Positions 1 through 64,000 of a stretch of 64,000 nt of DNA are shown here, in pieces; the stretch's first letter is position 1, and every line of letters starts with the position of its first letter. Source of the stretch: Candidatus Latescibacterota bacterium (GTDB lineage: Bacteria; Latescibacterota; UBA2968). The position numbers and the translations under genes were made by a program. The stretch is from the NCBI GenBank assembly GCA_965198115.1, contig OZ240241.1, positions 5,152,001-5,216,000 on the forward strand. Reading direction: 5' to 3'. The notes below the pieces were generated by a model. The model saw only the letters and a program-made list of their open reading frames with translations, was not told the DNA's origin and made no database searches.

Positions 1-149
1 TCTGACCTCTGACCGTTGTCATCTGCAATGCTGTGGGCCCTAGCATTGGGCGAAGCGCCGTTCGACCCGGAGTTTATCCCGAGCGAAGTCGAGGGGCCCA
101 CGATTTCCGCGATAGGGGCGAAGCCGTCAACACGTCCACCGTCCACCGT

Positions 150-1229
150 CTACAGGTACTTCTCCCCACCTTCTCGCTCCCCAAGCCTGTCCACGACTTC
201 CCTCACTCGCTGCACCTCATCCCGTGGCACGATCAGCAGGGCGTCACCTGCGTCGACGACACAAAGGTTGTCTACACCGATCAGGGCGATCAGCTTCCCA
301 TCAGGTGCGTAGACCGTCGATCCCGTCGTATCGAGGGCGATGGTATCGGCTGAGATGAGGTTGCCGTGCTCATCCACCGGCAACACGTCCGCGAGCGCGC
401 CCCAGCTACCGATATCGCTCCAATCGATGTCCGCCTCGACCACCGCCACACGATCGGCACGTTCCAGAACAGCGTTGTCGACGGCGATCTCGGTGAGCGT
501 TGGGTAAACGCGTTCCAGCGTCGGCTGCTCCGCATCCGTCCCGACGGTGGCGCTGATCTCCATCAAACCGGCGTGCAAGTCCGGCTCGAACTCCTCGATC
601 AACTCCAGTACCCGAGCGGCGCGCCAGACGAACATATTGGCATTCCACAGATAGTCGCCCGACGATACATACGACTCGGCCGTGGGTGCGTCGGGCTTCT
701 CTTCGAACGTGCCCACGCGATAGATGGGTTCGCCCTCGGCTTCGTGGAAAACCTCGCCCTTTTGGATGTAGCCGTAGCCCGTCTCGGGCCGTGTCGGCTT
801 GACACCGATCAGCACGAGTTCGTCCGGATGATCTTCGACGGTCGCCCCTGCCACCGTCAAAAGCCGGCAGAACTCGCCCGGCTTCCCGATGTGGTGATCG
901 GAGCCCAGACTCGCGACCGTGCACCCGGGAAAGGCCGATTCCAGGAGCACGCATTCCAACCCGACCGCGGGCCCTGTGTTTCGCAGCGCAGGCTCGACGA
1001 TCAGATGTTCACCCGCGAGATTCGGCAGCTGTTCGCGAACACCTTCGGCAAGCGCAGCGCCTGTCGAGACATACACGTCATCGATCCGTGCGATGGAATC
1101 GACTCTCTCCACCGCCGTCTGGAGCATCGACCGATCGCCGACCAGGGCGTGAAACTGTTTCGGCTTCTCCAGTCTGCTAAAGGGCCAGAGACGTGTTCCG
1201 ATGCCTCCGGCGCGAATCACGAATTTCAT
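150..1229 (-). CDS. manC: Mannose-1-phosphate guanylyltransferase (nucleotidyltransferase family)
   Basis: Motifs AGGIGTRLWPFSR..KPKQF, EP..RNT, SDH, PETGYGYI, FEEKP and WSDIGSW. Start moved to ATG at 1229, which has an AAGGAG RBS. Confidence 0.9.
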   Translation of the reverse strand: MKFVIRAGGIGTRLWPFSRLEKPKQFHALVGDRSMLQTAVERVDSIARIDDVYVSTGAALAEGVREQLPNLAGEHLIVEPALRNTGPAVGLECVLLESAFPGCTVASLGSDHHIGKPGEFCRLLTVAGATVEDHPDELVLIGVKPTRPETGYGYIQKGEVFHEAEGEPIYRVGTFEEKPDAPTAESYVSSGDYLWNANMFVWRAARVLELIEEFEPDLHAGLMEISATVGTDAEQPTLERVYPTLTEIAVDNAVLERADRVAVVEADIDWSDIGSWGALADVLPVDEHGNLISADTIALDTTGSTVYAPDGKLIALIGVDNLCVVDAGDALLIVPRDEVQRVREVVDRLGEREGGEKYL

Positions 1230-1391
1230 CCTCGCTCCTTCTCTGTCGACCTCGTCGACCCTCGGCTTCTCTCGCGAGAAGATCCGAAAGGACACGAGCC
1301 AAGTCAAAAGTGATGGCCCTCCGAACCCAAAAGATAAGAGCCACTCCTCGAAAAGAGCGGCTCAAGAATACAAATCAGCGGCTTCGGGCAA

Positions 1392-1877
1392 TCAGTCGCC
1401 GAGCTTTGGATAATCGAAGAACTCGAACTGGCCGGCGCCAGTCTCGACGGATCCCCAGGATTCGAATCGAGCGCAGAAAATCGCGCACGTCGGCACATTG
1501 TCCACGCAGAAATCCGTCAGAGAATTCGCGAGGTCCGTCATGTCCGGATTGTGCCCGACCATCATCAGAGACGTGATCGCGATGTCGGTCGACCGGGCAA
1601 GACGTATGATCTCATCCGGGCCACCGCCATAGATCGGCTCGGCCACGCTCACATCCCCGTCATAGCCGATCGCCTTGGCGATTTCCATCGTCGTGCGCCG
1701 CGCCCGTTTTGCCGGGCTCGTCACGATCAGATCGGGCTCTACTCCGCGCGCCCTGAGTCGACGCCCCATAGCGGGCGCGTCGCGCTTCCCCCGTTTGTTC
1801 AACGGCCGATCGATATCGGCCATTCCGGGATCCGCCCAACTCGATTTGGCGTGCCTGACTAGATAAAGATTAACCAA
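1392..1877 (-). CDS. sixA: SixA-like phosphohistidine phosphatase (histidine phosphatase family)
   Basis: Motifs LVRHAKS, DRPLNKRG, SPAKRA and VGHNP. Confidence 0.85.
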   Translation of the reverse strand: MVNLYLVRHAKSSWADPGMADIDRPLNKRGKRDAPAMGRRLRARGVEPDLIVTSPAKRARRTTMEIAKAIGYDGDVSVAEPIYGGGPDEIIRLARSTDIAITSLMMVGHNPDMTDLANSLTDFCVDNVPTCAIFCARFESWGSVETGAGQFEFFDYPKLGD

Positions 1878-2008
1878 GAAACTGTTCCCGCTAGATCATG
1901 AACCTGAAGTGTTCGACGCACGTTGCCTTCTGATTGGGATCAGGAACGCGCTCGATCAAGCTGTATTCGGACGACTCTCCCGCACGCATCTTGCGAGATT
2001 CTCCCATC

Positions 2009-2135
2009 TCACTGCTCGTAGACGTTCATCAGATCCGGATCATCCGTCAGATACTGCACGAACTCCCACTCGGTTCCCAGATCGTCGAATATGTAGGACC
2101 TCAGCCTTGCCCCTTCACCTTCTTCGAGCAGATCC
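2009..2135 (-). pseudogene. C-terminal remnant of a VOC/glyoxalase-family protein
   Basis: Minus frame reads DLLEEGEGARLRSYIFDDLGTEWEFVQYLTDDPDLMNVYEQ*, resembling a VOC C-terminus. It has no start of its own. Confidence 0.5.
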
Positions 2136-2468
2136 CCAGCAGCATCGCATTGAGATCTTCATCCTTGTCGATCAGTCTGTTGATCCCACGCCCATCGTAT
2201 ATGGCGAGCGCTTCCATCTCCGTGCTGAAGTCACGATGCGGCACGCCTACCTTAACCACCGCCTCCTCGCCATTCGGCAGCTCGGCGTAGCCTACGTAAT
2301 TGCCCTTGATCTCCTCCGTCGCCGGTCCCAGCGTCAATCCCCACTTGTCCCGACACTGCCTCAAGATGTCCGGCAACGCATCCAACCAGACCCGGCCCTT
2401 GTCACCCCATCCTCCGATGGCAAAGTCGATCAGTCGCTGTGGGAATTCTGGATCTTCGGGTTGGCCAT
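2136..2468 (-). pseudogene. N-terminal fragment of an APH(6)/StrB-like aminoglycoside/hydroxyurea-resistance kinase family protein
   Basis: Reads WG..GRVWLDALP...KWGL...AVVKVG...E.EAL..YDGRG..RL......AMLL, then loses similarity. The catalytic HGD lobe is absent. Probable 1-bp frameshift near 2452 (MANPKI/PEFPQ). Confidence 0.65.
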
Positions 2469-2492
2469 TGCCACCTGCGTCCTTCAACGTTA

Positions 2493-2515
2493 CGTGGGGC
2501 TGAAGCCCCACGCTA
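2493..2515. repeat. REP-like palindrome CGTGGGGC-TGAA-GCCCCACG with a (C)TA tail
   Basis: Perfect 8-bp stem in an intergenic position. Confidence 0.55.
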
Positions 2516-2587
2516 TGCTGCGAAGCCGGCTAGATCAGATATCGGATCTCTCTACTCGGCAATCTGATATCGCCTTGTTCCCCGCTT

Positions 2588-3457
2588 CTATCCCTTCCAC
2601 CCCGTGTCGATGCTCGTGTAGCCTTCGGTGTAACGCCTCAGGTGATCCGGGATTTCCTCGAGGAAGCGTTTCCCCGACTCTGGAATCTCCCACGGCACAT
2701 CGATCTCGTGGTTTCGGTCTCGAAAACCGAGCGCACAGGACAATCGGACCTCATCCAGCGTGTTCGGGAATGCTCCGTGGTACGTCCGATGAGCGAACAC
2801 GATCATATCGCCAGGATTCGTAAAGAGCGGCACCAGACCAGGAATGTCGAACCCGGCATATCGGCTTTCTTCCTCATCCGCCGGGTAAAACGACCTGTTG
2901 TCCTCCGTCATCTTGAATCCCTGGGGCCCTTCCCAGCACTCGACGTGCGAGTCCTCGATCACGCACAGCCCACCGTGCACCGGACGCGACCCCGTGATGT
3001 AAAACCACTTGCCCGACGGCCAGAGCCCGCGATTCAGGACGTCTCCCGAACTCTTCGGCGGCCCGTCATCGAACCCGCACCAGTCTGTGTGCCACCCGAC
3101 AGGTTGCGAGCCCGGCATCCGAATGATCGCTGCCGACCGATGCACCGTCAGATCTTCCGTTCCGATCAGGTGGCGATGGATCCTCATGAACGGTTCGTGT
3201 TCCATCAGCAACCACGCCTTCGGACCGGATTCGACCCAGGCATGACGTGTTCTGCTTTCACCCCGCTTGAGTGTCCGATCCGGATCCGTCCCTTCCCACA
3301 CTCCCTCCTTCAGCCTCTCCACAATGTCCTCAGACAACACATCCTTGACGATCGCAAACCCGTGCGCCTCCAGACACGCCGTCATCGCGTCCAGTTCATC
3401 CACCGAAAACTCGTATCGATACCCGAGGTCCGGCTTTTCAATGCTCGCTTGATCCAT
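2588..3457 (-). CDS. PhyH-family Fe(II)/2-oxoglutarate dioxygenase
   Basis: GFAIVKDVL N-terminus, WHTD iron motif, PGDMIVF..RTYHG and a downstream Arg. Confidence 0.8.
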   Translation of the reverse strand: MDQASIEKPDLGYRYEFSVDELDAMTACLEAHGFAIVKDVLSEDIVERLKEGVWEGTDPDRTLKRGESRTRHAWVESGPKAWLLMEHEPFMRIHRHLIGTEDLTVHRSAAIIRMPGSQPVGWHTDWCGFDDGPPKSSGDVLNRGLWPSGKWFYITGSRPVHGGLCVIEDSHVECWEGPQGFKMTEDNRSFYPADEEESRYAGFDIPGLVPLFTNPGDMIVFAHRTYHGAFPNTLDEVRLSCALGFRDRNHEIDVPWEIPESGKRFLEEIPDHLRRYTEGYTSIDTGWKG

Positions 3458-3584
3458 CGCCTGCTCCGTTGTCAGCCTCTCTGGTCAATTGTCACTGATC
3501 ACCAGTCATTGGTCATCGGCCCGCTCTCGCCTTACACAATCAGCCTACCAGGCCAATTCTCGATTCTCGATCTTCGATTCTCGA

Positions 3585-5099
3585 TCACTTCGCCCACGTC
3601 GGAACGTTCCCCGTCACGCCCAACAGGGGCACGGCGACCAGGACCATCACGAGGGACAACACCACGACACTCATCAGGTTCAACCAGAACCCCGTCTTCG
3701 ACATCTCGGGAATCGTCACGCGGCCACTTCCGAAGATCACCGCATTCGGTCCCGTACCCGACGGCAGCATAAAAGCGCACGAGCAAGCGAACGTGGCCGG
3801 AATCATCAGCAGGAAGGGATGCATCTTCCCGGCAATGGCCATCGTCGCGAGCACGGGCAGAAAAATGTTAGCCGTTGCGGTGTTGGAATTGATTTCCGTG
3901 ATGAACGTCATAAACAGAATGACGAGGAGAATGATCACGGCCAGTGGCAAAACCCCGATGAAGGCCAGTTGTATGCCAAGCCAGTCCGCCAGACCTGTTG
4001 ACGCAAAGCTCTTCGCGATGGCGTAGCCACCCCCCACGATCAAGACGACCCCCCACGGAACGCTCTGAGCTTCCTGCCACGTGATCAACCTCCGCTGCTC
4101 GCCCGAGGCCGTTCGGCCTGCCGGCAGGAGAAAAAGGATGACAGCCGCGAAGACCGCCACCGTCGAGTCGTGAACTTGATCGACGACGTCGAGCAGCGTC
4201 GACCAACCTGGAATGTGCAGAGTGCCGAAAATGAGATCCTTACGGAAGATCCATCCAAGCCCCGTCAGCACGAACACCGTCAGCACCCGCTGCTCCGCCT
4301 GGCTCATTCGCCCCAATCCGGACAGCTCGGTCCGGATCACATCGTCGCTACCCGCAAACGTGCCCTCGACGCCGTGAAACCAGGCCAGATACAGCCACGT
4401 GATCGGCAGGAACAGGATCACGAAGGGGATTCCGATCTGCATCCACTCGAAGAAGCTGATATCCGGCCCATTCGGGTAGAGGGTCTTCACCATTCCGACG
4501 AAAACCATATTGGGCGGCGTTCCCACCAGCGATCCCGTGCCCCCGATGCTCGCTGCGTGGGCGACCGCCAGCATCAGCGCCAAACCGAAGTGACTCCCCG
4601 ACCCATCGCGTGCCGCTTCCGGGTCCGCGGCCTCTTCCCGCGCGATCACCGCCACGGCGATCGGCAACATCAGCAACGTCACGGCGACATTGGCGATCCA
4701 CATCGACAGCAATGCCGTCGCGACCATAAAACTGAGCATAATGCGTCGGCGACTCGTTCCGATCCGGGCGATGAGAACCAGGGCGATGCGTCTGTGAAGA
4801 TTGTGAACCTCGAAAGCCTTCGCGATGAAGAAACCGGCCAGCAGCATCAGCACATAATTGTGGCCATAATTGACCGCCGTCGTCCGGGCATCCAGAATGC
4901 CCAGCAGCGGAAAGATCGCCATCGGAACGAGCGCAGTCACCGAAATCGGAATCGCTTCCGTCATCCACCAAACCGCCATCAACAACGTGACGGTTGCCGC
5001 CCGCATTCCCATCTCACCCAAGCCAGCGGGCGCAGGAGCGATACACAGAACCGCAAAAGCCGCGATTCCGCCAATCAATCCGACCTGTTCACGCGTCAA
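3585..5099 (-). CDS. SLC13/DASS family sodium:dicarboxylate/sulfate symporter
   Basis: Motifs WWMTEAIP, SIGGTGSLVGTPPN, TEINSNTA and FMLPSGTGPNA, with many TM helices. Confidence 0.92.
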   Translation of the reverse strand: MTREQVGLIGGIAAFAVLCIAPAPAGLGEMGMRAATVTLLMAVWWMTEAIPISVTALVPMAIFPLLGILDARTTAVNYGHNYVLMLLAGFFIAKAFEVHNLHRRIALVLIARIGTSRRRIMLSFMVATALLSMWIANVAVTLLMLPIAVAVIAREEAADPEAARDGSGSHFGLALMLAVAHAASIGGTGSLVGTPPNMVFVGMVKTLYPNGPDISFFEWMQIGIPFVILFLPITWLYLAWFHGVEGTFAGSDDVIRTELSGLGRMSQAEQRVLTVFVLTGLGWIFRKDLIFGTLHIPGWSTLLDVVDQVHDSTVAVFAAVILFLLPAGRTASGEQRRLITWQEAQSVPWGVVLIVGGGYAIAKSFASTGLADWLGIQLAFIGVLPLAVIILLVILFMTFITEINSNTATANIFLPVLATMAIAGKMHPFLLMIPATFACSCAFMLPSGTGPNAVIFGSGRVTIPEMSKTGFWLNLMSVVVLSLVMVLVAVPLLGVTGNVPTWAK

Positions 5100-5366
5100 T
5101 CGACCTCCTCAGATTCGTGGATCGCGCAATATAGCACCGCGACCGTGACTTCGCTTCGATCACCCAGATTGAACCTGATCCCAGACGAAAGAAGCCCCCC
5201 CGCAGACGAAGATCGCCTTTTTTTATTCTCACCTTGCATCTCAAGCTCTGTCTTGTCTAAGTATCTTAAACTCCGATTCGGCCGTATATTAACAGGCAAT
5301 TTGCCCGTTTCATCCATCCGGCAAAAGGATCTCTTGAATTCCTAATTCCCTAATTTCCTAATTCTA

Positions 5367-6107
5367 ATGCCTCCAACCCCCAACGCATTCAGCGTCCTCG
5401 TCGTGATGGACGACGTCTACGCACAAAAAGCGCTCACGGAATACGCCCACAACGCCGGTTACCGATCATCCGGCGTGGCAGAGGCCCGCAAAGCCGCCGC
5501 AACGATCGCGCAAAACCCCATTCATCTGATCATCGTCGATGTCGGAAAGAAGGCAGGCAAGGAATTCGTCGAAGCCATCAAAAAACACAAGCCGGAGCTT
5601 CTCGCCCTTGGCCTGGTCGACGAGGTGCCTGACGTCGATGAACAGGCCGAAGACATTGTGAATGGCTACCTCGTCCGGCCGGTGACCCAGGAAATGGTGA
5701 CCGATCAGCTCAATGAGTTGCTGCTCAAAGAAGAGGAAGAGGGTCCGCCCGCGCAGGTGGTCGTCATCGACGATGACGCGAACGCGGTGACCGCCGTCGA
5801 GCACGTCCTGCAGGTTCGAGGATTCGTAGTACGGGGATTCCAGGATCCCGGCGAGGGTCTCGAATCGATCCTGGCCGATCCGCCCGATGTGATCATCCTC
5901 GATGTCGAAATGCCCCACACCACGGGGTTCGAAGTGCTGGAATCCATCCAGCAGAACCCCGATACCGCCGACATTCCAGTCCTCATTTTCACGTCCGATC
6001 CCTCCAGAGACAACGTTCAAAAGACCATTCAGGGGGGTGCCCAGGGCTTCCTCGCCAAACCCTTCGAACCCAAAGGCCTCACAGAAAAAGTCCGCAGCCT
6101 CCTGTAG
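5367..6107 (+). CDS. Response regulator with two receiver domains
   Basis: C-terminal REC domain (VIDDD, ILDVEMP..TGFE, FLAKPF) plus a degenerate N-terminal REC domain. Confidence 0.85.
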   Translation: MPPTPNAFSVLVVMDDVYAQKALTEYAHNAGYRSSGVAEARKAAATIAQNPIHLIIVDVGKKAGKEFVEAIKKHKPELLALGLVDEVPDVDEQAEDIVNGYLVRPVTQEMVTDQLNELLLKEEEEGPPAQVVVIDDDANAVTAVEHVLQVRGFVVRGFQDPGEGLESILADPPDVIILDVEMPHTTGFEVLESIQQNPDTADIPVLIFTSDPSRDNVQKTIQGGAQGFLAKPFEPKGLTEKVRSLL

Positions 6108-6223
6108 TAGGCCTTCTCCCCTTTCGCAGAACGATATCCGAGATCCGATTGAAGAAATCAGATCTCAGACGTCCCAAATCTGATTTCTGACATCGTCGTG
6201 CCCGCACCGTCAACCGTCCACTG

Positions 6224-7719
6224 TTAGTCGTCCTCCCGCATCCACTCCAGCTGCGGCCACCGCAACGGACCCGTATTCGCCCGCGGCATCCCGGGCGTAC
6301 TCCTCCCCTCTCCTTCACATACCTCGTCAGCAATGCGGTGAGTGCCTCGACAACCTCGGGGTGGTCACCGCAGACGTTTACCCGTTCCGAGATGTCTGCA
6401 TCGAGGTCGTAGAGCTGGATCGAAGGCGCTCCCTCCGGCTCGTCACCCGGCTTCGGATAACTCCAGCCGCCAGATCCCGGGCACAATTCCAGCTTCCAAC
6501 GACCCTGTCGTATGGAAAACGAGCCGTTCACTGAATGATGAACCGTTGCTTCTCTCAAGGGGCCGATCGCTTCGCCACGCCACGCCCCAAGAAGACTGAC
6601 GCTGTCCTCGGCTGAATCCTCTTCGAGATCGACGTTCAGAATCTTCGCCATCGTAGCCATCAGATCCACGAGGCAGACCGTTTCGTCATACGTCGATCCC
6701 GGCGGGATCTTTTCAGGCCATCGAACGAGATGCGGGATGCGATGTCCCCCTTCGTAGATGTCCGCCTTGTGTCCGCGAAAGTGATAGCTCGGGCGATGAC
6801 CCAGTGACGCCAGGTGCGTGAAATCCGCGCGGGGCGAACATCCGTTGTCTGCAGCGAACACGACGATCGTCTGATCGGTCAGATCGTTCGCCTCGAGCGA
6901 ATCCAGAATCCGCCCGACCGTATCGTCAACCTGCAAACAGAAGTCGCCATAGGCGTTCGTACCCGATTTTCCACGAAAGGCCGGCGTCGGCAAGATCGGC
7001 GTATGAGGCGCGGGCAGCGGCAGATACAGGAAGAACGGCTCGGTCTTGTGGCTCTCGATGTACGCGACCGCACGGTCGGTCAGCGTGGGAAGCACTTCCT
7101 CGTGTACGAAATCGGGCACCGTCGGCCCTTCCCGCCAGAACGCCATTCCCTGGTCCTTCGTCACACGATCGGGCGCGGCCGTAGGACGGTCGTCTTCGAC
7201 ATACACGTAAGGTGGCATATCCAATGAAGCCGCGATCCCGAAATAGTGATCGAAACCTCGGGTGGTCGGGCCATTTGAGATCGGCTTTGAAAATTCCACA
7301 TCCTCCCCTCCGGACGGAGCTGCCTCGCTCTGCTCTACTTCTCCCTTGCTCCCTGCTTCCGCGCCCCCCTGCCGCCTTCCCCACGACCAACCGAGGTGCC
7401 ACTTTCCAAAACACGCCGTGCGATACCCCATTTGGCGGAGCATCTCTCCCACAGTCAGCCGACCCTCTTCGATCAACGCCTCAGAATACCCCCACGTCAC
7501 ACCGTGCTTCAGCGTCGACCGCCAGTTGTAGCGGCCCGTCAAAAGACTATAGCGGGACGGCGTACACACCGCCGACGTCGAGTGGGCATCCGTGAAAGCC
7601 ATTCCACCCGATCTCAGTCGATCAAGATGCCGCGTATGGAATTTCGACTCCGGATTCAGACATGACAGATCGCCGTATCCCATATCGTCGGCCAGGATAT
7701 AGACAAGATTTGGTTTCAA
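6224..7719 (-). CDS. Arylsulfatase (Cys-type, formylglycine-dependent), frameshifted near the C-terminus
   Basis: Motifs ILADDMGYGD, CTPSRYSLLTGRY, GKWHLG and EGGHRIP. TTG start at 7719 after GGAGG. An extra AG near 6310 shifts away from the expected ending EGRSTPG...WPQLEWMREDD* (stop 6224-6226). Confidence 0.88.
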
Positions 7720-7927
7720 AAGCCCTCCGAGTTCAACCCTGGATGCTCGAGATTCTATTTTTCGGCCGGTGTTGCCAAAATTCACACCTGTGTTGGCCCC
7801 GCTTCAGAGCGAAACCACCCCATTCGTCAAGAACCGCGTCGTTGACGGCTTTCCGCATCTGGCACCCAACTTGCAATGTCGAGGTCCGACCACGCAGGAT
7901 TCAACCAAACACTGCCGGAGGCAACAG

Positions 7928-8524
7928 ATGAGAACACGACTTTTTACCGCCGCTCTTTCATTCGCGCTTCTTCTTCCTACGGGATCGCTCGAGGCCAGGA
8001 CCCTCGATCAGACCCTGGGTCTCGATCAATCCCAGAACGCGGTCGCCCCCCAGCCGGGGGCGCTGATGTTCAAAGACCCGATGATCGCGGGTCTGATGAG
8101 TGCGACGTTGCCGGGACTCGGTCAGGTCTACGCGGGACAGCGTAAGCGAGGTCTCCTATTCTTCATTGGCACGGTTAGCGCCCTCGGCACGGCCGTAGCC
8201 CTCGCGGAGCCCGCGAACCTCGACCTGTCGGACTACGATCGGGGCGTCAACGGGGGCAACGACGATGGACTGCTGAGCGCCGATGAGATTGCGAGCTGGG
8301 AAAACGGGGAATCCCAGGATGATGCCTTCGACCGCCTGAGCGGTGGGAGAAAAGCGGGCGTCATCACCTCCGGTGTGATCGGACTGGGGCTCTACGTCTG
8401 GAACATCTTCGACGCAAAAAGCGCGGCGAAAGCGCACAACGAAAAAGCGCTGGCTCGCCGGTTCGAGCTGGGTCTGGTTCAAAGCGGTGATCGAACCGGG
8501 CTGGCGTTGAACATCAACTTCTAA
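7928..8524 (+). CDS. Exported/membrane protein with a K-D-P...LPGLGQ.Y motif (DUF5683/TM2-like)
   Basis: Signal peptide, KDPMIAGLMSATLPGLGQVY, YVWNIFDA and a C-terminal Phe. Confidence 0.6.
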   Translation: MRTRLFTAALSFALLLPTGSLEARTLDQTLGLDQSQNAVAPQPGALMFKDPMIAGLMSATLPGLGQVYAGQRKRGLLFFIGTVSALGTAVALAEPANLDLSDYDRGVNGGNDDGLLSADEIASWENGESQDDAFDRLSGGRKAGVITSGVIGLGLYVWNIFDAKSAAKAHNEKALARRFELGLVQSGDRTGLALNINF

Positions 8525-8631
8525 TCATTTCAAAAGACCATCGCTACAGCCCCCGGGCAGAGCTCTGGGCAGAGCCCAGGGGCGAGTGACACGCATTACG
8601 TATTCTTTGTAAAAGTAAGACGCTGCACTCG

Positions 8632-8665
8632 TCCCCGTGCGGAGCAATAGTGCTCCGCACGGGGA
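8632..8665. repeat. 15-bp perfect inverted repeat (family A palindrome) between convergent genes
   Basis: TCCCCGTGCGGAGCA-ATAG-TGCTCCGCACGGGGA. Confidence 0.75.
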
Positions 8666-8676
8666 TGCTGTTTGCT

Positions 8677-9552
8677 TCAGCGACTGCCACCCACTTCCCT
8701 TTCAAGATTCGAAGCTCGATTCCCCGCGATCGTATGCACCACCAGCGTCGCGACCAGCACCCCTCCACCGACGAAGGCAGCCCTTCCCGGTTCCTCTCCA
8801 AGCGCAATCCAGACCCACAGGGGCCCCAGCACCATTTCCGACAGCTTGATCAGACCCACTTCGGGTGCGGGCAGATACCGTGGCGCCAGAATCAGAAACC
8901 CGAAGGCCGTCGGCAAGACGATCAGGCCGAGCACACCGAGCAGGACCGCATCCATCGAGGTCACGTCTGCCGGGGTCGAAAACGGAAACACCGTCAGTGC
9001 GACGAGCAGCCCCCCAAGCGCGACACTCGGGACAAGATTCAACGCTTTTGCCCACCGGACGAGCACGACGTGGGACGCCACGAACGTCGCCGCGATCAAC
9101 GCAAACCCGTCTCCCATCCACGCACCCGCGGCAACATTGCCCGAAACCGCGACCCAGATCGCCCCCAGCGCCACGACAATGGCCGCCCAAGTCCTGCCCG
9201 CGACCTTCTCTTTCAGAAAGACCAGACTCAACACCGCAGACAAAAGCGGCGCCACACCCAGAATAATCAGCACGTTGGCCACCGTCGTGTGGTGAATCGC
9301 CAGAACGAACATCAGCGTCCCTGCCGCCAGAACGACACCGGAGCCCCACCCGACCCATCCGATCGCCTTGAAGGCCTTCCAGGTGTTCTGTCGATAGGTA
9401 ACACCGATCCCCACGGTCAGCCCGACCGCCATCAGTATCCCACGCCAAAAAACGAGCGTAAAGGCATCCGTCTCGATCATCCGGATCAGCAGACTATCCG
9501 GGCTCAGTGCCAGAATCCCGGCAAAAGACAGAATAACGCCCTTCGCTCTCAC
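8677..9552 (-). CDS. DMT/EamA family transporter
   Basis: About 10 TM helices in two EamA repeats. Motifs LSPDSLLIR, APRYLPAPEV and LGPLWVW..LGEEP. Confidence 0.88.
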   Translation of the reverse strand: MRAKGVILSFAGILALSPDSLLIRMIETDAFTLVFWRGILMAVGLTVGIGVTYRQNTWKAFKAIGWVGWGSGVVLAAGTLMFVLAIHHTTVANVLIILGVAPLLSAVLSLVFLKEKVAGRTWAAIVVALGAIWVAVSGNVAAGAWMGDGFALIAATFVASHVVLVRWAKALNLVPSVALGGLLVALTVFPFSTPADVTSMDAVLLGVLGLIVLPTAFGFLILAPRYLPAPEVGLIKLSEMVLGPLWVWIALGEEPGRAAFVGGGVLVATLVVHTIAGNRASNLEREVGGSR

Positions 9553-9681
9553 GCAAGACCCCTCATTCTATATTCTCCGATCTCGGATCGCGTTTTCAGA
9601 TTTTTCGACACCCTCTTGACCAAAGGCTAAAGCGTGAATACTCTTGTGATACGTTTGAGTCGGGGGCAAACGAGGGCTTGA

Positions 9682-10194
9682 GTGGCAGACAAGACCAAGA
9701 TCATCGAGTCGATTAGGACCGAGCTCGCCGAGGTCCGCCGGAAAGTCGTGCGGATGGAAACGTTGCTCCTCCAACTCGGGCGAGAATCCGGCAACCACAG
9801 TGCTCCATCGGATCGTTCCGATGTGCCGCCGTCCATCCTTGTCGTCGATGACGACGAGCAAGTTCGACGGCTCCTCCAGCGCGTGATCGAGACCGCTGGA
9901 TACACCCCCGTGGAAGCCGAACGGGGTCGAGACGCCATAGAAATCCTCGAAGATGGCGAAATCGACCTGATGCTCCTCGACATCAACCTCCGCGTTGGAT
10001 CGGGCATCGAAGTTCTTCGTATTCTGAGACGGCGCCAGATCGAAGTGCCTACCATCATCATTTCCGGATACGTATCGATGGGTGTGACCGAACAACTGAT
10101 GGAACTGGGCGTCGACAACATTATGGCTAAACCTTTCCGGACCGATCGCATAGTTGAAGAAATCGAAAAAGCCCTTCGCGCCCAGGCGGCCTGA
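9682..10194 (+). CDS. Single-domain response regulator with an N-terminal coiled extension
   Basis: Motifs ILVVDDD, LLDINL..GSG, IIISG and AKPF. Confidence 0.85.
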   Translation: MADKTKIIESIRTELAEVRRKVVRMETLLLQLGRESGNHSAPSDRSDVPPSILVVDDDEQVRRLLQRVIETAGYTPVEAERGRDAIEILEDGEIDLMLLDINLRVGSGIEVLRILRRRQIEVPTIIISGYVSMGVTEQLMELGVDNIMAKPFRTDRIVEEIEKALRAQAA

Positions 10195-10354
10195 CGGTAT
10201 CGAATCCGGCCCGCAGAATCGCCCAAGTCGTCCGTCATTCTCCGGTTTGCAACCGGGCCTGCTCCCACCGCCAATCACGCCAGACACTCTTCACCGCCCC
10301 TCTCCTGTTTTCACATAAAGTAAATATTTACAAATAGATGTATTCATTCACCTA

Positions 10355-10378
10355 AAAAGTGGCCCCGGGGCCACTTTT
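10355..10378. terminator. 24-bp perfect palindrome, possible bidirectional terminator
   Basis: AAAAGTGGCCCCGGGGCCACTTTT between convergent genes, with A/T tails on both sides. Confidence 0.5.
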
Positions 10379-10516
10379 CCCAATCAGCCAGATGTTCATC
10401 TGAACCCTCAGAAACCTACCCGCTCGATGGCAGACTCACGGAAGCCTGCGACAACAGATCGCCCCGTCATCCGACAATGGAGCGTAGCCTTCCCACGACC
10501 AGTGGGTCCGCCTCTT

Positions 10517-11290
10517 TCAAACATCCACAATCGTCCGCAGAGGCTCCCTCAACCGCCCCACCGTCTCCTCGGAGAGGGATGCCCGCTGATCCGTCTGCTG
10601 TTTCTGGTCTATCCGTGTGTAGTAGCCGTGCAGTCCATAGCGAGCCTCTTCGCTCCTGTTGAGCGTTCCTCCGTGCCAGGTGTGCGCATTGAAGACGACG
10701 ACGCTGCCCGCTTTCCCGGTCAGAATGAGTTCGTCCGGATGGGTCGCCTCCGGATCCTCCAAAACATCGCGAGGGTGCAGGCCGCTGCGATTCGACCCCG
10801 GCACGAGTCGCGTCGCGCCATTCTCCGCCGTGAAGTCGCTCAGCAGCCAAATCGAATTGCACACGTAATAGTTCCCGGGCTCAACCCCTTCGCGCCAATC
10901 GGCGTGCAAACCCTGAAGACCTCGCCCGGGCAGCGCTACCCGGCCGTTCAAAGAAGAGAGCTTGAATTCGGTCCCCAGCACGTGCCGCATCGCCGCCAGA
11001 ACCCTGGGATGCGAGATGCAGATCTCGAACATCTCGCCCTTGTCGACCAGGTTCGCAAGTCTGTTGGTCCCGTCCTCCTGGTGGACCTCCTTGCCTGCGT
11101 TGCCCCCTTCCAGTTCAACGAGCTCGTCGAAACGATTTCGTAATTCCTGAACCTGATCGGTACTCAGGGCCCCCTCCAGGGGCAGATAGCCCTGCTCATC
11201 CAGGAACGATCTCTCCTTCTCGCTAAGAAGATCGTCGGTGACTCCCAGCTCATCGAGCGCTTCTGCCATCGTCATTTGGCTATCCATCAA
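10517..11290 (-). CDS. PhyH-family Fe(II)/2-oxoglutarate dioxygenase
   Basis: Motifs EQGYL, LHADW, ENGATRLVPGS and HTWHGG. Confidence 0.88.
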   Translation of the reverse strand: MMDSQMTMAEALDELGVTDDLLSEKERSFLDEQGYLPLEGALSTDQVQELRNRFDELVELEGGNAGKEVHQEDGTNRLANLVDKGEMFEICISHPRVLAAMRHVLGTEFKLSSLNGRVALPGRGLQGLHADWREGVEPGNYYVCNSIWLLSDFTAENGATRLVPGSNRSGLHPRDVLEDPEATHPDELILTGKAGSVVVFNAHTWHGGTLNRSEEARYGLHGYYTRIDQKQQTDQRASLSEETVGRLREPLRTIVDV

Positions 11291-11469
11291 ACGAAGAGCT
11301 ACAGAATCAGAACAACCGGTGAAGTGCGGCTACAGAAAAGATCTCGAGCACGAAACCAGTCTCGATAACGTTTCCCAGCAAGTTCGATCGCTAATTTGTC
11401 GGATCGTGCTCGGCTTCACCAGTATATTTCTCGACACCCAATTCCGGAAACATACGAACGGGATGACCT

Positions 11470-12846
11470 ATGAGCGACCAACAGCCTGACGTCACACACC
11501 GGCCCTGGAAGGGCATCTCGGAGCACATCGAAAACGAAGATGCCGACGCACTCGAGACGGCACTGGACGAGCTGTCGCCTTCCGACACAGCTCGCGTGAT
11601 GGCCCGAATGAGTCAGGCCCTGCAGACGCGTCTTCTCCAACTGCTCCCGCCGGAGGAAGCCGCTGATGTGATGGAAGAAGTGCCCGAAGCTCAGGCCGCG
11701 GATATGATCGAACATCTGCCATCGGACGATGCGGCGGCGATCATAGACGAGATGGCGAGCGACGAAGCCGCCGATGTGTTGGGTGAACTCGATCCGGGAA
11801 CGTCCAACGCGATCCTCGAGCAGATGTCTCCCCGGGAGGCCGAAGACGCGCGAGAGCTCCTGTCCTACGACGAAGACACGGCCGGCGGCATTATGATCAA
11901 GGAGTATCTTGCGTTCGACCAGGAACTCATTGTCGAGAATGTGCTGGCCAACCTAAGAAGCAATCGCCATCGCTATGCCGACTACGACGTCCAGTACACT
12001 TACGTGGTCGACGCCCAAGGCCGGCTGACGGGTGTCCTGAGACTACACGACATCGTCCTGGCCCCATCCGATACGTCGCTCATCCAGGTGATGATGTCGG
12101 AACCCGTTTCGGTCCCGACGGACGCCGGCCTGACAGAACTGCACGACTTTTTCGAACGGAACAGTTACGTTGGCGCACCGGTCGTCGACAAGAACGAGAC
12201 GCTCGTCGGCGTCGTCCTCCGCAGCGACGCCCACAGGGCGGAAAGTAGACACGCCGAAGAGACCTACCTGGAATCGACCGGTATCGTGGGTGGCGAGGAG
12301 CTTCGGTCGATGGGATTCGTTCGACGATCATCCCGACGCCTGTCCTGGCTGAGCATCAACATCGTGCTCAACCTGCTTGCCGCCAGCGTCATCGCCCTGT
12401 ATCAGGACACGCTGTCGGCCGTCATCGTGCTCGCCGTGTTCCTACCCATCATCTCCGATATGAGCGGCTGCTCGGGCAACCAGGCGGTGGCTGTGAGCAT
12501 CCGCGAACTGGCGCTGGGCACGACGGTTCCGCGCGATTTCTTTCGCGTGCTGTGGAAAGAAGGCATCGTGGGTGTCGCCAACGGTTTTGCACTCGGCGCG
12601 CTGCTCGGTCTGGCCGCATTCGCCTGGCAGCACAACCTTTATCTGAGTCTCGTCGTTGGAGGGGCACTCGCACTCAACACATTAATCGCCGTCCTTCTGG
12701 GCGGCATTGTGCCCCTCGCGCTCAGAGGTCTGAAGATGGATCCTGCCCTCGCGTCGGGGCCGATCCTCACGACCGTAACCGATGTGTGCGGGTTCTTCCT
12801 CGTCCTCAGCTTCGCCGCCGCTGCGATCTCCCATCTGTCATTGTGA
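11470..12846 (+). CDS. mgtE: Magnesium transporter MgtE
   Basis: Acidic N-domain, YDEDTAGGIM, a CBS pair, and a TM domain with GCSGNQ and DPALASGP..TT.TD. Confidence 0.95.
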   Translation: MSDQQPDVTHRPWKGISEHIENEDADALETALDELSPSDTARVMARMSQALQTRLLQLLPPEEAADVMEEVPEAQAADMIEHLPSDDAAAIIDEMASDEAADVLGELDPGTSNAILEQMSPREAEDARELLSYDEDTAGGIMIKEYLAFDQELIVENVLANLRSNRHRYADYDVQYTYVVDAQGRLTGVLRLHDIVLAPSDTSLIQVMMSEPVSVPTDAGLTELHDFFERNSYVGAPVVDKNETLVGVVLRSDAHRAESRHAEETYLESTGIVGGEELRSMGFVRRSSRRLSWLSINIVLNLLAASVIALYQDTLSAVIVLAVFLPIISDMSGCSGNQAVAVSIRELALGTTVPRDFFRVLWKEGIVGVANGFALGALLGLAAFAWQHNLYLSLVVGGALALNTLIAVLLGGIVPLALRGLKMDPALASGPILTTVTDVCGFFLVLSFAAAAISHLSL

Positions 12847-12903
12847 CCGCTGCCTAAACGATCGTTCCACAATTTCATAATTCCCTAATTTCACAATTTC
12901 CTA

Positions 12904-13986
12904 ATGTCCTCAATGTCCCCTGATCATTCATCCGTTCCCGGGAACGTCGTCGCTCACTCGCCCGCCGAATCGCGTGCCTACATCGGTAGTCCAAGTCTCG
13001 TCATTCTCGACGATGGCACCTACGTTGCCTCCCACGATTTCTTCGGACCGGGGACGAACTTCGACCAATACGTCGTCTATCGCTCCGAGGACCGCGGGCG
13101 TACCTGGACCCAGGTAACCACTTTCATCGGCCAGTGGTGGGCCTCTCTCTTTCTCCATCGAGGCGCCCTCTATACGATCGGCACGACGTGCGAATACGGA
13201 TATGCGGTCATTCGGCGATCCGACGACGGTGGGACATCGTGGTCCGACCCCACGGGATCGACGAGCGGCATTCTTTCGGCGATCGACCGTTACCACTGCG
13301 CCCCGGTGCCCGTCGTCGAGCACGCGGGTCGTGTCTGGCGGGCTTTCGAAATATCACGCGGCAAGCGGCCGCACTGGACTGCCACCGTTGCCTCGGCCGC
13401 CGCCGATGCCGACCTCCTCGACGCTTCGAGCTGGACGTGGGCGAATCCCTACCACCATCATTGGTCCAGGGGTCAATGGATCGAAGGGAACGTAGTCGTG
13501 ACACCGGACAGACGTCTCATCGACGTGCTCCGGGCGAACGTCGGCATCGGCGACAAGGCCGCGATCTTGCACGTCTCCGAGGATGGCACGGACCTTTCTC
13601 ACGATCCGACCCGTGATCTGGTCGACCTACCGGGTGGGGGCGTGAAATTCACGATCCGCTTCGATTCGACGTCCGGTCTCTACTGGACCCTCGGGAACAA
13701 ACAGACCGACCCCACCGCCAGGCGGAATACCCTCGTCCTCGCCACCTCTCCCGACCTTCGCGAATGGAAAGTCGAAACGACGCTCCTCCACCACGAGGAA
13801 CCAGACCATCACGCTTTTCAATACGTCGACTGGGTCGTCGAGGGTGATGATATCATCTTCTTATCCAGAACGGCCTATGACGATGGGGTGGGCGGCGCTC
13901 ACACCGGCCACGACGCGAACTACCTGACCTTCCATCGCATTTCCTCCTTCAGACTCCTCGCGGAATGTCACCTGATCCGCGGATGA
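12904..13986 (+). CDS. BNR/Asp-box sialidase-like protein
   Basis: Asp-boxes RSEDRGRTW and RSDDGGTSW, plus FQYVDW and SRTAY..HDANY. Confidence 0.75.
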   Translation: MSSMSPDHSSVPGNVVAHSPAESRAYIGSPSLVILDDGTYVASHDFFGPGTNFDQYVVYRSEDRGRTWTQVTTFIGQWWASLFLHRGALYTIGTTCEYGYAVIRRSDDGGTSWSDPTGSTSGILSAIDRYHCAPVPVVEHAGRVWRAFEISRGKRPHWTATVASAAADADLLDASSWTWANPYHHHWSRGQWIEGNVVVTPDRRLIDVLRANVGIGDKAAILHVSEDGTDLSHDPTRDLVDLPGGGVKFTIRFDSTSGLYWTLGNKQTDPTARRNTLVLATSPDLREWKVETTLLHHEEPDHHAFQYVDWVVEGDDIIFLSRTAYDDGVGGAHTGHDANYLTFHRISSFRLLAECHLIRG

Positions 13987-14134
13987 AATCCTCCAACGGA
14001 GGGTCCACGCCTAACCCACACTGACTAAAGCGTTTGCCAAATGGGCCGAAGCACGATGAAAAATGGGATATCCCACGTTCGACGACGGATTCCCTCCACC
14101 TTCTCGGGTGGGCGATCCCAATCGGCACGACGTG

Positions 14135-14164
14135 TTGACACAACCCCTCCGGACACTCTATCTT
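14135..14164 (+). promoter_or_regulatory. Candidate sigma70 promoter
   Basis: TTGACA-18 bp-TATCTT upstream of the gene starting at 14242. Confidence 0.4.
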
Positions 14165-14241
14165 CTTCAATTCAAACGAGATAGCGTCGGTTTGAAGAAG
14201 GATCTCCCACTCACTTGGTGGCTAGAATACACGCGATCAGG

Positions 14242-15600
14242 ATGAATATTCGTGCAACCTCCAGAAGGCTGATCAGACCGCTGGCTTGCCTGCTTTGCCT
14301 TCTTGGCATCGGTGGTGCCGCTCAATCCGCGTCGACCTACGTTCCAATCACTCCCGATCCCATCCTCGAATCGTGGCGCTGGCACGCCTTGCCCGAACTC
14401 AAGGGTCTTGGCTTGCTCGACATCCTCGAACGGGGCGAGGATGACTTTTGGTTCGCGACCCGAGACGGGCTCTATCACTACGACGGTCGGCTATGGGACA
14501 AGCACGTTCTCGAAGCGGAAAAGGGCCCCCTCCCACAGACGCTGGCGCTCGGGCACGACGGTCGTGTCCTGGTCGGGACAACCGACGGTATCTACTGGAT
14601 CGAAAAGGACCGTGGACACCGCCTGCTGCCGAGGATGAACGATCTGCAGTGGGATGTTTACAGCATCGAAGTCGACGCCGGTGGGGGCATCTGGGCGGCC
14701 ACGAATCTGGGACTGCTCTTTGTCGACGGATCGATGGAGATGTCCCCCAGGCTTTACACGTCAGCCGGCCTGACCACCTTCATCCGGCAGGTGGCACCCG
14801 ACGCCGGTATAGTCTTGGAGGCGATCGATCCCGCGCTCATCCCGACCCGCAACTGGAGTGACGGCATCGGACTCCAGACGCGCTCCGCGTGGGTCTTTCA
14901 AGTGGCCCCAGGCAGCTCTTCCCAGGATGCGGGAATCGTCGTCGGTGACCGCATCCTGACCGTCGACGGACGTCCCGGAGACGTTGCCACCCGGATCATC
15001 GGCAAACCCGGTGACGAACTCGACTTGAAAATTCTGAGATCGGCTTCTCCTGACACCGCTCGTCTGACCCTGCGACTGGATTCAGTACAGGGCACGTATC
15101 TCGACTTCGCGCTGCACTCGGTCGTGGAGAGCAGTGACGGAGACATCTGGATTGGCGCGATCGACGGCGACGTCCTTCGCTACAGGCCTGAATCCGGAGA
15201 CTGGCGTCGATTTACGGAAACGGATGGACTTCCGGCCGGAAAAGAACCTCAGTTTCAAGAGGGCGCCGACTGGTCATCAACAGCAATACTGAGAGACAGG
15301 TCGGGCAATACCTCGACGGGGACTGGTTGCAGCACGATCTGGAAGCGATCGGAGGAACCAACCTCAACACCTCTATTCTTCGCACGGAGTCCGGCACTAT
15401 CTGGATCGGCGGCCACAAAGGCACGCTCCACGCCTACAACGACGGTCGTTGGCGGATCTACGAATCCTACGACACACCCCTCCAGCGAACCCGCATCCGC
15501 CACCTCGTCGAGACCAGCGATGACTACCTGATCGTGGCCAACATGAAGCAAGCCTTCCGTGTGGATATCGGATCGAGCCGGGTTCAGACCTTCGATCAGC
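14242..15600 (+). pseudogene. Exported beta-propeller (two-component regulator propeller) plus PDZ sensor-like protein, frameshifted and truncated by IS
   Basis: Signal peptide, repeated G.IW.AT..GL motifs and a PDZ segment (AGIVVGDRILTVDG). Frameshift near 15270, after which propeller repeats continue in ORF 15327. The gene ends at the IS boundary near 15600. Confidence 0.7.
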
Positions 15601-15613
15601 TGGCCATAAATAA

Positions 15614-17033
15614 GGCTCTATCCGGGTTTCTCAACGGTGAAACTATAGAATGACAAGGTCATAGATCGTTCCCTACGCTTGGTTGTGTGTGTAGGACAAT
15701 CAAAGCGAAGGGGGTGCGACCTATGACCGGGAGCAGATTACTATCGAAACTGCTGAGATTCAAGGGGTTCCGTGTTGTCAGCTGGTGGTTTGAGGGGAGA
15801 AGCTGCTTCGTCATCGCCGTAAAGCCACATAAGAATGGTTGTTGTTGTCCGGAGTGCGGCCGTCGAGGTAAAATCGTCCGCACAATGCCCCATCCGCGTC
15901 GGTGGCGTGACATTCCGGTGTGCGGGTGGAGGGTCTGGCTTCTCTACCATCCTCGGGAGATTCGGTGTCCTACCCACGGTCGTGTGGTCGAGGAGATTCC
16001 GTGGGCGGAGCGGTTCTCTCGGGTGACGTATCGCTTCGAGTATGCCATGCTGCGCTACTGCCAGACCATGACGCAGAAGGCGGCGTCCGAGTTACTGCGC
16101 ATCTCTGCCTCGACGCTGTCGGATCTCCTTCACCGATCCATCACGCGGCTTCGTGAAGGTCATCGTATCCGAGGGCTCAAAACCATCGGGATCGACGAGA
16201 TCTCCTACGCCAAGCGTCACAGGTACGCCACGCTCGTTTACGATCTGGACCGCTCCTGCGTGGTGTGGGTTGGCCGCGGCAGGGCGCGTAAAACGATCGA
16301 TCGGTTCTTCACAGAGGCTCTCAGTCCCTACCAGAGATCCAAGATCGAGTGGGCCTGCTGCGACATGAGCGAAGCTTACATCGGAGCCATCCAGGAACAC
16401 TGTCCGAATGCCAAGCTGGTCCTCGATCGCTTTCACATCGTCAAGGCTCTCAATGCCGCCGTTGACGAGGTCCGTAAGGACCAGTGGCGTAAAGCTGCCC
16501 CGGATGAGCGCAAAGCCATGAAGGGCCTCCGATGGCTCCTCTACCGGCACTCAGCGACACGCTCCAGAGGGGATACTCGGACACTCAAAGCACTGGAGAA
16601 GGCGAACTACCGAATCTATAGAGCCTGGAGACTCAAGGACGAGTTCGAGCAGTTCTGGGAATACAAAGCGCCCTGGGCTGCCGAACGCTTCCTGAAATGC
16701 TGGACGACGTCCGCACTCAGAAGTCGACGTGAACCCCTGCGAAAGTTCGTCAGGACCCTGCGACAGCACTTCTTCGGCGTCCTCGCATTCGTGAACACGC
16801 GTCTTACCAACGCCATCGCCGAAGGCCTCAACCGAATCGTCCAAATCGTCAAGAACCGAGCCAGCGGATTCCGCACACTCGACGCATTCAACGATATGAT
16901 CTTCCTTACCGTCGGAGACATAAACATCCCTGAGCAGATTCCGAAGAGGTTCCGCACACTCTAACCGCGCCCCCATGCCAGGAACCACGGCACCTTCACC
17001 CACTTCATCTCGTTGAGAGATCCGGATATAGCC
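15614..17033 (+). mobile_element. ISL3-family element, copy 1 (1420 bp)
   Basis: IRs GGCTCTATCCGGGTTTCTCAACG and CGTTGAGAGATCCGGATATAGCC. 8-bp TSD ATAAATAA at 15606-15613 and 17034-17041. Confidence 0.95.
15723..16964 (+). CDS. ISL3-family transposase
   Basis: Zn finger CPECG...CPTH, IGIDE, CCDMSEAY, DRFH and TNAIAEGLN..VQ..K..A.GFR. ATG at 15723 follows GAAGGGGG. Confidence 0.93.
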   Translation: MTGSRLLSKLLRFKGFRVVSWWFEGRSCFVIAVKPHKNGCCCPECGRRGKIVRTMPHPRRWRDIPVCGWRVWLLYHPREIRCPTHGRVVEEIPWAERFSRVTYRFEYAMLRYCQTMTQKAASELLRISASTLSDLLHRSITRLREGHRIRGLKTIGIDEISYAKRHRYATLVYDLDRSCVVWVGRGRARKTIDRFFTEALSPYQRSKIEWACCDMSEAYIGAIQEHCPNAKLVLDRFHIVKALNAAVDEVRKDQWRKAAPDERKAMKGLRWLLYRHSATRSRGDTRTLKALEKANYRIYRAWRLKDEFEQFWEYKAPWAAERFLKCWTTSALRSRREPLRKFVRTLRQHFFGVLAFVNTRLTNAIAEGLNRIVQIVKNRASGFRTLDAFNDMIFLTVGDINIPEQIPKRFRTL

Positions 17034-17051
17034 ATAAATAAACGGTCGATC

Positions 17052-18261
17052 TCAATGTTGAGCCATTGGCCGGATCGTGTAGTTCCAGTCGCCGTGGAAA
17101 TCGTGCGGAGTGAGATCGATTTGGGTCATCTGTTCATCGGTCACCTTGACCCCGTTAGGGTAGGGTCGCTTGTCGATCTCGGAGCGTACTCGGAGACCGG
17201 CTTGAGTGGTCGTTCCGGCAATGAGATTCACGGTTGCAGCCAGGCTGACCAGGGGCTTGCCTCGCCCAGTTCATAGCGATGAAGGAGAACAGGCGATGTT
17301 CGATCTTGTTCCACTTACTAGTGCCAGGAGGGTAGTGGCATACGGTGATCGTCAGGCCAGTGCGATTCGCAAAGCGCTGCAGCTCCCACTTCCACAGCCG
17401 CGTCTTGGCGCCGTTGCTGCCGCCTGCGTCCGCCGTGATTAGCAGATGCGTCGAAGTGCCGTAGGCGGGCCGTCCCATGTTCTTCCACCAACTTCGGATC
17501 GCATTCACGGCGAAGCTGGCCGTGTCGTGATCGATACCGACACTTACCCAGCCTTCATCACGGCTCAGATCATACACTCCATAAGGGATCGCCTTGCCCT
17601 GAGCAGGCACTATGAAATCGTGTACCTTCACACGCTCCGGGTCTCCCTTGGGTCGCCATTCTCGGCCAGGATTCTTGAAGTCGCCGATCAACTCTTTCTT
17701 CTTGGTGTCCACCGAGATAACGGGAAGGCCCTGCTGCTGCTGCTGGCTAATCCGATCATCGAGGTAAACGAACTGAGCGTCCCGATCCGGGTGTGCAGAT
17801 CCCTCCCTTGTCTTCCGATTCGCCTGCAGCGTGTAATCGTGTTCGTGCAGGAGATTGGCAACGATCCTGGGGCTCACCGAATGCCCCATCGCTTGCAACT
17901 CGGCGGCCAGTTTGCGAGTGCTCTTCGATGTCCATCTCAGAGGATTGTCGTCAGGCGACCCCGCAGTCGTTGGCTCGACCAGATCATTCAGGTCCTGCCA
18001 CAGCGTCGGGTCCGTGTCGGCCTTCCGCTTACGACCGCCGCCTGGACGCCGGATGCGAGCCGGGTCCAAAGGTTCGTCCGACCTCAACTCCTGAATGCCA
18101 CGAAAGATCCGCTCTCTGGACATTCCTGTCGCCAGAGCCACAATCGCGATCCCACCGTGACCCAACGCTTCGGCTTCCGTGGCGGCCCACAGACGACGCG
18201 TGCGTTCCGTCAGCACCGGAGCCAAGGCTTCATACTTCGTTCGGAGAGTTTCGACGTCCAC
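17052..18261 (-). pseudogene. ISAzo13-family transposase with a +1 frameshift near 17265
   Basis: Motifs LRWTSKS, PDRDAQF, ISVDTKKKE, ADAGGSN and PPGTSKWNKIEHRLF. An extra G in AACTGGGCGAGG separates the C-terminus NWRGKPL...FHGDWNYTI. Confidence 0.88.
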
Positions 18262-18349
18262 ACTCCGAGCGTAAGATCATTACCTTGAAAAGTGCAGCAC
18301 TTATTTCGTGGCAAACCCTAAGCGGTGTAGGGGAACGCGCGATACGCAT

Positions 18350-18439
18350 TGTCACCCCTGCATGCTTCTGAGCCGGGGCCAAATTTGATCTTCGCAAAGG
18401 TTAAAATGGATCTCGGCTCAACACACCGCCGGGATGACA
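18350..18439. repeat. About 90-bp MITE/REPIN-like element, family B copy 1
   Basis: TGTCACCCC...GCCGGG...ATGGATCTCGGC...CCGGGATGACA. Homologous copies at 19842 and 26242. Confidence 0.8.
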
Positions 18440-18450
18440 CCCCTCGTCTT

Positions 18451-18623
18451 CCTGGTTCCCAAGCTCTGCCTGCGAATCCCTAATTGACGACATTGACGCT
18501 TGCCCTCGTGCTCTGCACGGGGCGTGGTGTTCAACACCGGAGGTTCTTTGTCCCCGTGCGGAGCACGGGGACGAGCGGGGGACGTTGTCAAGGGACGATC
18601 CAGGGCAGAGCCCCTGGAACGAG
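18451..18623. repeat. Nested palindromic REP-like cluster, family A
   Basis: GTTCCCAAGCTCTGCCTGCGAA ... CTCGTGCTCTGCACGGGG ... TGTCCCCGTGCGGAGCACGGGGACGAG ... CAGGGCAGAGCCCCTGGAACGAG. Confidence 0.75.
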
Positions 18624-18628
18624 GCCTT

Positions 18629-19756
18629 TCACCCTCGCTTCTTCCGCCACGCCTCGATGAGATCCGGATTCAACTCGCAGCCCAAGCCGGGTTTGTCAGG
18701 CACCGGCAGACTCGAATCCTCCATGACCAACTCTTCAGTCACCGCACCCCAATTGTTTCGCGTGGCGCCCGAGGACTCCATGTAGAAGGCATTGCTCATG
18801 TTGGCCATGACGTGACAGCGGGCGTAGGTCGTCACTGGACCTGAATCGTGGGGAGCGACGGCCACACCGTGGGTCTTCGCGATCACGCCGATGCGTTTGA
18901 TCTCCGTTATGCCGCCCACCCAGGCCAGGTCGGGATTCACGATCGAAACCAGATTCCGCTCGATGAATGGCAGGATTTGGAAGCGAGACTGGCTGTACTC
19001 TCCACACATCAAAGGGACTCTACAATCTCGAGCGAGCGCCGCCCAGGGCTCGACACTGTCTTCAATCATCGAACATTCGAAGAACATCAGATCGAACGGC
19101 TCCATGGAACGGATGATGCGTGTGGCGCCGTGCACATCCCACGTCGGGTGGTGATCGATACCGACATCGAAGTCGAGCCCGCCCGCCTCCTTGATCCACC
19201 CCATCTTCTCGACTCCACTCGCAACTTCCTTCGGCGTGGCGTGACGCCACAGGAACTGCTGGCTTGGGTCAGCGGTTTCGATCACTGAAAACGGACCGGT
19301 CTTGGCCGCCTTCCAGCCCTGTTCCATCAACGACCGAACCTTCCCCTGAACCTCCTCCTTGGTCGACCCTTCGATCCCGCCCGTGCTGTAGATCGGAACC
19401 CGATCTCGACACGGCCCGCCCAGCAGTTGGACGACGGGCGCGTCGAGCGCCTTACCGCTGATGTCCCAGAGCGCCATGTCGATCGCGCTCATGGCGCGGC
19501 GAGCGGCCCCCGTATTTCCATAGGGCGTCGCGAACATGAACAACCGTTCCCAGATGCGTTCGACGTGGCGCGGATCCTGACCAACGATATGGTTAGGCGT
19601 CCAGTCTTTGATGATTGCGATGATCTCGTTCGGGCGGCGGTTGAGCTCACCCAGCCCGGTCAGGCCTTCGTCCGTATGCACGAGAATCCAGGCATGGTCG
19701 GACGGGAGCTTGGAATCTTCTGTCTGCTGAATAATTTCGACGTCGGTGATCTTCAT
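18629..19756 (-). CDS. Mandelate racemase/muconate lactonizing enzyme family (acid-sugar dehydratase-like)
   Basis: Motifs MKITDVE, TDEGLTGLGE, SAIDMALWDI.GK, LLGG.CR, metal ligands D..E..E and PGLG.EL. Confidence 0.9.
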   Translation of the reverse strand: MKITDVEIIQQTEDSKLPSDHAWILVHTDEGLTGLGELNRRPNEIIAIIKDWTPNHIVGQDPRHVERIWERLFMFATPYGNTGAARRAMSAIDMALWDISGKALDAPVVQLLGGPCRDRVPIYSTGGIEGSTKEEVQGKVRSLMEQGWKAAKTGPFSVIETADPSQQFLWRHATPKEVASGVEKMGWIKEAGGLDFDVGIDHHPTWDVHGATRIIRSMEPFDLMFFECSMIEDSVEPWAALARDCRVPLMCGEYSQSRFQILPFIERNLVSIVNPDLAWVGGITEIKRIGVIAKTHGVAVAPHDSGPVTTYARCHVMANMSNAFYMESSGATRNNWGAVTEELVMEDSSLPVPDKPGLGCELNPDLIEAWRKKRG

Positions 19757-19841
19757 TGTGAACTCCCCTGTATCCGATCGGGCACAGCACGACGAGGAAG
19801 CCCGCTGAAGCGGGCTAAGATGGAATCTCCGCGACAAACAT

Positions 19842-19957
19842 TGTCACCCCGGTATGCTTCTGAGCCGGGGCCCATTTTGATCTTCGCGAAAAGCTAAAAT
19901 GGATCCCGGCCCAACACACCGCCGGGAATTCCTAGCTCCCAGGCTCTGCCTGGGAAC
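19842..19957. repeat. Family B element copy 2 followed by CTCCCAGGCTCTGCCTGGGAAC
   Basis: Near-identical to 18350-18476, in direct orientation. Confidence 0.8.
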
Positions 19958-20026
19958 TCCTTCACACAGGCCTTTCGCTATGGCACTGCTATGCGACGTG
20001 GCGTAGGCGGCTGCGTTGAGACCCTC

Positions 20027-21478
20027 TTAAAGCGCCTTCGGGTAGAGCCCGTATTCGATCTTGATCTCCACGTCCTCGATCACGACTCCTCCCCCAAGAC
20101 CTTCGGGTCGCTCGTGCAAGCATATGGTCAACAGGTTCGCTCCTTGCTTTGGTCGAGATGCATCAAGCGCGAACTCCAACAATTGTCCGGCATAGGGGTC
20201 TCTCGTTCGAATCGAACTACGACGGCACGACCCTGGCTGCAGAGGGTTGCCGTTCAGCGCGATCTCGAGCTGGTCGCGCGATACGAGATTACTGACGGCG
20301 ACTCTCAGTAGGATACTCCGAATGTGGTCGTTCGTCGGATCATCGGCGATCGAAAAAGGCACCTCGTAAACGCGTCCGGGCTCGGCATTCGGGATTTCCA
20401 GAGGAAGATGTGCAGGATAATCATATTCCTTGGCATCCTCGCATCGTCGTCGGAGAAAGTAATGTTTGTCCGTCCCCCCGATGCGCCCGGGATCACCCAA
20501 TTCGGTCAGCGTGCTGCGCTCGGTGTCGCCCAAAGGCCACGGCAGAAACCATGTGTAAAGCCCATCGACATCGAGCGCCCATAGGTTGGCCGCGGCAGCG
20601 CGCATCATTTCTGGCGACGCATTTTCCGGCCTATTGAAACGACGGCTCTCATTGTGTCGATAGGGCTGCAACATCGCATAGACCGACGCATCTACGTCGT
20701 GTGCGGCCTCGACGAGCCAGCCGATCGGCATGTTTGCATCCAGGATGAAATCCAGGTAGAGCATGGGAACGACAAAATCGACGAGCCCATCCTGCAGCCA
20801 CGTACCCACATCGAGTCCCGTCTTCAGGTTCAGCGCTTCGGTCGGATACACGCGCGCACCGACCTGAGCCGGACTGCCCTGCCCGCCACGAATCCTCTTC
20901 GAGGCCTCACGAACGAAATCGGTCATCAACTCCGTGTTGGCGGCCATATCGTCCGGCTTCAGCCAGAAGGGGCTGCCCCCTGGGGATGCCGCGAAGTCCA
21001 ACTCGACGCCTTCGACCTCATACTTCGTCCCGAGCTCTTCCACGACAGACAGCTGATGGCCACGCACCTCCTGATGGAGGAAGCCGCCGCCACCGTTCGT
21101 GACCGCGTGGTCGGCATCCATTCCCCCGTAGGCGCCCATCCGGAGGCTCGCGATGAAATCCATGCCTTTTTCGTGCGCCCTGTCGATCAGCACGGTCAAC
21201 GGATCGAGCCCACGCTGAATCAGGCTCTGCATGTTGTGCCACGTTCGCCATTCGTGCGACCGCTCCGGGGTCTCCAAATCTTCACAGAATTGTAGACCGA
21301 CCTTGGAAGGGTAGAACAGGCCGTCCGCTCTCGAGACGCCATAGGCGAACGTATCCACCGCTGTATCCGCCACTTCATCCACAGGCACCCACGCATCCTC
21401 CATCCTCATCGGCGGTTCGAAGACGAAGAGGTAGTAGTGACGCGCGTCGTTGAAATAGATCGTTCGTCGTTTTCGCAT
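20027..21478 (-). CDS. Glycoside-hydrolase-like TIM-barrel protein (GHL10-like)
   Basis: Motifs IYFND, YPSKVG, DPL..LIDRAHEKGM..IASLRM, Y.VEGVELDF and GLDV.TW...GLVD. Confidence 0.55.
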   Translation of the reverse strand: MRKRRTIYFNDARHYYLFVFEPPMRMEDAWVPVDEVADTAVDTFAYGVSRADGLFYPSKVGLQFCEDLETPERSHEWRTWHNMQSLIQRGLDPLTVLIDRAHEKGMDFIASLRMGAYGGMDADHAVTNGGGGFLHQEVRGHQLSVVEELGTKYEVEGVELDFAASPGGSPFWLKPDDMAANTELMTDFVREASKRIRGGQGSPAQVGARVYPTEALNLKTGLDVGTWLQDGLVDFVVPMLYLDFILDANMPIGWLVEAAHDVDASVYAMLQPYRHNESRRFNRPENASPEMMRAAAANLWALDVDGLYTWFLPWPLGDTERSTLTELGDPGRIGGTDKHYFLRRRCEDAKEYDYPAHLPLEIPNAEPGRVYEVPFSIADDPTNDHIRSILLRVAVSNLVSRDQLEIALNGNPLQPGSCRRSSIRTRDPYAGQLLEFALDASRPKQGANLLTICLHERPEGLGGGVVIEDVEIKIEYGLYPKAL

Positions 21479-21511
21479 AGGGAGGTCCCTTTAGCTTCCC
21501 GGCACAATCAT

Positions 21512-21745
21512 CCTGGTTCCCAGGCTCTGCCTGGGAACACCCCACAGAAGGAAGGCGCCACTCTTGCCCCCGTGCTCAGCACGGGGGCGCTCGGTTGTGA
21601 ATCCAGATTCTCTGTCCCCGTGCAACCACAGTGAAGAGCACGGGAGGCCGGCGTGACGGTGTTAGATTCTCTGTCACCGTGCAGGGCACGGGGACGAGCG
21701 TACGCCGTGGCACTTAAGCATTCCAGGGCGGAGCCCCGGAACGAG
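21512..21745. repeat. Nested palindromic REP-like cluster, family A
   Basis: GTTCCCAGGCTCTGCCTGGGAAC ... CCCCCGTGCTCAGCACGGGGG ... CCGTGCAGGGCACGGGGACGAG ... TTCCAGGGCGGAGCCCCGGAACGAG. Confidence 0.75.
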
Positions 21746-21801
21746 GTGTTGCAGTGTTTCTCGCTGCGCTCTCTGCGTCCTCTGCGTTGAAAGGGGTTTC
21801 C

Positions 21802-23124
21802 CTATGGCCTCGCCGGGTCGTGCGCCCGTGGCAGGAAAGGATTGTCCGCGGGTTCCTGGCCCCCGTAGAACCAACTGAGCGGCAAAACTTTCAGCTTCTG
21901 GTTGAAGCCACCTTCTTTCCGACTGCTCAGAACCATTTCCGCCCGGTCGGGATGGTGTTCGTAGACCGAATAGGTGTGGGCGATCAACACCCTGTCATCC
22001 ATTACAAAGACGGATGGATATGACCAGCGACCGTGGAAATCGACTTGGCGAACGTGTTCGACCTCGCGCTCGGGCGCCGGAAAGCCCGGATCGAAGTAGA
22101 CCTCGGCTGGGCGCAGCGGCCGAATCGGCCCCGGCTCGACTCGCGTCTCCTCGTGCATGGACTCGACGTTCTGGAAGAATTCCCAGATCCCACCACCGTT
22201 CCGGCTGACGGCCGACGAGATACGCGTTCGGTTGTATCCTCGCTTCACGTCTACTTCGGATTCCTGATTCCAAACGACCAGCAGATGTCCATTGCGCAGA
22301 GTTCTGATCTGTGCCGGCGTCGTCGAGGCTGCCAGTGCCGTGGGTTGTGGTCTCGTCCACGTCTCTCCATTGTCATCCGACCAGGCCTGGAACAGCCGTC
22401 CAAGTCCGGTTCGCATCGTCATCAGGAGTCTGCCGGGAACGACTTCCGTCACGGACGGCTCGTTGGTGTAGCTGTAGCTCGCGTTCCAGTCGTTCAGGAT
22501 GATGAGCTCGCCATCCTTGTTCTGCTCCCACGTGCGGCCCTCGTCATCCGAATAGCACACGTAAGAGCAGGAGAAGTGAGGGTCGAAAAAATGCGCAGCC
22601 GTCCCAACCCACTGGCCGTTCACGAGTTTGCCGGTTGAGGGAGATGCGGCGTCGTTCAGGCTGGATGCTTGACCCATACTCGTGTAAACGGGAAGAATGA
22701 TCCGGCCGGATGTCGTTCGGAGAAGCACATCCTGGTAGGCATAGGTCCGGACCGCCGGAGATGTCACCTCAACAGGTGGCTCCCAGGTCTGACCACCGTC
22801 TTCGGAACGCCAGAACAGAAGGTGCGTGTTCTTCTGGGACGGCACGCGTCCCGTAGGCGATCTCCACATCGCAGCAAGCCCGACACCGCCCTCAGACAGC
22901 CTGACGAGAGACGTCCCACCCCCACCGACGGGATTTCCCTCCGTGTCGCTGCACTCGAAAGGCTCGGACCACGTCAGCCCGCCATCTTTGGACGTGGTAA
23001 AGGTCGTTCCCGCAGCGTGCAAGATCCGGCCGTCGTCCAGTTCAACGAACGTCGAGGAATGGAAGTAGGTCGTCTCGTGAACGGCCAGAGCCTCTTCCGG
23101 CCGCGTCATTGGAACGTTGCTCAT
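21802..23124 (-). CDS. BNR/Asp-box sialidase-like protein
   Basis: Five Asp-boxes (SKDGGLTW, SEDGGQTW, SDDEGRTW, SDDNGETW, SRNGGGIW) and a SYPS motif. Confidence 0.8.
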   Translation of the reverse strand: MSNVPMTRPEEALAVHETTYFHSSTFVELDDGRILHAAGTTFTTSKDGGLTWSEPFECSDTEGNPVGGGGTSLVRLSEGGVGLAAMWRSPTGRVPSQKNTHLLFWRSEDGGQTWEPPVEVTSPAVRTYAYQDVLLRTTSGRIILPVYTSMGQASSLNDAASPSTGKLVNGQWVGTAAHFFDPHFSCSYVCYSDDEGRTWEQNKDGELIILNDWNASYSYTNEPSVTEVVPGRLLMTMRTGLGRLFQAWSDDNGETWTRPQPTALAASTTPAQIRTLRNGHLLVVWNQESEVDVKRGYNRTRISSAVSRNGGGIWEFFQNVESMHEETRVEPGPIRPLRPAEVYFDPGFPAPEREVEHVRQVDFHGRWSYPSVFVMDDRVLIAHTYSVYEHHPDRAEMVLSSRKEGGFNQKLKVLPLSWFYGGQEPADNPFLPRAHDPARP

Positions 23125-23265
23125 TGAACACCTTCGCTTTCAGCCTTCAGGAATCCCGTTGCCTTCAGGTCACCGGGGAGGCAAAATACGGGCGTTCCAG
23201 CCGCCGGGCACGACAAATTGGATCACACCACTCCGACAGCCTTAAAAGAGAAACCGAGGAAGACC

Positions 23266-24033
23266 ATGCAGACCAACCGAGTACGTCAGAAGGTACGCGC
23301 CGGACAGCCCACGATAGGCAGCTTTCTCGGATTGGGAAGCCCGAACGTGGCGGAATTGATGGCCCACGCGGGGTTCGACTGGCTCGTCATCGAGACGGAG
23401 CACAACAGCCTGGACTCGGCCGAAATCGAGCACATGCTCATGGCCATCAGCGGGACGAGCACGGTCCCGCTCGTGAGGGTACCCTCTTCGAACCACGTCT
23501 ACATCCAGCGGGCGCTGGACATGGGAGCAATGGGGATCGTCGTGCCGTTCGTGAAAACACCCGAGGAAGCGGAGGCGATTGTAAGCGCGACACGATTCCC
23601 CCCTGAAGGCACGCGAAGTTGGGGGCCGCTCCGAGCATCGAACTACACGTTCGACAATGAAGACTATCTCAGACGGGCGAACGACAACATGCTCGTCGTC
23701 CTCATCCTGGAGGCGAAAGAAGCCGTCGAGAATCTCGAAAGCATTGCGGCCGTTCCCGGCGTCGACGTCCTCAACATCGGCCCGTGGGACCTCTCATTGT
23801 CTCTCGGCCTGGACCCACTAAAGCTGCCTTTGCCTGAAGTCGACGCCATCACCGATCGCGCGATCGAAATCGGGCGAAAGCACGGCACGGTAGTGGGCTC
23901 CGGATGCGGACGACCCGAGGATATCTCCGGCTTAATCGAGAAGGGCATCCGATTCGTCACCTATGGCCCCGACTACGGGCTCCTGACCAATGCGGCACGG
24001 GCCGCGATCGACGCGTTCAGCCAGGCAACGTAA
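23266..24033 (+). CDS. HpcH/HpaI class II aldolase family
   Basis: Motifs AGFDWLVIETEH, PLVRVP, ALDMGAMG, E..EAVENL..I and IGP.DLS. Confidence 0.9.
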   Translation: MQTNRVRQKVRAGQPTIGSFLGLGSPNVAELMAHAGFDWLVIETEHNSLDSAEIEHMLMAISGTSTVPLVRVPSSNHVYIQRALDMGAMGIVVPFVKTPEEAEAIVSATRFPPEGTRSWGPLRASNYTFDNEDYLRRANDNMLVVLILEAKEAVENLESIAAVPGVDVLNIGPWDLSLSLGLDPLKLPLPEVDAITDRAIEIGRKHGTVVGSGCGRPEDISGLIEKGIRFVTYGPDYGLLTNAARAAIDAFSQAT

Positions 24034-24080
24034 GATGCGACCGGTCTGCCGGCCCCGGGCTCCCGCCCGGGCCCATTCAA

Positions 24081-24258
24081 GTTGCGAGACGCTCCGCTCT
24101 CCCCCGTGCTCCGCACGGGGGCACATTAATGTCCAAATGCTACCACAAGATTTCACTTCGGTGATCCTGCTCGATTCGCCAAAGTGTCCCCGTGCGGAGC
24201 ACGGGGACGAGCGAAGGTGGTGGTATTTGGACGTTGCGGGGCAGAGCCCCGCAACGAG
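24081..24258. repeat. Nested palindromic REP-like cluster, family A
   Basis: CCCCCGTGCTCCGCACGGGGG ... TGTCCCCGTGCGGAGCACGGGGACGAG ... GCGGGGCAGAGCCCCGCAACGAG. Confidence 0.75.
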
Positions 24259-24296
24259 GCCCCTAACTATCTTCGATGGCACGAGAACATTGTTCG

Positions 24297-25319
24297 TCAA
24301 AACCGATTGCCCTCATTCCGATCGAACGGTGTCTCGACACCCATCTCCTCAGCCAGCTTCCGTAGCCGATCTTCGTGGTCAGGCCTGACGGGAATACCAG
24401 CCTCCCGGTTGTCCCTTTCCCACTCCCACTCGACCCCACCTGCCAGATCTGCGCGGTCCTGACCGGCCAGCGGTTTGGTCGATCGTGCCTCACCGATGAA
24501 TCGATCCATCTCCGTCTTGAACTCGGTGACGTCCCCGAAACGCTTCACATCGAATACCGAGATGAAAGCTCCCTGATGAGCAGCAGCATACTCGCCTTCA
24601 CCCGAGTACTCGAACCCCTCGCTCCAGATTCCGGCAAGGATTCCTCCGAGAACCTGGAAGACCGTCCCCAGGCCAAGAGCCTTGAAGAACGTCGTCGGAA
24701 ACATCTTCATCAGATCTTCGTCGTGTCGCAAGAACGACGCTGACATGTCCAGAACGAGAGGCGGTTGCTCGCCCGAAGGAATCGCGATGCTCATGGGCGA
24801 CCCACCCGACGCGCTCATCACGGTCGCCTCCGGGTTCGGACGGTATCTATGTGAGGAAATCGCCAGTCCGATGCAATCGTGGGGCAACGCCATCCTCGAG
24901 TAGTTCCCCGCAGCCCCAAAGTGGAAATGATTCCGCGTTGTGACCGTCGCAGAACCCACATCGAGCGCTTTTTCGATCGCGATCTCCGTCCCACGATGGG
25001 AAGCGAAGTAGCCCAACCCACCATCACCATCGACCACCGCCGTGGCCGGCGACTCGGACACGATTGAAACGTCGGGGTTCGGGTTCGCCTTCCCTTCCCG
25101 GATCTGAGGTACATAGCCGCTGACCTGCTGAGTTCCGTGACTGAACACACATCTGAGATCGTTCGCCGTGAGCGTAACAGCCATGTGGTCGGCGCGATCG
25201 TCCGAAACACCCACGGACTGGAAAAGGGCACAAATGAACGTTTCCATTTCATCGACCGGGATGCGGATTCCGGTGGTCGGGAGAATGTTTCGGCGACCGG
25301 TGTCCGGGCGGGCTTTCAT
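24297..25319 (-). CDS. Type 2 malate/L-lactate dehydrogenase (Ldh_2) family oxidoreductase
   Basis: Motifs DLR...SHG, VDGDGGLG, N..HFGAAG.Y and PLVLDMS. Confidence 0.85.
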   Translation of the reverse strand: MKARPDTGRRNILPTTGIRIPVDEMETFICALFQSVGVSDDRADHMAVTLTANDLRCVFSHGTQQVSGYVPQIREGKANPNPDVSIVSESPATAVVDGDGGLGYFASHRGTEIAIEKALDVGSATVTTRNHFHFGAAGNYSRMALPHDCIGLAISSHRYRPNPEATVMSASGGSPMSIAIPSGEQPPLVLDMSASFLRHDEDLMKMFPTTFFKALGLGTVFQVLGGILAGIWSEGFEYSGEGEYAAAHQGAFISVFDVKRFGDVTEFKTEMDRFIGEARSTKPLAGQDRADLAGGVEWEWERDNREAGIPVRPDHEDRLRKLAEEMGVETPFDRNEGNRF

Positions 25320-25340
25320 CGGGATGCCTCCGTGTTAAGT

Positions 25341-25375
25341 GGTGTTCGGTGTTCGGTGTTCGGTGTTCGGTGTTC
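25341..25375. repeat. Heptamer tandem repeat (GGTGTTC)x5
   Basis: Read directly from the sequence, in an intergenic position. Confidence 0.9.
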
Positions 25376-25411
25376 AGAAAAACAGAAGGTCTTCAAGAGT
25401 CGTGAATCAAA

Positions 25412-26152
25412 TCATCCTTCTTTCAAGAAGTCATGGAAAATCTCCGCGTAGCCTTCGGTGTAGTCCATCTCCAGGTAATAGGCCCCGAGGTATTCACGCG
25501 GAACGAAGTCAGAGAGATCGTAAGTCGGCGTCGGGTTGAACTGCACCACACCGTCTCCGGCGCGGCATTCGTGCACGATTACATCGGTCGTCACATTCGA
25601 TGCATCCACGATCTGCATCACATCCGCCCCTTTCCCGTCCGCACGGGGAATCACTTTCAACCTCAAAGACGGCTGAAGCTTCAGCATCTCCTCGGCTGAT
25701 GCTTCCCGATGCATCGTCGATCGCACGCTCATCATGGAGGTTCCTGCCAGGTACGTGTCCGTCACCATCACTCGCTCTTCCATCCTGACATCCATCTCCG
25801 CAAACACCTTGGGCGTGCCGTAAATCTCACGTCCCGCCGGTATGCTCGACCGGGAGTTCAGAAATACGGCCGGCGCAAAGAAGACCTCATTACCCTCATA
25901 CTGACACTTCACCACCAGAACGCTCTCGTCGAACGCCCCGTAGTTTGCCGACCACGGGACGGTCAACCCGATCGCCGCACAGAAGCCATCCTCCGACGGC
26001 TCGAAGCACGCCGGCAGAACGCGATCGACTGCCGACACGTCCGCCCGAAAGTAGACGTACTGAAAGCGTGCATGCCTATACCGTGCCGGCGGCATCGGAT
26101 AGTACGGAGAGAACGCTGGCATGTTCACGATCTGATCAAGGGGAATTGACAT
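25412..26152 (-). CDS. Acetoacetate decarboxylase (ADC) family protein
   Basis: GREIYGTPK motif with the Schiff-base Lys, and LKVIPRADG. Confidence 0.85.
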   Translation of the reverse strand: MSIPLDQIVNMPAFSPYYPMPPARYRHARFQYVYFRADVSAVDRVLPACFEPSEDGFCAAIGLTVPWSANYGAFDESVLVVKCQYEGNEVFFAPAVFLNSRSSIPAGREIYGTPKVFAEMDVRMEERVMVTDTYLAGTSMMSVRSTMHREASAEEMLKLQPSLRLKVIPRADGKGADVMQIVDASNVTTDVIVHECRAGDGVVQFNPTPTYDLSDFVPREYLGAYYLEMDYTEGYAEIFHDFLKEG

Positions 26153-26241
26153 CGGGATTCCTTGGAAAGTGGTTTGTCTTATCGCAACAGTGGGCCGTGG
26201 AGTTACTACGTGTGAGACGAAAGCCCTTGCGTGTGAAGAGT

Positions 26242-26337
26242 AATGTCACCCCGGTACGCTTCCTGGCCGGGCTCCATCTGCCCCTTTCGCAAAGAAGAAA
26301 AATGGATCCCGGCTCAAAAGCACACCGGGATGACATT
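26242..26337. repeat. Family B element copy 3
   Basis: AATGTCACCCCGG...GCCGGG...ATGGATCCCGGC...CCGGGATGACATT, with terminal inverted repeats. Confidence 0.78.
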
Positions 26338-26459
26338 GGTTTTCGTGCTGACTCAAGACCTTTGGCTACGCACCTGGACCAAGGGGTCAGGTCTGCGTCA
26401 GACACCACTAACCCTCACTGTCCTCAGTGATCTCAGTGGCGCTTTTCTCTCTGTCACCC

Positions 26460-28414
26460 CTACCAATCGGAAATCGGGACGTTGTGACCTTCTCCGTAAA
26501 ACCAGATCCAATCCACGACCCACCCGATGCTGGCGCCCATAAAATGCCCCAGCACGATGCCGATGAAGAAGGGCCGAGCGGCCCGATAGCCCTGAATCCC
26601 GCCCATCCGAACGATGAGAGCCTTCATCAACCAGACAGCAAAGTAGGGAAGGATCATATCCCGGGTCGGGTAGACCTGACCGGCCGCGAACCCGACCGGG
26701 TGAAACGGAAAGGCGGGAAAACGGTATCGAATGAACATCAGTAGCCCCGTCGCCGTCGCCCCGATGCCCATGAAGAGAATGGGCTTCCATCGAGGCCCGA
26801 CGGGATTCTTGGATTTCTCGACCAGATCGTTCCACGTGTCGCCGCCCGTGAAAAAGCCGCCCAGATTCGCCGCTCCACCTTCGTATCCCAGGTAAATGAT
26901 GAAGGCAAAGGTTGAAAGAATGCCCGTCACCATTGCGATCAGCAGCGGCCAAATCAGCTTCCGGCGATTGGTGTGCAATGTTTCAAAAAGGCGAGTTCCG
27001 TGGGTCAAAGCGGGCATGATGGTCGTTTTCATGTCACTGCACCAAACGTAGGAGAGCGCGACCGAGACCATCGTCGGCTGCGTGAGCCCTGCTGTACCCG
27101 TCAGGACCATCGCGAACGATTGTGGCATCAGCGCGGCCCGCAAGGAAACCGTGCCCGCTTCCGCTACGATGCGCGTGATCCCCAGATACAGCATCAGGAC
27201 ACCGAACATGAACAGGGGGAGGAATTTCGACTCCATGCCATTCGCATAATGCCAGGCCGCCAGGTAAAGACCCGACGCGATGAAACCGAAAACAACCACT
27301 CGATAGGACAGAATCTCATCCGAATCGTCCACTCGACTGTCGTTTCTGAAGGCTTTTCGAAACACGGCTTTCAAGTGTTCCCTTCCCATCCAGAACCCGA
27401 CCATGAGAAACGTGATGATCCCACCCATGGCCTGAGCTCCGATCGCCAGAGGCGCCGTATTGTGGAACGCGGAGAATTCTGTCTTGAATCCGTATCTGTT
27501 GAGCAGACCGATCTCCAGCGTCGTCATCAGGTTGAAGAACCAAAGACTGAACAGGAGATCCGCCTTGATGAAGTATCCGAACCCGAAGACGACGGGATAG
27601 AGCTTCGTCTGGAGTAGCGGGAACTGGGGCCCGAATTGAATGTCAGGCAATCGCCAAGGGATGGCAGGGAACGTGGGAGTGAAATACGAGATGATGTTCC
27701 AGAGGATGATGAACATCGGGATGGAGAACCCGAGCCAGAAGACCGGTCGGTTCATCACCGGTACTCGAAAGAACCCCGTCTCCTCCGGCGCCTCCACAAT
27801 GGCCAGGGGCAGCTCCATCAACGGATAGGCGATCCGTTCGTTCACCACCCACTGCTTGCGCAGGATCACCGTCAGACAGAGGCTGAATCCGTAGAGCGCG
27901 GCGATGACCGTGCACCACCAGAACACGGGGACGATCCAGAAGTCCCACGGAATCGACGCGCCCAAAGGCATGCCTTCGTAGAACCAGCGGAGCGCTTGTC
28001 CTTCGGGTAGAACCAGGTAGGATGGGAGATAAGGATCGAAGTGGGCGGCCCACTGGTTTTCCGACGATGCCAGATAATGAGGCACGGCAAAGTTGCCGAT
28101 GAGCTTCCCGAGAAAGTAGGTAGGCATCGTGGACCCGATCAGCGGTCCACAGAAGATCACGATCAGCTCGCCACGAGTCAGTTTGATTGGGCGGGCCAGG
28201 AACAGGACAATCAGTGCCAGCGGGAAGAGGGCCGCCATTGACAGGTGGTTCTGGTCCAACCGGGTTGTGTGCAGAACCAGCCGGCCATAGAACCCGCCGA
28301 CGGTTGCCAGGACTGCGAGCACCGTACCGATCGACACCGACCGGAACGTAACAGCTGGGTCGAGAGCTCGGTCGTTGGCTCCGGATACCGGGCCGCTGTC
28401 TGGTCACCATTCAT
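26460..28414 (-). CDS. Large polytopic membrane protein, DUF6785/DUF6784-like (putative transporter)
   Basis: Motifs L.R.EL..I, IPW..W..P, ILRKQW...ER..YPL, HPVGF and G...YR.ARPFF.G...G. Probable 1-bp frameshift near 28357 joins MNGDQ... to AVTFRSVSIG. Confidence 0.65.
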
Positions 28415-28435
28415 AGGATTCAGCCGGATACCAAA

Positions 28436-28501
28436 GGAGACTTCCGAGTAGCGAGTGATGAGTGTTGATCTGCGTTTGGAATCCGCTATTCGGAACTCTC
28501 C
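28436..28501. repeat. Stem-loop repeat, family C copy 1
   Basis: GGAGACTTCCGAGTAGCG...TGAGTGTTGATCTGCGTT...CGCTATTCGGAACTCTCC. Homolog at 47144. Confidence 0.65.
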
Positions 28502-28910
28502 ACTTCCGTCACGGTCTTTTTGACTTATCATGCCGACGCATTCGGATCCCTTCGCTTAAAGCCTCTGAAGGAGTACGCACACGATGGCTTCCCGTTTTCT
28601 TCCCTTCACGCAAACGGACCCTTCCGACACCGCCACGGCACTCGCCGCTCGATTCGCAGAGGACGGATACCTCTTCGTCAAGAGCTTGATCGACAAACCG
28701 AAGATCGATCGGATCAGCGAGCGCATCACTGAGGAACTGAAGGCTCACGGCTTCGTCACTCCAGACAGCACCTCCATCCCGATCTGGACCGGCAAGGCCC
28801 CCGAGTCCGATGACGTTCTTCCTGAAGGACCGATCATCACCGCCATCGCCGAGACTGGCGTGCTGAGCGACCTGTCCCGCTCGCCCGAGCTCATCGTGCT
28901 TCTTAAAAAA

Positions 28911-30294
28911 GGCTATATCCGGATCTCTCAACGAGATGAAGTGGGTGAAGGTGCCGTGGTTCCTGGCATGGGGGCGCGGTTAGAGTGTGCGGAACCTCTT
29001 CGGAATCTGCTCAGGGATGTTTATGTCTCCGACGGTAAGGAAGATCATATCGTTGAATGCGTCGAGTGTGCGGAATCCGCTGGCTCGGTTCTTGACGATT
29101 TGGACGATTCGGTTGAGGCCTTCGGCGATGGCGTTGGTAAGACGCGTGTTCACGAATGCGAGGACGCCGAAGAAGTGCTGTCGCAGGGTCCTGACGAACT
29201 TTCGCAGGGGTTCAAGTCGACTTCTGAGTGCGGACGTCGTCCAGCATTTCAGGAAGCGTTCGGCAGCCCAGGGCGCTTTGTATTCCCAGAACTGCTCGAA
29301 CTCGTCCTTGAGTCTCCAGGCTCTATAGATTCGGTAGTTCGCCTTCTCCAGTGCTTTGAGTGTCCGAGTATCCCCTCTGGAGCGTGTCGCTGAGTGCCGG
29401 TAGAGGAGCCATCGGAGGCCCTTCATGGCTTTGCGCTCATCCGGGGCAGCTTTACGCCACTGGTCCTTACGGACCTCGTCAACGGCGGCATTGAGAGCCT
29501 TGACGATGTGAAAGCGATCGAGGACCAGCTTGGCATTCGGACAGTGTTCCTGGATGGCTCCGATGTAAGCTTCGCTCATGTCGCAGCAGGCCCACTCGAT
29601 CTTGGATCTCCGGTAGGGACTGAGAGCCTCTGTGAAGAACCGATCGATCGTTTTACGCGCCCTGCCGCGGCCAACCCACACCACGCAGGAGCGGTCCAGA
29701 TCGTAAACGAGCGTGGCGTACCTGTGACGCTTGGCGTAGGAGATCTCGTCGATCCCGATGGTTTTGAGCCCTCGGATACGATGACCTTCACGAAGCCGCG
29801 TGATGGATCGGTGAAGGAGATCCGACAGCGTCGAGGCAGAGATGCGCAGTAACTCGGACGCCGCCTTCTGCGTCATGGTCTGGCAGTAGCGCAACCGCTC
29901 CGCCCACGGAATCTCCTCGACCACACGACCGTGGGTAGGACACCGAATCTCCCGAGGATGGTAGAGAAGCCAGACCCTCCACCCGCACACCGGAATGTCA
30001 CGCCACCGACGCGGATGGGGCATTGTGCGGACGATTTTACCTCGACGGCCGCACTCCGGACAACAACAACCATTCTTATGTGGCTTTACGGCGATGACGA
30101 AACAGCTCCTCCCCTCAAACCACCAGCTGACAACACGGAACCCCTTGAATCTCAGCAGTTTCGATAGTAATCTGCTCCCGGTCATAGGTCGCACCCCCTT
30201 CGCTTTGATTGTCCTACACACACAACCAAGCGTAGGGAACGATCTATGACCTTGTCATTCTATAGTTTCACCGTTGAGAAACCCGGATAGAGCC
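28911..30294 (-). mobile_element. ISL3 copy 2 (1384 bp, 36-bp in-frame deletion in the transposase)
   Basis: Same IRs as copy 1. TSD TTAAAAAA at 28903-28910 and 30295-30302. ORF 28980-30221 lacks FSRVTYRFEYAM. Confidence 0.95.
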
Positions 30295-30303
30295 TTAAAA
30301 AAG

Positions 30304-31723
30304 GGCTATATCCGGATCTCTCAACGAGATGAAGTGGGTGAAGGTGCCGTGGTTCCTGGCATGGGGGCGCGGTTAGCGTGTGCGGAACCTCTTCGGAATC
30401 TGCTCAGGGATGTTTATGTCTCCGACGGTAAGGAAGATCATATCGTTGAATGCGTCGAGTGTGCGGAATCCGCTGGCTCGGTTCTTGACGATTTGGACGA
30501 TTCGGTTGAGGCCTTCGGCGATGGCGTTGGTAAGACGCGTGTTCACGAATGCGAGGACGCCGAAGAAGTGCTGTCGCAGGGTCCTGACGAACTTTCGCAG
30601 GGGTTCAAGTCGACTTCTGAGTGCGGACGTCGTCCAGCATTTCAGGAAGCGTTCGGCAGCCCAGGGCGCTTTGTATTCCCAGAACTGCTCGAACTCGTCC
30701 TTGAGTCTCCAGGCTCTATAGATTCGGTAGTTCGCCTTCTCCAGTGCTTTGAGTGTCCGAGTATCCCCTCTGGAGCGTGTCGCTGAGTGCCGGTAGAGGA
30801 GCCATCGGAGGCCCTTCATGGCTTTGCGCTCATCCGGGGCAGCTTTACGCCACTGGTCCTTACGGACCTCGTCAACGGCGACATTGAGAGCCTTGACGAT
30901 GTGAAAGCGATCGAGGACCAGCTTGGCATTCGGACAGTGTTCCTGGATGGCTCCGATGTAAGCTTCGCTCATGTCGCAGCAGGCCCACTCGATCTTGGAT
31001 CTCTGGTAGGGACTGAGAGCCTCTGTGAAGAACCGATCGATCGTTTTACGCGCCCTGCCGCGGCCAACCCACACCACGCAGGAGCGGTCCAGATCGTAAA
31101 CGAGCGTGGCGTACCTGTGACGCTTGGCGTAGGAGATCTCGTCGATCCCGATGGTTTTGAGCCCTCGGATACGATGACCTTCACGAAGCCGCGTGATGGA
31201 TCGGTGAAGGAGATCCGACAGCGTCGAGGCAGAGATGCGCAGTAACTCGGACGCCGCCTTCTGCGTCAAGGTCTGGCAGTAGCGCAGCATGGCATACTCG
31301 AAGCGATACGTCACCCGAGAGAACCGCTCCGCCCACGGAATCTCCTCGACCACACGACCGTGGGTAGGACACCGAATCTCCCGAGGATGGTAGAGAAGCC
31401 AGACCCTCCACCCGCACACCGGAATGTCACGCCACCGACGCGGATGGGGCATTGTGCGGACGATTTTACCTCGACGGCCGCACTCCGGACAACAACAACC
31501 ATTCTTATGTGGCTTTACGGCGATGACGACGCAGCTTCTCCCCTCAAACCACCAGCTGACAACACGGAACCCCTTGAATCTCAGCAGTTTCGATAGTAAT
31601 CTGCTCCCGGTCATAGGTCGCACCCCCTTCGCTTTGATTGTCCTACACACACAACCAAGCGTAGGGAACGATCTATGACCTTGTCATTCTATAGTTTCAC
31701 CGTTGAGAAACCCGGATAGAGCC
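30304..31723 (-). mobile_element. ISL3 copy 3 (1420 bp)
   Basis: Same IRs. Flanked by TAAAAAAG at 30296-30303 and 31724-31731. ORF 30373-31650. Confidence 0.95.
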
Positions 31724-31730
31724 TAAAAAA

Positions 31731-33147
31731 GGCTATATCCGGATCTCTCAACGAGATGAAGTGGGTGAAGGTGCCGTGGTTCCTGGCATGGGGGCGCGGT
31801 TAGAGTGTGCGGAACCTCTTCGGAATCTGCTCAGGGATGTTTATGTCTCCGACGGTAAGGAAGATCATATCGTTGAATGCGTCGAGTGTGCGGAATCCGC
31901 TGGCTCGGTTCTTGACGATTTGGACGATTCGGTTGAGGCCTTCGGCGATGGCGTTGGTAAGACGCGTGTTCACGAATGCGAGGACGCCGAAGAAGTGCTG
32001 TCGCAGGGTCCTGACGAACTTTCGCAGGGGTTCAAGTCGACTTCTGAGTGCGGACGTCGTCCAGCATTTCAGGAAGCGTTCGGCAGCCCAGGGCGCTTTG
32101 TATTCCCAGAACTGCTCGAACTCGTCCTTGAGTCTCCAGGCTCTATAGATTCGGTAGTTCGCCTTCTCCAGTGCTTTGAGTGTCCGAGTATCCCCTCTGG
32201 AGCGTGTCGCTGAGTGCCGGTAGAGGAGCCATCGGAGGCCCTTCATGGCTTTGCGCTCATCCGGGGCAGCTTTACGCCACTGGTCCTTACGGACCTCGTC
32301 AACGGCGGCATTGAGAGCCTTGACGATGTAGCGATCGAGGACCAGCTTGGCATTCGGACAGTGTTCCTGGATGGCTCCGATGTAAGCTTCGCTCATGTCG
32401 CAGCAGGCCCACTCGATCTTGGATCTCCGGTAGGGACTGAGAGCCTCTGTGAAGAACCGATCGATCGTTTTACGCGCCCTGCCGCGGCCAACCCACACCA
32501 CGCAGGAGCGGTCCAGATCGTAAACGAGCGTGGCGTACCTGTGACGCTTGGCGTAGGAGATCTCGTCGATCCCGATGGTTTTGAGCCCTCGGATACGATG
32601 ACCTTCACGAAGCCGCGTGATGGATCGGTGAAGGAGATCCGACAGCGTCGAGGCAGAGATGCGCAGCAACTCGGACGCCGCCTTCTGCGTCATGGTCTGG
32701 CAGTAGCGCAGCATGGCATACTCGAAGCGATACGTCACCCGAGAGAACCGCTCCGCCCACGGAATCTCCTCGACCACACGACCGTGGGTAGGACACCGAA
32801 TCTCCCGAGGATGGTAGAGAAGCCAGACCCTCCACCCGCACACCGGAATGTCACGCCACCGACGCGGATGGGGCATTGTGCGGACGATTTTACCTCGACG
32901 GCCGCACTCCGGACAACAACAACCATTCTTATGTGGCTTTACGGCGATGACGAAACAGCTTCTCCCCTCAAACCACCAGCTGACAACACGGAACCCCTTG
33001 AATCTCAGCAGTTTCGATAGTAATCTGCTCCCGGTCATAGGTCGCACCCCCTTCGCTTTGATTGTCCTACACACACAACCAAGCGTAGGGAACGATCTAT
33101 GACCTTGTCATTCTATAGTTTCACCGTTGAGAAACCCGGATAGAGCC
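31731..33147 (-). mobile_element. ISL3 copy 4 (1417 bp, 3-bp deletion DRFH>DRY)
   Basis: Same IRs. Followed by TTAAAAAA at 33148-33155. ORF 31800-33074. Confidence 0.95.
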
Positions 33148-33944
33148 TTAAAAAAGTCCTCGGTGGCGAAATCTTCGCGTGGGAAGACAGTGACGCCCGA
33201 CTGAGGATCGTGCTCGGTCCCGCCGCCACTCGCGAAGGATCGACCGATGCCCTCAAGTTCTCCTTCAGCACCCCACCCCACCAGGACTTCTACTTCTTTC
33301 GGCCCGTGCGATTCTGTACGGTCTGGATTCCGCTGATGGAGATCGACGAAACCACCGGTGGCTTGACCCTGCGACAAAACGCCCACGAGGAAGGTCTTCA
33401 CGAAATCTGGTGGAAGGGCAAAGAATTCCTCGGCATGGCCGAAACGCCCCAGATCGCACGGGAGTGGGCGGAGTCGGGAGCGGTCCCCGTGGCCGGGACG
33501 GCCCGGCCCTCCGATGCAGACCAGGATAAACCCTGGCTCCGCTCCGACTTTGAAATCGGCGACGCCCTGATCATCGACCCGCTCATGATCCACGCCGGTG
33601 TGCCCAACCATTCGAATCTGATCCGACTCTCAGTCGACTTCCGCTATCAGCTTCAGAGCACGCAGACACATTGGGAGTCGCACAACACCATGGAGTACGC
33701 GGGAGAATACTTTTCCGGTGTGCTGGAGTGTATCGACGGTCTCGATCTGAAACCGGGCACCTACGAAAATGTCTGGGAAAGGATGCGTCTCGCCGGCCCG
33801 GATGATCGTACGGGCGTCCCTGAACGAGTACGGGTCCTCGTCGATGAAATGCAATAGCTGTGGATGGATCGGTATCGCGGACCCCTCGCCTACGCTCGGA
33901 ACAGGCTCTTTGGCCCGCTTTATTTTCGCGCTGCTATTAAATTA

Positions 33945-33990
33945 AACCCAGCCGATGGGCTGGGCTAAGGCATCACGGGCGGTTGGCCCG
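33945..33990. repeat. REP-like palindrome pair (CCCAGCCGATGGGCTGGG; GGGCGGTTGGCCC) between convergent genes
   Basis: Hairpins read directly from the sequence. Confidence 0.5.
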
Positions 33991-34067
33991 TAAACCACAC
34001 TTCCCGTCGACATCATTGTCGAATTCTAATGCTCCGCCGCGTGTCACGGAATCTCTTACCGACACCA

Positions 34068-35429
34068 CTATCCCGCCAGTAGCTCCTTCCGTTCCTCCAA
34101 CGACACGTAGTCTTCCGTCTCATCGAAGCTGTCCAGGACGTGGTCGATCTGACCGAATACCTTTCTGAATGCCGCGGCGTAACGATCCATGAGCTCAAAA
34201 TCGTTGGGCGGGATCAGCCGTCGCAAACAGAAGGAATTGTCCAAGATCGCGAACGTGTTCGGGCAGTCGTCCAGATCGTACGTCACATCGCTCCCGTGAT
34301 CTCTCCACGGACTGCCGTTGCCATAGCCAATCTTCTTGTGAAACACCGTCTGTGCGGGAAGCGGCACCTTCTGCCAGAGCGACGCATCCACCTTCTCCGC
34401 CTGTAGCGCCTTTAGCACGGCATTTCTGAGCTTCCCAGGCTCCACGTCCAGGTTCAGCGCTTCAGGATCAACCTGGACCGAATAGATGTAGTAGGTGTGC
34501 GTTCTGTCCTCTGGAACCCGCGGTGTAGTCAGTCCACTGATTTCGCTCAGTTGCTCCGATAGATACGCTGCGTTGCTCTGTGTGGCACGAATGTAGCCGT
34601 CCAGATGTTTGAGCTTTACCTGAGCCAGCGCCGAGGTCATCTCCCCCATCTTGTAATTCCACCCGACCCGCTCGTTCATGTAGGCCCGAACGTCAGCCTT
34701 CAACCCCTCGCCGGGCTCCCCGAACAGCCGCGTCATCGCTGCTCGGTCGTAGACGTCCTTGTCATTCGTGGTCATCAACCCGCCTTCGCCCACCATCAAC
34801 TGCTTGGTCGTACACATGGAGAAGCCCGCCGCATTCCCGATCGTCCCTGTCGTCTGCCCTCGATACTGACCACCGTAGGCTTGCGCGGAATCCTCGATCA
34901 CCGTCAGCCCGTGGCGCTGGGCGATCTCCTTGATCGGCTCCATGTCGGCAGCCAGACCATGCACGTGCACTGCCATGATCGCCCGCGTCCTGTCCGTGAT
35001 CTTCGCTTCGATCTTCGCAGGATCGATCGTGTAGGTGTCGGGATCGATATCGACGAACACCGGAATCGCGTTGTGGTGAAGCACCGCCAGGGCAGAAGCG
35101 ATGAAGCTGAACGCGGGGACGATCACCTCGTCTCCCGCTTCCACACCGACACCTGCGACCGCGCAGTGCAACGAAGCCGTACCGTTGCAAACCGCCAGAG
35201 CGTATTTGGCTCCGGTCCACTCGCAAAACGCCTTCTCCAACGCCTCGGACTGGGGCAGCCCGACGGGCAGTGCGATGCTCAGATGTCCCGTCCGCATCAC
35301 CTTGACCACCGCCTCTATCTCTTCTTCCGTGGCAATCCGGTAGCGTTCCCAATCGTGTGCGACCAGGTTGTCGGGAACGGCCGGCCGGCCGCCGTCGAGC
35401 GCCAGTTTTTCGGTCGTCTGCGTCATCAT
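34068..35429 (-). CDS. DegT/DnrJ/EryC1/StrS family PLP aminotransferase
   Basis: Motifs NGTASLH, GDEVIVP..SF.AS, PVFVDID, IEDSAQAYG, S...TKQL..GEGG and GWNYKM. Confidence 0.92.
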   Translation of the reverse strand: MMTQTTEKLALDGGRPAVPDNLVAHDWERYRIATEEEIEAVVKVMRTGHLSIALPVGLPQSEALEKAFCEWTGAKYALAVCNGTASLHCAVAGVGVEAGDEVIVPAFSFIASALAVLHHNAIPVFVDIDPDTYTIDPAKIEAKITDRTRAIMAVHVHGLAADMEPIKEIAQRHGLTVIEDSAQAYGGQYRGQTTGTIGNAAGFSMCTTKQLMVGEGGLMTTNDKDVYDRAAMTRLFGEPGEGLKADVRAYMNERVGWNYKMGEMTSALAQVKLKHLDGYIRATQSNAAYLSEQLSEISGLTTPRVPEDRTHTYYIYSVQVDPEALNLDVEPGKLRNAVLKALQAEKVDASLWQKVPLPAQTVFHKKIGYGNGSPWRDHGSDVTYDLDDCPNTFAILDNSFCLRRLIPPNDFELMDRYAAAFRKVFGQIDHVLDSFDETEDYVSLEERKELLAG

Positions 35430-36097
35430 CCTCTCCCTTCAACCATTCCGGCTCCGGTTCCGCTCTCTTGCCAGGTGGCCAGAATCTCATCTGATGAAAA
35501 TGTTGGAAAGCTCCCCTCGAGGTAGGCCAATGCCCATTCATTGTAGTCGACACAGTCTCTCACGATCACCGGGTAGTAGCCTCTAGGCATGAGATCAACG
35601 GCCGTGCGAAGTACGCATCCACCGGACGCGATTCCAGTCAGGAGCAAGCTCGTCACCGATCTCTCCCGGAGGTGATCGACGAGGTAGGTGTTGTAAGCGG
35701 CGCTCCCCCGGCTCTTCCAGATGACGACATCACCTTCTTGCGGGGCCAGCTCATCGATCGTCCGAGATTCCCAGGTGCCTTCGACGACGTTCGACACCCA
35801 ATCTGCATTTCGATGGACCCACATCTCGGGCCCGTTCATCAAGGTCTGGCCAAGTGCGTTCGCGTGGATGAACTCGGTATACATCACCGGAATGCCGGCT
35901 CTTCTGGCTGCATCGAGCAGCCTGACGATAGCTGGAATGATTTCTCGATGCGGCGAGATGTCGTACCCGTGCTTGGCATAGCCTCCCTCCGGGGCAACAT
36001 CTTCGTTCACCATATCCACAACCAGAACGGCGCAAAGACCCGGATCGACGAGCTCTTCGATTTCGGTCCGAACCTCGACCCCGTGGATGGTTACCAT
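35426..36097 (-). CDS. Isochorismatase-family cysteine hydrolase
   Basis: Motifs LVVDMVN (Asp), VIWKSR (Lys) and GIASGGCV (Cys). Start overlaps the upstream stop (ATGGTAA). Confidence 0.85.
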   Translation of the reverse strand: MVTIHGVEVRTEIEELVDPGLCAVLVVDMVNEDVAPEGGYAKHGYDISPHREIIPAIVRLLDAARRAGIPVMYTEFIHANALGQTLMNGPEMWVHRNADWVSNVVEGTWESRTIDELAPQEGDVVIWKSRGSAAYNTYLVDHLRERSVTSLLLTGIASGGCVLRTAVDLMPRGYYPVIVRDCVDYNEWALAYLEGSFPTFSSDEILATWQESGTGAGMVEGRG

Positions 36098-38040
36098 TTC
36101 AGATCTTCCTTCGTCACGAATCGATTCACCTTCCGCCACCTCGTCTGGTTCTCGCGATAGTGTGCCCGCTGATAGAGCGGATGGTATTTCCCCGGCGGGT
36201 CGATGAACACGACCTCGTTACCCTTGATCACCATCGTATACAGGACACACCCGATCATTTCGGTCACCGTTCGCTCGTGAATGGGAAAGGTTATCGCCAC
36301 TTTGTCATCGGGATCCGCGGGCCCTGCATCTACATAGCGACCCTCCCATGTGAAACCGGAATCTCGATCATTGATCGTGCAAACAACGTCATCGCTCCCG
36401 CTCTCGATCCACTCAGGAACCCTCACAAGCACTCGGTCGCACCGCTGCTTCACCTTCAGGTCCACTCTGCCTTCATACGGAATGTGACTATCCACATCGA
36501 CCCAGGGCGAGGCGCGATTGAGCAACAGGTGGACCTTCAGCATGCCGTCCTCACAATCCAGGATGTTTTCCCAGATGTAGTAAAGCGCCCGTGCCCCGTT
36601 ACCCGTACAGCAGTGCTGGATACCGCCGAAAATCGTCCAGTCGTTCGCGCTCGGCCATCCCGCAAACGCACCCAGATTCCGCTCGGCTACCCTATCGTCT
36701 GATTCGTGGAAAGCGATGAGCCCTCTCTTTTGTGGCTTTGGAATCCGATCCACCCAGTCCACCCGCATGAGCTGGTTTTCCGCGAACTGGTTTCGAATCC
36801 AACGATCTGCGTCATCCCAGTAATCTCCGATTCCCAGTCGCGTCATTTTCAGCGCGAGGGCGATCATGTCGGCCACTTCACACGTTTCCGACACAAGGCA
36901 CCCGCGCGCCGCTTTGGGATACGGATTTCCGATCGGTGTGTCCTCGATCAGCTCGGGAAAGAAACCGACCGTGGGCGAACTGTGCGAACGACCGAACTCG
37001 TAGCCCTTCCGCACGAATTCCAGCAGATCCCCATCGCCGGCTTCGACTGCATACTCGAGCATGAAGAGCAGGTCGATCGCGTGGTCGTGGAAGTGAATCA
37101 CATCCCGCGTCGCATCGATGAAGGTCGCATCCTCCTCGAAAAATGCACCGTGATCCTTGACGTAGACCACCAGCTCTCCAGCCAGATCCAACGCGGGTTG
37201 ATATCCCGTGAACCGGTAACAGTGTGTCAGCCCCTGGATGAGACGGCCCGCCGCCAGACCGGATTTCACCCCCAGCGGGATCTCGGCATTCTGATCGACC
37301 TTCGCGTTCGGTTCGAAGCTGCCTTCCGGGTAGTAGCTGTAGCCTTCCCTGTGAATGTCGAGCTCGGACAGACGGTCCACCGTCTTTTGAACGAGGTCCT
37401 TCCACACCTCGTCACCATCCCGCTGGTAGTAGACCATCATCGCCGACAACAGTCGTCCTTCCGCGATCCAATCGTGAGTAATCTGGGAGACGGATTCGTC
37501 ATCGATCGTTGTGGTCTCGCCGTTTGCCCGCCAGATCGGGTGGGGATACCCGTCAGGCCCTACGTAGAGTTTCGCCCAGGGCCTGCCCTTGAGTGCCATG
37601 TAGACAAGCCCGTCTGGGCCGATCGAACGCATCAGCGTTCGCATCCACGCCTCATCAACGTGGTCGTTGTAGTCGCTGCCGCAAATCAGTCTCAGCAGTG
37701 GCAGAGCTTCCATGAACTTCGGCTGCACATCGTCCACATCGTGCCACATCACCGGCGGGTCGCGGAAAAAATTGACCTGCCAGTAGACCTCGTAGTCCGC
37801 CTCAGGATCCGTCGGTCCGGTCAGCCCATTGATCGCGAGCTTCGCCCGCTCCGCGAAGTCGAGCGTATCCGGCGCCCACGTCTCGTACCGGTCCCCTTCG
37901 TAGGGAGGAATCTCGAACGGCAACGGCGATTCGCGAATGTATTCGATCGCCGATTCCTTCGACGAACCGTCCGACTCGGAGACCTTCGACAAATCCAGAA
38001 AGTCGTCTTCAGGCCGCACGTCCGGTTGATTCGATCGCAT
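36091..38040 (-). CDS. GH127/GH146-like (alpha/alpha)6 glycoside hydrolase-like protein
   Basis: SETCEVADM and QHCCTGN Cys motifs, followed by a C-terminal beta domain (IPYEG.V, VRVPEW). Confidence 0.6.
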   Translation of the reverse strand: MRSNQPDVRPEDDFLDLSKVSESDGSSKESAIEYIRESPLPFEIPPYEGDRYETWAPDTLDFAERAKLAINGLTGPTDPEADYEVYWQVNFFRDPPVMWHDVDDVQPKFMEALPLLRLICGSDYNDHVDEAWMRTLMRSIGPDGLVYMALKGRPWAKLYVGPDGYPHPIWRANGETTTIDDESVSQITHDWIAEGRLLSAMMVYYQRDGDEVWKDLVQKTVDRLSELDIHREGYSYYPEGSFEPNAKVDQNAEIPLGVKSGLAAGRLIQGLTHCYRFTGYQPALDLAGELVVYVKDHGAFFEEDATFIDATRDVIHFHDHAIDLLFMLEYAVEAGDGDLLEFVRKGYEFGRSHSSPTVGFFPELIEDTPIGNPYPKAARGCLVSETCEVADMIALALKMTRLGIGDYWDDADRWIRNQFAENQLMRVDWVDRIPKPQKRGLIAFHESDDRVAERNLGAFAGWPSANDWTIFGGIQHCCTGNGARALYYIWENILDCEDGMLKVHLLLNRASPWVDVDSHIPYEGRVDLKVKQRCDRVLVRVPEWIESGSDDVVCTINDRDSGFTWEGRYVDAGPADPDDKVAITFPIHERTVTEMIGCVLYTMVIKGNEVVFIDPPGKYHPLYQRAHYRENQTRWRKVNRFVTKEDLKW

Positions 38041-38103
38041 CCCTGTCTCCTATCATAGTGGCAGTCGCGCTCTGCGCTCACGTGAAGCGACTGTGCCCGC
38101 GCT

Positions 38104-39262
38104 TCAATTGATGCGCCAGCGCGTGCACGTGCCTGCCCCCGTCATCGTGACAAGGGTGTCGTCATCCATAGCGACGCTGGACGCGTAGCCGCTCCCCACG
38201 CCCCGCTCGTGCGAGCCCAACACACTTCCCCCCGCCACTGTCACGTGATACACTTCTGGCGACCAGGTCTGGCCACCGTCGCGACTGACCCGCGCCAGCA
38301 CCTGCTGTTTCTCATACGGGTAGCGATGATCGCAGGTCAGGACCATCGTACCATCCGGGAGCTCCGTCAATTCCCCGTGGCATTCCCCGAGCACCAGGTC
38401 CGTCCCCCCATCAGGTGTCCGTCTCACAGGGCGGAAATCGATCCACGTCCTACCATCGTCCTCCGAATCCGCCAGATATACCCGCTTGCCAGGAGGCAAC
38501 TGCCATCGAGAACGGATGCTGATATCGGATCGCCGCGATCAACCGACCGGATCGAAGTCGCAGCAGGGTCGTCTCGAAAGACCAATCCGGCAGTGGCGTT
38601 CGCTCCCCCCACGTCCGGCCTCCATCGGTCGACCGAAAAACGTAAGTCTGGGCATAGGGCGCGCCTTCCCAGGGCTGGCCGGACTTCCGCGCTCCCTCTT
38701 CGATCCGCGCAGTCTCGCCGTGGGTCAGGCCAAGACGCTGAGGCCACAACACCGTCCCATCCGGCAGTTCGGTCATCCGGTTCGAACTGCACCCCACCGA
38801 CGGGAAGGGCGTCTTGTCGAACGGCACAGGTCCTTCCCAGGAATCGCCCCCATCTTCACTCCGGATGACGAAACACGCCTCCTCCATCCCCTGGACGGAG
38901 AGCTGATCCAGATTCTGCAAGAATGCCCAAACCAGCGTGCCATCTTTCAGGATTCCGAACGAATCGCTCGTCATCGCCCAACGCTTTTCCCAAAACAGAA
39001 ACTCCATCGAGTCGCGCGAGAAGTTATGGTCCAGAAATCGACGCCAATCCAGCCGTTTCTCCGACCAGCTCCGCCCTTCATCCGTCGAAGACAAAAGCAC
39101 GCTTTCGAGCCCGGGCCCCTCGGTCGAGAATCCGGCGTAGAGCGTCCCGTTCTCCGTTCTGCCAATCGGCGCGCCCCGACCGAACGGTACCGGAACGACT
39201 TCGGCAGGGACCGTACAGACATCCTGACCATCTGTCGTTTCGCAGATCTCACCAGACTCCAA
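38104..39262 (-). pseudogene. BNR/Asp-box sialidase-like protein, frameshifted near 38500
   Basis: Asp-boxes occur in both ORF 38450-39262 and ORF 38104-38499 (SEDDGRTW, SRDGGQTW, GYASS). Confidence 0.72.
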
Positions 39263-39334
39263 ATGCTCTCCTCTCGTGGAATCAGTCCTTCACGGATGGC
39301 GCGTTCGATGAATGGAATCTTTCTCGGGCAACGT

Positions 39335-40525
39335 TCACGAGTGATCCAGTCCCCAGATCGGGAAGTAATACGGGAATAGCTGCTCCAGGATTTCGCCAGC
39401 CGCGGGACCCAGCGACAAGGGTTCGAGCGCAGCGTGACCGCCGAAAATAAGTTGTGTGAGTTGCCTGCGCGTCAGCGCGATTGGCTCGGACGTTCGATCG
39501 TAAGAGATGTCCATCGTTCCGTCTTCGAACACGAGTGACACGCACTCATCCATCTCGTCGCACGCCAGGCAGATCGTCCCCCGAAGCCCCGTCGCCTTTC
39601 CACTCAGATGATTCTGGATTCCTCTCAATAACTTTTCGAGGCTGTTGACCCGCATCATCTGATAGCCTGCGCCCTTCCCCTCCTCAACGGGACGTCCCGT
39701 TCCTGGTTTCTTTGCCTCGATCAACGTTCCCAGCGTCGAGGGTGTCAACGAAGCCCACACTTGAACGGCCTCGGCGATCCTTTCTCGCAGCACGTACCTG
39801 ACCAGGGCTTCCAACGCTTTCGGCTCACCGCCCCCCTCGATCAACCCAGGCTTGTTCACCGCTTCTCCGAACACCAGATAGGCAGCAGGTTGCCGTTCTC
39901 CCACGGCCAAGAAGGTGTGAATCTTCGGTAGCGTCAGGAGCGCCTGATAGTCTTCGCGAGAGCGCCGGATGTGATAGGGCTCTGCGTTGTGGATCTGGCC
40001 GATGGGATCGAGATACCCGGAATCGGCAGGGTCATAGGGGACAATGTCAAACGGTCCTGCATTGAACAGTGCGTGTTCATCGGGGCGGAGCGTGTAGACC
40101 CAACCCTGAGACCCGACCCCCTCCCAACCTGACTGCTGATAGAAAGGAAAGGTGGCCTCCACCGTCCACAACACGGAGACAGGCCATCCTTCCTCTTCCA
40201 TGATGCGAACACAATCCCGAAGACAGAGCGTCGCATATCCCCGTTTCCGATGGTCCGGATGGGTGATCGTCGGACTGATGATTCCGATCGTGAACGCATC
40301 ATCCCTCGCGACGACCTCACGAGGCGCAACCGGCACGTGGGATACGACCTTGCCGTCGACCTTGAGAATGCGCATGAAATCGAGTTTCGAAGCGTTGAAG
40401 ACCAGGGGATAATCTGTGCGGATGTCCTGATCCACGCCGTCTCGAAACGTCTGATTGATCAGTGTGATGACTTCGTCGAATTCTGATTCGCGACAAGCGC
40501 GTGGTCCATCCACTTGTGCATTCAT
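39335..40525 (-). CDS. GNAT acetyltransferase (Eis-like, double GNAT plus SCP2-like tail)
   Basis: THPDHRKRGYA acetyl-CoA motif and FYQQSGW; about 400 aa. Confidence 0.8.
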   Translation of the reverse strand: MNAQVDGPRACRESEFDEVITLINQTFRDGVDQDIRTDYPLVFNASKLDFMRILKVDGKVVSHVPVAPREVVARDDAFTIGIISPTITHPDHRKRGYATLCLRDCVRIMEEEGWPVSVLWTVEATFPFYQQSGWEGVGSQGWVYTLRPDEHALFNAGPFDIVPYDPADSGYLDPIGQIHNAEPYHIRRSREDYQALLTLPKIHTFLAVGERQPAAYLVFGEAVNKPGLIEGGGEPKALEALVRYVLRERIAEAVQVWASLTPSTLGTLIEAKKPGTGRPVEEGKGAGYQMMRVNSLEKLLRGIQNHLSGKATGLRGTICLACDEMDECVSLVFEDGTMDISYDRTSEPIALTRRQLTQLIFGGHAALEPLSLGPAAGEILEQLFPYYFPIWGLDHS

Positions 40526-41268
40526 TACAAATCTCCGCCCGCAAGGGCCACACGGCGATCGATAACGTACTCGGCGACGTGAAGTACGGTATCGGTCCAG
40601 ATGCGGTGACGATTCTGGTCAAGGTGATGGGCTAAGTGCTCCAGGGCTCGAGGTTCGATGTCGAGCGAATGGTCTCCTCCCACGCCGTGCGCGGTGATGA
40701 CGGCCCATAGTCCCTGATCGACCACATTCTCCACGTAGTCGATCATCTCCGCTCCAGTATTGCCGCTGACCGGCCAGGACCAGAGGTAAGCGAGATCGAT
40801 GTCGTACGGGTTGTTGGGATTGTCTCCACGTCCCCGTCCGGCCTTGAAGCGACGGGCTACCGACGGAACGTAGAACGCTCGGCTCTCGCCCGAGCCGACG
40901 TAATCTTCATAGCACGGGTAACAGTAGGTGCGGACCCCCTGTTGCTCCGGGAAGAGCCCGTCGAGGATCGCGGTTGCTTCGTCGATCGTCGTCTCGACAT
41001 CGGAAAGGGTCATTTTTTCTAAGCAGTATTCCGTTTCCTGCGTCTGCCGGTGCGTAGATGACCGTCTCCAGTTGCAAGAGCACGGGTGCCGGGTCGTGTG
41101 GTTGCCGATCTCGTGACCGTTCCGGCTCGCAGCCTGCCAGCGGGGAACGTTCTGGTCCCAGTTAGGGCTGAGACCGGGGTTTACGTAAAACGTTCCCTTC
41201 AAATCGTGATCATCCAGATAGGGAATGGCGTTATCAAGGTGTGTCTGGACGCCGTCGTCGAAGGTCAG

Positions 41269-42642
41269 GAGCTCAGGTCAATAGGTGTGTAAAAGAAATC
41301 AGGCGGCCATCTTCCCGGCTTCGACCTGCGGTCCGGTTGAGTGTTTCTGATCGTAGACTTGTTGTAGCAAGTGTGGCGCGGTGAGTTTCCTGAATCGGCT
41401 CTCTGCGACCTTGAGCGTACGCCAGATGAGAGTCGTGGCGTTCCTGACTTTCTTGAATCGCCTGGCGGCGTTTGTGCGAAGCCGAACGGAAGCAAAGGGG
41501 CTCTCGACGACGTTCGTGGTTCTCAGGTGTTTCCAGTGTTCCTTCGGGAAGTCGTAGAACGTGACCATCCGATCCCAGTTTCTTTCGAGCGTCTCCACGG
41601 CGGCAGGGAACTGTGAGCGATACCGTGCGGCAAAGCGTTTCCGGAGCTTCTCGGCCTCCTTTTTCGTGCCGGCATAGGGGATCTGGACGAGCAGTGCGCG
41701 GGCTTCAGCCTGTGCACGCTTGGCGACCTTGTCGAGCACGTTGAGGATCTTGTGGTTCCAGCACCGTTGTTGCCGGCTCTCTGGCCAGACCTGATCAACG
41801 GCCGCCCAGATGCCCATATTCCCGTCCGCGGCGATCAGGACAGGATGTTCGAGCCCGCGATCCCGGAGATCCCGGAGCACCGTGAGCCAGGATTCTGTAG
41901 ACTCTCGATAACCGGGTTCTATCGCCAGGATCTCCTTGCTGCCGTCGCTCATCGCGCCGATCACGACCAGCAGACACGCCTTCTCGCGCTCGAGCCCGGC
42001 TTTGACGTAGATGCCATCAGCCCAGGCGTAGACCAGTTCGCGATTATCCAGACGCCTTTCTTTCCAGTCCTGGAAGTCGACCTCCCACTTCCCTCGAAGA
42101 CGAGCGATCGAGGTCGGCGAAAGCGGCGCGCCATCACCGAGCAGCGCACGCAAAGACAACTCGAAGTCGCCCTGGGAGAGACCGTGGAGATAAAGGTCGG
42201 GAAGCAGATCTCCAATGGCCCTGGTTCTCCGGGCGAACAGGGGGAGGATGCGGCTTTCAAACCGCTCTTCCAGACCACGAACCCGGGGACGCCGGACCTT
42301 GATCGTTCCGCAGCTCGTCGAGAGACGCCGGGGCTTGCCGTAGCCGTTCCTGTAGCCCCTGGAGCTATCGACCTCGGCTCGGCGCTCATACCACGACCGG
42401 CCCAAGAACGCGGTCGCCTCCTCCTCCAGAATGGACTGGAACCGGCCCTGGATCTCTTCACGGATCCAATCGTCAACCGTCTCCCACGTCGGCATGGACT
42501 TCAATGGGGCTCTATGCGTATGTTCCTTCACGGCGATCCTCCTTCCCAACCGGGCCTCTCACCCGGTTTTGTGTGAATCAACTATCTCACGGGAAGGGTA
42601 GGGTCGCCCTTTCTCTTTTTCCACACCTTTTGATTATAGCTC
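41269..42642 (-). mobile_element. IS256-family element (1374 bp)
   Basis: IRs GAGCTCAGGTCAATAGGTGTGTAAAAG and CTTTTTCCACACCTTTTGATTATAGCTC. 8-bp TSD AAGGTCAG at 41261-41268 and 42643-42650. Confidence 0.95.
41299..42531 (-). CDS. IS256-family transposase
   Basis: Motifs YRNGY, WADGIY, AADG..G, QRCWNHK and RTTNVVES. Confidence 0.93.
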   Translation of the reverse strand: MKEHTHRAPLKSMPTWETVDDWIREEIQGRFQSILEEEATAFLGRSWYERRAEVDSSRGYRNGYGKPRRLSTSCGTIKVRRPRVRGLEERFESRILPLFARRTRAIGDLLPDLYLHGLSQGDFELSLRALLGDGAPLSPTSIARLRGKWEVDFQDWKERRLDNRELVYAWADGIYVKAGLEREKACLLVVIGAMSDGSKEILAIEPGYRESTESWLTVLRDLRDRGLEHPVLIAADGNMGIWAAVDQVWPESRQQRCWNHKILNVLDKVAKRAQAEARALLVQIPYAGTKKEAEKLRKRFAARYRSQFPAAVETLERNWDRMVTFYDFPKEHWKHLRTTNVVESPFASVRLRTNAARRFKKVRNATTLIWRTLKVAESRFRKLTAPHLLQQVYDQKHSTGPQVEAGKMAA

Positions 42643-42752
42643 AAGGTCAGGCAGACAGCTCCCAACACACCTTCGGGCCAGAAATCCATCCTCGCCTCCC
42701 GGAAAGCTTATGGCCATCGGATTTGGTATGCATCAGAGAATCGATGCACTAG

Positions 42753-44306
42753 GAGCCTGTCGGGTTACACCCGGAAGCTCGTTGAGATTAAGTCCAGCTG
42801 AGTCTGTCAGCGACCGGTTACCTTCGTTTTTTCCTTGAGCCGAGTTCCTCTTCGGGATCAGGTAGCCAATGAGAGTCGATAGAGTTTCAGAAGGTTGTGT
42901 GTGAGACAGATCAGGTTCCATTCTCTGATGACTTTGTGGATTCGGCGGAATGAGAATCGGGTGAAGTTCCGAACGGATTTGATCTGTCCAAACACGGGTT
43001 CGATGATCTGTTTTCTTTTCCAGTAGGTGCAGCGACCTTTCTGTGTGAGAAGCTTTCTCGCCATTTTGTCTTTCGTCGTTGCGCCCTTGGGGATCCGTCC
43101 CCTGGGGCAGGTCGCGATGGGCGTTCCATGTTTCTGTTTTGTCGTCGCCACATAGAGGTCGACGCCATCTGATTGAACCTGATCGACCTGACTTTGGTTG
43201 AAGTATCCGGTGTCGGCAGTGAGGTGCTTGGGTGTCGTGCCGCCCATATTCGCTCTGATCTGGTTGACCATAGGTGTCATCTGGTTCTTGTCATCAGCTT
43301 CTTGGGTGACGTCGGCAGCAACGACAATCTGGGCCTTGTCATCCACAGCAGCTTGGCAGTTGTAGGCTTGAAGGAATTGGCCCCCTGAGACCATGATCCG
43401 TGAGTCGGGATCGGTGAAGTTCAGTTGTTCCTTGGAGTCGGGCTCTTTCGATGGAGGCTTGGGCTTACGTCCACGACCGCCGCGGCGCTCCCGGGCCTTT
43501 ACCTTCTCTTCATACGCTGCCTGCTTCTCAGGAAACTCAGCCTCCGCTTCGGCTTCGATCTCGGCTATTGCGTCGCGGATTACTTTGAGTCGAGTCTCCC
43601 GGTGCTGCAACTCCTCGGGCAACTCGTCGCCGCGGTTGTCCTTTCCGTAGAGTTCGTCTTCGGCCGCGTCAGTGGCTTCGGCCTCGGTCAAGAGTCTGCG
43701 CACTTCGGCCTCGATCTCGGCTTCTTTCTTCTTCATCCGGCCGTAGCTCATCGCTTTGTGTTTTGAGGCATTTGCTTTGACTTTCGTGCCATCCAACGCC
43801 ACGTGTCCCAGCTTCACCAGACCTGCCTTCACGCAGAGACACAGCACTTGCCTGAACAGACCTGAGAGGGCATCCAGATGCCGTTGACGAAAGGTCGATA
43901 TCGTGTCGTGATCAGGATGCTGATCCAGGCTGAGCACACGGAAAGCAACGGAGTCATAGGTCGCACGCTCAATCTTGCGGGAACTCCTGATGCCTTCACA
44001 GTAACCATACAGCAGTAGGCTCACCATCATCCGGGGATCATACGGTGGCTGGCCACCTTGAGACCCATCGTAGGTCTCGTAGATCGCGGACAAATCAAGT
44101 TGTCCGACGATATCCAGAATGAAGTAGGTCGGATGACCCTTGGGAAGCCAACTCCGGAGATCCAGAGGCAGCAACATCAACTGAGCCGGATTGTAGACAC
44201 GAAACCGAGTAGAAGTGCTCAACGGAAACCTCCAATTCAGAGTCGGAACCTTGGTCGCACTTCTACAATACGAAATCTTCCTCCGGCTGGGTACTCCGAC
44301 AGGCTC
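42753..44306 (-). mobile_element. IS1182-family element
   Basis: IRs GAGCCTGTCGG and CCGACAGGCTC, flanked by CTAG and CTAT. Confidence 0.9.
42858..44222 (-). CDS. IS1182-family transposase
   Basis: Motifs PYDPRMM..LLLYGY, SSRKIE, PDHDTI..FR, LDGTK.KANAS, TDPDSR.M, ADTGY and RK..IEPVFGQIK. Confidence 0.93.
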   Translation of the reverse strand: MSTSTRFRVYNPAQLMLLPLDLRSWLPKGHPTYFILDIVGQLDLSAIYETYDGSQGGQPPYDPRMMVSLLLYGYCEGIRSSRKIERATYDSVAFRVLSLDQHPDHDTISTFRQRHLDALSGLFRQVLCLCVKAGLVKLGHVALDGTKVKANASKHKAMSYGRMKKKEAEIEAEVRRLLTEAEATDAAEDELYGKDNRGDELPEELQHRETRLKVIRDAIAEIEAEAEAEFPEKQAAYEEKVKARERRGGRGRKPKPPSKEPDSKEQLNFTDPDSRIMVSGGQFLQAYNCQAAVDDKAQIVVAADVTQEADDKNQMTPMVNQIRANMGGTTPKHLTADTGYFNQSQVDQVQSDGVDLYVATTKQKHGTPIATCPRGRIPKGATTKDKMARKLLTQKGRCTYWKRKQIIEPVFGQIKSVRNFTRFSFRRIHKVIREWNLICLTHNLLKLYRLSLAT

Positions 44307-44310
44307 CTAT

Positions 44311-45939
44311 CCTGAATTATGCATAAAAAAGGTAGTCTCCTTGTACAAGTGTTTGTTTTTCCCTACATTAGGGCTGACACATCAAAACAACACTTGGAAG
44401 GAACTACCGTGATAGAACCTAGTCAGATCCGGTTACCATTCGCAAGCATTTCGGGCAAGGTAGTTGAGGCTGATTTTGCCGGTGGCGCCGTCAGGAGTGA
44501 CGGTGGAGTTCTGTTGCTTCGCGCCCTTGAGTCTCAGATGGGATTGATCGCCAGAATGGTAGATGCTTTGCGAGATCGTCGTCACCCAAGCTATATCGAT
44601 CACACGCTTTTGGATCTTGTGAAGCAGCGTGTTTTTCAGATCGCTTGCGGCTATGAAGATGCCGTCGATTGTGATGATTTGCGCCACGATCCGGGCGTCA
44701 AGGCTGCCTGCGATCGGCTTCCTCTTTCCGGTCCTGATCTCGGGAGCCAATCAACGATGACACGACTTGAGAATGATGTGCGACGCTCGGATTTGTATCG
44801 GCTCGCACGGGCTTTTGTAGACGGGTTCATCGCATCGTATGACCAGGCACCCCCAAGCATCATTCTCGATATCGACGACACGGATGACCCAACGCACGGT
44901 GCGCAACAATTTTCACTCTTCAACGCGTATTACAATGAACACTGCTATATGCCGCTACATATCTATGAAGGCCAAAGCGGCAAGCTCATTACGACGATCT
45001 TGAGACCCGGGCATCCGACGAACGGTAAACAGGTCGTTTCTATTCTCAAGCGCTTGGTGGAACACCTACGCGGATCTTGGCCAAACGTGGAGATCATCGT
45101 TCGCGCAGACTCAAAGTTCAGCTCACCAGAGATGCACGATTTCTGCGAAGACAACGGTATCTACTACGTTCTGGGCCAGGGCGCCAACTCCAAGCTCAAA
45201 GCGGCTGGACAAAACCTGATGGACCAAGCGCTACGTCTGAGCGAGCATAAGGAGACGATTCGCTTGTTCTCATCCTTCTCATATCAGGCTGGCACCTACC
45301 GGCAGCCTCGCCGGATCATTCACAAGGCTGAAGTCACAAACGGCGAAGCAAATCCAAGATACCGCGTGACCAATTTACAGAGTAATCGAGACGGCTTTAT
45401 CTATGATCGTATCTACTGCGCAAGGGGACGCACGGAAGGCTTCATCAAGGACCACAAAACATTCCTTCACTCCGATCGAACATCGTGCCACAAGTTTGAA
45501 GCCAACCAGTTCCGACTCTTTCTACACAGTGCTGCATACACCTTGCTTCACGCACTCCGATCACAGGGACTCAAGGGCACCGCGTGGACCAAACCTCAGG
45601 TCAACACGATACAGAACCGTTTCCTCAAAATCGGCGCGAGAGTCATTGAAAGCGCACGAAGAATCCGATTCCATTTTCCAACATCGTATCCACTCAAAAA
45701 CGTCTTGGTGTCAATCATCACCAGGCTCGAAACGAACACGCAGTAACAACGCCGATCTATACCGGGGACAGCTATGTACACGTCGCAAAACAACACCTGT
45801 TCCGGACGAAAATCGTGACTCTTGCGACTCGTAGAGACCGCTTACGGGACCTTGGACATCCGAAGAAGCCGAGAACAAATCCTGTGCGTGATCACATCAC
45901 TCCAAAACAACCTAAACTCAAATTCATGCATGATTCAGG
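44311..45939 (+). mobile_element. IS1380-family element
   Basis: IRs CCTGAATTATGCAT and ATGCATGATTCAGG, flanked by CTAT and CTAG. Confidence 0.9.
44409..45746 (+). CDS. IS1380-family transposase
   Basis: Motifs SDGGVLLL, GYEDA.D, LDIDDTDDPTHG.Q, VRADS.F and Y..RG..E..IK. GTG start after GAAGGA. Confidence 0.93.
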   Translation: MIEPSQIRLPFASISGKVVEADFAGGAVRSDGGVLLLRALESQMGLIARMVDALRDRRHPSYIDHTLLDLVKQRVFQIACGYEDAVDCDDLRHDPGVKAACDRLPLSGPDLGSQSTMTRLENDVRRSDLYRLARAFVDGFIASYDQAPPSIILDIDDTDDPTHGAQQFSLFNAYYNEHCYMPLHIYEGQSGKLITTILRPGHPTNGKQVVSILKRLVEHLRGSWPNVEIIVRADSKFSSPEMHDFCEDNGIYYVLGQGANSKLKAAGQNLMDQALRLSEHKETIRLFSSFSYQAGTYRQPRRIIHKAEVTNGEANPRYRVTNLQSNRDGFIYDRIYCARGRTEGFIKDHKTFLHSDRTSCHKFEANQFRLFLHSAAYTLLHALRSQGLKGTAWTKPQVNTIQNRFLKIGARVIESARRIRFHFPTSYPLKNVLVSIITRLETNTQ

Positions 45940-46017
45940 CTAGGGTCATCGGCGCCTGCGGCTCTCAGAATGTTGTTCAGGAGCTCCTCGAGCTCTTTCA
46001 CACAGCGAAGGGCACGA

Positions 46018-47100
46018 CTAAGACTCCGATCCGGGATCGATTCTCAACCCGCCGTAAAACTCACTCGTCTTACGACCGAACAGCTCCAGAAAACTGTTCG
46101 GGTAGGGCTTTTGCAATTCGCTCACGTCGGTCAGCTCTTTCATCTCCGCATCGGACAGTGCAAACTCCAACGTTGCAAGCGTATCCGTGACCTGCTCGAG
46201 GCTGGAGAAACCGAACAGAGCGACATCGCACGAGCCCGATTGGTGCAGCCATCGCAGGGCGACGTTGGGAACGGTCTTTCCGTGCGTCCTCGCAACTCGA
46301 TCCATCACATCCAGGGCCGCCCAGTTTCTCTCGACGGCGAGACGCTTCCAGGAGGTACTCTCGTCCTCCTCTTGAACCTCGAACCCACTGCCCGGTCTCG
46401 GCCCTTCTGCGCCACGGCGATATCGCCCGGAGAGAAACCCACCGGCCAGCGCGCCCCAGGCAATGATCGACACGTCCTGGTCCCGGCACGCTGGGATCAC
46501 GGAAAACTCCGCCACCCTGTCCGCAATAGAATACCAGATCTGATTCGATATTATGTGTGTCAGCCCCGCCGATCGCGCGTGGGCGTTCGCCTTGACCACG
46601 TGCCAGCCATCCCAGTTGCTCACACCCACGTAGCGGATCTTCCCCGCCTTCACAAAATCATCCAACACACGCAGCGTCTCCTCCACCGGTGTGTAGAAAT
46701 CCCAGAAGTGGCACTGGTAGAGATCGATGTAGTCCGTGCCCAACCGCTTCAGACTCGCCTCGATCTGTGTCGTCAGGTATGCTCGTGAAAGTCCCACGTT
46801 GTTCGGCCGAACTTCGTCCTCCATCGTCCAGTAGCCCTTGGTCTGGATCACGAATCGATCCCGACGACCCTTGACGACCTTTCCAACGGTCCTCTCCGAC
46901 GTTCCGGCCATCTCCGCGTTCGACCCACGGAGTCCGCCTCCGTAGAAATTGGCCGTGTCGATCACATTCCCGCCGGCATCGGCATACATATCCGTTACCC
47001 TGCGGGCCGTTTTCTGATCCACTCGAGTCCCAAAGGGCTCTGCCCCCATTCCGAGACGGGACACCTGCAGTCCGGAACCGCCCAGGTAACAGTATTCCAT
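46018..47100 (-). CDS. Aldo/keto reductase
   Basis: Motifs LG.SGL.VS.LG.G, DTANFY, SLKRLGTDYIDLYQ.H and GKIRYVGVSN. Confidence 0.92.
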   Translation of the reverse strand: MEYCYLGGSGLQVSRLGMGAEPFGTRVDQKTARRVTDMYADAGGNVIDTANFYGGGLRGSNAEMAGTSERTVGKVVKGRRDRFVIQTKGYWTMEDEVRPNNVGLSRAYLTTQIEASLKRLGTDYIDLYQCHFWDFYTPVEETLRVLDDFVKAGKIRYVGVSNWDGWHVVKANAHARSAGLTHIISNQIWYSIADRVAEFSVIPACRDQDVSIIAWGALAGGFLSGRYRRGAEGPRPGSGFEVQEEDESTSWKRLAVERNWAALDVMDRVARTHGKTVPNVALRWLHQSGSCDVALFGFSSLEQVTDTLATLEFALSDAEMKELTDVSELQKPYPNSFLELFGRKTSEFYGGLRIDPGSES

Positions 47101-47143
47101 CTACTCACTCATAATCCGCTGATTCATTGCCATCACTCATCAA

Positions 47144-47213
47144 GGAGAGTTCCGAATTCCGAGTAGCGAATAGTGAGTATTGATCTACGTTCGCTACTCG
47201 GAACTCGCTATTC
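47144..47213. repeat. Stem-loop repeat, family C copy 2
   Basis: GGAGAGTTCCGAATTCCGAGTAGCGAA..TGAGTATTGATCTACGTTCGCTACTCGGAACTC. Confidence 0.65.
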
Positions 47214-47272
47214 AGCCCTCGCTACTTGCTTGTGTTTCACCTTCCCACTCTATCCGAAGCCTCTCGACCCGA

Positions 47273-48078
47273 TCAGACCACGACCCGCTCCCCGTGTCGG
47301 CAAATCTTCGTCTTCAGATCGGGATACTTCAACCGAAAGTAATCGACGAACAACGTCGGATCCTCGGTATTTCCCTCGTGCATGTCGTAGTGCGCGGGAA
47401 TCGTCAGCTTCGGTCGGATGGCGCCGGCGAGATCGACGGCTTCCTGATAGGTCATGTTTCCGATCATCCCTCGAGCCAGCTGCTTGCCGCTTCGCCCATT
47501 GATCGGAAGAAATGCCACATCGATCGGCGCGTGCTTCTGGAGATTGCTCACCAGATCCCCATAAATGCACGTGTCTCCCGCGTGGTAGATTTTGCATCCG
47601 TTGGCTTCGAGGATGTAGCCCAAATAGGGGTGCATCCCTGTGTCTGGGTCGCGATCCAGGAACTCGTGCGCGGCCGCGATCCCCGTGACCCGAACCCCAT
47701 CCACTTCCACGCTCACGCCGTCATCCAGCCCGAGCATCCGCTCGGTTGAAATCCCTTGCTCCTCGATGATGCTCTCCCTCACCAGCTCGGGCACCACGAA
47801 TCTTGCATTCGAAGCTCGGGCGATGTCGGGCCAGACCTCGCGATCGATGTGGTCGTCGTGATCGTGTGAGCCCAGAATCAGATGCGCTGTGCCATTTGCT
47901 CGGGGGTGACCAGGGAAGGAACCAACCGGACATCCGGATGCAGGTAGGGATCCGCATAGAACACCTGCGAGCCCATCTTGACAATGAACTGATGCTGCCC
48001 AAGCCACCAGAAAGCGACCTGTCCTGGCTCGAGACGCGTCTGGTCGACCTCCTGTATCAGCGCTTCACCGGTCGGCAC
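47273..48078 (-). pseudogene. Metallo-beta-lactamase-fold hydrolase (UlaG-like), frameshifted near 47888
   Basis: WWLGQ..F...DPYL in ORF 47878-48078 continues in ORF 47273 as SHDHDDHID...YHAGDT...LPING...IPAHYDM. Confidence 0.8.
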
Positions 48079-48081
48079 GAC

Positions 48082-48960
48082 TCACCCTTCGACCCACAAA
48101 CGACCTTGGGCATCCACGTCTAATCCAACGTATTCAGCGTGGCGACCACCGGGGCCGTACATCACCGCCCGTTCTACCTCGTTCATGTCTTCGATCGCGT
48201 CCTCATCCCACCAGACCTCGGGCAGGTTCGTCTCCTCTTTGGGATGGAAGCGAACCGCGGTCCTCCCCGCATACTTGATCAACACCACTCGCCTCGGCCT
48301 CTCGCTCTGCCAGGGCAGTGTGCCGTGCGTCTGGGCACCGTCCATGAAGAACAGGATATCACCCGCCTTCACCGCAGGCTGAACAACGGTCCCGCCGTCG
48401 TCATCGCACGTGCGAACACCCTCCGGCAGAGTGTACCGGGATTTGTGACTTCCCGGAACACACGCAAAACCTCCATCTCCCGCGTTGCAATCGCCCAGCT
48501 GAAAGGAAACCGTTACCCCGTTGCAGTGGGATCGGCCGTTCTGGTTGTGGTAAGCAACGCGAGGCCTGTGCGGATCACCGGCACCGTGAAGCGAAAACCC
48601 CTCGATGCCTATCTCACCGGGAATGATCAGAGGACCGTGATCGAGCCGGAAGCCCCTACCACACATCACGTTCAACCGGGACACGACAGCCGGATGGGCC
48701 ATCAGATTCCTGAACGCCTCGCAGTAGGGCTTTTCGATTTCCAGAATCCCGTGAAACTCGAACCGCCCCCTGCTCCCTGAAAGCGCCGATGAGCCCCTCG
48801 AACCGGTACCGGGCTTCACATCGGGGATCTGCGCCCTGCAAAAATCAAAGGCCTCGTTCAACTTCTTCAGTTCCACGCGGGTCAACGCGTTCCGCGCTAC
48901 GACATAGCCCGTCAAGTCCCAGAAATATCTTTCCCGCTCAGTCACCCTCTCTCCCTTCAA
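48082..48960 (-). CDS. PhyH-fold Fe(II)/2OG enzyme with an H-G-A motif (candidate halogenase)
   Basis: Motifs DLTGYVV, GFRLDH, LHGAG in place of HxD, GGFACVPGSHK, QTHGT.PW and RR. Confidence 0.75.
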   Translation of the reverse strand: MKGERVTERERYFWDLTGYVVARNALTRVELKKLNEAFDFCRAQIPDVKPGTGSRGSSALSGSRGRFEFHGILEIEKPYCEAFRNLMAHPAVVSRLNVMCGRGFRLDHGPLIIPGEIGIEGFSLHGAGDPHRPRVAYHNQNGRSHCNGVTVSFQLGDCNAGDGGFACVPGSHKSRYTLPEGVRTCDDDGGTVVQPAVKAGDILFFMDGAQTHGTLPWQSERPRRVVLIKYAGRTAVRFHPKEETNLPEVWWDEDAIEDMNEVERAVMYGPGGRHAEYVGLDVDAQGRLWVEG

Positions 48961-49032
48961 TGGAAACGGCGGTCAACCTGATGCCTCGACCGACCGCCGT
49001 CTCTCACGTTCACTTCGCCCTGCCCCTCGGAG

Positions 49033-49227
49033 CTACACGAAGGTGGGTCTCCGGTCCCCTCTCAACTCTTTCTCCCGGTCATCCCCGAACGCCCCGGCGA
49101 ACTGGATGAAATCGACGAAGTCCACCTTCCCGCTGCCGTCGAAATCGGCAAGCGACTGTGCCTCGACCCCTCGGACGATGAATAACCCGATGATCAGCGC
49201 TGAGCAATTGAAGGTTCGAAATTTCAT
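49033..49227 (-). pseudogene. Signal peptide plus a single dockerin/EF-hand repeat (truncated secreted protein)
   Basis: MKFRTFN...VEA-QSLADFDGSGKVDFVDFIQFAGAFG followed by an early stop. Confidence 0.6.
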
Positions 49228-49411
49228 CTTCGTCCTCCATTCCGTTGCCACGGAATCACTCGGGAAGAGCACACTGCATTCTCTGATTCAGGTCTGGATG
49301 CGGGCTATTGTCCTGCTTGTCCTTCGGGGTGGGAATCACGACTAAAATACTGCGCGATTGGAAATGCGGAAGAGAGATCGAATGGAGCGAACTCGGACGA
49401 GTAAAGCGACT

Positions 49412-50278
49412 CTATCGGTCCATTCGCTCGAGCCCGAATAGCTGGCGGCAAAGAGCCGAGCGGCCCTGTAGCTGGTCCTTCATGGCCTCATCCGGGTCGT
49501 AAACGGCGCTTCGCGACATACCGAAGTGTCTGTAGTTGTAAAGAAGCATCCGCCGGACGTTCGAGCCCGTGTTGTGCATCGCCGTGTGCCAGATCTTGCC
49601 GTTCCACAGAATGGCGTCACCCGCCTTGCCCGTTAGCCTCACGTGATTGGGCATCTCATCGAGCGGGTCGTATTTGGGAACCTCGTTCGAGTCGGCCTTG
49701 TGCGAACCAGGCACGACACTGAATGGTGCCGTGTCTTCGTCCACGTCCTCCACGAAGAAAAAGATTTTCACCTTCAGGAACGGCCTGTCACTCACCCCCG
49801 TCGACGCCCAGAGCTCCCTGTCTCCTTCATCCCACTCAGCCGGGTCGAAATCCCACGTGGGGGAATCCTTGTGCCAATCCGTATGGGATTTCGTATGGGC
49901 GGGCTTCACGTGCAAAGCGTTGTCGTGCATCATCATATCCGGGCCCATGAGCTTCTCCGTGATGCCAACCGTCTGCGGATGCTTCATGAGGTCCAGGAAG
50001 ACGTCACCGTGCGTCACGATGGGCGCGACGACGTGAGCGGTTTCACACATCCGATACGGGCGGTACGAAACGTTTTCCGCCAGGTCCCGTTGCCAATCTT
50101 CGCGTGTCGCTTCCTCGACCCGGCAGAACTCCTCATGGACGCGTAGCAGCTCGCTCTCCTCGATCGCACCCTCCACAGTCAGATACCCCTGATCGTGGAA
50201 GAACGAGAGATGTTCGTCGGTCAATTCGTCGCATACACGCACGAGATGCTCCCAAAGAGGGTTGCACTTGCCCGCCAT
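49412..50278 (-). CDS. PhyH-family dioxygenase
   Basis: Motifs DQGYL, WHKD, VVPGSH, IWHTA and RR. Confidence 0.88.
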   Translation of the reverse strand: MAGKCNPLWEHLVRVCDELTDEHLSFFHDQGYLTVEGAIEESELLRVHEEFCRVEEATREDWQRDLAENVSYRPYRMCETAHVVAPIVTHGDVFLDLMKHPQTVGITEKLMGPDMMMHDNALHVKPAHTKSHTDWHKDSPTWDFDPAEWDEGDRELWASTGVSDRPFLKVKIFFFVEDVDEDTAPFSVVPGSHKADSNEVPKYDPLDEMPNHVRLTGKAGDAILWNGKIWHTAMHNTGSNVRRMLLYNYRHFGMSRSAVYDPDEAMKDQLQGRSALCRQLFGLERMDR

Positions 50279-50507
50279 GGTAAGCAGTGTTCGGCGGCGC
50301 GCCAGTCTCGAATAAACCCGGCGGTTTCAATGACCGTGTTTTAGCGTGTAACTTCGTTATGGGCCCATTTGGCTCCACTTTCTGACGCAATCCTGACGGT
50401 CGGTTGACCGCAAGTCTCGTTGTAGCGACCTTGCGCCTGGGTATCTCATAGCGCCCCTCGAGACCGAAGACTTCCACACATCGTCTCTCCCACCCAAATC
50501 GCGTTCG

Positions 50508-51746
50508 ATGACGAAAACAGCCATCCACGACCTCGCGGACTATGACCGGTACTGCGAAGGACGTCTCGAAAACCCCTATTCGCTCTACGATCGATTACGC
50601 ACCGAAGATCCCGTTCACTGGAGCGATCGACTCGAAAGCTGGATGCTCACCCGCTACGATGATGTGCTTTCCGCCAATCGAGACCGGCGTCTGGCTTCTA
50701 ACCGCGTGTCAGTGAACATGGGCGCGCTGACTGAAGCCGACCGAATGAAATACAAAGGATTGGGCGATCATATTTCGAACTGGTTGGGGTTTACCGATCC
50801 CCCCAAACACACCCGAATGAGAGACATGATCGGCCAGACGGTCAACCAGGACCTGGCAGAGACAATGCGAGGACGTATCCGCAAAATCGTCGACGATCTG
50901 CTGGACAAAGCTCAGACGAAAGGGGAGATGGATCTCGTCGACGACTTCGCCTATCCACTTCCGGCCAATCTGATCTGCGATATCCTCGGCATCCCGGGCG
51001 GTTATCGAAAACAGTTCAGGGGCTCGATCGAAGACCTGACGGCGTTCGTTGGTGCAGTCGGTCCGGCCCTCACCAGGGTTGCAGAAAAAGCGGAGCAGAG
51101 TCGACGAGAGCTGACCGCTTTCTTCGGGGACCTCGCTTCCCAGCGTCGCCGGGAACCGCGACAGGATCTGATCAGTGCCCTCGCGGCGGTCGAGGGGAAA
51201 GAAGACGGCCTGACCGAGGATGAAATGATGGGCCTGATCGTCTTCATCTTTGACGCCGGCCACGACACAACGGCAAGTTTCATCGCGAACGGCGTGCTGT
51301 CGCTCCTGAGAAATCCCACGGAAATGGAGAGACTCCGTCGGGACTCCACTCTGATGGAAACCGCCATCGAGGAATTCCTACGATACGAAAGCCCGATCCA
51401 ATTCGATACGCGCCTGGCCACGGCCGACCTCGAGATCGACGGCAAACGAATCCGGGCCGGACAGACCGTCATCCTCGTGAGGGGCGCGGCCAACCGGGAC
51501 CCGGCGCAGTTTCCCGATCCCGACCGCCTCGACGTGGGGAGGCGCGACAACAAGCACCTGGCCTTCGGATGGGGCGCTCACTTCTGTCTGGGCGCGCCCC
51601 TGGCTCGTGCGGAGGGGGAAATCGCAATCACCTCTCTGCTCGATCGGTTTCCAAACATGCAGCTCAAAACCGACAAGATCGAATGGCTCGAAAACATGAG
51701 CCTGCGATGCCCACGGGCCTTGCCGATGACACTCGGGGGAGCTTGA
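50508..51746 (+). CDS. Cytochrome P450
   Basis: Motifs DPPKHTR.R, AGHDTT (I-helix), EEFLR, AANRDP..F..PD and FGWGAHFCLG (heme Cys). Confidence 0.96.
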   Translation: MTKTAIHDLADYDRYCEGRLENPYSLYDRLRTEDPVHWSDRLESWMLTRYDDVLSANRDRRLASNRVSVNMGALTEADRMKYKGLGDHISNWLGFTDPPKHTRMRDMIGQTVNQDLAETMRGRIRKIVDDLLDKAQTKGEMDLVDDFAYPLPANLICDILGIPGGYRKQFRGSIEDLTAFVGAVGPALTRVAEKAEQSRRELTAFFGDLASQRRREPRQDLISALAAVEGKEDGLTEDEMMGLIVFIFDAGHDTTASFIANGVLSLLRNPTEMERLRRDSTLMETAIEEFLRYESPIQFDTRLATADLEIDGKRIRAGQTVILVRGAANRDPAQFPDPDRLDVGRRDNKHLAFGWGAHFCLGAPLARAEGEIAITSLLDRFPNMQLKTDKIEWLENMSLRCPRALPMTLGGA

Positions 51747-51748
51747 CG

Positions 51749-52759
51749 ATGGAGCGACGATCGATCGGGCACACGGACATTGAGGTGTCGCCCGTCGCCC
51801 TCGGAGGTTGGCCCATCACGGGCATCACCAGCCTCGACGTGAACGAGCCGGACAGCCTGGCAACGATCCGGGCGTGCCTCGATCACGGAATAAACTTCAT
51901 CGACACCGCCTACTGCTACGGCGCCAATGGCGAAAGCGAAAAGCTCATTCGTCGCGCCCTGGGCGATCGTCGGGACGAGATGGTCATCGCGACAAAGGCG
52001 GGCGTGCACTGGGAACCCGACGGTCGCCAGACGCACGACGGCCTACCGGATACGCTCAAACGGGAATGCGAGGAAAGCCTGCGGCGACTGGGCACGGACC
52101 GGGTCGACCTCCTCTACCTGCATCGTCCCGATCCCGATGTTCCCGTCGCCGAATCGGCGGGTGCGCTGTGTAGCCTGATAGAAGCTGGAAAGGCGAAGTC
52201 AATCGGCGTGTCGAACTTCGGTGTGGAACACCTCGAGGCCTTTCACGCCGTCTGCCCCATCTCCGCCTATCAGCCGTGCTACAACATGCTGCAGCGGGAG
52301 ATCGAAGCCAGCACCCTGCCCTGGTGCCGTGAGCACGATGTGTCGGTCATGGTCTACTGGCCGCTGATGCTGGGATTGCTGGCCGGCAAACTGACACGGG
52401 ATCACATCTTCCCTTCTCGCGACGGGCGGGCGAAGTATCCTATGTTCCAGGGCGAGGAATATCAGAAAAACATGGACTTCGTGGAGCGGTTAGGCGAGGT
52501 GGCCGATGAAGCAGGTAAAACCGTCGCGCAGGTCGTCATCAACTGGACGACCCACCAACCGGGTGTGACCGTCGCGATTTGCGGGACTAAGCGGGCGAGC
52601 CAGGTGGCAGATAACGCTGGTGCGATGGGCTGGGAACTTTCGTCCGATCAGCTTGCGCACATAGACCGAGCCCTGGACGACAGAGGCGAACCGGTCACCG
52701 TCTCCCCAACCCCCGCGATGAGTGCCCGGGCAGATGGAACACCTGGGCGCGTCGAGTAA
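51749..52759 (+). CDS. Aldo/keto reductase
   Basis: Motifs GINFIDTA..YG, SLRRLGTD.VDL..LH.PD and IGVSNF. Confidence 0.92.
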   Translation: MERRSIGHTDIEVSPVALGGWPITGITSLDVNEPDSLATIRACLDHGINFIDTAYCYGANGESEKLIRRALGDRRDEMVIATKAGVHWEPDGRQTHDGLPDTLKRECEESLRRLGTDRVDLLYLHRPDPDVPVAESAGALCSLIEAGKAKSIGVSNFGVEHLEAFHAVCPISAYQPCYNMLQREIEASTLPWCREHDVSVMVYWPLMLGLLAGKLTRDHIFPSRDGRAKYPMFQGEEYQKNMDFVERLGEVADEAGKTVAQVVINWTTHQPGVTVAICGTKRASQVADNAGAMGWELSSDQLAHIDRALDDRGEPVTVSPTPAMSARADGTPGRVE

Positions 52760-52866
52760 AATCCCGTGCTCATCTCTTCCTAACGCATCCGATCGAAGGA
52801 ACCCGACGCGAGATTGGAAAGTGTCGCAGAAGCCCCGCTCATCCACACATCCTGGGGGGACTGGCC

Positions 52867-53658
52867 TTGCAACTGACTGACCAGCAACTGAACCATTTTC
52901 AGACATTCGGATTTCTGATCTTTCGACAGCTTCTTTCGCCAGACGAGATAGCCCGATATGGTGTTGAATTCAACACGGGTCTGGACACGTGGCTCGATGG
53001 CGGAGAGCACGATCGAAAGGAGCCCCACTACGCTTCGCTGATGGAAGAAGCGTCCCCCTTCATCGCGTCGTTGGCAGACGACCCGCGCTTCGCCGACGTT
53101 GCGGAACAATTGTTCGGGAAAGCGATGATGTGTATCGCAGTGGACGGGAATTACATGGTGGGCGACACGAAGTGGCACCCCGATACAAATTCGCTGGACT
53201 ACGAAGCAGTCAAGTTCTGCGTCTATCCTGATCCGTTGAACGCAAGCAACGGTGCCCTCCGCGTGATCCCGGGCTCACATCGGGAGCCCCTCCACAGCGC
53301 GCTCAGCCGCGATCCCCAAACCACGTTCGGCCTTTCTCCAGCGGATCTACCTGCTTACGCCTTCGAGTCCAGCCCGGGCGACCTGATTGTCTTCAATGTG
53401 GGAGTATGGCACGCGTCGTTCGGAGGTGGGAATCATCGCCGACAGGGCGTTGTCGTCTACTACGAAGAGCCCGACACGCCGGAAGCGACCGAAAAGGTCC
53501 AGGAACAGATGCACGGCAACCACAAGATGTTCGCGCGAAAGGGTCGGAACATGTACGGCGATCACTGGCGGTCCATTGACGATCCCCGACACCAACGGTG
53601 GCTTCGTCGCCTGGATGAGCTCGGCGTGCTCGAAACGCCGTCAGAGGAAGAGATTTAG
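52867..53658 (+). CDS. PhyH-family dioxygenase
   Basis: Motifs TFGFL, WHPD, GALRVIPGSH, WHAS and RR. Confidence 0.88.
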   Translation: MQLTDQQLNHFQTFGFLIFRQLLSPDEIARYGVEFNTGLDTWLDGGEHDRKEPHYASLMEEASPFIASLADDPRFADVAEQLFGKAMMCIAVDGNYMVGDTKWHPDTNSLDYEAVKFCVYPDPLNASNGALRVIPGSHREPLHSALSRDPQTTFGLSPADLPAYAFESSPGDLIVFNVGVWHASFGGGNHRRQGVVVYYEEPDTPEATEKVQEQMHGNHKMFARKGRNMYGDHWRSIDDPRHQRWLRRLDELGVLETPSEEEI

Positions 53659-53706
53659 CGGGAAGAAGAAAGCTACCGACCTGAGGCCAGAGACAGATCG
53701 GTGCCT

Positions 53707-54498
53707 CTATTCAGGACCTTCCGACAATACCGGGAAGATTTCTCCCTCGATAGGATCCCCTTCCTCAAACCCTATAGGCACCGTCAGCGGGTCTCCCCAC
53801 TGATTGTGCGTCGTGCCATCGGGCATGTAAACCATGATCATCGCCCGGCGTTCCCGGTCGGACCGGTTAGCGGTCCCCTGGTGCAGTGTGCGTGCATCGT
53901 GGAAGGTGCAACTGCCTGCCTTCATCCGCACGACGTGAGCCTCCTTGCCCTCTAGTTCGGGATACGCACGATACATATCCTCGGTCGTCGTGTGGTTGAT
54001 ACCACCTTGGTTTTCGAACGGGGGCAGTTTATGCGAACCGGGAAAAAAACAGAGGGTGCCGTTGTGTTCATCCACATCGTCCAACGCCATCCAACAGGAT
54101 AGCGCACCGGCCTGCTGCATGGGGAAATAGGGTAGATCCTGATGCCACGGCGTGGGCAGGCTTTCCCCAGATTCGGTCGTCTTGATCATCAGATGATCGT
54201 GGAATAGCCGAATCTTCTTCGTCCGCGTCAGACGTCTGGCCATCTCGGCGAGCCTTGAATTGAACACGAACCGCCGGATGCCCTCGTGGTCTCTCCACAG
54301 ATTCAACCGGTGGACCTGCAGAATCCGGCCATACGAGTCATCCTCGTGTCTCTCCACTTCATCCATCGCCTTGTCCAACTTCATCTGGCGCGCCTGCTCG
54401 ACCGAAGTTCGGAGATCCTCCAGTTCCTCCTGGGTGAGCGCATCGTTCACCTGGAGGAATCCATTCTCTTCGTAAAACGCGATCTGTTCTTCAGTCAT
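53707..54498 (-). CDS. PhyH-family dioxygenase
   Basis: Motifs ENGFL, TPWHQD.PY, WMALDD, PGSH and LHQG..N....RR. Confidence 0.92.
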   Translation of the reverse strand: MTEEQIAFYEENGFLQVNDALTQEELEDLRTSVEQARQMKLDKAMDEVERHEDDSYGRILQVHRLNLWRDHEGIRRFVFNSRLAEMARRLTRTKKIRLFHDHLMIKTTESGESLPTPWHQDLPYFPMQQAGALSCWMALDDVDEHNGTLCFFPGSHKLPPFENQGGINHTTTEDMYRAYPELEGKEAHVVRMKAGSCTFHDARTLHQGTANRSDRERRAMIMVYMPDGTTHNQWGDPLTVPIGFEEGDPIEGEIFPVLSEGPE

Positions 54499-54546
54499 CC
54501 GAGGTTCCTCCTGAAGAACGCGCTCACGTGTGCCGGCCTTGAGTCG

Positions 54547-55722
54547 CTAATTCCGCCTGATCGACCCGACATCCTCCCATCGCTCCGTATCCCACGACCG
54601 CTGAATGGCTGCCTGGACACCGGCCACACTTAGCGCCTCCTCGAATCCAGGCTCCCCCTGCTTCCCGTCGACGATGGATCTCGAAAACTGATAGGCTTCG
54701 ATCAGCTTGAGATCTTCGTAGCTCATACTCGAAGCAGGACCCGGATAGAAATGCGTGTAGTGAGGGTGATCCGGTCTTACCTGGATATTCGTATGGCCAT
54801 CGTGGCCCCTTTCTTCACCCGGCAGATAAAGATCCAGCTCGTTCATCCGCTCGAAGTTCCAGCTCAGCGCGCCCTCCGTGCCATTCACCTCGAACGCCAT
54901 CTCGCATTGGGGTCCATTCACTACCCGGCAGGCTTCCAGCGTACCCTGAACCCCATTCTCGAATCGCAGTAGCGCACCGACATAGTCCTCGTTCGTCACA
55001 TCGACCATCGGGGCATCCGTGCTGACGCTGAAATGCGTCCCTTCGCCGGGAGTCGCGGTTGGTCGCTGGGGAATGAACGTCTCTTGATTGGCGACAACGC
55101 GTCGAATCGGCCCCGCTATCGTGTGGGCCATGTCGATCGTGTGGGACATCAGGTCGCCGAGGGTCCCGAGCCCCGCGAGATCGCGATCGAAACGCCACGA
55201 CAGAACTCCGTGTGGGTTGCTGCCATATCCTACCAGAAACCGTCCTCGGTAGTGGGTCAATCTTCCGAGCCGCCCATCCCGGACTAGCCGACGGGCGTGC
55301 TGCACCACAGGTGCCCAGCGGTAGTTGTAGCCGACACCGGTCAGGACGCCTGCCCCTCGTGCAAGCTGCTCAATCTCAGCGGTCTCCTCCGGAAAGCACC
55401 CCACCGGCTTTTCGCAGAAAATGTGTTTTCCCGCTTTAGCTGCTGCACGCACGATCTCGAGATGCACGTTGTTCGGCGCCGCAATGACGACCACGTCCAC
55501 TTTCGGTGAGTCGATCACCTGGTGCCAGTCTGTCGTGAAGTGCTCGAAATCGAAAAGCTCCCCCACGTGGCTGGCGCGCTTTTCCACCTCGTCGGCGCAC
55601 ACAACCAAACGGGTCCGGATGCCGCTTTCCGGAAAGCGACTGGGAATCTGCTGATATGCACGGCTGTGGACGGTGCCCATCCACCCCATTCCGATCACGC
55701 CCACGCCGATCGGCCTGTTCAT
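54547..55722 (-). CDS. Gfo/Idh/MocA family oxidoreductase
   Basis: Motifs GVIGMGWMG..H, GKHIFCEKP, GYNYR and GTLGD..SH.ID. Confidence 0.92.
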   Translation of the reverse strand: MNRPIGVGVIGMGWMGTVHSRAYQQIPSRFPESGIRTRLVVCADEVEKRASHVGELFDFEHFTTDWHQVIDSPKVDVVVIAAPNNVHLEIVRAAAKAGKHIFCEKPVGCFPEETAEIEQLARGAGVLTGVGYNYRWAPVVQHARRLVRDGRLGRLTHYRGRFLVGYGSNPHGVLSWRFDRDLAGLGTLGDLMSHTIDMAHTIAGPIRRVVANQETFIPQRPTATPGEGTHFSVSTDAPMVDVTNEDYVGALLRFENGVQGTLEACRVVNGPQCEMAFEVNGTEGALSWNFERMNELDLYLPGEERGHDGHTNIQVRPDHPHYTHFYPGPASSMSYEDLKLIEAYQFSRSIVDGKQGEPGFEEALSVAGVQAAIQRSWDTERWEDVGSIRRN

Positions 55723-55879
55723 GGCTCGCACTCTCCTCTTTCGGCGTCACATTTGGCCGTCATCATTTTCTCGACGTTCGGCCATCCATATCGCATCTTG
55801 CTCTGCCGCTATATACGGAATGTTGCCGGCAAGAGCGAATCGCTGAGAGGCCACACCCTCAATCAGGAAGAGGTTGAAA

Positions 55880-56743
55880 ATGGCAAGTCCCACTAGCGAA
55901 TCCCTTCCCCATCCCAGAATCGACGATCGGGACTGGACCCAGCTCACCCTCGGCCAGCAGATCCAGCACCTCGAAGTCGAAGGCTATGTCATCCTGCCGG
56001 AGCGACTGGATGCCGATCACATTGGACGGCTCAAAAAGCAAACGCCGCTGTTCGAAACCATCCACACAGACTACAGCGTGCATCAGCGGAGCACGGGGGG
56101 CATCCAGTTCGCCGGAGGCGCGATCACTGAACTTATCGCGTATCCCCCGCTGATCGATTTCCTTGGAGTTCTCTTTGGCGATGAAATGGTCTGCATGTCC
56201 TACGACTATGCCCGCTCCGAGCCCGGGCATCCCGGCATCAGCCTGCATTGCGACGGCCAGCCCTGGGGATCGCACATCTTCGCGGCAGAATACACCTGCC
56301 CGAAACTCGTGCGCGTCCTCTATTACTTGGACGAGCTGATTCCTGATGTGTCTCCGTTCAAGGTCATCCCGCGCTCCCATCTCAGCTATCACAACGAGGC
56401 CAATCCATACCTCCGTTACGAAACACATCCCGAAGAGGTCATGGTGACCTGCAAGGCTGGCTCGATTCTACTCATCGACAACTGCGTGTTCCACGGCAAC
56501 TACGCCAACACCGGCACGTATGCGCGAGACGCTCTTCAGCTCTCCTATCGGCCTTCCTGGGCGGGACCGATCGACGACATCGAACCGTGGGACCCGGAAG
56601 AGGTCGCAAAACTTCCTCCCGAGGTCCAGGCGCTGATGGGCGACCGCAGCGGCCGAATATGGATTCCCGAAGGCGGCAACAAGCCGCCCGGCATGCGGAG
56701 CGAAGCACCGGGCATCGACCCCAGCCGCTGGAACCGAACATAG
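55880..56743 (+). CDS. PhyH-family dioxygenase
   Basis: Motifs VEGYV, LHCD, IPRSH, FHGN and a downstream Arg. Confidence 0.85.
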   Translation: MASPTSESLPHPRIDDRDWTQLTLGQQIQHLEVEGYVILPERLDADHIGRLKKQTPLFETIHTDYSVHQRSTGGIQFAGGAITELIAYPPLIDFLGVLFGDEMVCMSYDYARSEPGHPGISLHCDGQPWGSHIFAAEYTCPKLVRVLYYLDELIPDVSPFKVIPRSHLSYHNEANPYLRYETHPEEVMVTCKAGSILLIDNCVFHGNYANTGTYARDALQLSYRPSWAGPIDDIEPWDPEEVAKLPPEVQALMGDRSGRIWIPEGGNKPPGMRSEAPGIDPSRWNRT

Positions 56744-56767
56744 CCGACAACTCTGAGGTACGAATCG

Positions 56768-57559
56768 TTGCGCCTGACCGACCAACAGATGAACCACTTC
56801 GACACCTTCGGGTTCCTGATCTTCCGGAAGCTTCTCTCGCCCGATGAAGTAGCTCGATACAGCCGTGATTTCGACAACGGTCTGGACGCGTGGCTGGACG
56901 GCGGCGAGCACGACCGCAAGGAGCGCCACTACGCGACGCTCATGGAAGAGGCGTCCCCCTTCATCGCATCGCTGGCTGACGACCCGCGCTTCGGCGACGT
57001 TGCCGAGCAGTTGTTCCAGAAGGCCATGATGTGCATCGCAGTGGACGGGAGCTACATGGTCGGTGACACCAAATGGCATCCCGACACCAACTCGCTGGAC
57101 TACAAGGCGGTCAAATTCTGCGTCTATCCCGACCCGCTGAACGCGGACAACGGCGCCCTGCGGGTCATCCCCGGCTCGCAGCGGGAACCGCTCCACAGCG
57201 AACTCAACCGCGATCCCCAATCCGTTTTCGGCCTCCCACCGAACGAGCTGCCGGCATACGTCTTCACCTCGGAGCCCGGAGACGTGCTCGTGTTCAACGC
57301 TGGCCTGTGGCACGCGTCCTGCGGCGGCGGCGATCATCGACGGCAGGGCGTTCTGGTCTACTACGAAGAACCGGACACGCCGGAGGCGACCGAAAAGATT
57401 CAGGAACAGATGCGCAGCAACCACGCCATGTACGCCCGGAAAGGCCGGAAATTCTACGGTGACCACTGGCGGTCCATCGACGATCCCCGCCACCAGCGAT
57501 GGCTTCGGTGTTTGGACAGTCTCGGCGTACTCAATACGCCGAAAGAGGCAGAAGCGTGA
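56768..57559 (+). CDS. PhyH-family dioxygenase (close paralog of 52867-53658)
   Basis: Same length (263 aa), about 80% identical by eye. WHPD and WHAS motifs. Confidence 0.88.
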   Translation: MRLTDQQMNHFDTFGFLIFRKLLSPDEVARYSRDFDNGLDAWLDGGEHDRKERHYATLMEEASPFIASLADDPRFGDVAEQLFQKAMMCIAVDGSYMVGDTKWHPDTNSLDYKAVKFCVYPDPLNADNGALRVIPGSQREPLHSELNRDPQSVFGLPPNELPAYVFTSEPGDVLVFNAGLWHASCGGGDHRRQGVLVYYEEPDTPEATEKIQEQMRSNHAMYARKGRKFYGDHWRSIDDPRHQRWLRCLDSLGVLNTPKEAEA

Positions 57560-58761
57560 AGATAACCGACCTGAGGGTCCGAGAAGTATCGGTCCCCCGC
57601 ATCTACGAGACGCACGCATCGACCACGCGGCGATTTCAAACCGACGACGACCACGCGCGTTCCCGATATCAGATCGTCGAGCTCTTCACGGATGATGGCC
57701 CGGTCGGTTTAGGCGAGGTATCCGATATGGCCGGTCGGATGGACGCCCTGTCTGCCGTGGAACTCCGAGCCTTGCTTGCAGATGTCACGTTGGGCGCCGA
57801 TCTGGCACAGTGGAGAGAAATCTACGCACGCGCAGCAAGCGCACTACCGAAGTCATACCATCCCGAACTAAGGGGACTGACTCTATTCGCCTTAGAGATC
57901 GCGTTGCTCGATCTGGTTGGAAAGAAGTATGATGCGCCACTGTATGAACTCCTCGGTGGCCGTGTTCACGATCACATCGATGTCTCCTGGGTCGCCTTTT
58001 TGAGGGGCGATGTGCCGCTCGAGGAAGAGCTCGAAAGCCTGACCAACGAGATCAGGGAGAAGGTCCAGCAGGATTTCAGGGCGTTCAAGCTCAAAGTCGG
58101 TGAAGATCACAGCAGAGACCTGGCGCGGGTCGAGCTTTTCCGACAGATCGCGGGCCCTGACGCCTACCTGAAAGTTGATGCAAGCGGCGTGTGGGAAGAA
58201 GGCGAGGCGATTCAGAAACTGCAGGACATGTCCGAAGCGGGCGTGGATGCCTGCGAGACCCCCCTCGAAGCAGTCAGTCGCCCCGTTGCCAATGACAATC
58301 CGGAACAGATCAACGCGAATGCGGACGATGTCGCTAGGGCGCTTGCCCGCGTTCACGAAGTGTCCCCCATTGATATCATCGAGCACGTCGCCGATCTGGA
58401 CGATGGATTCTCTGCCGCCCTCGCAAGGCACAGGGCGGTCGACGTCATTAACGTCATCCCTTCGCAGGGCGGAGGCATCCTGAGAAGCCAGCGTCTCATC
58501 CACGTGGCAGAGGCGGCCGGTGTGCCCGCCCTCCTTGGCAGCACCATCGAGATGGGGCCTGGCACGGCTGCATTCGTACATCTCGCCGTCGCGTCCAGAA
58601 GCTTGACCGTTCCGTCGGACCTGGTCAGCCCGGGCCTCCTCGTCGACGACATTTGCACCGTGCCATTCCAGTTCGAAAACGGCACCCTGAGACCCTTTGA
58701 GAAGCCCGGATTGGGTGTTGAACTGGACGAATCGAAGATGGCGAAGTGGGCCATCGACTAG
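57556..58761 (+). CDS. Enolase superfamily (muconate cycloisomerase/MLE-like)
   Basis: Motifs MKITD, GLGE, EIALLDL.GK, LLGG, FKLKVG, VDA and PGLGVELD. Confidence 0.85.
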   Translation: MKITDLRVREVSVPRIYETHASTTRRFQTDDDHARSRYQIVELFTDDGPVGLGEVSDMAGRMDALSAVELRALLADVTLGADLAQWREIYARAASALPKSYHPELRGLTLFALEIALLDLVGKKYDAPLYELLGGRVHDHIDVSWVAFLRGDVPLEEELESLTNEIREKVQQDFRAFKLKVGEDHSRDLARVELFRQIAGPDAYLKVDASGVWEEGEAIQKLQDMSEAGVDACETPLEAVSRPVANDNPEQINANADDVARALARVHEVSPIDIIEHVADLDDGFSAALARHRAVDVINVIPSQGGGILRSQRLIHVAEAAGVPALLGSTIEMGPGTAAFVHLAVASRSLTVPSDLVSPGLLVDDICTVPFQFENGTLRPFEKPGLGVELDESKMAKWAID

Positions 58762-59926
58762 TGTCACGTCCCGCGTATAAGCTTCAAAAGTTTATGGACT
58801 TTCTCGAGGATTGAATCTGCCGTGGCGGTCCAGACGAAGGGTGTAGAATTCTCGTTGTAGTGATCAGTGAATTTCTTGATGCAGGCGATCAGGTCCTTGA
58901 CGCTTCTGAAGGTGCCTCGTCGAATGGCTCTTTGGGTGATGATACCGAACCAGATCTCTACCTGGTTCAGCCAGGAGGCATATGTTGGTGTGTAGTGCAC
59001 GTGATATCGTTTCCGTGAGGCGAGCCAACGCTTGACGTTCGGGTGCTTGTGCGTGCCGTAATTATCGACGACCAGATGGATGTCGAGATCCTTTGGGACG
59101 TTCTTGTCGATGTGCTTGAGGAACTGAAGGAACTCTTTGTTGCGGTGTCTGGGCTTGCACTGAGTCAGAACTTTGCCGGATGCGATGTTGAGCGCTGCAA
59201 AGAGGGTGGTCGTGCCGTTCCGGATATAGCTATGAGTGACGCCCTCGACGTATCCGAGACCCAAAGGAAGAATCGGTTGTGTCCGTTCGAGTGCTTGAAT
59301 CTGGCTCTTCTCGTCTACACAGAGCACCATCGCGTTGTCCGGTGGGTTCAGGTATAGACCGACGATATCCCTGACTTTCTCGACGAAGAAGGGATCGTTC
59401 GACAGTTTGAAGTGCTTCTGTCGATGCGGTTGCAGTCCAAAAGCTTTCCATACACGTTGAACCGAGGACTTGGAGAGCCCCGTCTCGTCGGCCATCGAAC
59501 GACAGGTCCAGTGGGTGGCACCCTTCGGTTGCTTCTTGAGCGTCTTGTAGATGAGGGAGGAGATCTCTTCGTCGCTGACCGACCGTGGCCCTCCAGGACG
59601 CAATTCGTCATACAGTCCCATCAAGCCTTGCTCGCAGAAGCGACGACGCCACTTGCCGACAGACGCTCCGGACAACCCGACTCGTTCCGCGATCTCCTGA
59701 TTGGTCAGACCGCAATCGCTCATCAAGACGATCTTCGCGCGACGCACCAAAGCGTGAGACATGCTACGCGAACGAGACAATGACTCGAGTTGATCGTGGA
59801 CCTCATCACTGATGTTCAGTGGCTGTAACGGACGACCTCTAGCCATCGGTTCCTCCCAAGAATGAGTGCTTGAGGAACCATACGACAGAATCGAATATTT
59901 TTCTAGTTATTCCTGGGACGTGACAC
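58761..59926 (-). mobile_element. IS630-family element
   Basis: IRs GTGTCACGTCCC and GGGACGTGACAC. TA duplication within CTAG at 58759-60 and 59927-28. Confidence 0.93.
58764..59846 (-). CDS. IS630-family transposase
   Basis: HTH, CVDEKSQIQAL.R, VDNY.THK and SWLNQVE.WF. Confidence 0.95.
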   Translation of the reverse strand: MARGRPLQPLNISDEVHDQLESLSRSRSMSHALVRRAKIVLMSDCGLTNQEIAERVGLSGASVGKWRRRFCEQGLMGLYDELRPGGPRSVSDEEISSLIYKTLKKQPKGATHWTCRSMADETGLSKSSVQRVWKAFGLQPHRQKHFKLSNDPFFVEKVRDIVGLYLNPPDNAMVLCVDEKSQIQALERTQPILPLGLGYVEGVTHSYIRNGTTTLFAALNIASGKVLTQCKPRHRNKEFLQFLKHIDKNVPKDLDIHLVVDNYGTHKHPNVKRWLASRKRYHVHYTPTYASWLNQVEIWFGIITQRAIRRGTFRSVKDLIACIKKFTDHYNENSTPFVWTATADSILEKVHKLLKLIRGT

Positions 59927-60076
59927 TAGTGGCCTGTCACATAAAGTCGCACTGTGGAAGGACAAGGAGCAAGGTCACTTCGAGCACCTCGAACTGACGC
60001 CGCGAGGAAACGATGCCAAGAAAGACAGCATGACTTCCGTTACAATCGACTAGGAGCGGATCAGCTGAAAACATCT

Positions 60077-61174
60077 ATGGTTCCCCAACTCCCCGACCTC
60101 GCACGCCTCCGCGACCTGGACAGCCGGTGTATCTCACCCGAGAACCCCACGGGCGCCAAGGGAAAGGGGGCCACTGAAGGGAACGGATGGAAGGGCGCAC
60201 CCTTCGTGCGGCCGTTCCCCAAAGACACGACCGTCACGATGGCAGACATCGACGGGCCCGGGATGATCCGGCATATCTGGTTTGCCCTGGGAACGGAAAA
60301 GGGCGCCGCAGAAGATTACGAAGCCTGTCGGAACGTCATCCTTCGTTGCTACTGGGACGGTCAGAAACACCCATCGGTCGAGTGCCCCATCGGCGACTTT
60401 TTCGGGATCGCCCACGGCCGGCGGCGGGCTTTCACATCCGCGCTGATGACGAACACGAACGGCGCGGCAATGAACAGCTATCTGCCAATGCCGTTCTCAA
60501 CCGCACGGATTACGATCGAAAACGACACCGGCTATCAGACGGACCTCGCTTACTTCATCGACTACACGCTCGGAGACGACGTCGCCGATTCCGGGCGCCT
60601 TCACGCGCTCTTCAAGCGGGAGAATCCGGTCACCGCCGGGGTCGACTATGCAATCCTACCAAAGGTCGCGGGACGCGGCGTCTACGTCGGCGCGATCCTG
60701 GGCGTCCGGGCGCTGGACCACGATGACCATATCGACACGTGGTGGGGCGAAGGCGAGGTGAAAATGTATATCGACGGGGACGACCGCCATCCGACGATCG
60801 TGGGCTCCGGCACAGAGGACTACTTCTGCAGCGCCTCCGGCATCGAGCCACACGCCACGCCCTATTCAGGTGCTCCCTACTGCCACGGCCGACTGTTCAG
60901 CTGCTATCGATGGCACGTAGCCGACCCCGTCTACTTCCAGGAGGATCTACGCGTCGAAGTTCAACACATGGGTAACGACATGCGCGTGATCCACGATCCC
61001 AGGAAGCGATACATCGAGCGGATTGACGATTACGCCTCTGTTGCCTTCTGGTATCAGGATCTCCCATCGCAGCCGTTGCCTGGATTGCTCGGAAGGCACG
61101 ATCGCACGGTCGACCTCGAGCTTCAGACCGACGAAGTGGCGTTGTTGAGCTCGAAATGGGAAACAGTATCGTGA
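60077..61174 (+). CDS. DUF2961/GH172 family protein
   Basis: Motifs ENPTGAKG, GPG.I.HIW, PSVE.P.GDFF, PMPF, WWGEGE.K.Y.DGD and GTEDYF. Confidence 0.88.
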   Translation: MVPQLPDLARLRDLDSRCISPENPTGAKGKGATEGNGWKGAPFVRPFPKDTTVTMADIDGPGMIRHIWFALGTEKGAAEDYEACRNVILRCYWDGQKHPSVECPIGDFFGIAHGRRRAFTSALMTNTNGAAMNSYLPMPFSTARITIENDTGYQTDLAYFIDYTLGDDVADSGRLHALFKRENPVTAGVDYAILPKVAGRGVYVGAILGVRALDHDDHIDTWWGEGEVKMYIDGDDRHPTIVGSGTEDYFCSASGIEPHATPYSGAPYCHGRLFSCYRWHVADPVYFQEDLRVEVQHMGNDMRVIHDPRKRYIERIDDYASVAFWYQDLPSQPLPGLLGRHDRTVDLELQTDEVALLSSKWETVS

Positions 61175-62337
61175 TTGACATCATACACATCGGCATCGTC
61201 GGCATCGGGTCCCGTGGTCTGCACTGGATTCGAAATCTTAAACAAATCGAAGGCTATCGAATCACGGCCCTCTGCGATCCGATCGTGGCCACGCACGCGT
61301 CCGCCCAAGCTCTGCTCGACGAGCCCGTACCTGCGTATCCAAGCTACGAAGACTTTCTTGCGGACAAGAACATCGACGCGGTGGCGATCACGGTGCGCTG
61401 CGAGGAGCAGGGCGCTCTGGCAGCACAGGCGCTCGAGGCCGGTAAGCACGTCAATGCGGAGGTGCCCGCCGCGCACACGATGGAAGACTGCTGGCGAATC
61501 GTACTGGCCGCAGAGCGATCAGGACTCGTTTACCAACTGGCCGAACAAACCCGCTTCATGGGCTACGTGGACGCCTGGTGCGATCTGGTCACCTCCGGAC
61601 GACTGGGCAGGATCACTTACTGCGAGGGACAGTACATCGGTCATTACGGCACGCATCAGTTCTTTCAGGATCTCCAGACAGGCCGATTCTATCCCCTCGA
61701 CCAGCTCGCCGACCATCCAGAAGCCAAGCCCACCTGGCTTCATCGCATGCCACCGATTCACTACCTGCCCCACGAGCTCAGTCCGATGCTCAAGGTCCTA
61801 GACGATCGCGTAGTCGAGGTGACAGCCATGAGCACAGCTTCACCCAGCTACAAGCATCCCGAAATCGGTCAGCCGGATATCCAGGTGGCCTTGATGAAAA
61901 CCGAAAAGGACACACTGCTGAGAATGGCGACTGGGTTCACCCAGCCCGTGTCCCACCCGCGCGGTCATCATTGGTATCAGCTCATCGGCACAGACGGCTG
62001 CGTCGAATGGAAAAGAACCGGCAGTGGTAAACCCCTGCTCTGGCTGGCCGACAACCAGATGCACGACATGGCCGAAGTCGATTGGCGGTATGAACGAACC
62101 GATGCTCCTGCGGAGGCGCGCAGCAGCGGTCACGGCGACGCGGACTATTACGTGCACGTGGAATTCCGCGATGCTGTACTTGGTGTTCGTCCTCTGGAGT
62201 TCGACGTCTACCGGGCGATCGAGACGGCCGCGCCCGCGATTTTGGCCGCCGACTCTATCGACCAGGGCACGACGCTGATGCAAGTGCCCGACTTCCGACC
62301 CGGCGATACCCGCGCGGCAGGGTTCGCTCCCGCATAG
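61171..62337 (+). CDS. Gfo/Idh/MocA family oxidoreductase
   Basis: Motifs IGIVGIGSRG, ALEAGKHV..EVP and HG..D. Confidence 0.85.
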   Translation: MIDIIHIGIVGIGSRGLHWIRNLKQIEGYRITALCDPIVATHASAQALLDEPVPAYPSYEDFLADKNIDAVAITVRCEEQGALAAQALEAGKHVNAEVPAAHTMEDCWRIVLAAERSGLVYQLAEQTRFMGYVDAWCDLVTSGRLGRITYCEGQYIGHYGTHQFFQDLQTGRFYPLDQLADHPEAKPTWLHRMPPIHYLPHELSPMLKVLDDRVVEVTAMSTASPSYKHPEIGQPDIQVALMKTEKDTLLRMATGFTQPVSHPRGHHWYQLIGTDGCVEWKRTGSGKPLLWLADNQMHDMAEVDWRYERTDAPAEARSSGHGDADYYVHVEFRDAVLGVRPLEFDVYRAIETAAPAILAADSIDQGTTLMQVPDFRPGDTRAAGFAPA

Positions 62338-62370
62338 ACGCGAGTTTCGGTGCCCAAAAGGGGCCTCGAC

Positions 62371-63117
62371 ATGACTGCGGAAGAGATCCAGGATCGCGCC
62401 AGGCAAGTGCGCGACGTAGGCTACACCATCTTAGAGGGATGTCTTACAAAGGACATCGTAGAAACGGTGGCCCGTGCGTTCGCTCCGATCTGGGACGGGC
62501 ATCAGGACATCATTCGAACGGACCCGAACCGTGGATCGATGCGGCACTTCATCCCACTGCCTTTCCACGTGCCCTTTTACCAGTCGGCCATCCACGCGAA
62601 CTCGGATGTCATCGCCATCGTAAAAAAGGTCCTTGGAGAGGACATGCTGCTCGTCCGGTATGGGACGGACACACCCACCAGAGGAAGTGTCTACCAGGAT
62701 TGGCACGGCGATGTCGACGTTCTGTTTCCCGAGGAGCCTGACCCCATCCCGCCCCCGGCTGTCATCACCGTCAATTTCTCGTTCGTCGACGTCAACCTGG
62801 AGAACGGCCCTATCGAGGTCGCGGATGGAACACATCGTCTCCCGTTCGAGGTCGCCAGAGCGCGTATTGAGGGAGGCGAGATCCCTTATCAGCCCCTATG
62901 CATGAACGTGGGCGACGCCCTGATCCGAGATCCACGGTGTGTTCATCGCGGCACCCCCAACAGGACGGATGCGCCACGAACCGTCGCTGCCCTTGCATTC
63001 CAACGGCGGTGGTATCGGATACACGCCCACCACCAGGGGCGGTTCCCTCGCCACCTCTATGACACGCTGTCCGAAGTGGAACAGCAGCTGTTGAAGGGAA
63101 TCGTCGAACCACCATAG
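62371..63117 (+). CDS. PhyH-family dioxygenase
   Basis: Motifs VGYTIL, QDWHGD, ENGP.E...GTH and HRGTPN....R. Confidence 0.88.
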   Translation: MTAEEIQDRARQVRDVGYTILEGCLTKDIVETVARAFAPIWDGHQDIIRTDPNRGSMRHFIPLPFHVPFYQSAIHANSDVIAIVKKVLGEDMLLVRYGTDTPTRGSVYQDWHGDVDVLFPEEPDPIPPPAVITVNFSFVDVNLENGPIEVADGTHRLPFEVARARIEGGEIPYQPLCMNVGDALIRDPRCVHRGTPNRTDAPRTVAALAFQRRWYRIHAHHQGRFPRHLYDTLSEVEQQLLKGIVEPP

Positions 63118-63213
63118 TCTTGTTACGGATAACACGCGGTCGTGATTGGAGAGGAAGCATCTGATGGATGACAAACTGACGACACAGCGGGAGCCCGGAG
63201 CGAAGGTCGGGAC

Positions 63214-63957
63214 GTGACAGCGGAAGAGATCCAGGATCGTGTCAAGCAAGTGCGTGAAGTGGGCTACACCATCTTGAGCGGGTGCTTTCCCATAGACATC
63301 GTGGAAACGATGGCCCGGGCGTTTGCCCCGATCTGGGATGGGCATCAGGACATCATTCGAACGTCCCCAAACCGTGGACCTATGCGGCATTACATTCCAC
63401 TGCCCTTCGAAGTGCCGTTTTACCAGTCGGCCATTCACGCGAATCCGGATATCATCGCCATCGTTAAGGCGATCCTCGGAGAGGATATGGAGATCGTCCA
63501 GTATGCCACGGACACGCCCGCTAAGGGGAGCGACTACCAGGAGTGGCACGGCGACGTCGGCGTCCTTTTTCCGGAAAAACCGGACTACATCCCACCGCCG
63601 GCAATCCTCTGCGTGAACTTCTCATTCGTGGATATCGATCGGGAGAACGGCCCTTTGGAAGTGGCGGACGGAACGCAGGGACTTCCGTTCGATATCGCCA
63701 GGGAACGCGTAGAGAAGGGTGAGATCCCGCATCGGCCTCTCTTCTTGAAGGTGGGTGATGCGCTGCTTCGAGACCCACGTTGTGTCCATCGGGGGACCCC
63801 CAATACAACGAACACGCCAAGACCTGTCGCCGTCTTCGATTACGTGCGGCGGTGGTATCGACGGCGCGATCGAGGTCGCGTCTCCCGTCAATTGTATGAG
63901 AAGCTCACGGAAGTCGAGCAGAACCTGTTGAAGCGAATCGTCGAGCCTGAAGGGTGA
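63214..63957 (+). CDS. PhyH-family dioxygenase (tandem paralog of 62371-63117)
   Basis: Motifs QEWHGD and HRGTPN. Highly similar to the preceding gene. Confidence 0.88.
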   Translation: MTAEEIQDRVKQVREVGYTILSGCFPIDIVETMARAFAPIWDGHQDIIRTSPNRGPMRHYIPLPFEVPFYQSAIHANPDIIAIVKAILGEDMEIVQYATDTPAKGSDYQEWHGDVGVLFPEKPDYIPPPAILCVNFSFVDIDRENGPLEVADGTQGLPFDIARERVEKGEIPHRPLFLKVGDALLRDPRCVHRGTPNTTNTPRPVAVFDYVRRWYRRRDRGRVSRQLYEKLTEVEQNLLKRIVEPEG

Positions 63958-64000
63958 TCACATAGGGCGCCAAGCCCTCAAATCAAGGACTCAACAACAT

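Follow-up and report, generated by a model that had tools for sequence, protein, structure and literature searches.

Three copies of an ISL3-family insertion sequence stand head-to-tail within a single PhyH-family dioxygenase gene of the window (the whole 64,000-nucleotide stretch of Candidatus Latescibacterota contig OZ240241.1 that was analyzed), and they arrived by three separate insertions, not by local amplification. The stack was probably built by ordinary transposition that, while the element bloomed to about 230 copies, struck a very strong AT-rich target on three occasions, with inverted stacks probably being lost. Each insertion duplicates the preferred AT-rich target and leaves two sites that score no worse than the first.

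The interrupted gene and its ISL3 copies

The 5' part of the PhyH-family gene (28584 to 28910, forward strand; open reading frame start at 28584) ends in the left outer 8-bp target duplication, TTAAAAAA (28903 to 28910), and the 3' part (33156 to 33857, forward strand; Pfam PhyH, E 9e-12) follows the right one, also TTAAAAAA (33148 to 33155), both read on the forward strand. Between them lie three copies on the reverse strand: copy 2 (1,384 bp, 28911 to 30294; open reading frame 28980 to 30221), copy 3 (1,420 bp, full length, 30304 to 31723), and copy 4 (1,417 bp, 31731 to 33147; open reading frame 31800 to 33074). The 9-bp junction between copies 2 and 3, TTAAAAAAG on the forward strand (30295 to 30303), holds copy 2's duplication together with that of copy 3 (30296 to 30303). 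The 7-bp junction between copies 3 and 4, TAAAAAA on the forward strand (31724 to 31730), makes up copy 3's other duplication when taken with base 31731, which is the first G of copy 4's right inverted repeat (IR). Copy 3 has its own duplication, TAAAAAAG, shifted by 1 bp.

When the array and one duplication were removed in silico, an open 342-codon PhyH frame reading ...LLKKVL... was restored, and it aligned with three paralogues across the insertion site (E 5e-17 to 6e-11). The coordinates and the reopened frame agree with a preliminary description of this DNA, in which the stack had been placed in a PhyH gene in one orientation. That description did not record two in-frame deletions, one of 36 bp in copy 2 (common to 4 other genomic copies) and one of 3 bp in copy 4 (shared with one other copy, G000:6264120). 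A search for a junction promoter at 30150 to 30450 found no sigma-70-like sites. A single copy outside the array, copy 1 (15614 to 17033, forward strand), served for comparison; it abuts the AT-rich site with which an ISAzo13 element terminates.

ISL3 family elements start with GG and are 1.3 to 1.55 kb in size. The genome holds 227 near-full copies of the element, 159 of them 1,420 bp long and 172 with an open transposase frame, and the 22-bp terminal ends match at 19 of 22 positions. In a Pfam profile search the transposase of copy 3 matched PF01610 (DDE_Tnp_ISL3; E 1.4e-67) and PF13542 (E 5e-9); a match to PF14690 (E 3e-5) fell just under the family cut-off, and HTH and Zn-ribbon regions are present. 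For an ISL3-like fosB transposon, the accessible text of PMC5559704 gives 25-bp terminal inverted repeats and a circle junction of 5 bp.

Separate insertions and read support

An exhaustive back-search through 8-bp-duplicating insertions returned three valid orders (2,4,3; 4,2,3; and 4,3,2), all of which require copy 3's duplication to take in the first G of copy 4's IR. This agrees with the earlier proposal of a separate, 1-bp-shifted duplication for copy 3. Copy 4 would have inserted before copy 3, and copy 2 could have come at any point. The three copies differ from one another at 8, 8, and 4 variants, and each has a relative elsewhere in the genome at distance 1 (for copy 3, the haplotype at G000:6262693). 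The junction geometry and this divergence of neighbors uphold the earlier claim of three independent insertions.

The SNP argument made for that claim proves little. It had set copies 2 and 4, with TGT and YRRSK, against copies 3 and 1, with TGC and YQRSK; TGT and YRRSK are simply the majority alleles, and two random copies agree at both sites 27% of the time. Common SNPs are unlinked among copies (r2 ≤0.064) with four gametes in every pair, which rules them out as donor tags, and recombination may later have shuffled SNPs among copies. Copy 1 is not the donor of copy 3, because five variants separate them. As in double-insertion tandems, neighboring copies are not closer to each other than random copies are (a mean of 4.95 variants versus 5.44; p 0.56, 20 pairs), a comparison weakened by SNP shuffling. 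The suggestion that the copies came from different donors must be qualified: copies 3 and 4 have rare markers in common with the two copies of another dimer, G000:6262693-6265536 (post hoc permutation p 0.002 to 0.06, depending on threshold). Independent draws do not predict such sharing, which counts against the passive model.

That a single copy was amplified locally, through unequal exchange involving the duplications or tandem copies, is very improbable for the trimer, given the divergence of its neighbors, their closer relatives elsewhere, and two spacers that differ. Elsewhere in the genome, 4 of 20 adjacent pairs differ by ≤2 variants, against 7% of random pairs, so some other arrays may be local duplicates or may have been converted. 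Joint arrival of one or two copies, whether by recombination of a dimer or circle with a resident copy or by transposition as a unit, is improbable. Such a route is visible elsewhere in the genome, where 3 of the 20 arrays keep an intact outer duplication but carry a site-foreign spacer and where the spacer AATAAAAAA recurs in three arrays; the rare markers shared with the dimer named above also speak for it. However, both spacers of the trimer derive from the local target, the base missing in one being the extra base of the other, and that dimer has the reversed marker order and a different spacer. Both junction unitigs of the trimer are unique among the element ends of the assembly.

It is also highly improbable that copy number, the 7- and 9-bp spacers, or the SNPs are errors of a repeat-rich long-read assembly. 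Contigs of 52 nt in run X1 (depth 12.2) and of 53 nt in run X2 (depth 12) match the 9-bp junction exactly. For the 7-bp junction, a predicted 52-nt unitig (30272-30325) matches an X1 record at depth 13, identified by its length and position, not by its letters. Flank depth was about 12 and element depth about 2,400 in both runs, whose contigs also contain the two flank-to-element joins at single-copy depth. No joint that skips the array was listed in the contigs of X1, X2, or X3, which drop rare forms. The pattern of a 7-bp spacer plus an extra base recurs in 3 other dimers, and rare variants are linked (7/7 and 4/4). On the other side, both spacer differences fall in homopolymers, and common SNPs are unlinked even 21 to 48 bp apart, which could reflect consensus mixing. 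X1 and X2 represent one sample, possibly the one from which the assembly was made; the assembly contains the named SNPs, and the run contigs collapse variants and cannot phase three copies on one molecule. The second sample, X3, had a flank depth of about 1 to 5 and no junction record, and is uninformative. The earlier view that the array is not an assembly artefact is borne out by the junctions in run contigs at flank depth.

Among 30 related genomes, neither the DNA nor the 3' half of PhyH (at E 1e-15) was matched, and so no natural empty allele was found there; the transposase had distant homologues only, in 3 of the 30.

Target preference, re-use, and orientation

The genome contains 20 tandem ISL3 arrays, including a second trimer, so the stack is not unusual here, contrary to what had been supposed. 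Perfect 8-bp duplications flank 125 of 194 single copies, and another 23 have one mismatch, in keeping with the AT-rich 8-bp duplications of the ISL3 family. The target consensus is GC-W8-GC, that is, G-C, eight A/T bases, and G-C. In a weight-matrix model of the target, the empty PhyH site ranks in the top 115 genome positions (score 7.31), and after insertion each IR-flanked copy of the site scores 7.45 to 7.62, owing to the C at -1 and the G at +1 that the IR ends provide. Successive 8-bp-duplicating insertions fully account for nine of the 20 arrays (this trimer plus 8 dimers), whose junctions resolve exactly, and 11 are unexplained by simple re-insertion. Array sites tend to have higher target scores than single sites (median 6.3 versus 4.9; p 0.097; 9 arrays versus 109 sites), a weak difference.

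Repeated target sites located within the termini of ISAzo13 and IS1380 elements (n = 114) served as internal calibrators. Of these, 37 are occupied (25/76 in ISAzo13, 12/38 in IS1380), with single insertions in both orientations (22:15; p 0.32). A birth model drawn from them predicts that 18% of occupied sites are arrays and 3% trimers, counting direct repeats only. Five of the 37 occupied calibrators lie next to an array, where passive insertion would give about 7, and active self-targeting is therefore not needed. This comparison does not support the proposal that the element seeks out its own IR junction, re-use being no more frequent than passive insertion would make it. A higher true re-insertion rate would be masked if direct repeats were collapsed. 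On the weight matrix alone, about 10.6 re-insertions would be expected over the two orientations and about 5 after purging, compared with 10 that are fully explained; the passive model fits only because the matrix also underpredicts the calibrators, by about 2- to 8-fold.

All 22 junctions in the 20 arrays are head-to-tail, so the orientation bias noted earlier is real, and it is likely a survival filter that reflects the loss of palindromic dimers. Stacks in opposite orientation would have been purged as unstable palindromes, a view that draws on one head-to-head remnant and on E. coli literature. That remnant, the pair G000:4251772-4253780, has 1-bp-shifted duplications and a deleted center. 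Long inverted pairs ≤300 bp apart number only 3, all with spacers of >230 bp, and sbcD was found in the genome. Palindromes could also be dropped by long-read assembly. An intrinsic strand bias of insertion was ruled out (A-rich versus T-rich duplications, 58:46; p 0.28).

A rival to passive re-use is active end-directed targeting, in which IR-bound transposase would recruit circles, set IRR-IRL polarity, and shift the cut register while the 8-bp duplication is kept. The uniform polarity of the junctions, against 22:15 at ordinary hot sites, speaks for it, as does capture of an IR base in 4 of 10 re-insertions when about 0.6 would be expected (P 0.003), an excess for which passive re-use does not account. 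Fully explained re-insertions also run at about twice the matrix-only expectation after purging. Two of the 22 junctions, both in dimers, have 5-bp spacers, the circle-junction length given for ISL3 in the accessible text of PMC5559704; one of these spacers is identical to the final 5 bases of the duplication belonging to the downstream copy, which makes end-directed strand transfer likely in this genome. IS30 yields only IRL-IRR junctions through IR-targeting (PMC9333248). Nevertheless, we consider end-directed targeting unlikely as the origin of the stack. Arrays at the calibrators do not exceed the passive rate, the trimer spacers of 7 and 9 bp show no fixed short distance, every copy has a full duplication whereas IR-targeting by IS30 creates a new IR-IR junction, the genome retains one remnant of an inverted re-insertion, and at the IS1380 site, too, the matrix underpredicts C/G-edge registers (at least 2/12). 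The fuller proposal, that a resident end steers an ISL3 circle into the adjoining duplicated target, head-to-tail, often with a 1-base slip into the IR and with a full 8-bp duplication, is likewise unlikely. If it were true, ISL3 would combine ordinary target capture with IS30-style IR-targeting to build stable self-stacks, and the junctions of this genome would be the first census of such steering. End-directed targeting, if demonstrated, would be a further route to IS stacking, in a family now undergoing expansion in clinical enterococci. Under ordinary transposition into a strong target, which we prefer, the elements would have moved by copy-out-paste-in with circular intermediates, the mode reported for ISL3 elements.

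Relation to known tandem insertions

Taken alone, the locus is of modest interest, as a clean example from bacteria of a target that is duplicated by each insertion and hit again. More can be learned from the genome, with about 230 near-identical ISL3 copies, 114 calibrators, and 22 tandem junctions. It offers base-level data on a family with a thinly described mechanism: which target consensus it prefers, how the register slips, where ends join through 5 bp, and which mismatches occur in the duplicated base beside the ISL3 end. We found no report of stacked ISL3 arrays in a literature search confined largely to open-access papers. Head-to-tail self-pairs of related ISL3 elements were absent from 49 + 6 loci and from 4 whole low-copy genomes, a search that tests little because none are expected at low copy numbers.

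Within the ISL3 family, the fosB transposon (PMC5559704) and the elements expanded in Enterococcus faecium (PMC13216065) share with ours, as far as their accessible texts describe them, an ISL3 transposase, short IRs, AT-rich 8-bp duplications, and high copy number. Self-stacked arrays number 20 here and are not described for ISL3 in those texts; the word "tandem" does not occur in the main text of PMC13216065. PMC13548323 attributes IS clusters to repeated stochastic insertion at few available sites, the tails being heavier where a chromosome carries more than 120 IS. Repeated insertion into limited sites is common to both cases, but the clusters there are mixed and lie within 2.5 kb, whereas here copies of the same element share one target at base resolution.

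The (IS30)2 dimers of Olasz et al. (2022; PMC9333248, accessible text) resemble our arrays in copy-out-paste-in transposition, chromosomal tandems, and IRL-IRR junctions only, to which the processed head-to-head remnant is the one exception here. The spacer of an IS30 junction is 2 bases long and the junction is the active intermediate, unlike in the trimer, where the 7- and 9-bp spacers are duplicated target. The fixed short spacer that marks an IS30/IS911-type circle junction is absent from the trimer, and the two dimers with 5-bp spacers are the better IS30 analogue.

The closest known case is the double insertion of P elements in Drosophila, where tandem dimers arise at one target site (McGurk and Barbash 2018; PMC5932611). 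According to the accessible text of that study, P-element tandems are head-to-tail in 55/85 strains and head-to-head in 8/85, a skew its authors ascribe to palindrome selection or technical bias, and bacterial dimers with intervening target duplications are cited there (Dalrymple 1987; Prudhomme 2002). Both systems show an 8-bp target duplication between tandem copies, a transposition burst, and a head-to-tail excess. The present case differs in being a bacterial ISL3 element with three copies and 1-bp register shifts that capture an IR base, and in its internal calibration from repeated target sites.

Structure of the PhyH trimer and its support in public runs

The PhyH gene is interrupted by three ISL3 copies, all in minus-strand orientation, at 28911-30294 (copy 2), 30304-31723 (copy 3) and 31731-33147 (copy 4). 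They are separated by the spacers TTAAAAAAG and TAAAAAA and bracketed by the target duplications TTAAAAAA at 28903-28910 and 33148-33155, as the preliminary description had reported. The transposase belongs to the ISL3 family (PF01610 match, E 1e-67). Removal in memory of the array and one duplication left an open frame of 342 codons, which aligned across the insertion site with three paralogues and is PhyH-like in its 3' half. A back-search over insertions that duplicate 8 bp found exactly three valid orders (2,4,3; 4,2,3; 4,3,2). Every one of them requires what had been proposed for copy 3, namely an 8-bp duplication of its own that is shifted by one base and takes in the terminal base of the right terminal inverted repeat (IR) of copy 4. 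The trimer is real and was made by three insertions.

Three public sequencing runs contain the flank. X1 and X2 derive from a single sample, possibly the source of the assembly, and the third run derives from another sample. The flank joins element ends at a depth of about 12 in X1 and X2, where the element body has a depth of about 2,400 and no empty-site joint was found among the joints listed. Both of these runs contain a contig that matches the 9-bp junction exactly (depth 12 each). Simulated unitigs predicted a record of 52 nt over 30272-30325 for the 7-bp junction and other lengths for other 7-bp junctions; an X1 record at depth 13, identified through its length and position, fits this prediction. 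The run contigs bear on junctions and can confirm neither three copies per molecule nor copy-specific SNPs. With both junctions recovered at flank depth, an assembly artefact fits poorly and is highly improbable, as had been argued. Local amplification, likewise dismissed earlier, deserves just as little credence, since trimer neighbors differ at 8, 8 and 4 variants while each copy has a closer relative elsewhere, at distance 1. Import of a dimer also fits poorly, and we consider it improbable, if slightly less so.

The idea that the copies came from different donors had drawn on two SNPs. Both are common, with the majority alleles in copies 2 and 4, and 27% of random copy pairs agree at the two positions. 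The seven most frequent SNPs show no linkage (r2 no higher than 0.064), so the argument is not supported. The 227 copies fall into 180 haplotypes, a diversity that likely reflects recombination between copies, although consensus mixing may contribute. Rare markers are more informative: copies 3 and 4 have some in common with the two members of a dimer at genome positions (G000) 6262693-6265536 (post hoc p 0.002, 0.008 and 0.063 at three thresholds), which may reflect a burst from a single donor locus or later sequence exchange.

ISL3 arrays across the genome

The 8.43-Mb contig carries 227 near-full ISL3 copies, 159 of them 1,420 bp long, and 24-mers occurring at least 10 times cover about 12% of genome positions. 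We detected 22 adjacent ISL3 pairs, all head-to-tail, in 20 arrays (18 dimers and 2 trimers). Because so many arrays are present, the PhyH trimer, which had been thought unusual, exemplifies an outcome that is common here. Sequential 8-bp insertions fully account for nine of the 20 arrays. In three others the outer duplication is intact yet the spacer is foreign; two arrays have 5-bp spacers, and in six the flanks are rearranged or missing.

The insertion sequence bloom is extreme, comprising about 76 ISAzo13 ends and 38 IS1380 ends in addition to ISL3. The genome measures 8.4 Mb versus 3.6 to 6.5 Mb in 30 relatives, and a search of these relatives yielded no close homologue of the ISL3 element. 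In the second trimer (G000:2210968-2215058), the first copy is truncated and the spacers are poly-A tracts of 7 and 8 bp. One 9-bp spacer recurs in three arrays (G000:174130-176901, 467238-470085 and 1644045-1646893). In two of them it is foreign to an intact outer duplication and the upstream copies share a haplotype, which suggests transfer of a dimer junction as a single unit. Nonautonomous derivatives include an 88-bp mini-element at G000:1137731-1137818, with a matching joint in X1, and four copies of one 616-bp internal deletion (G000:2171797, 2305031, 3712427 and 6094442). Two same-strand copies 10 kb apart (G000:4843291-4856425) have swapped flanks, as expected if a one-copy circle had recombined into another copy. 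Elsewhere in the window, short dispersed intergenic repeats of 45 to 75 nt at 18338-26330 (families D8-D10) are possibly REP-like, and the repeat pairs D6 and D7 at 52867-57067 and 62368-63510 (at least 300 nt, 81 to 82% identical) are probably paralogous genes.

Target preference, re-use and orientation

Perfect 8-bp duplications flank 125 of the 194 single ISL3 copies, and the target consensus of single copies is G-C, eight A/T bases, G-C. Genome GC is 59%, and consensus-type sites are rare; the PhyH site is among the top 115 genome positions by target score. Its two post-insertion copies score 7.45 to 7.62 versus 7.31 before insertion because the first base of the element is G and the last is C, and each insertion therefore doubles a strong site. 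One-mismatch duplications occur at 23 of the 194 single copies, far over chance (2.7% of random flank pairs), with 12 of the 23 mismatches at position 1, beside the right IR on the downstream side. Such mismatches may be bases of the donor junction that were retained upon integration, or may mark conversion tracts that end in A/T runs.

ISAzo13 and IS1380 copies, which have a good ISL3 site near one end, served as calibrators. ISL3 has taken 25 of 76 ISAzo13 sites and 12 of 38 IS1380 sites, interrupting about one-third of these ends; in the window, such sites lie at 17034-17060 and about 44312-44340. At this rate, a birth model in which only direct repeats survive would place arrays at 18% of occupied sites and trimers at 3%. 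Five of the 37 occupied calibrator sites lie next to an array; four arrays are involved, of which two have site-derived spacers. Re-use is therefore at or below passive expectation, which does not support the proposal that the element re-targets its own IR junction. End-directed targeting is the main rival, to which we assign an appreciable minority share. The weight matrix alone predicts about 10.6 re-insertions in both orientations and about 5 after purging, versus 10 that are fully explained, and 4 of the 10 captured an IR base where about 0.6 were expected (P 0.003), the clearest hint that a resident end plays a part. However, the matrix also under-predicts calibrator sites, about 2- to 8-fold by our own arithmetic, and fails to predict C/G-edge registers at the IS1380 site. 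The score advantage of array sites over single sites is only weak (p 0.097). Overall, we doubt that end-directed targeting holds.

The orientation bias noted earlier is real: 22 of 22 array junctions are direct, whereas single insertions at calibrator sites occur in both orientations (22:15, p 0.32). A hypothetical inverted pair would be a palindrome with 1.4-kb arms and an 8-bp spacer; PMC3855049 describes long palindromes in E. coli as excised or inviable. The genome encodes sbcD. Only three long inverted pairs are separated by less than 300 bp, every spacer exceeding 230 bp. A full copy stands head to head with a short derivative at G000:4251772-4253780, where the center is deleted and the flanks fit two duplications one base out of register; this remnant is a single case, and assembly bias against palindromes may contribute. 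The derivative resembles one of 623 bp at G000:3876345-3876967 that carries about 300 bp of foreign sequence.

Proposed route and known systems

We think it fairly probable that circles of the blooming element integrated three times at one strong target. Every integration would have re-created that target, one of the three would have slipped 1 bp into the IR, and products other than direct repeats would have been lost. The circle step is drawn from published work (PMC9333248 and PMC5559704), not from the present data. Limited sites as a source of insertion sequence clustering are discussed in PMC13548323. We found no report of stacked ISL3 arrays in the literature searched, most subscription papers being outside its coverage.

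The spacers of the PhyH trimer do not match those of IR-targeted dimers of the IS30 type, whereas that route fits the two 5-bp-spacer dimers (G000:426047-428898 and 3711002-3713042). Five base pairs is the ISL3 circle-junction length, and the spacer of the latter dimer is identical to the final five bases of the duplication that belongs to the downstream copy. The three-insertion trimer is of a kind already known. P-element double insertion, as presented in PMC5932611, works alike and has the same head-to-tail excess, and that paper cites bacterial dimers with target duplications.
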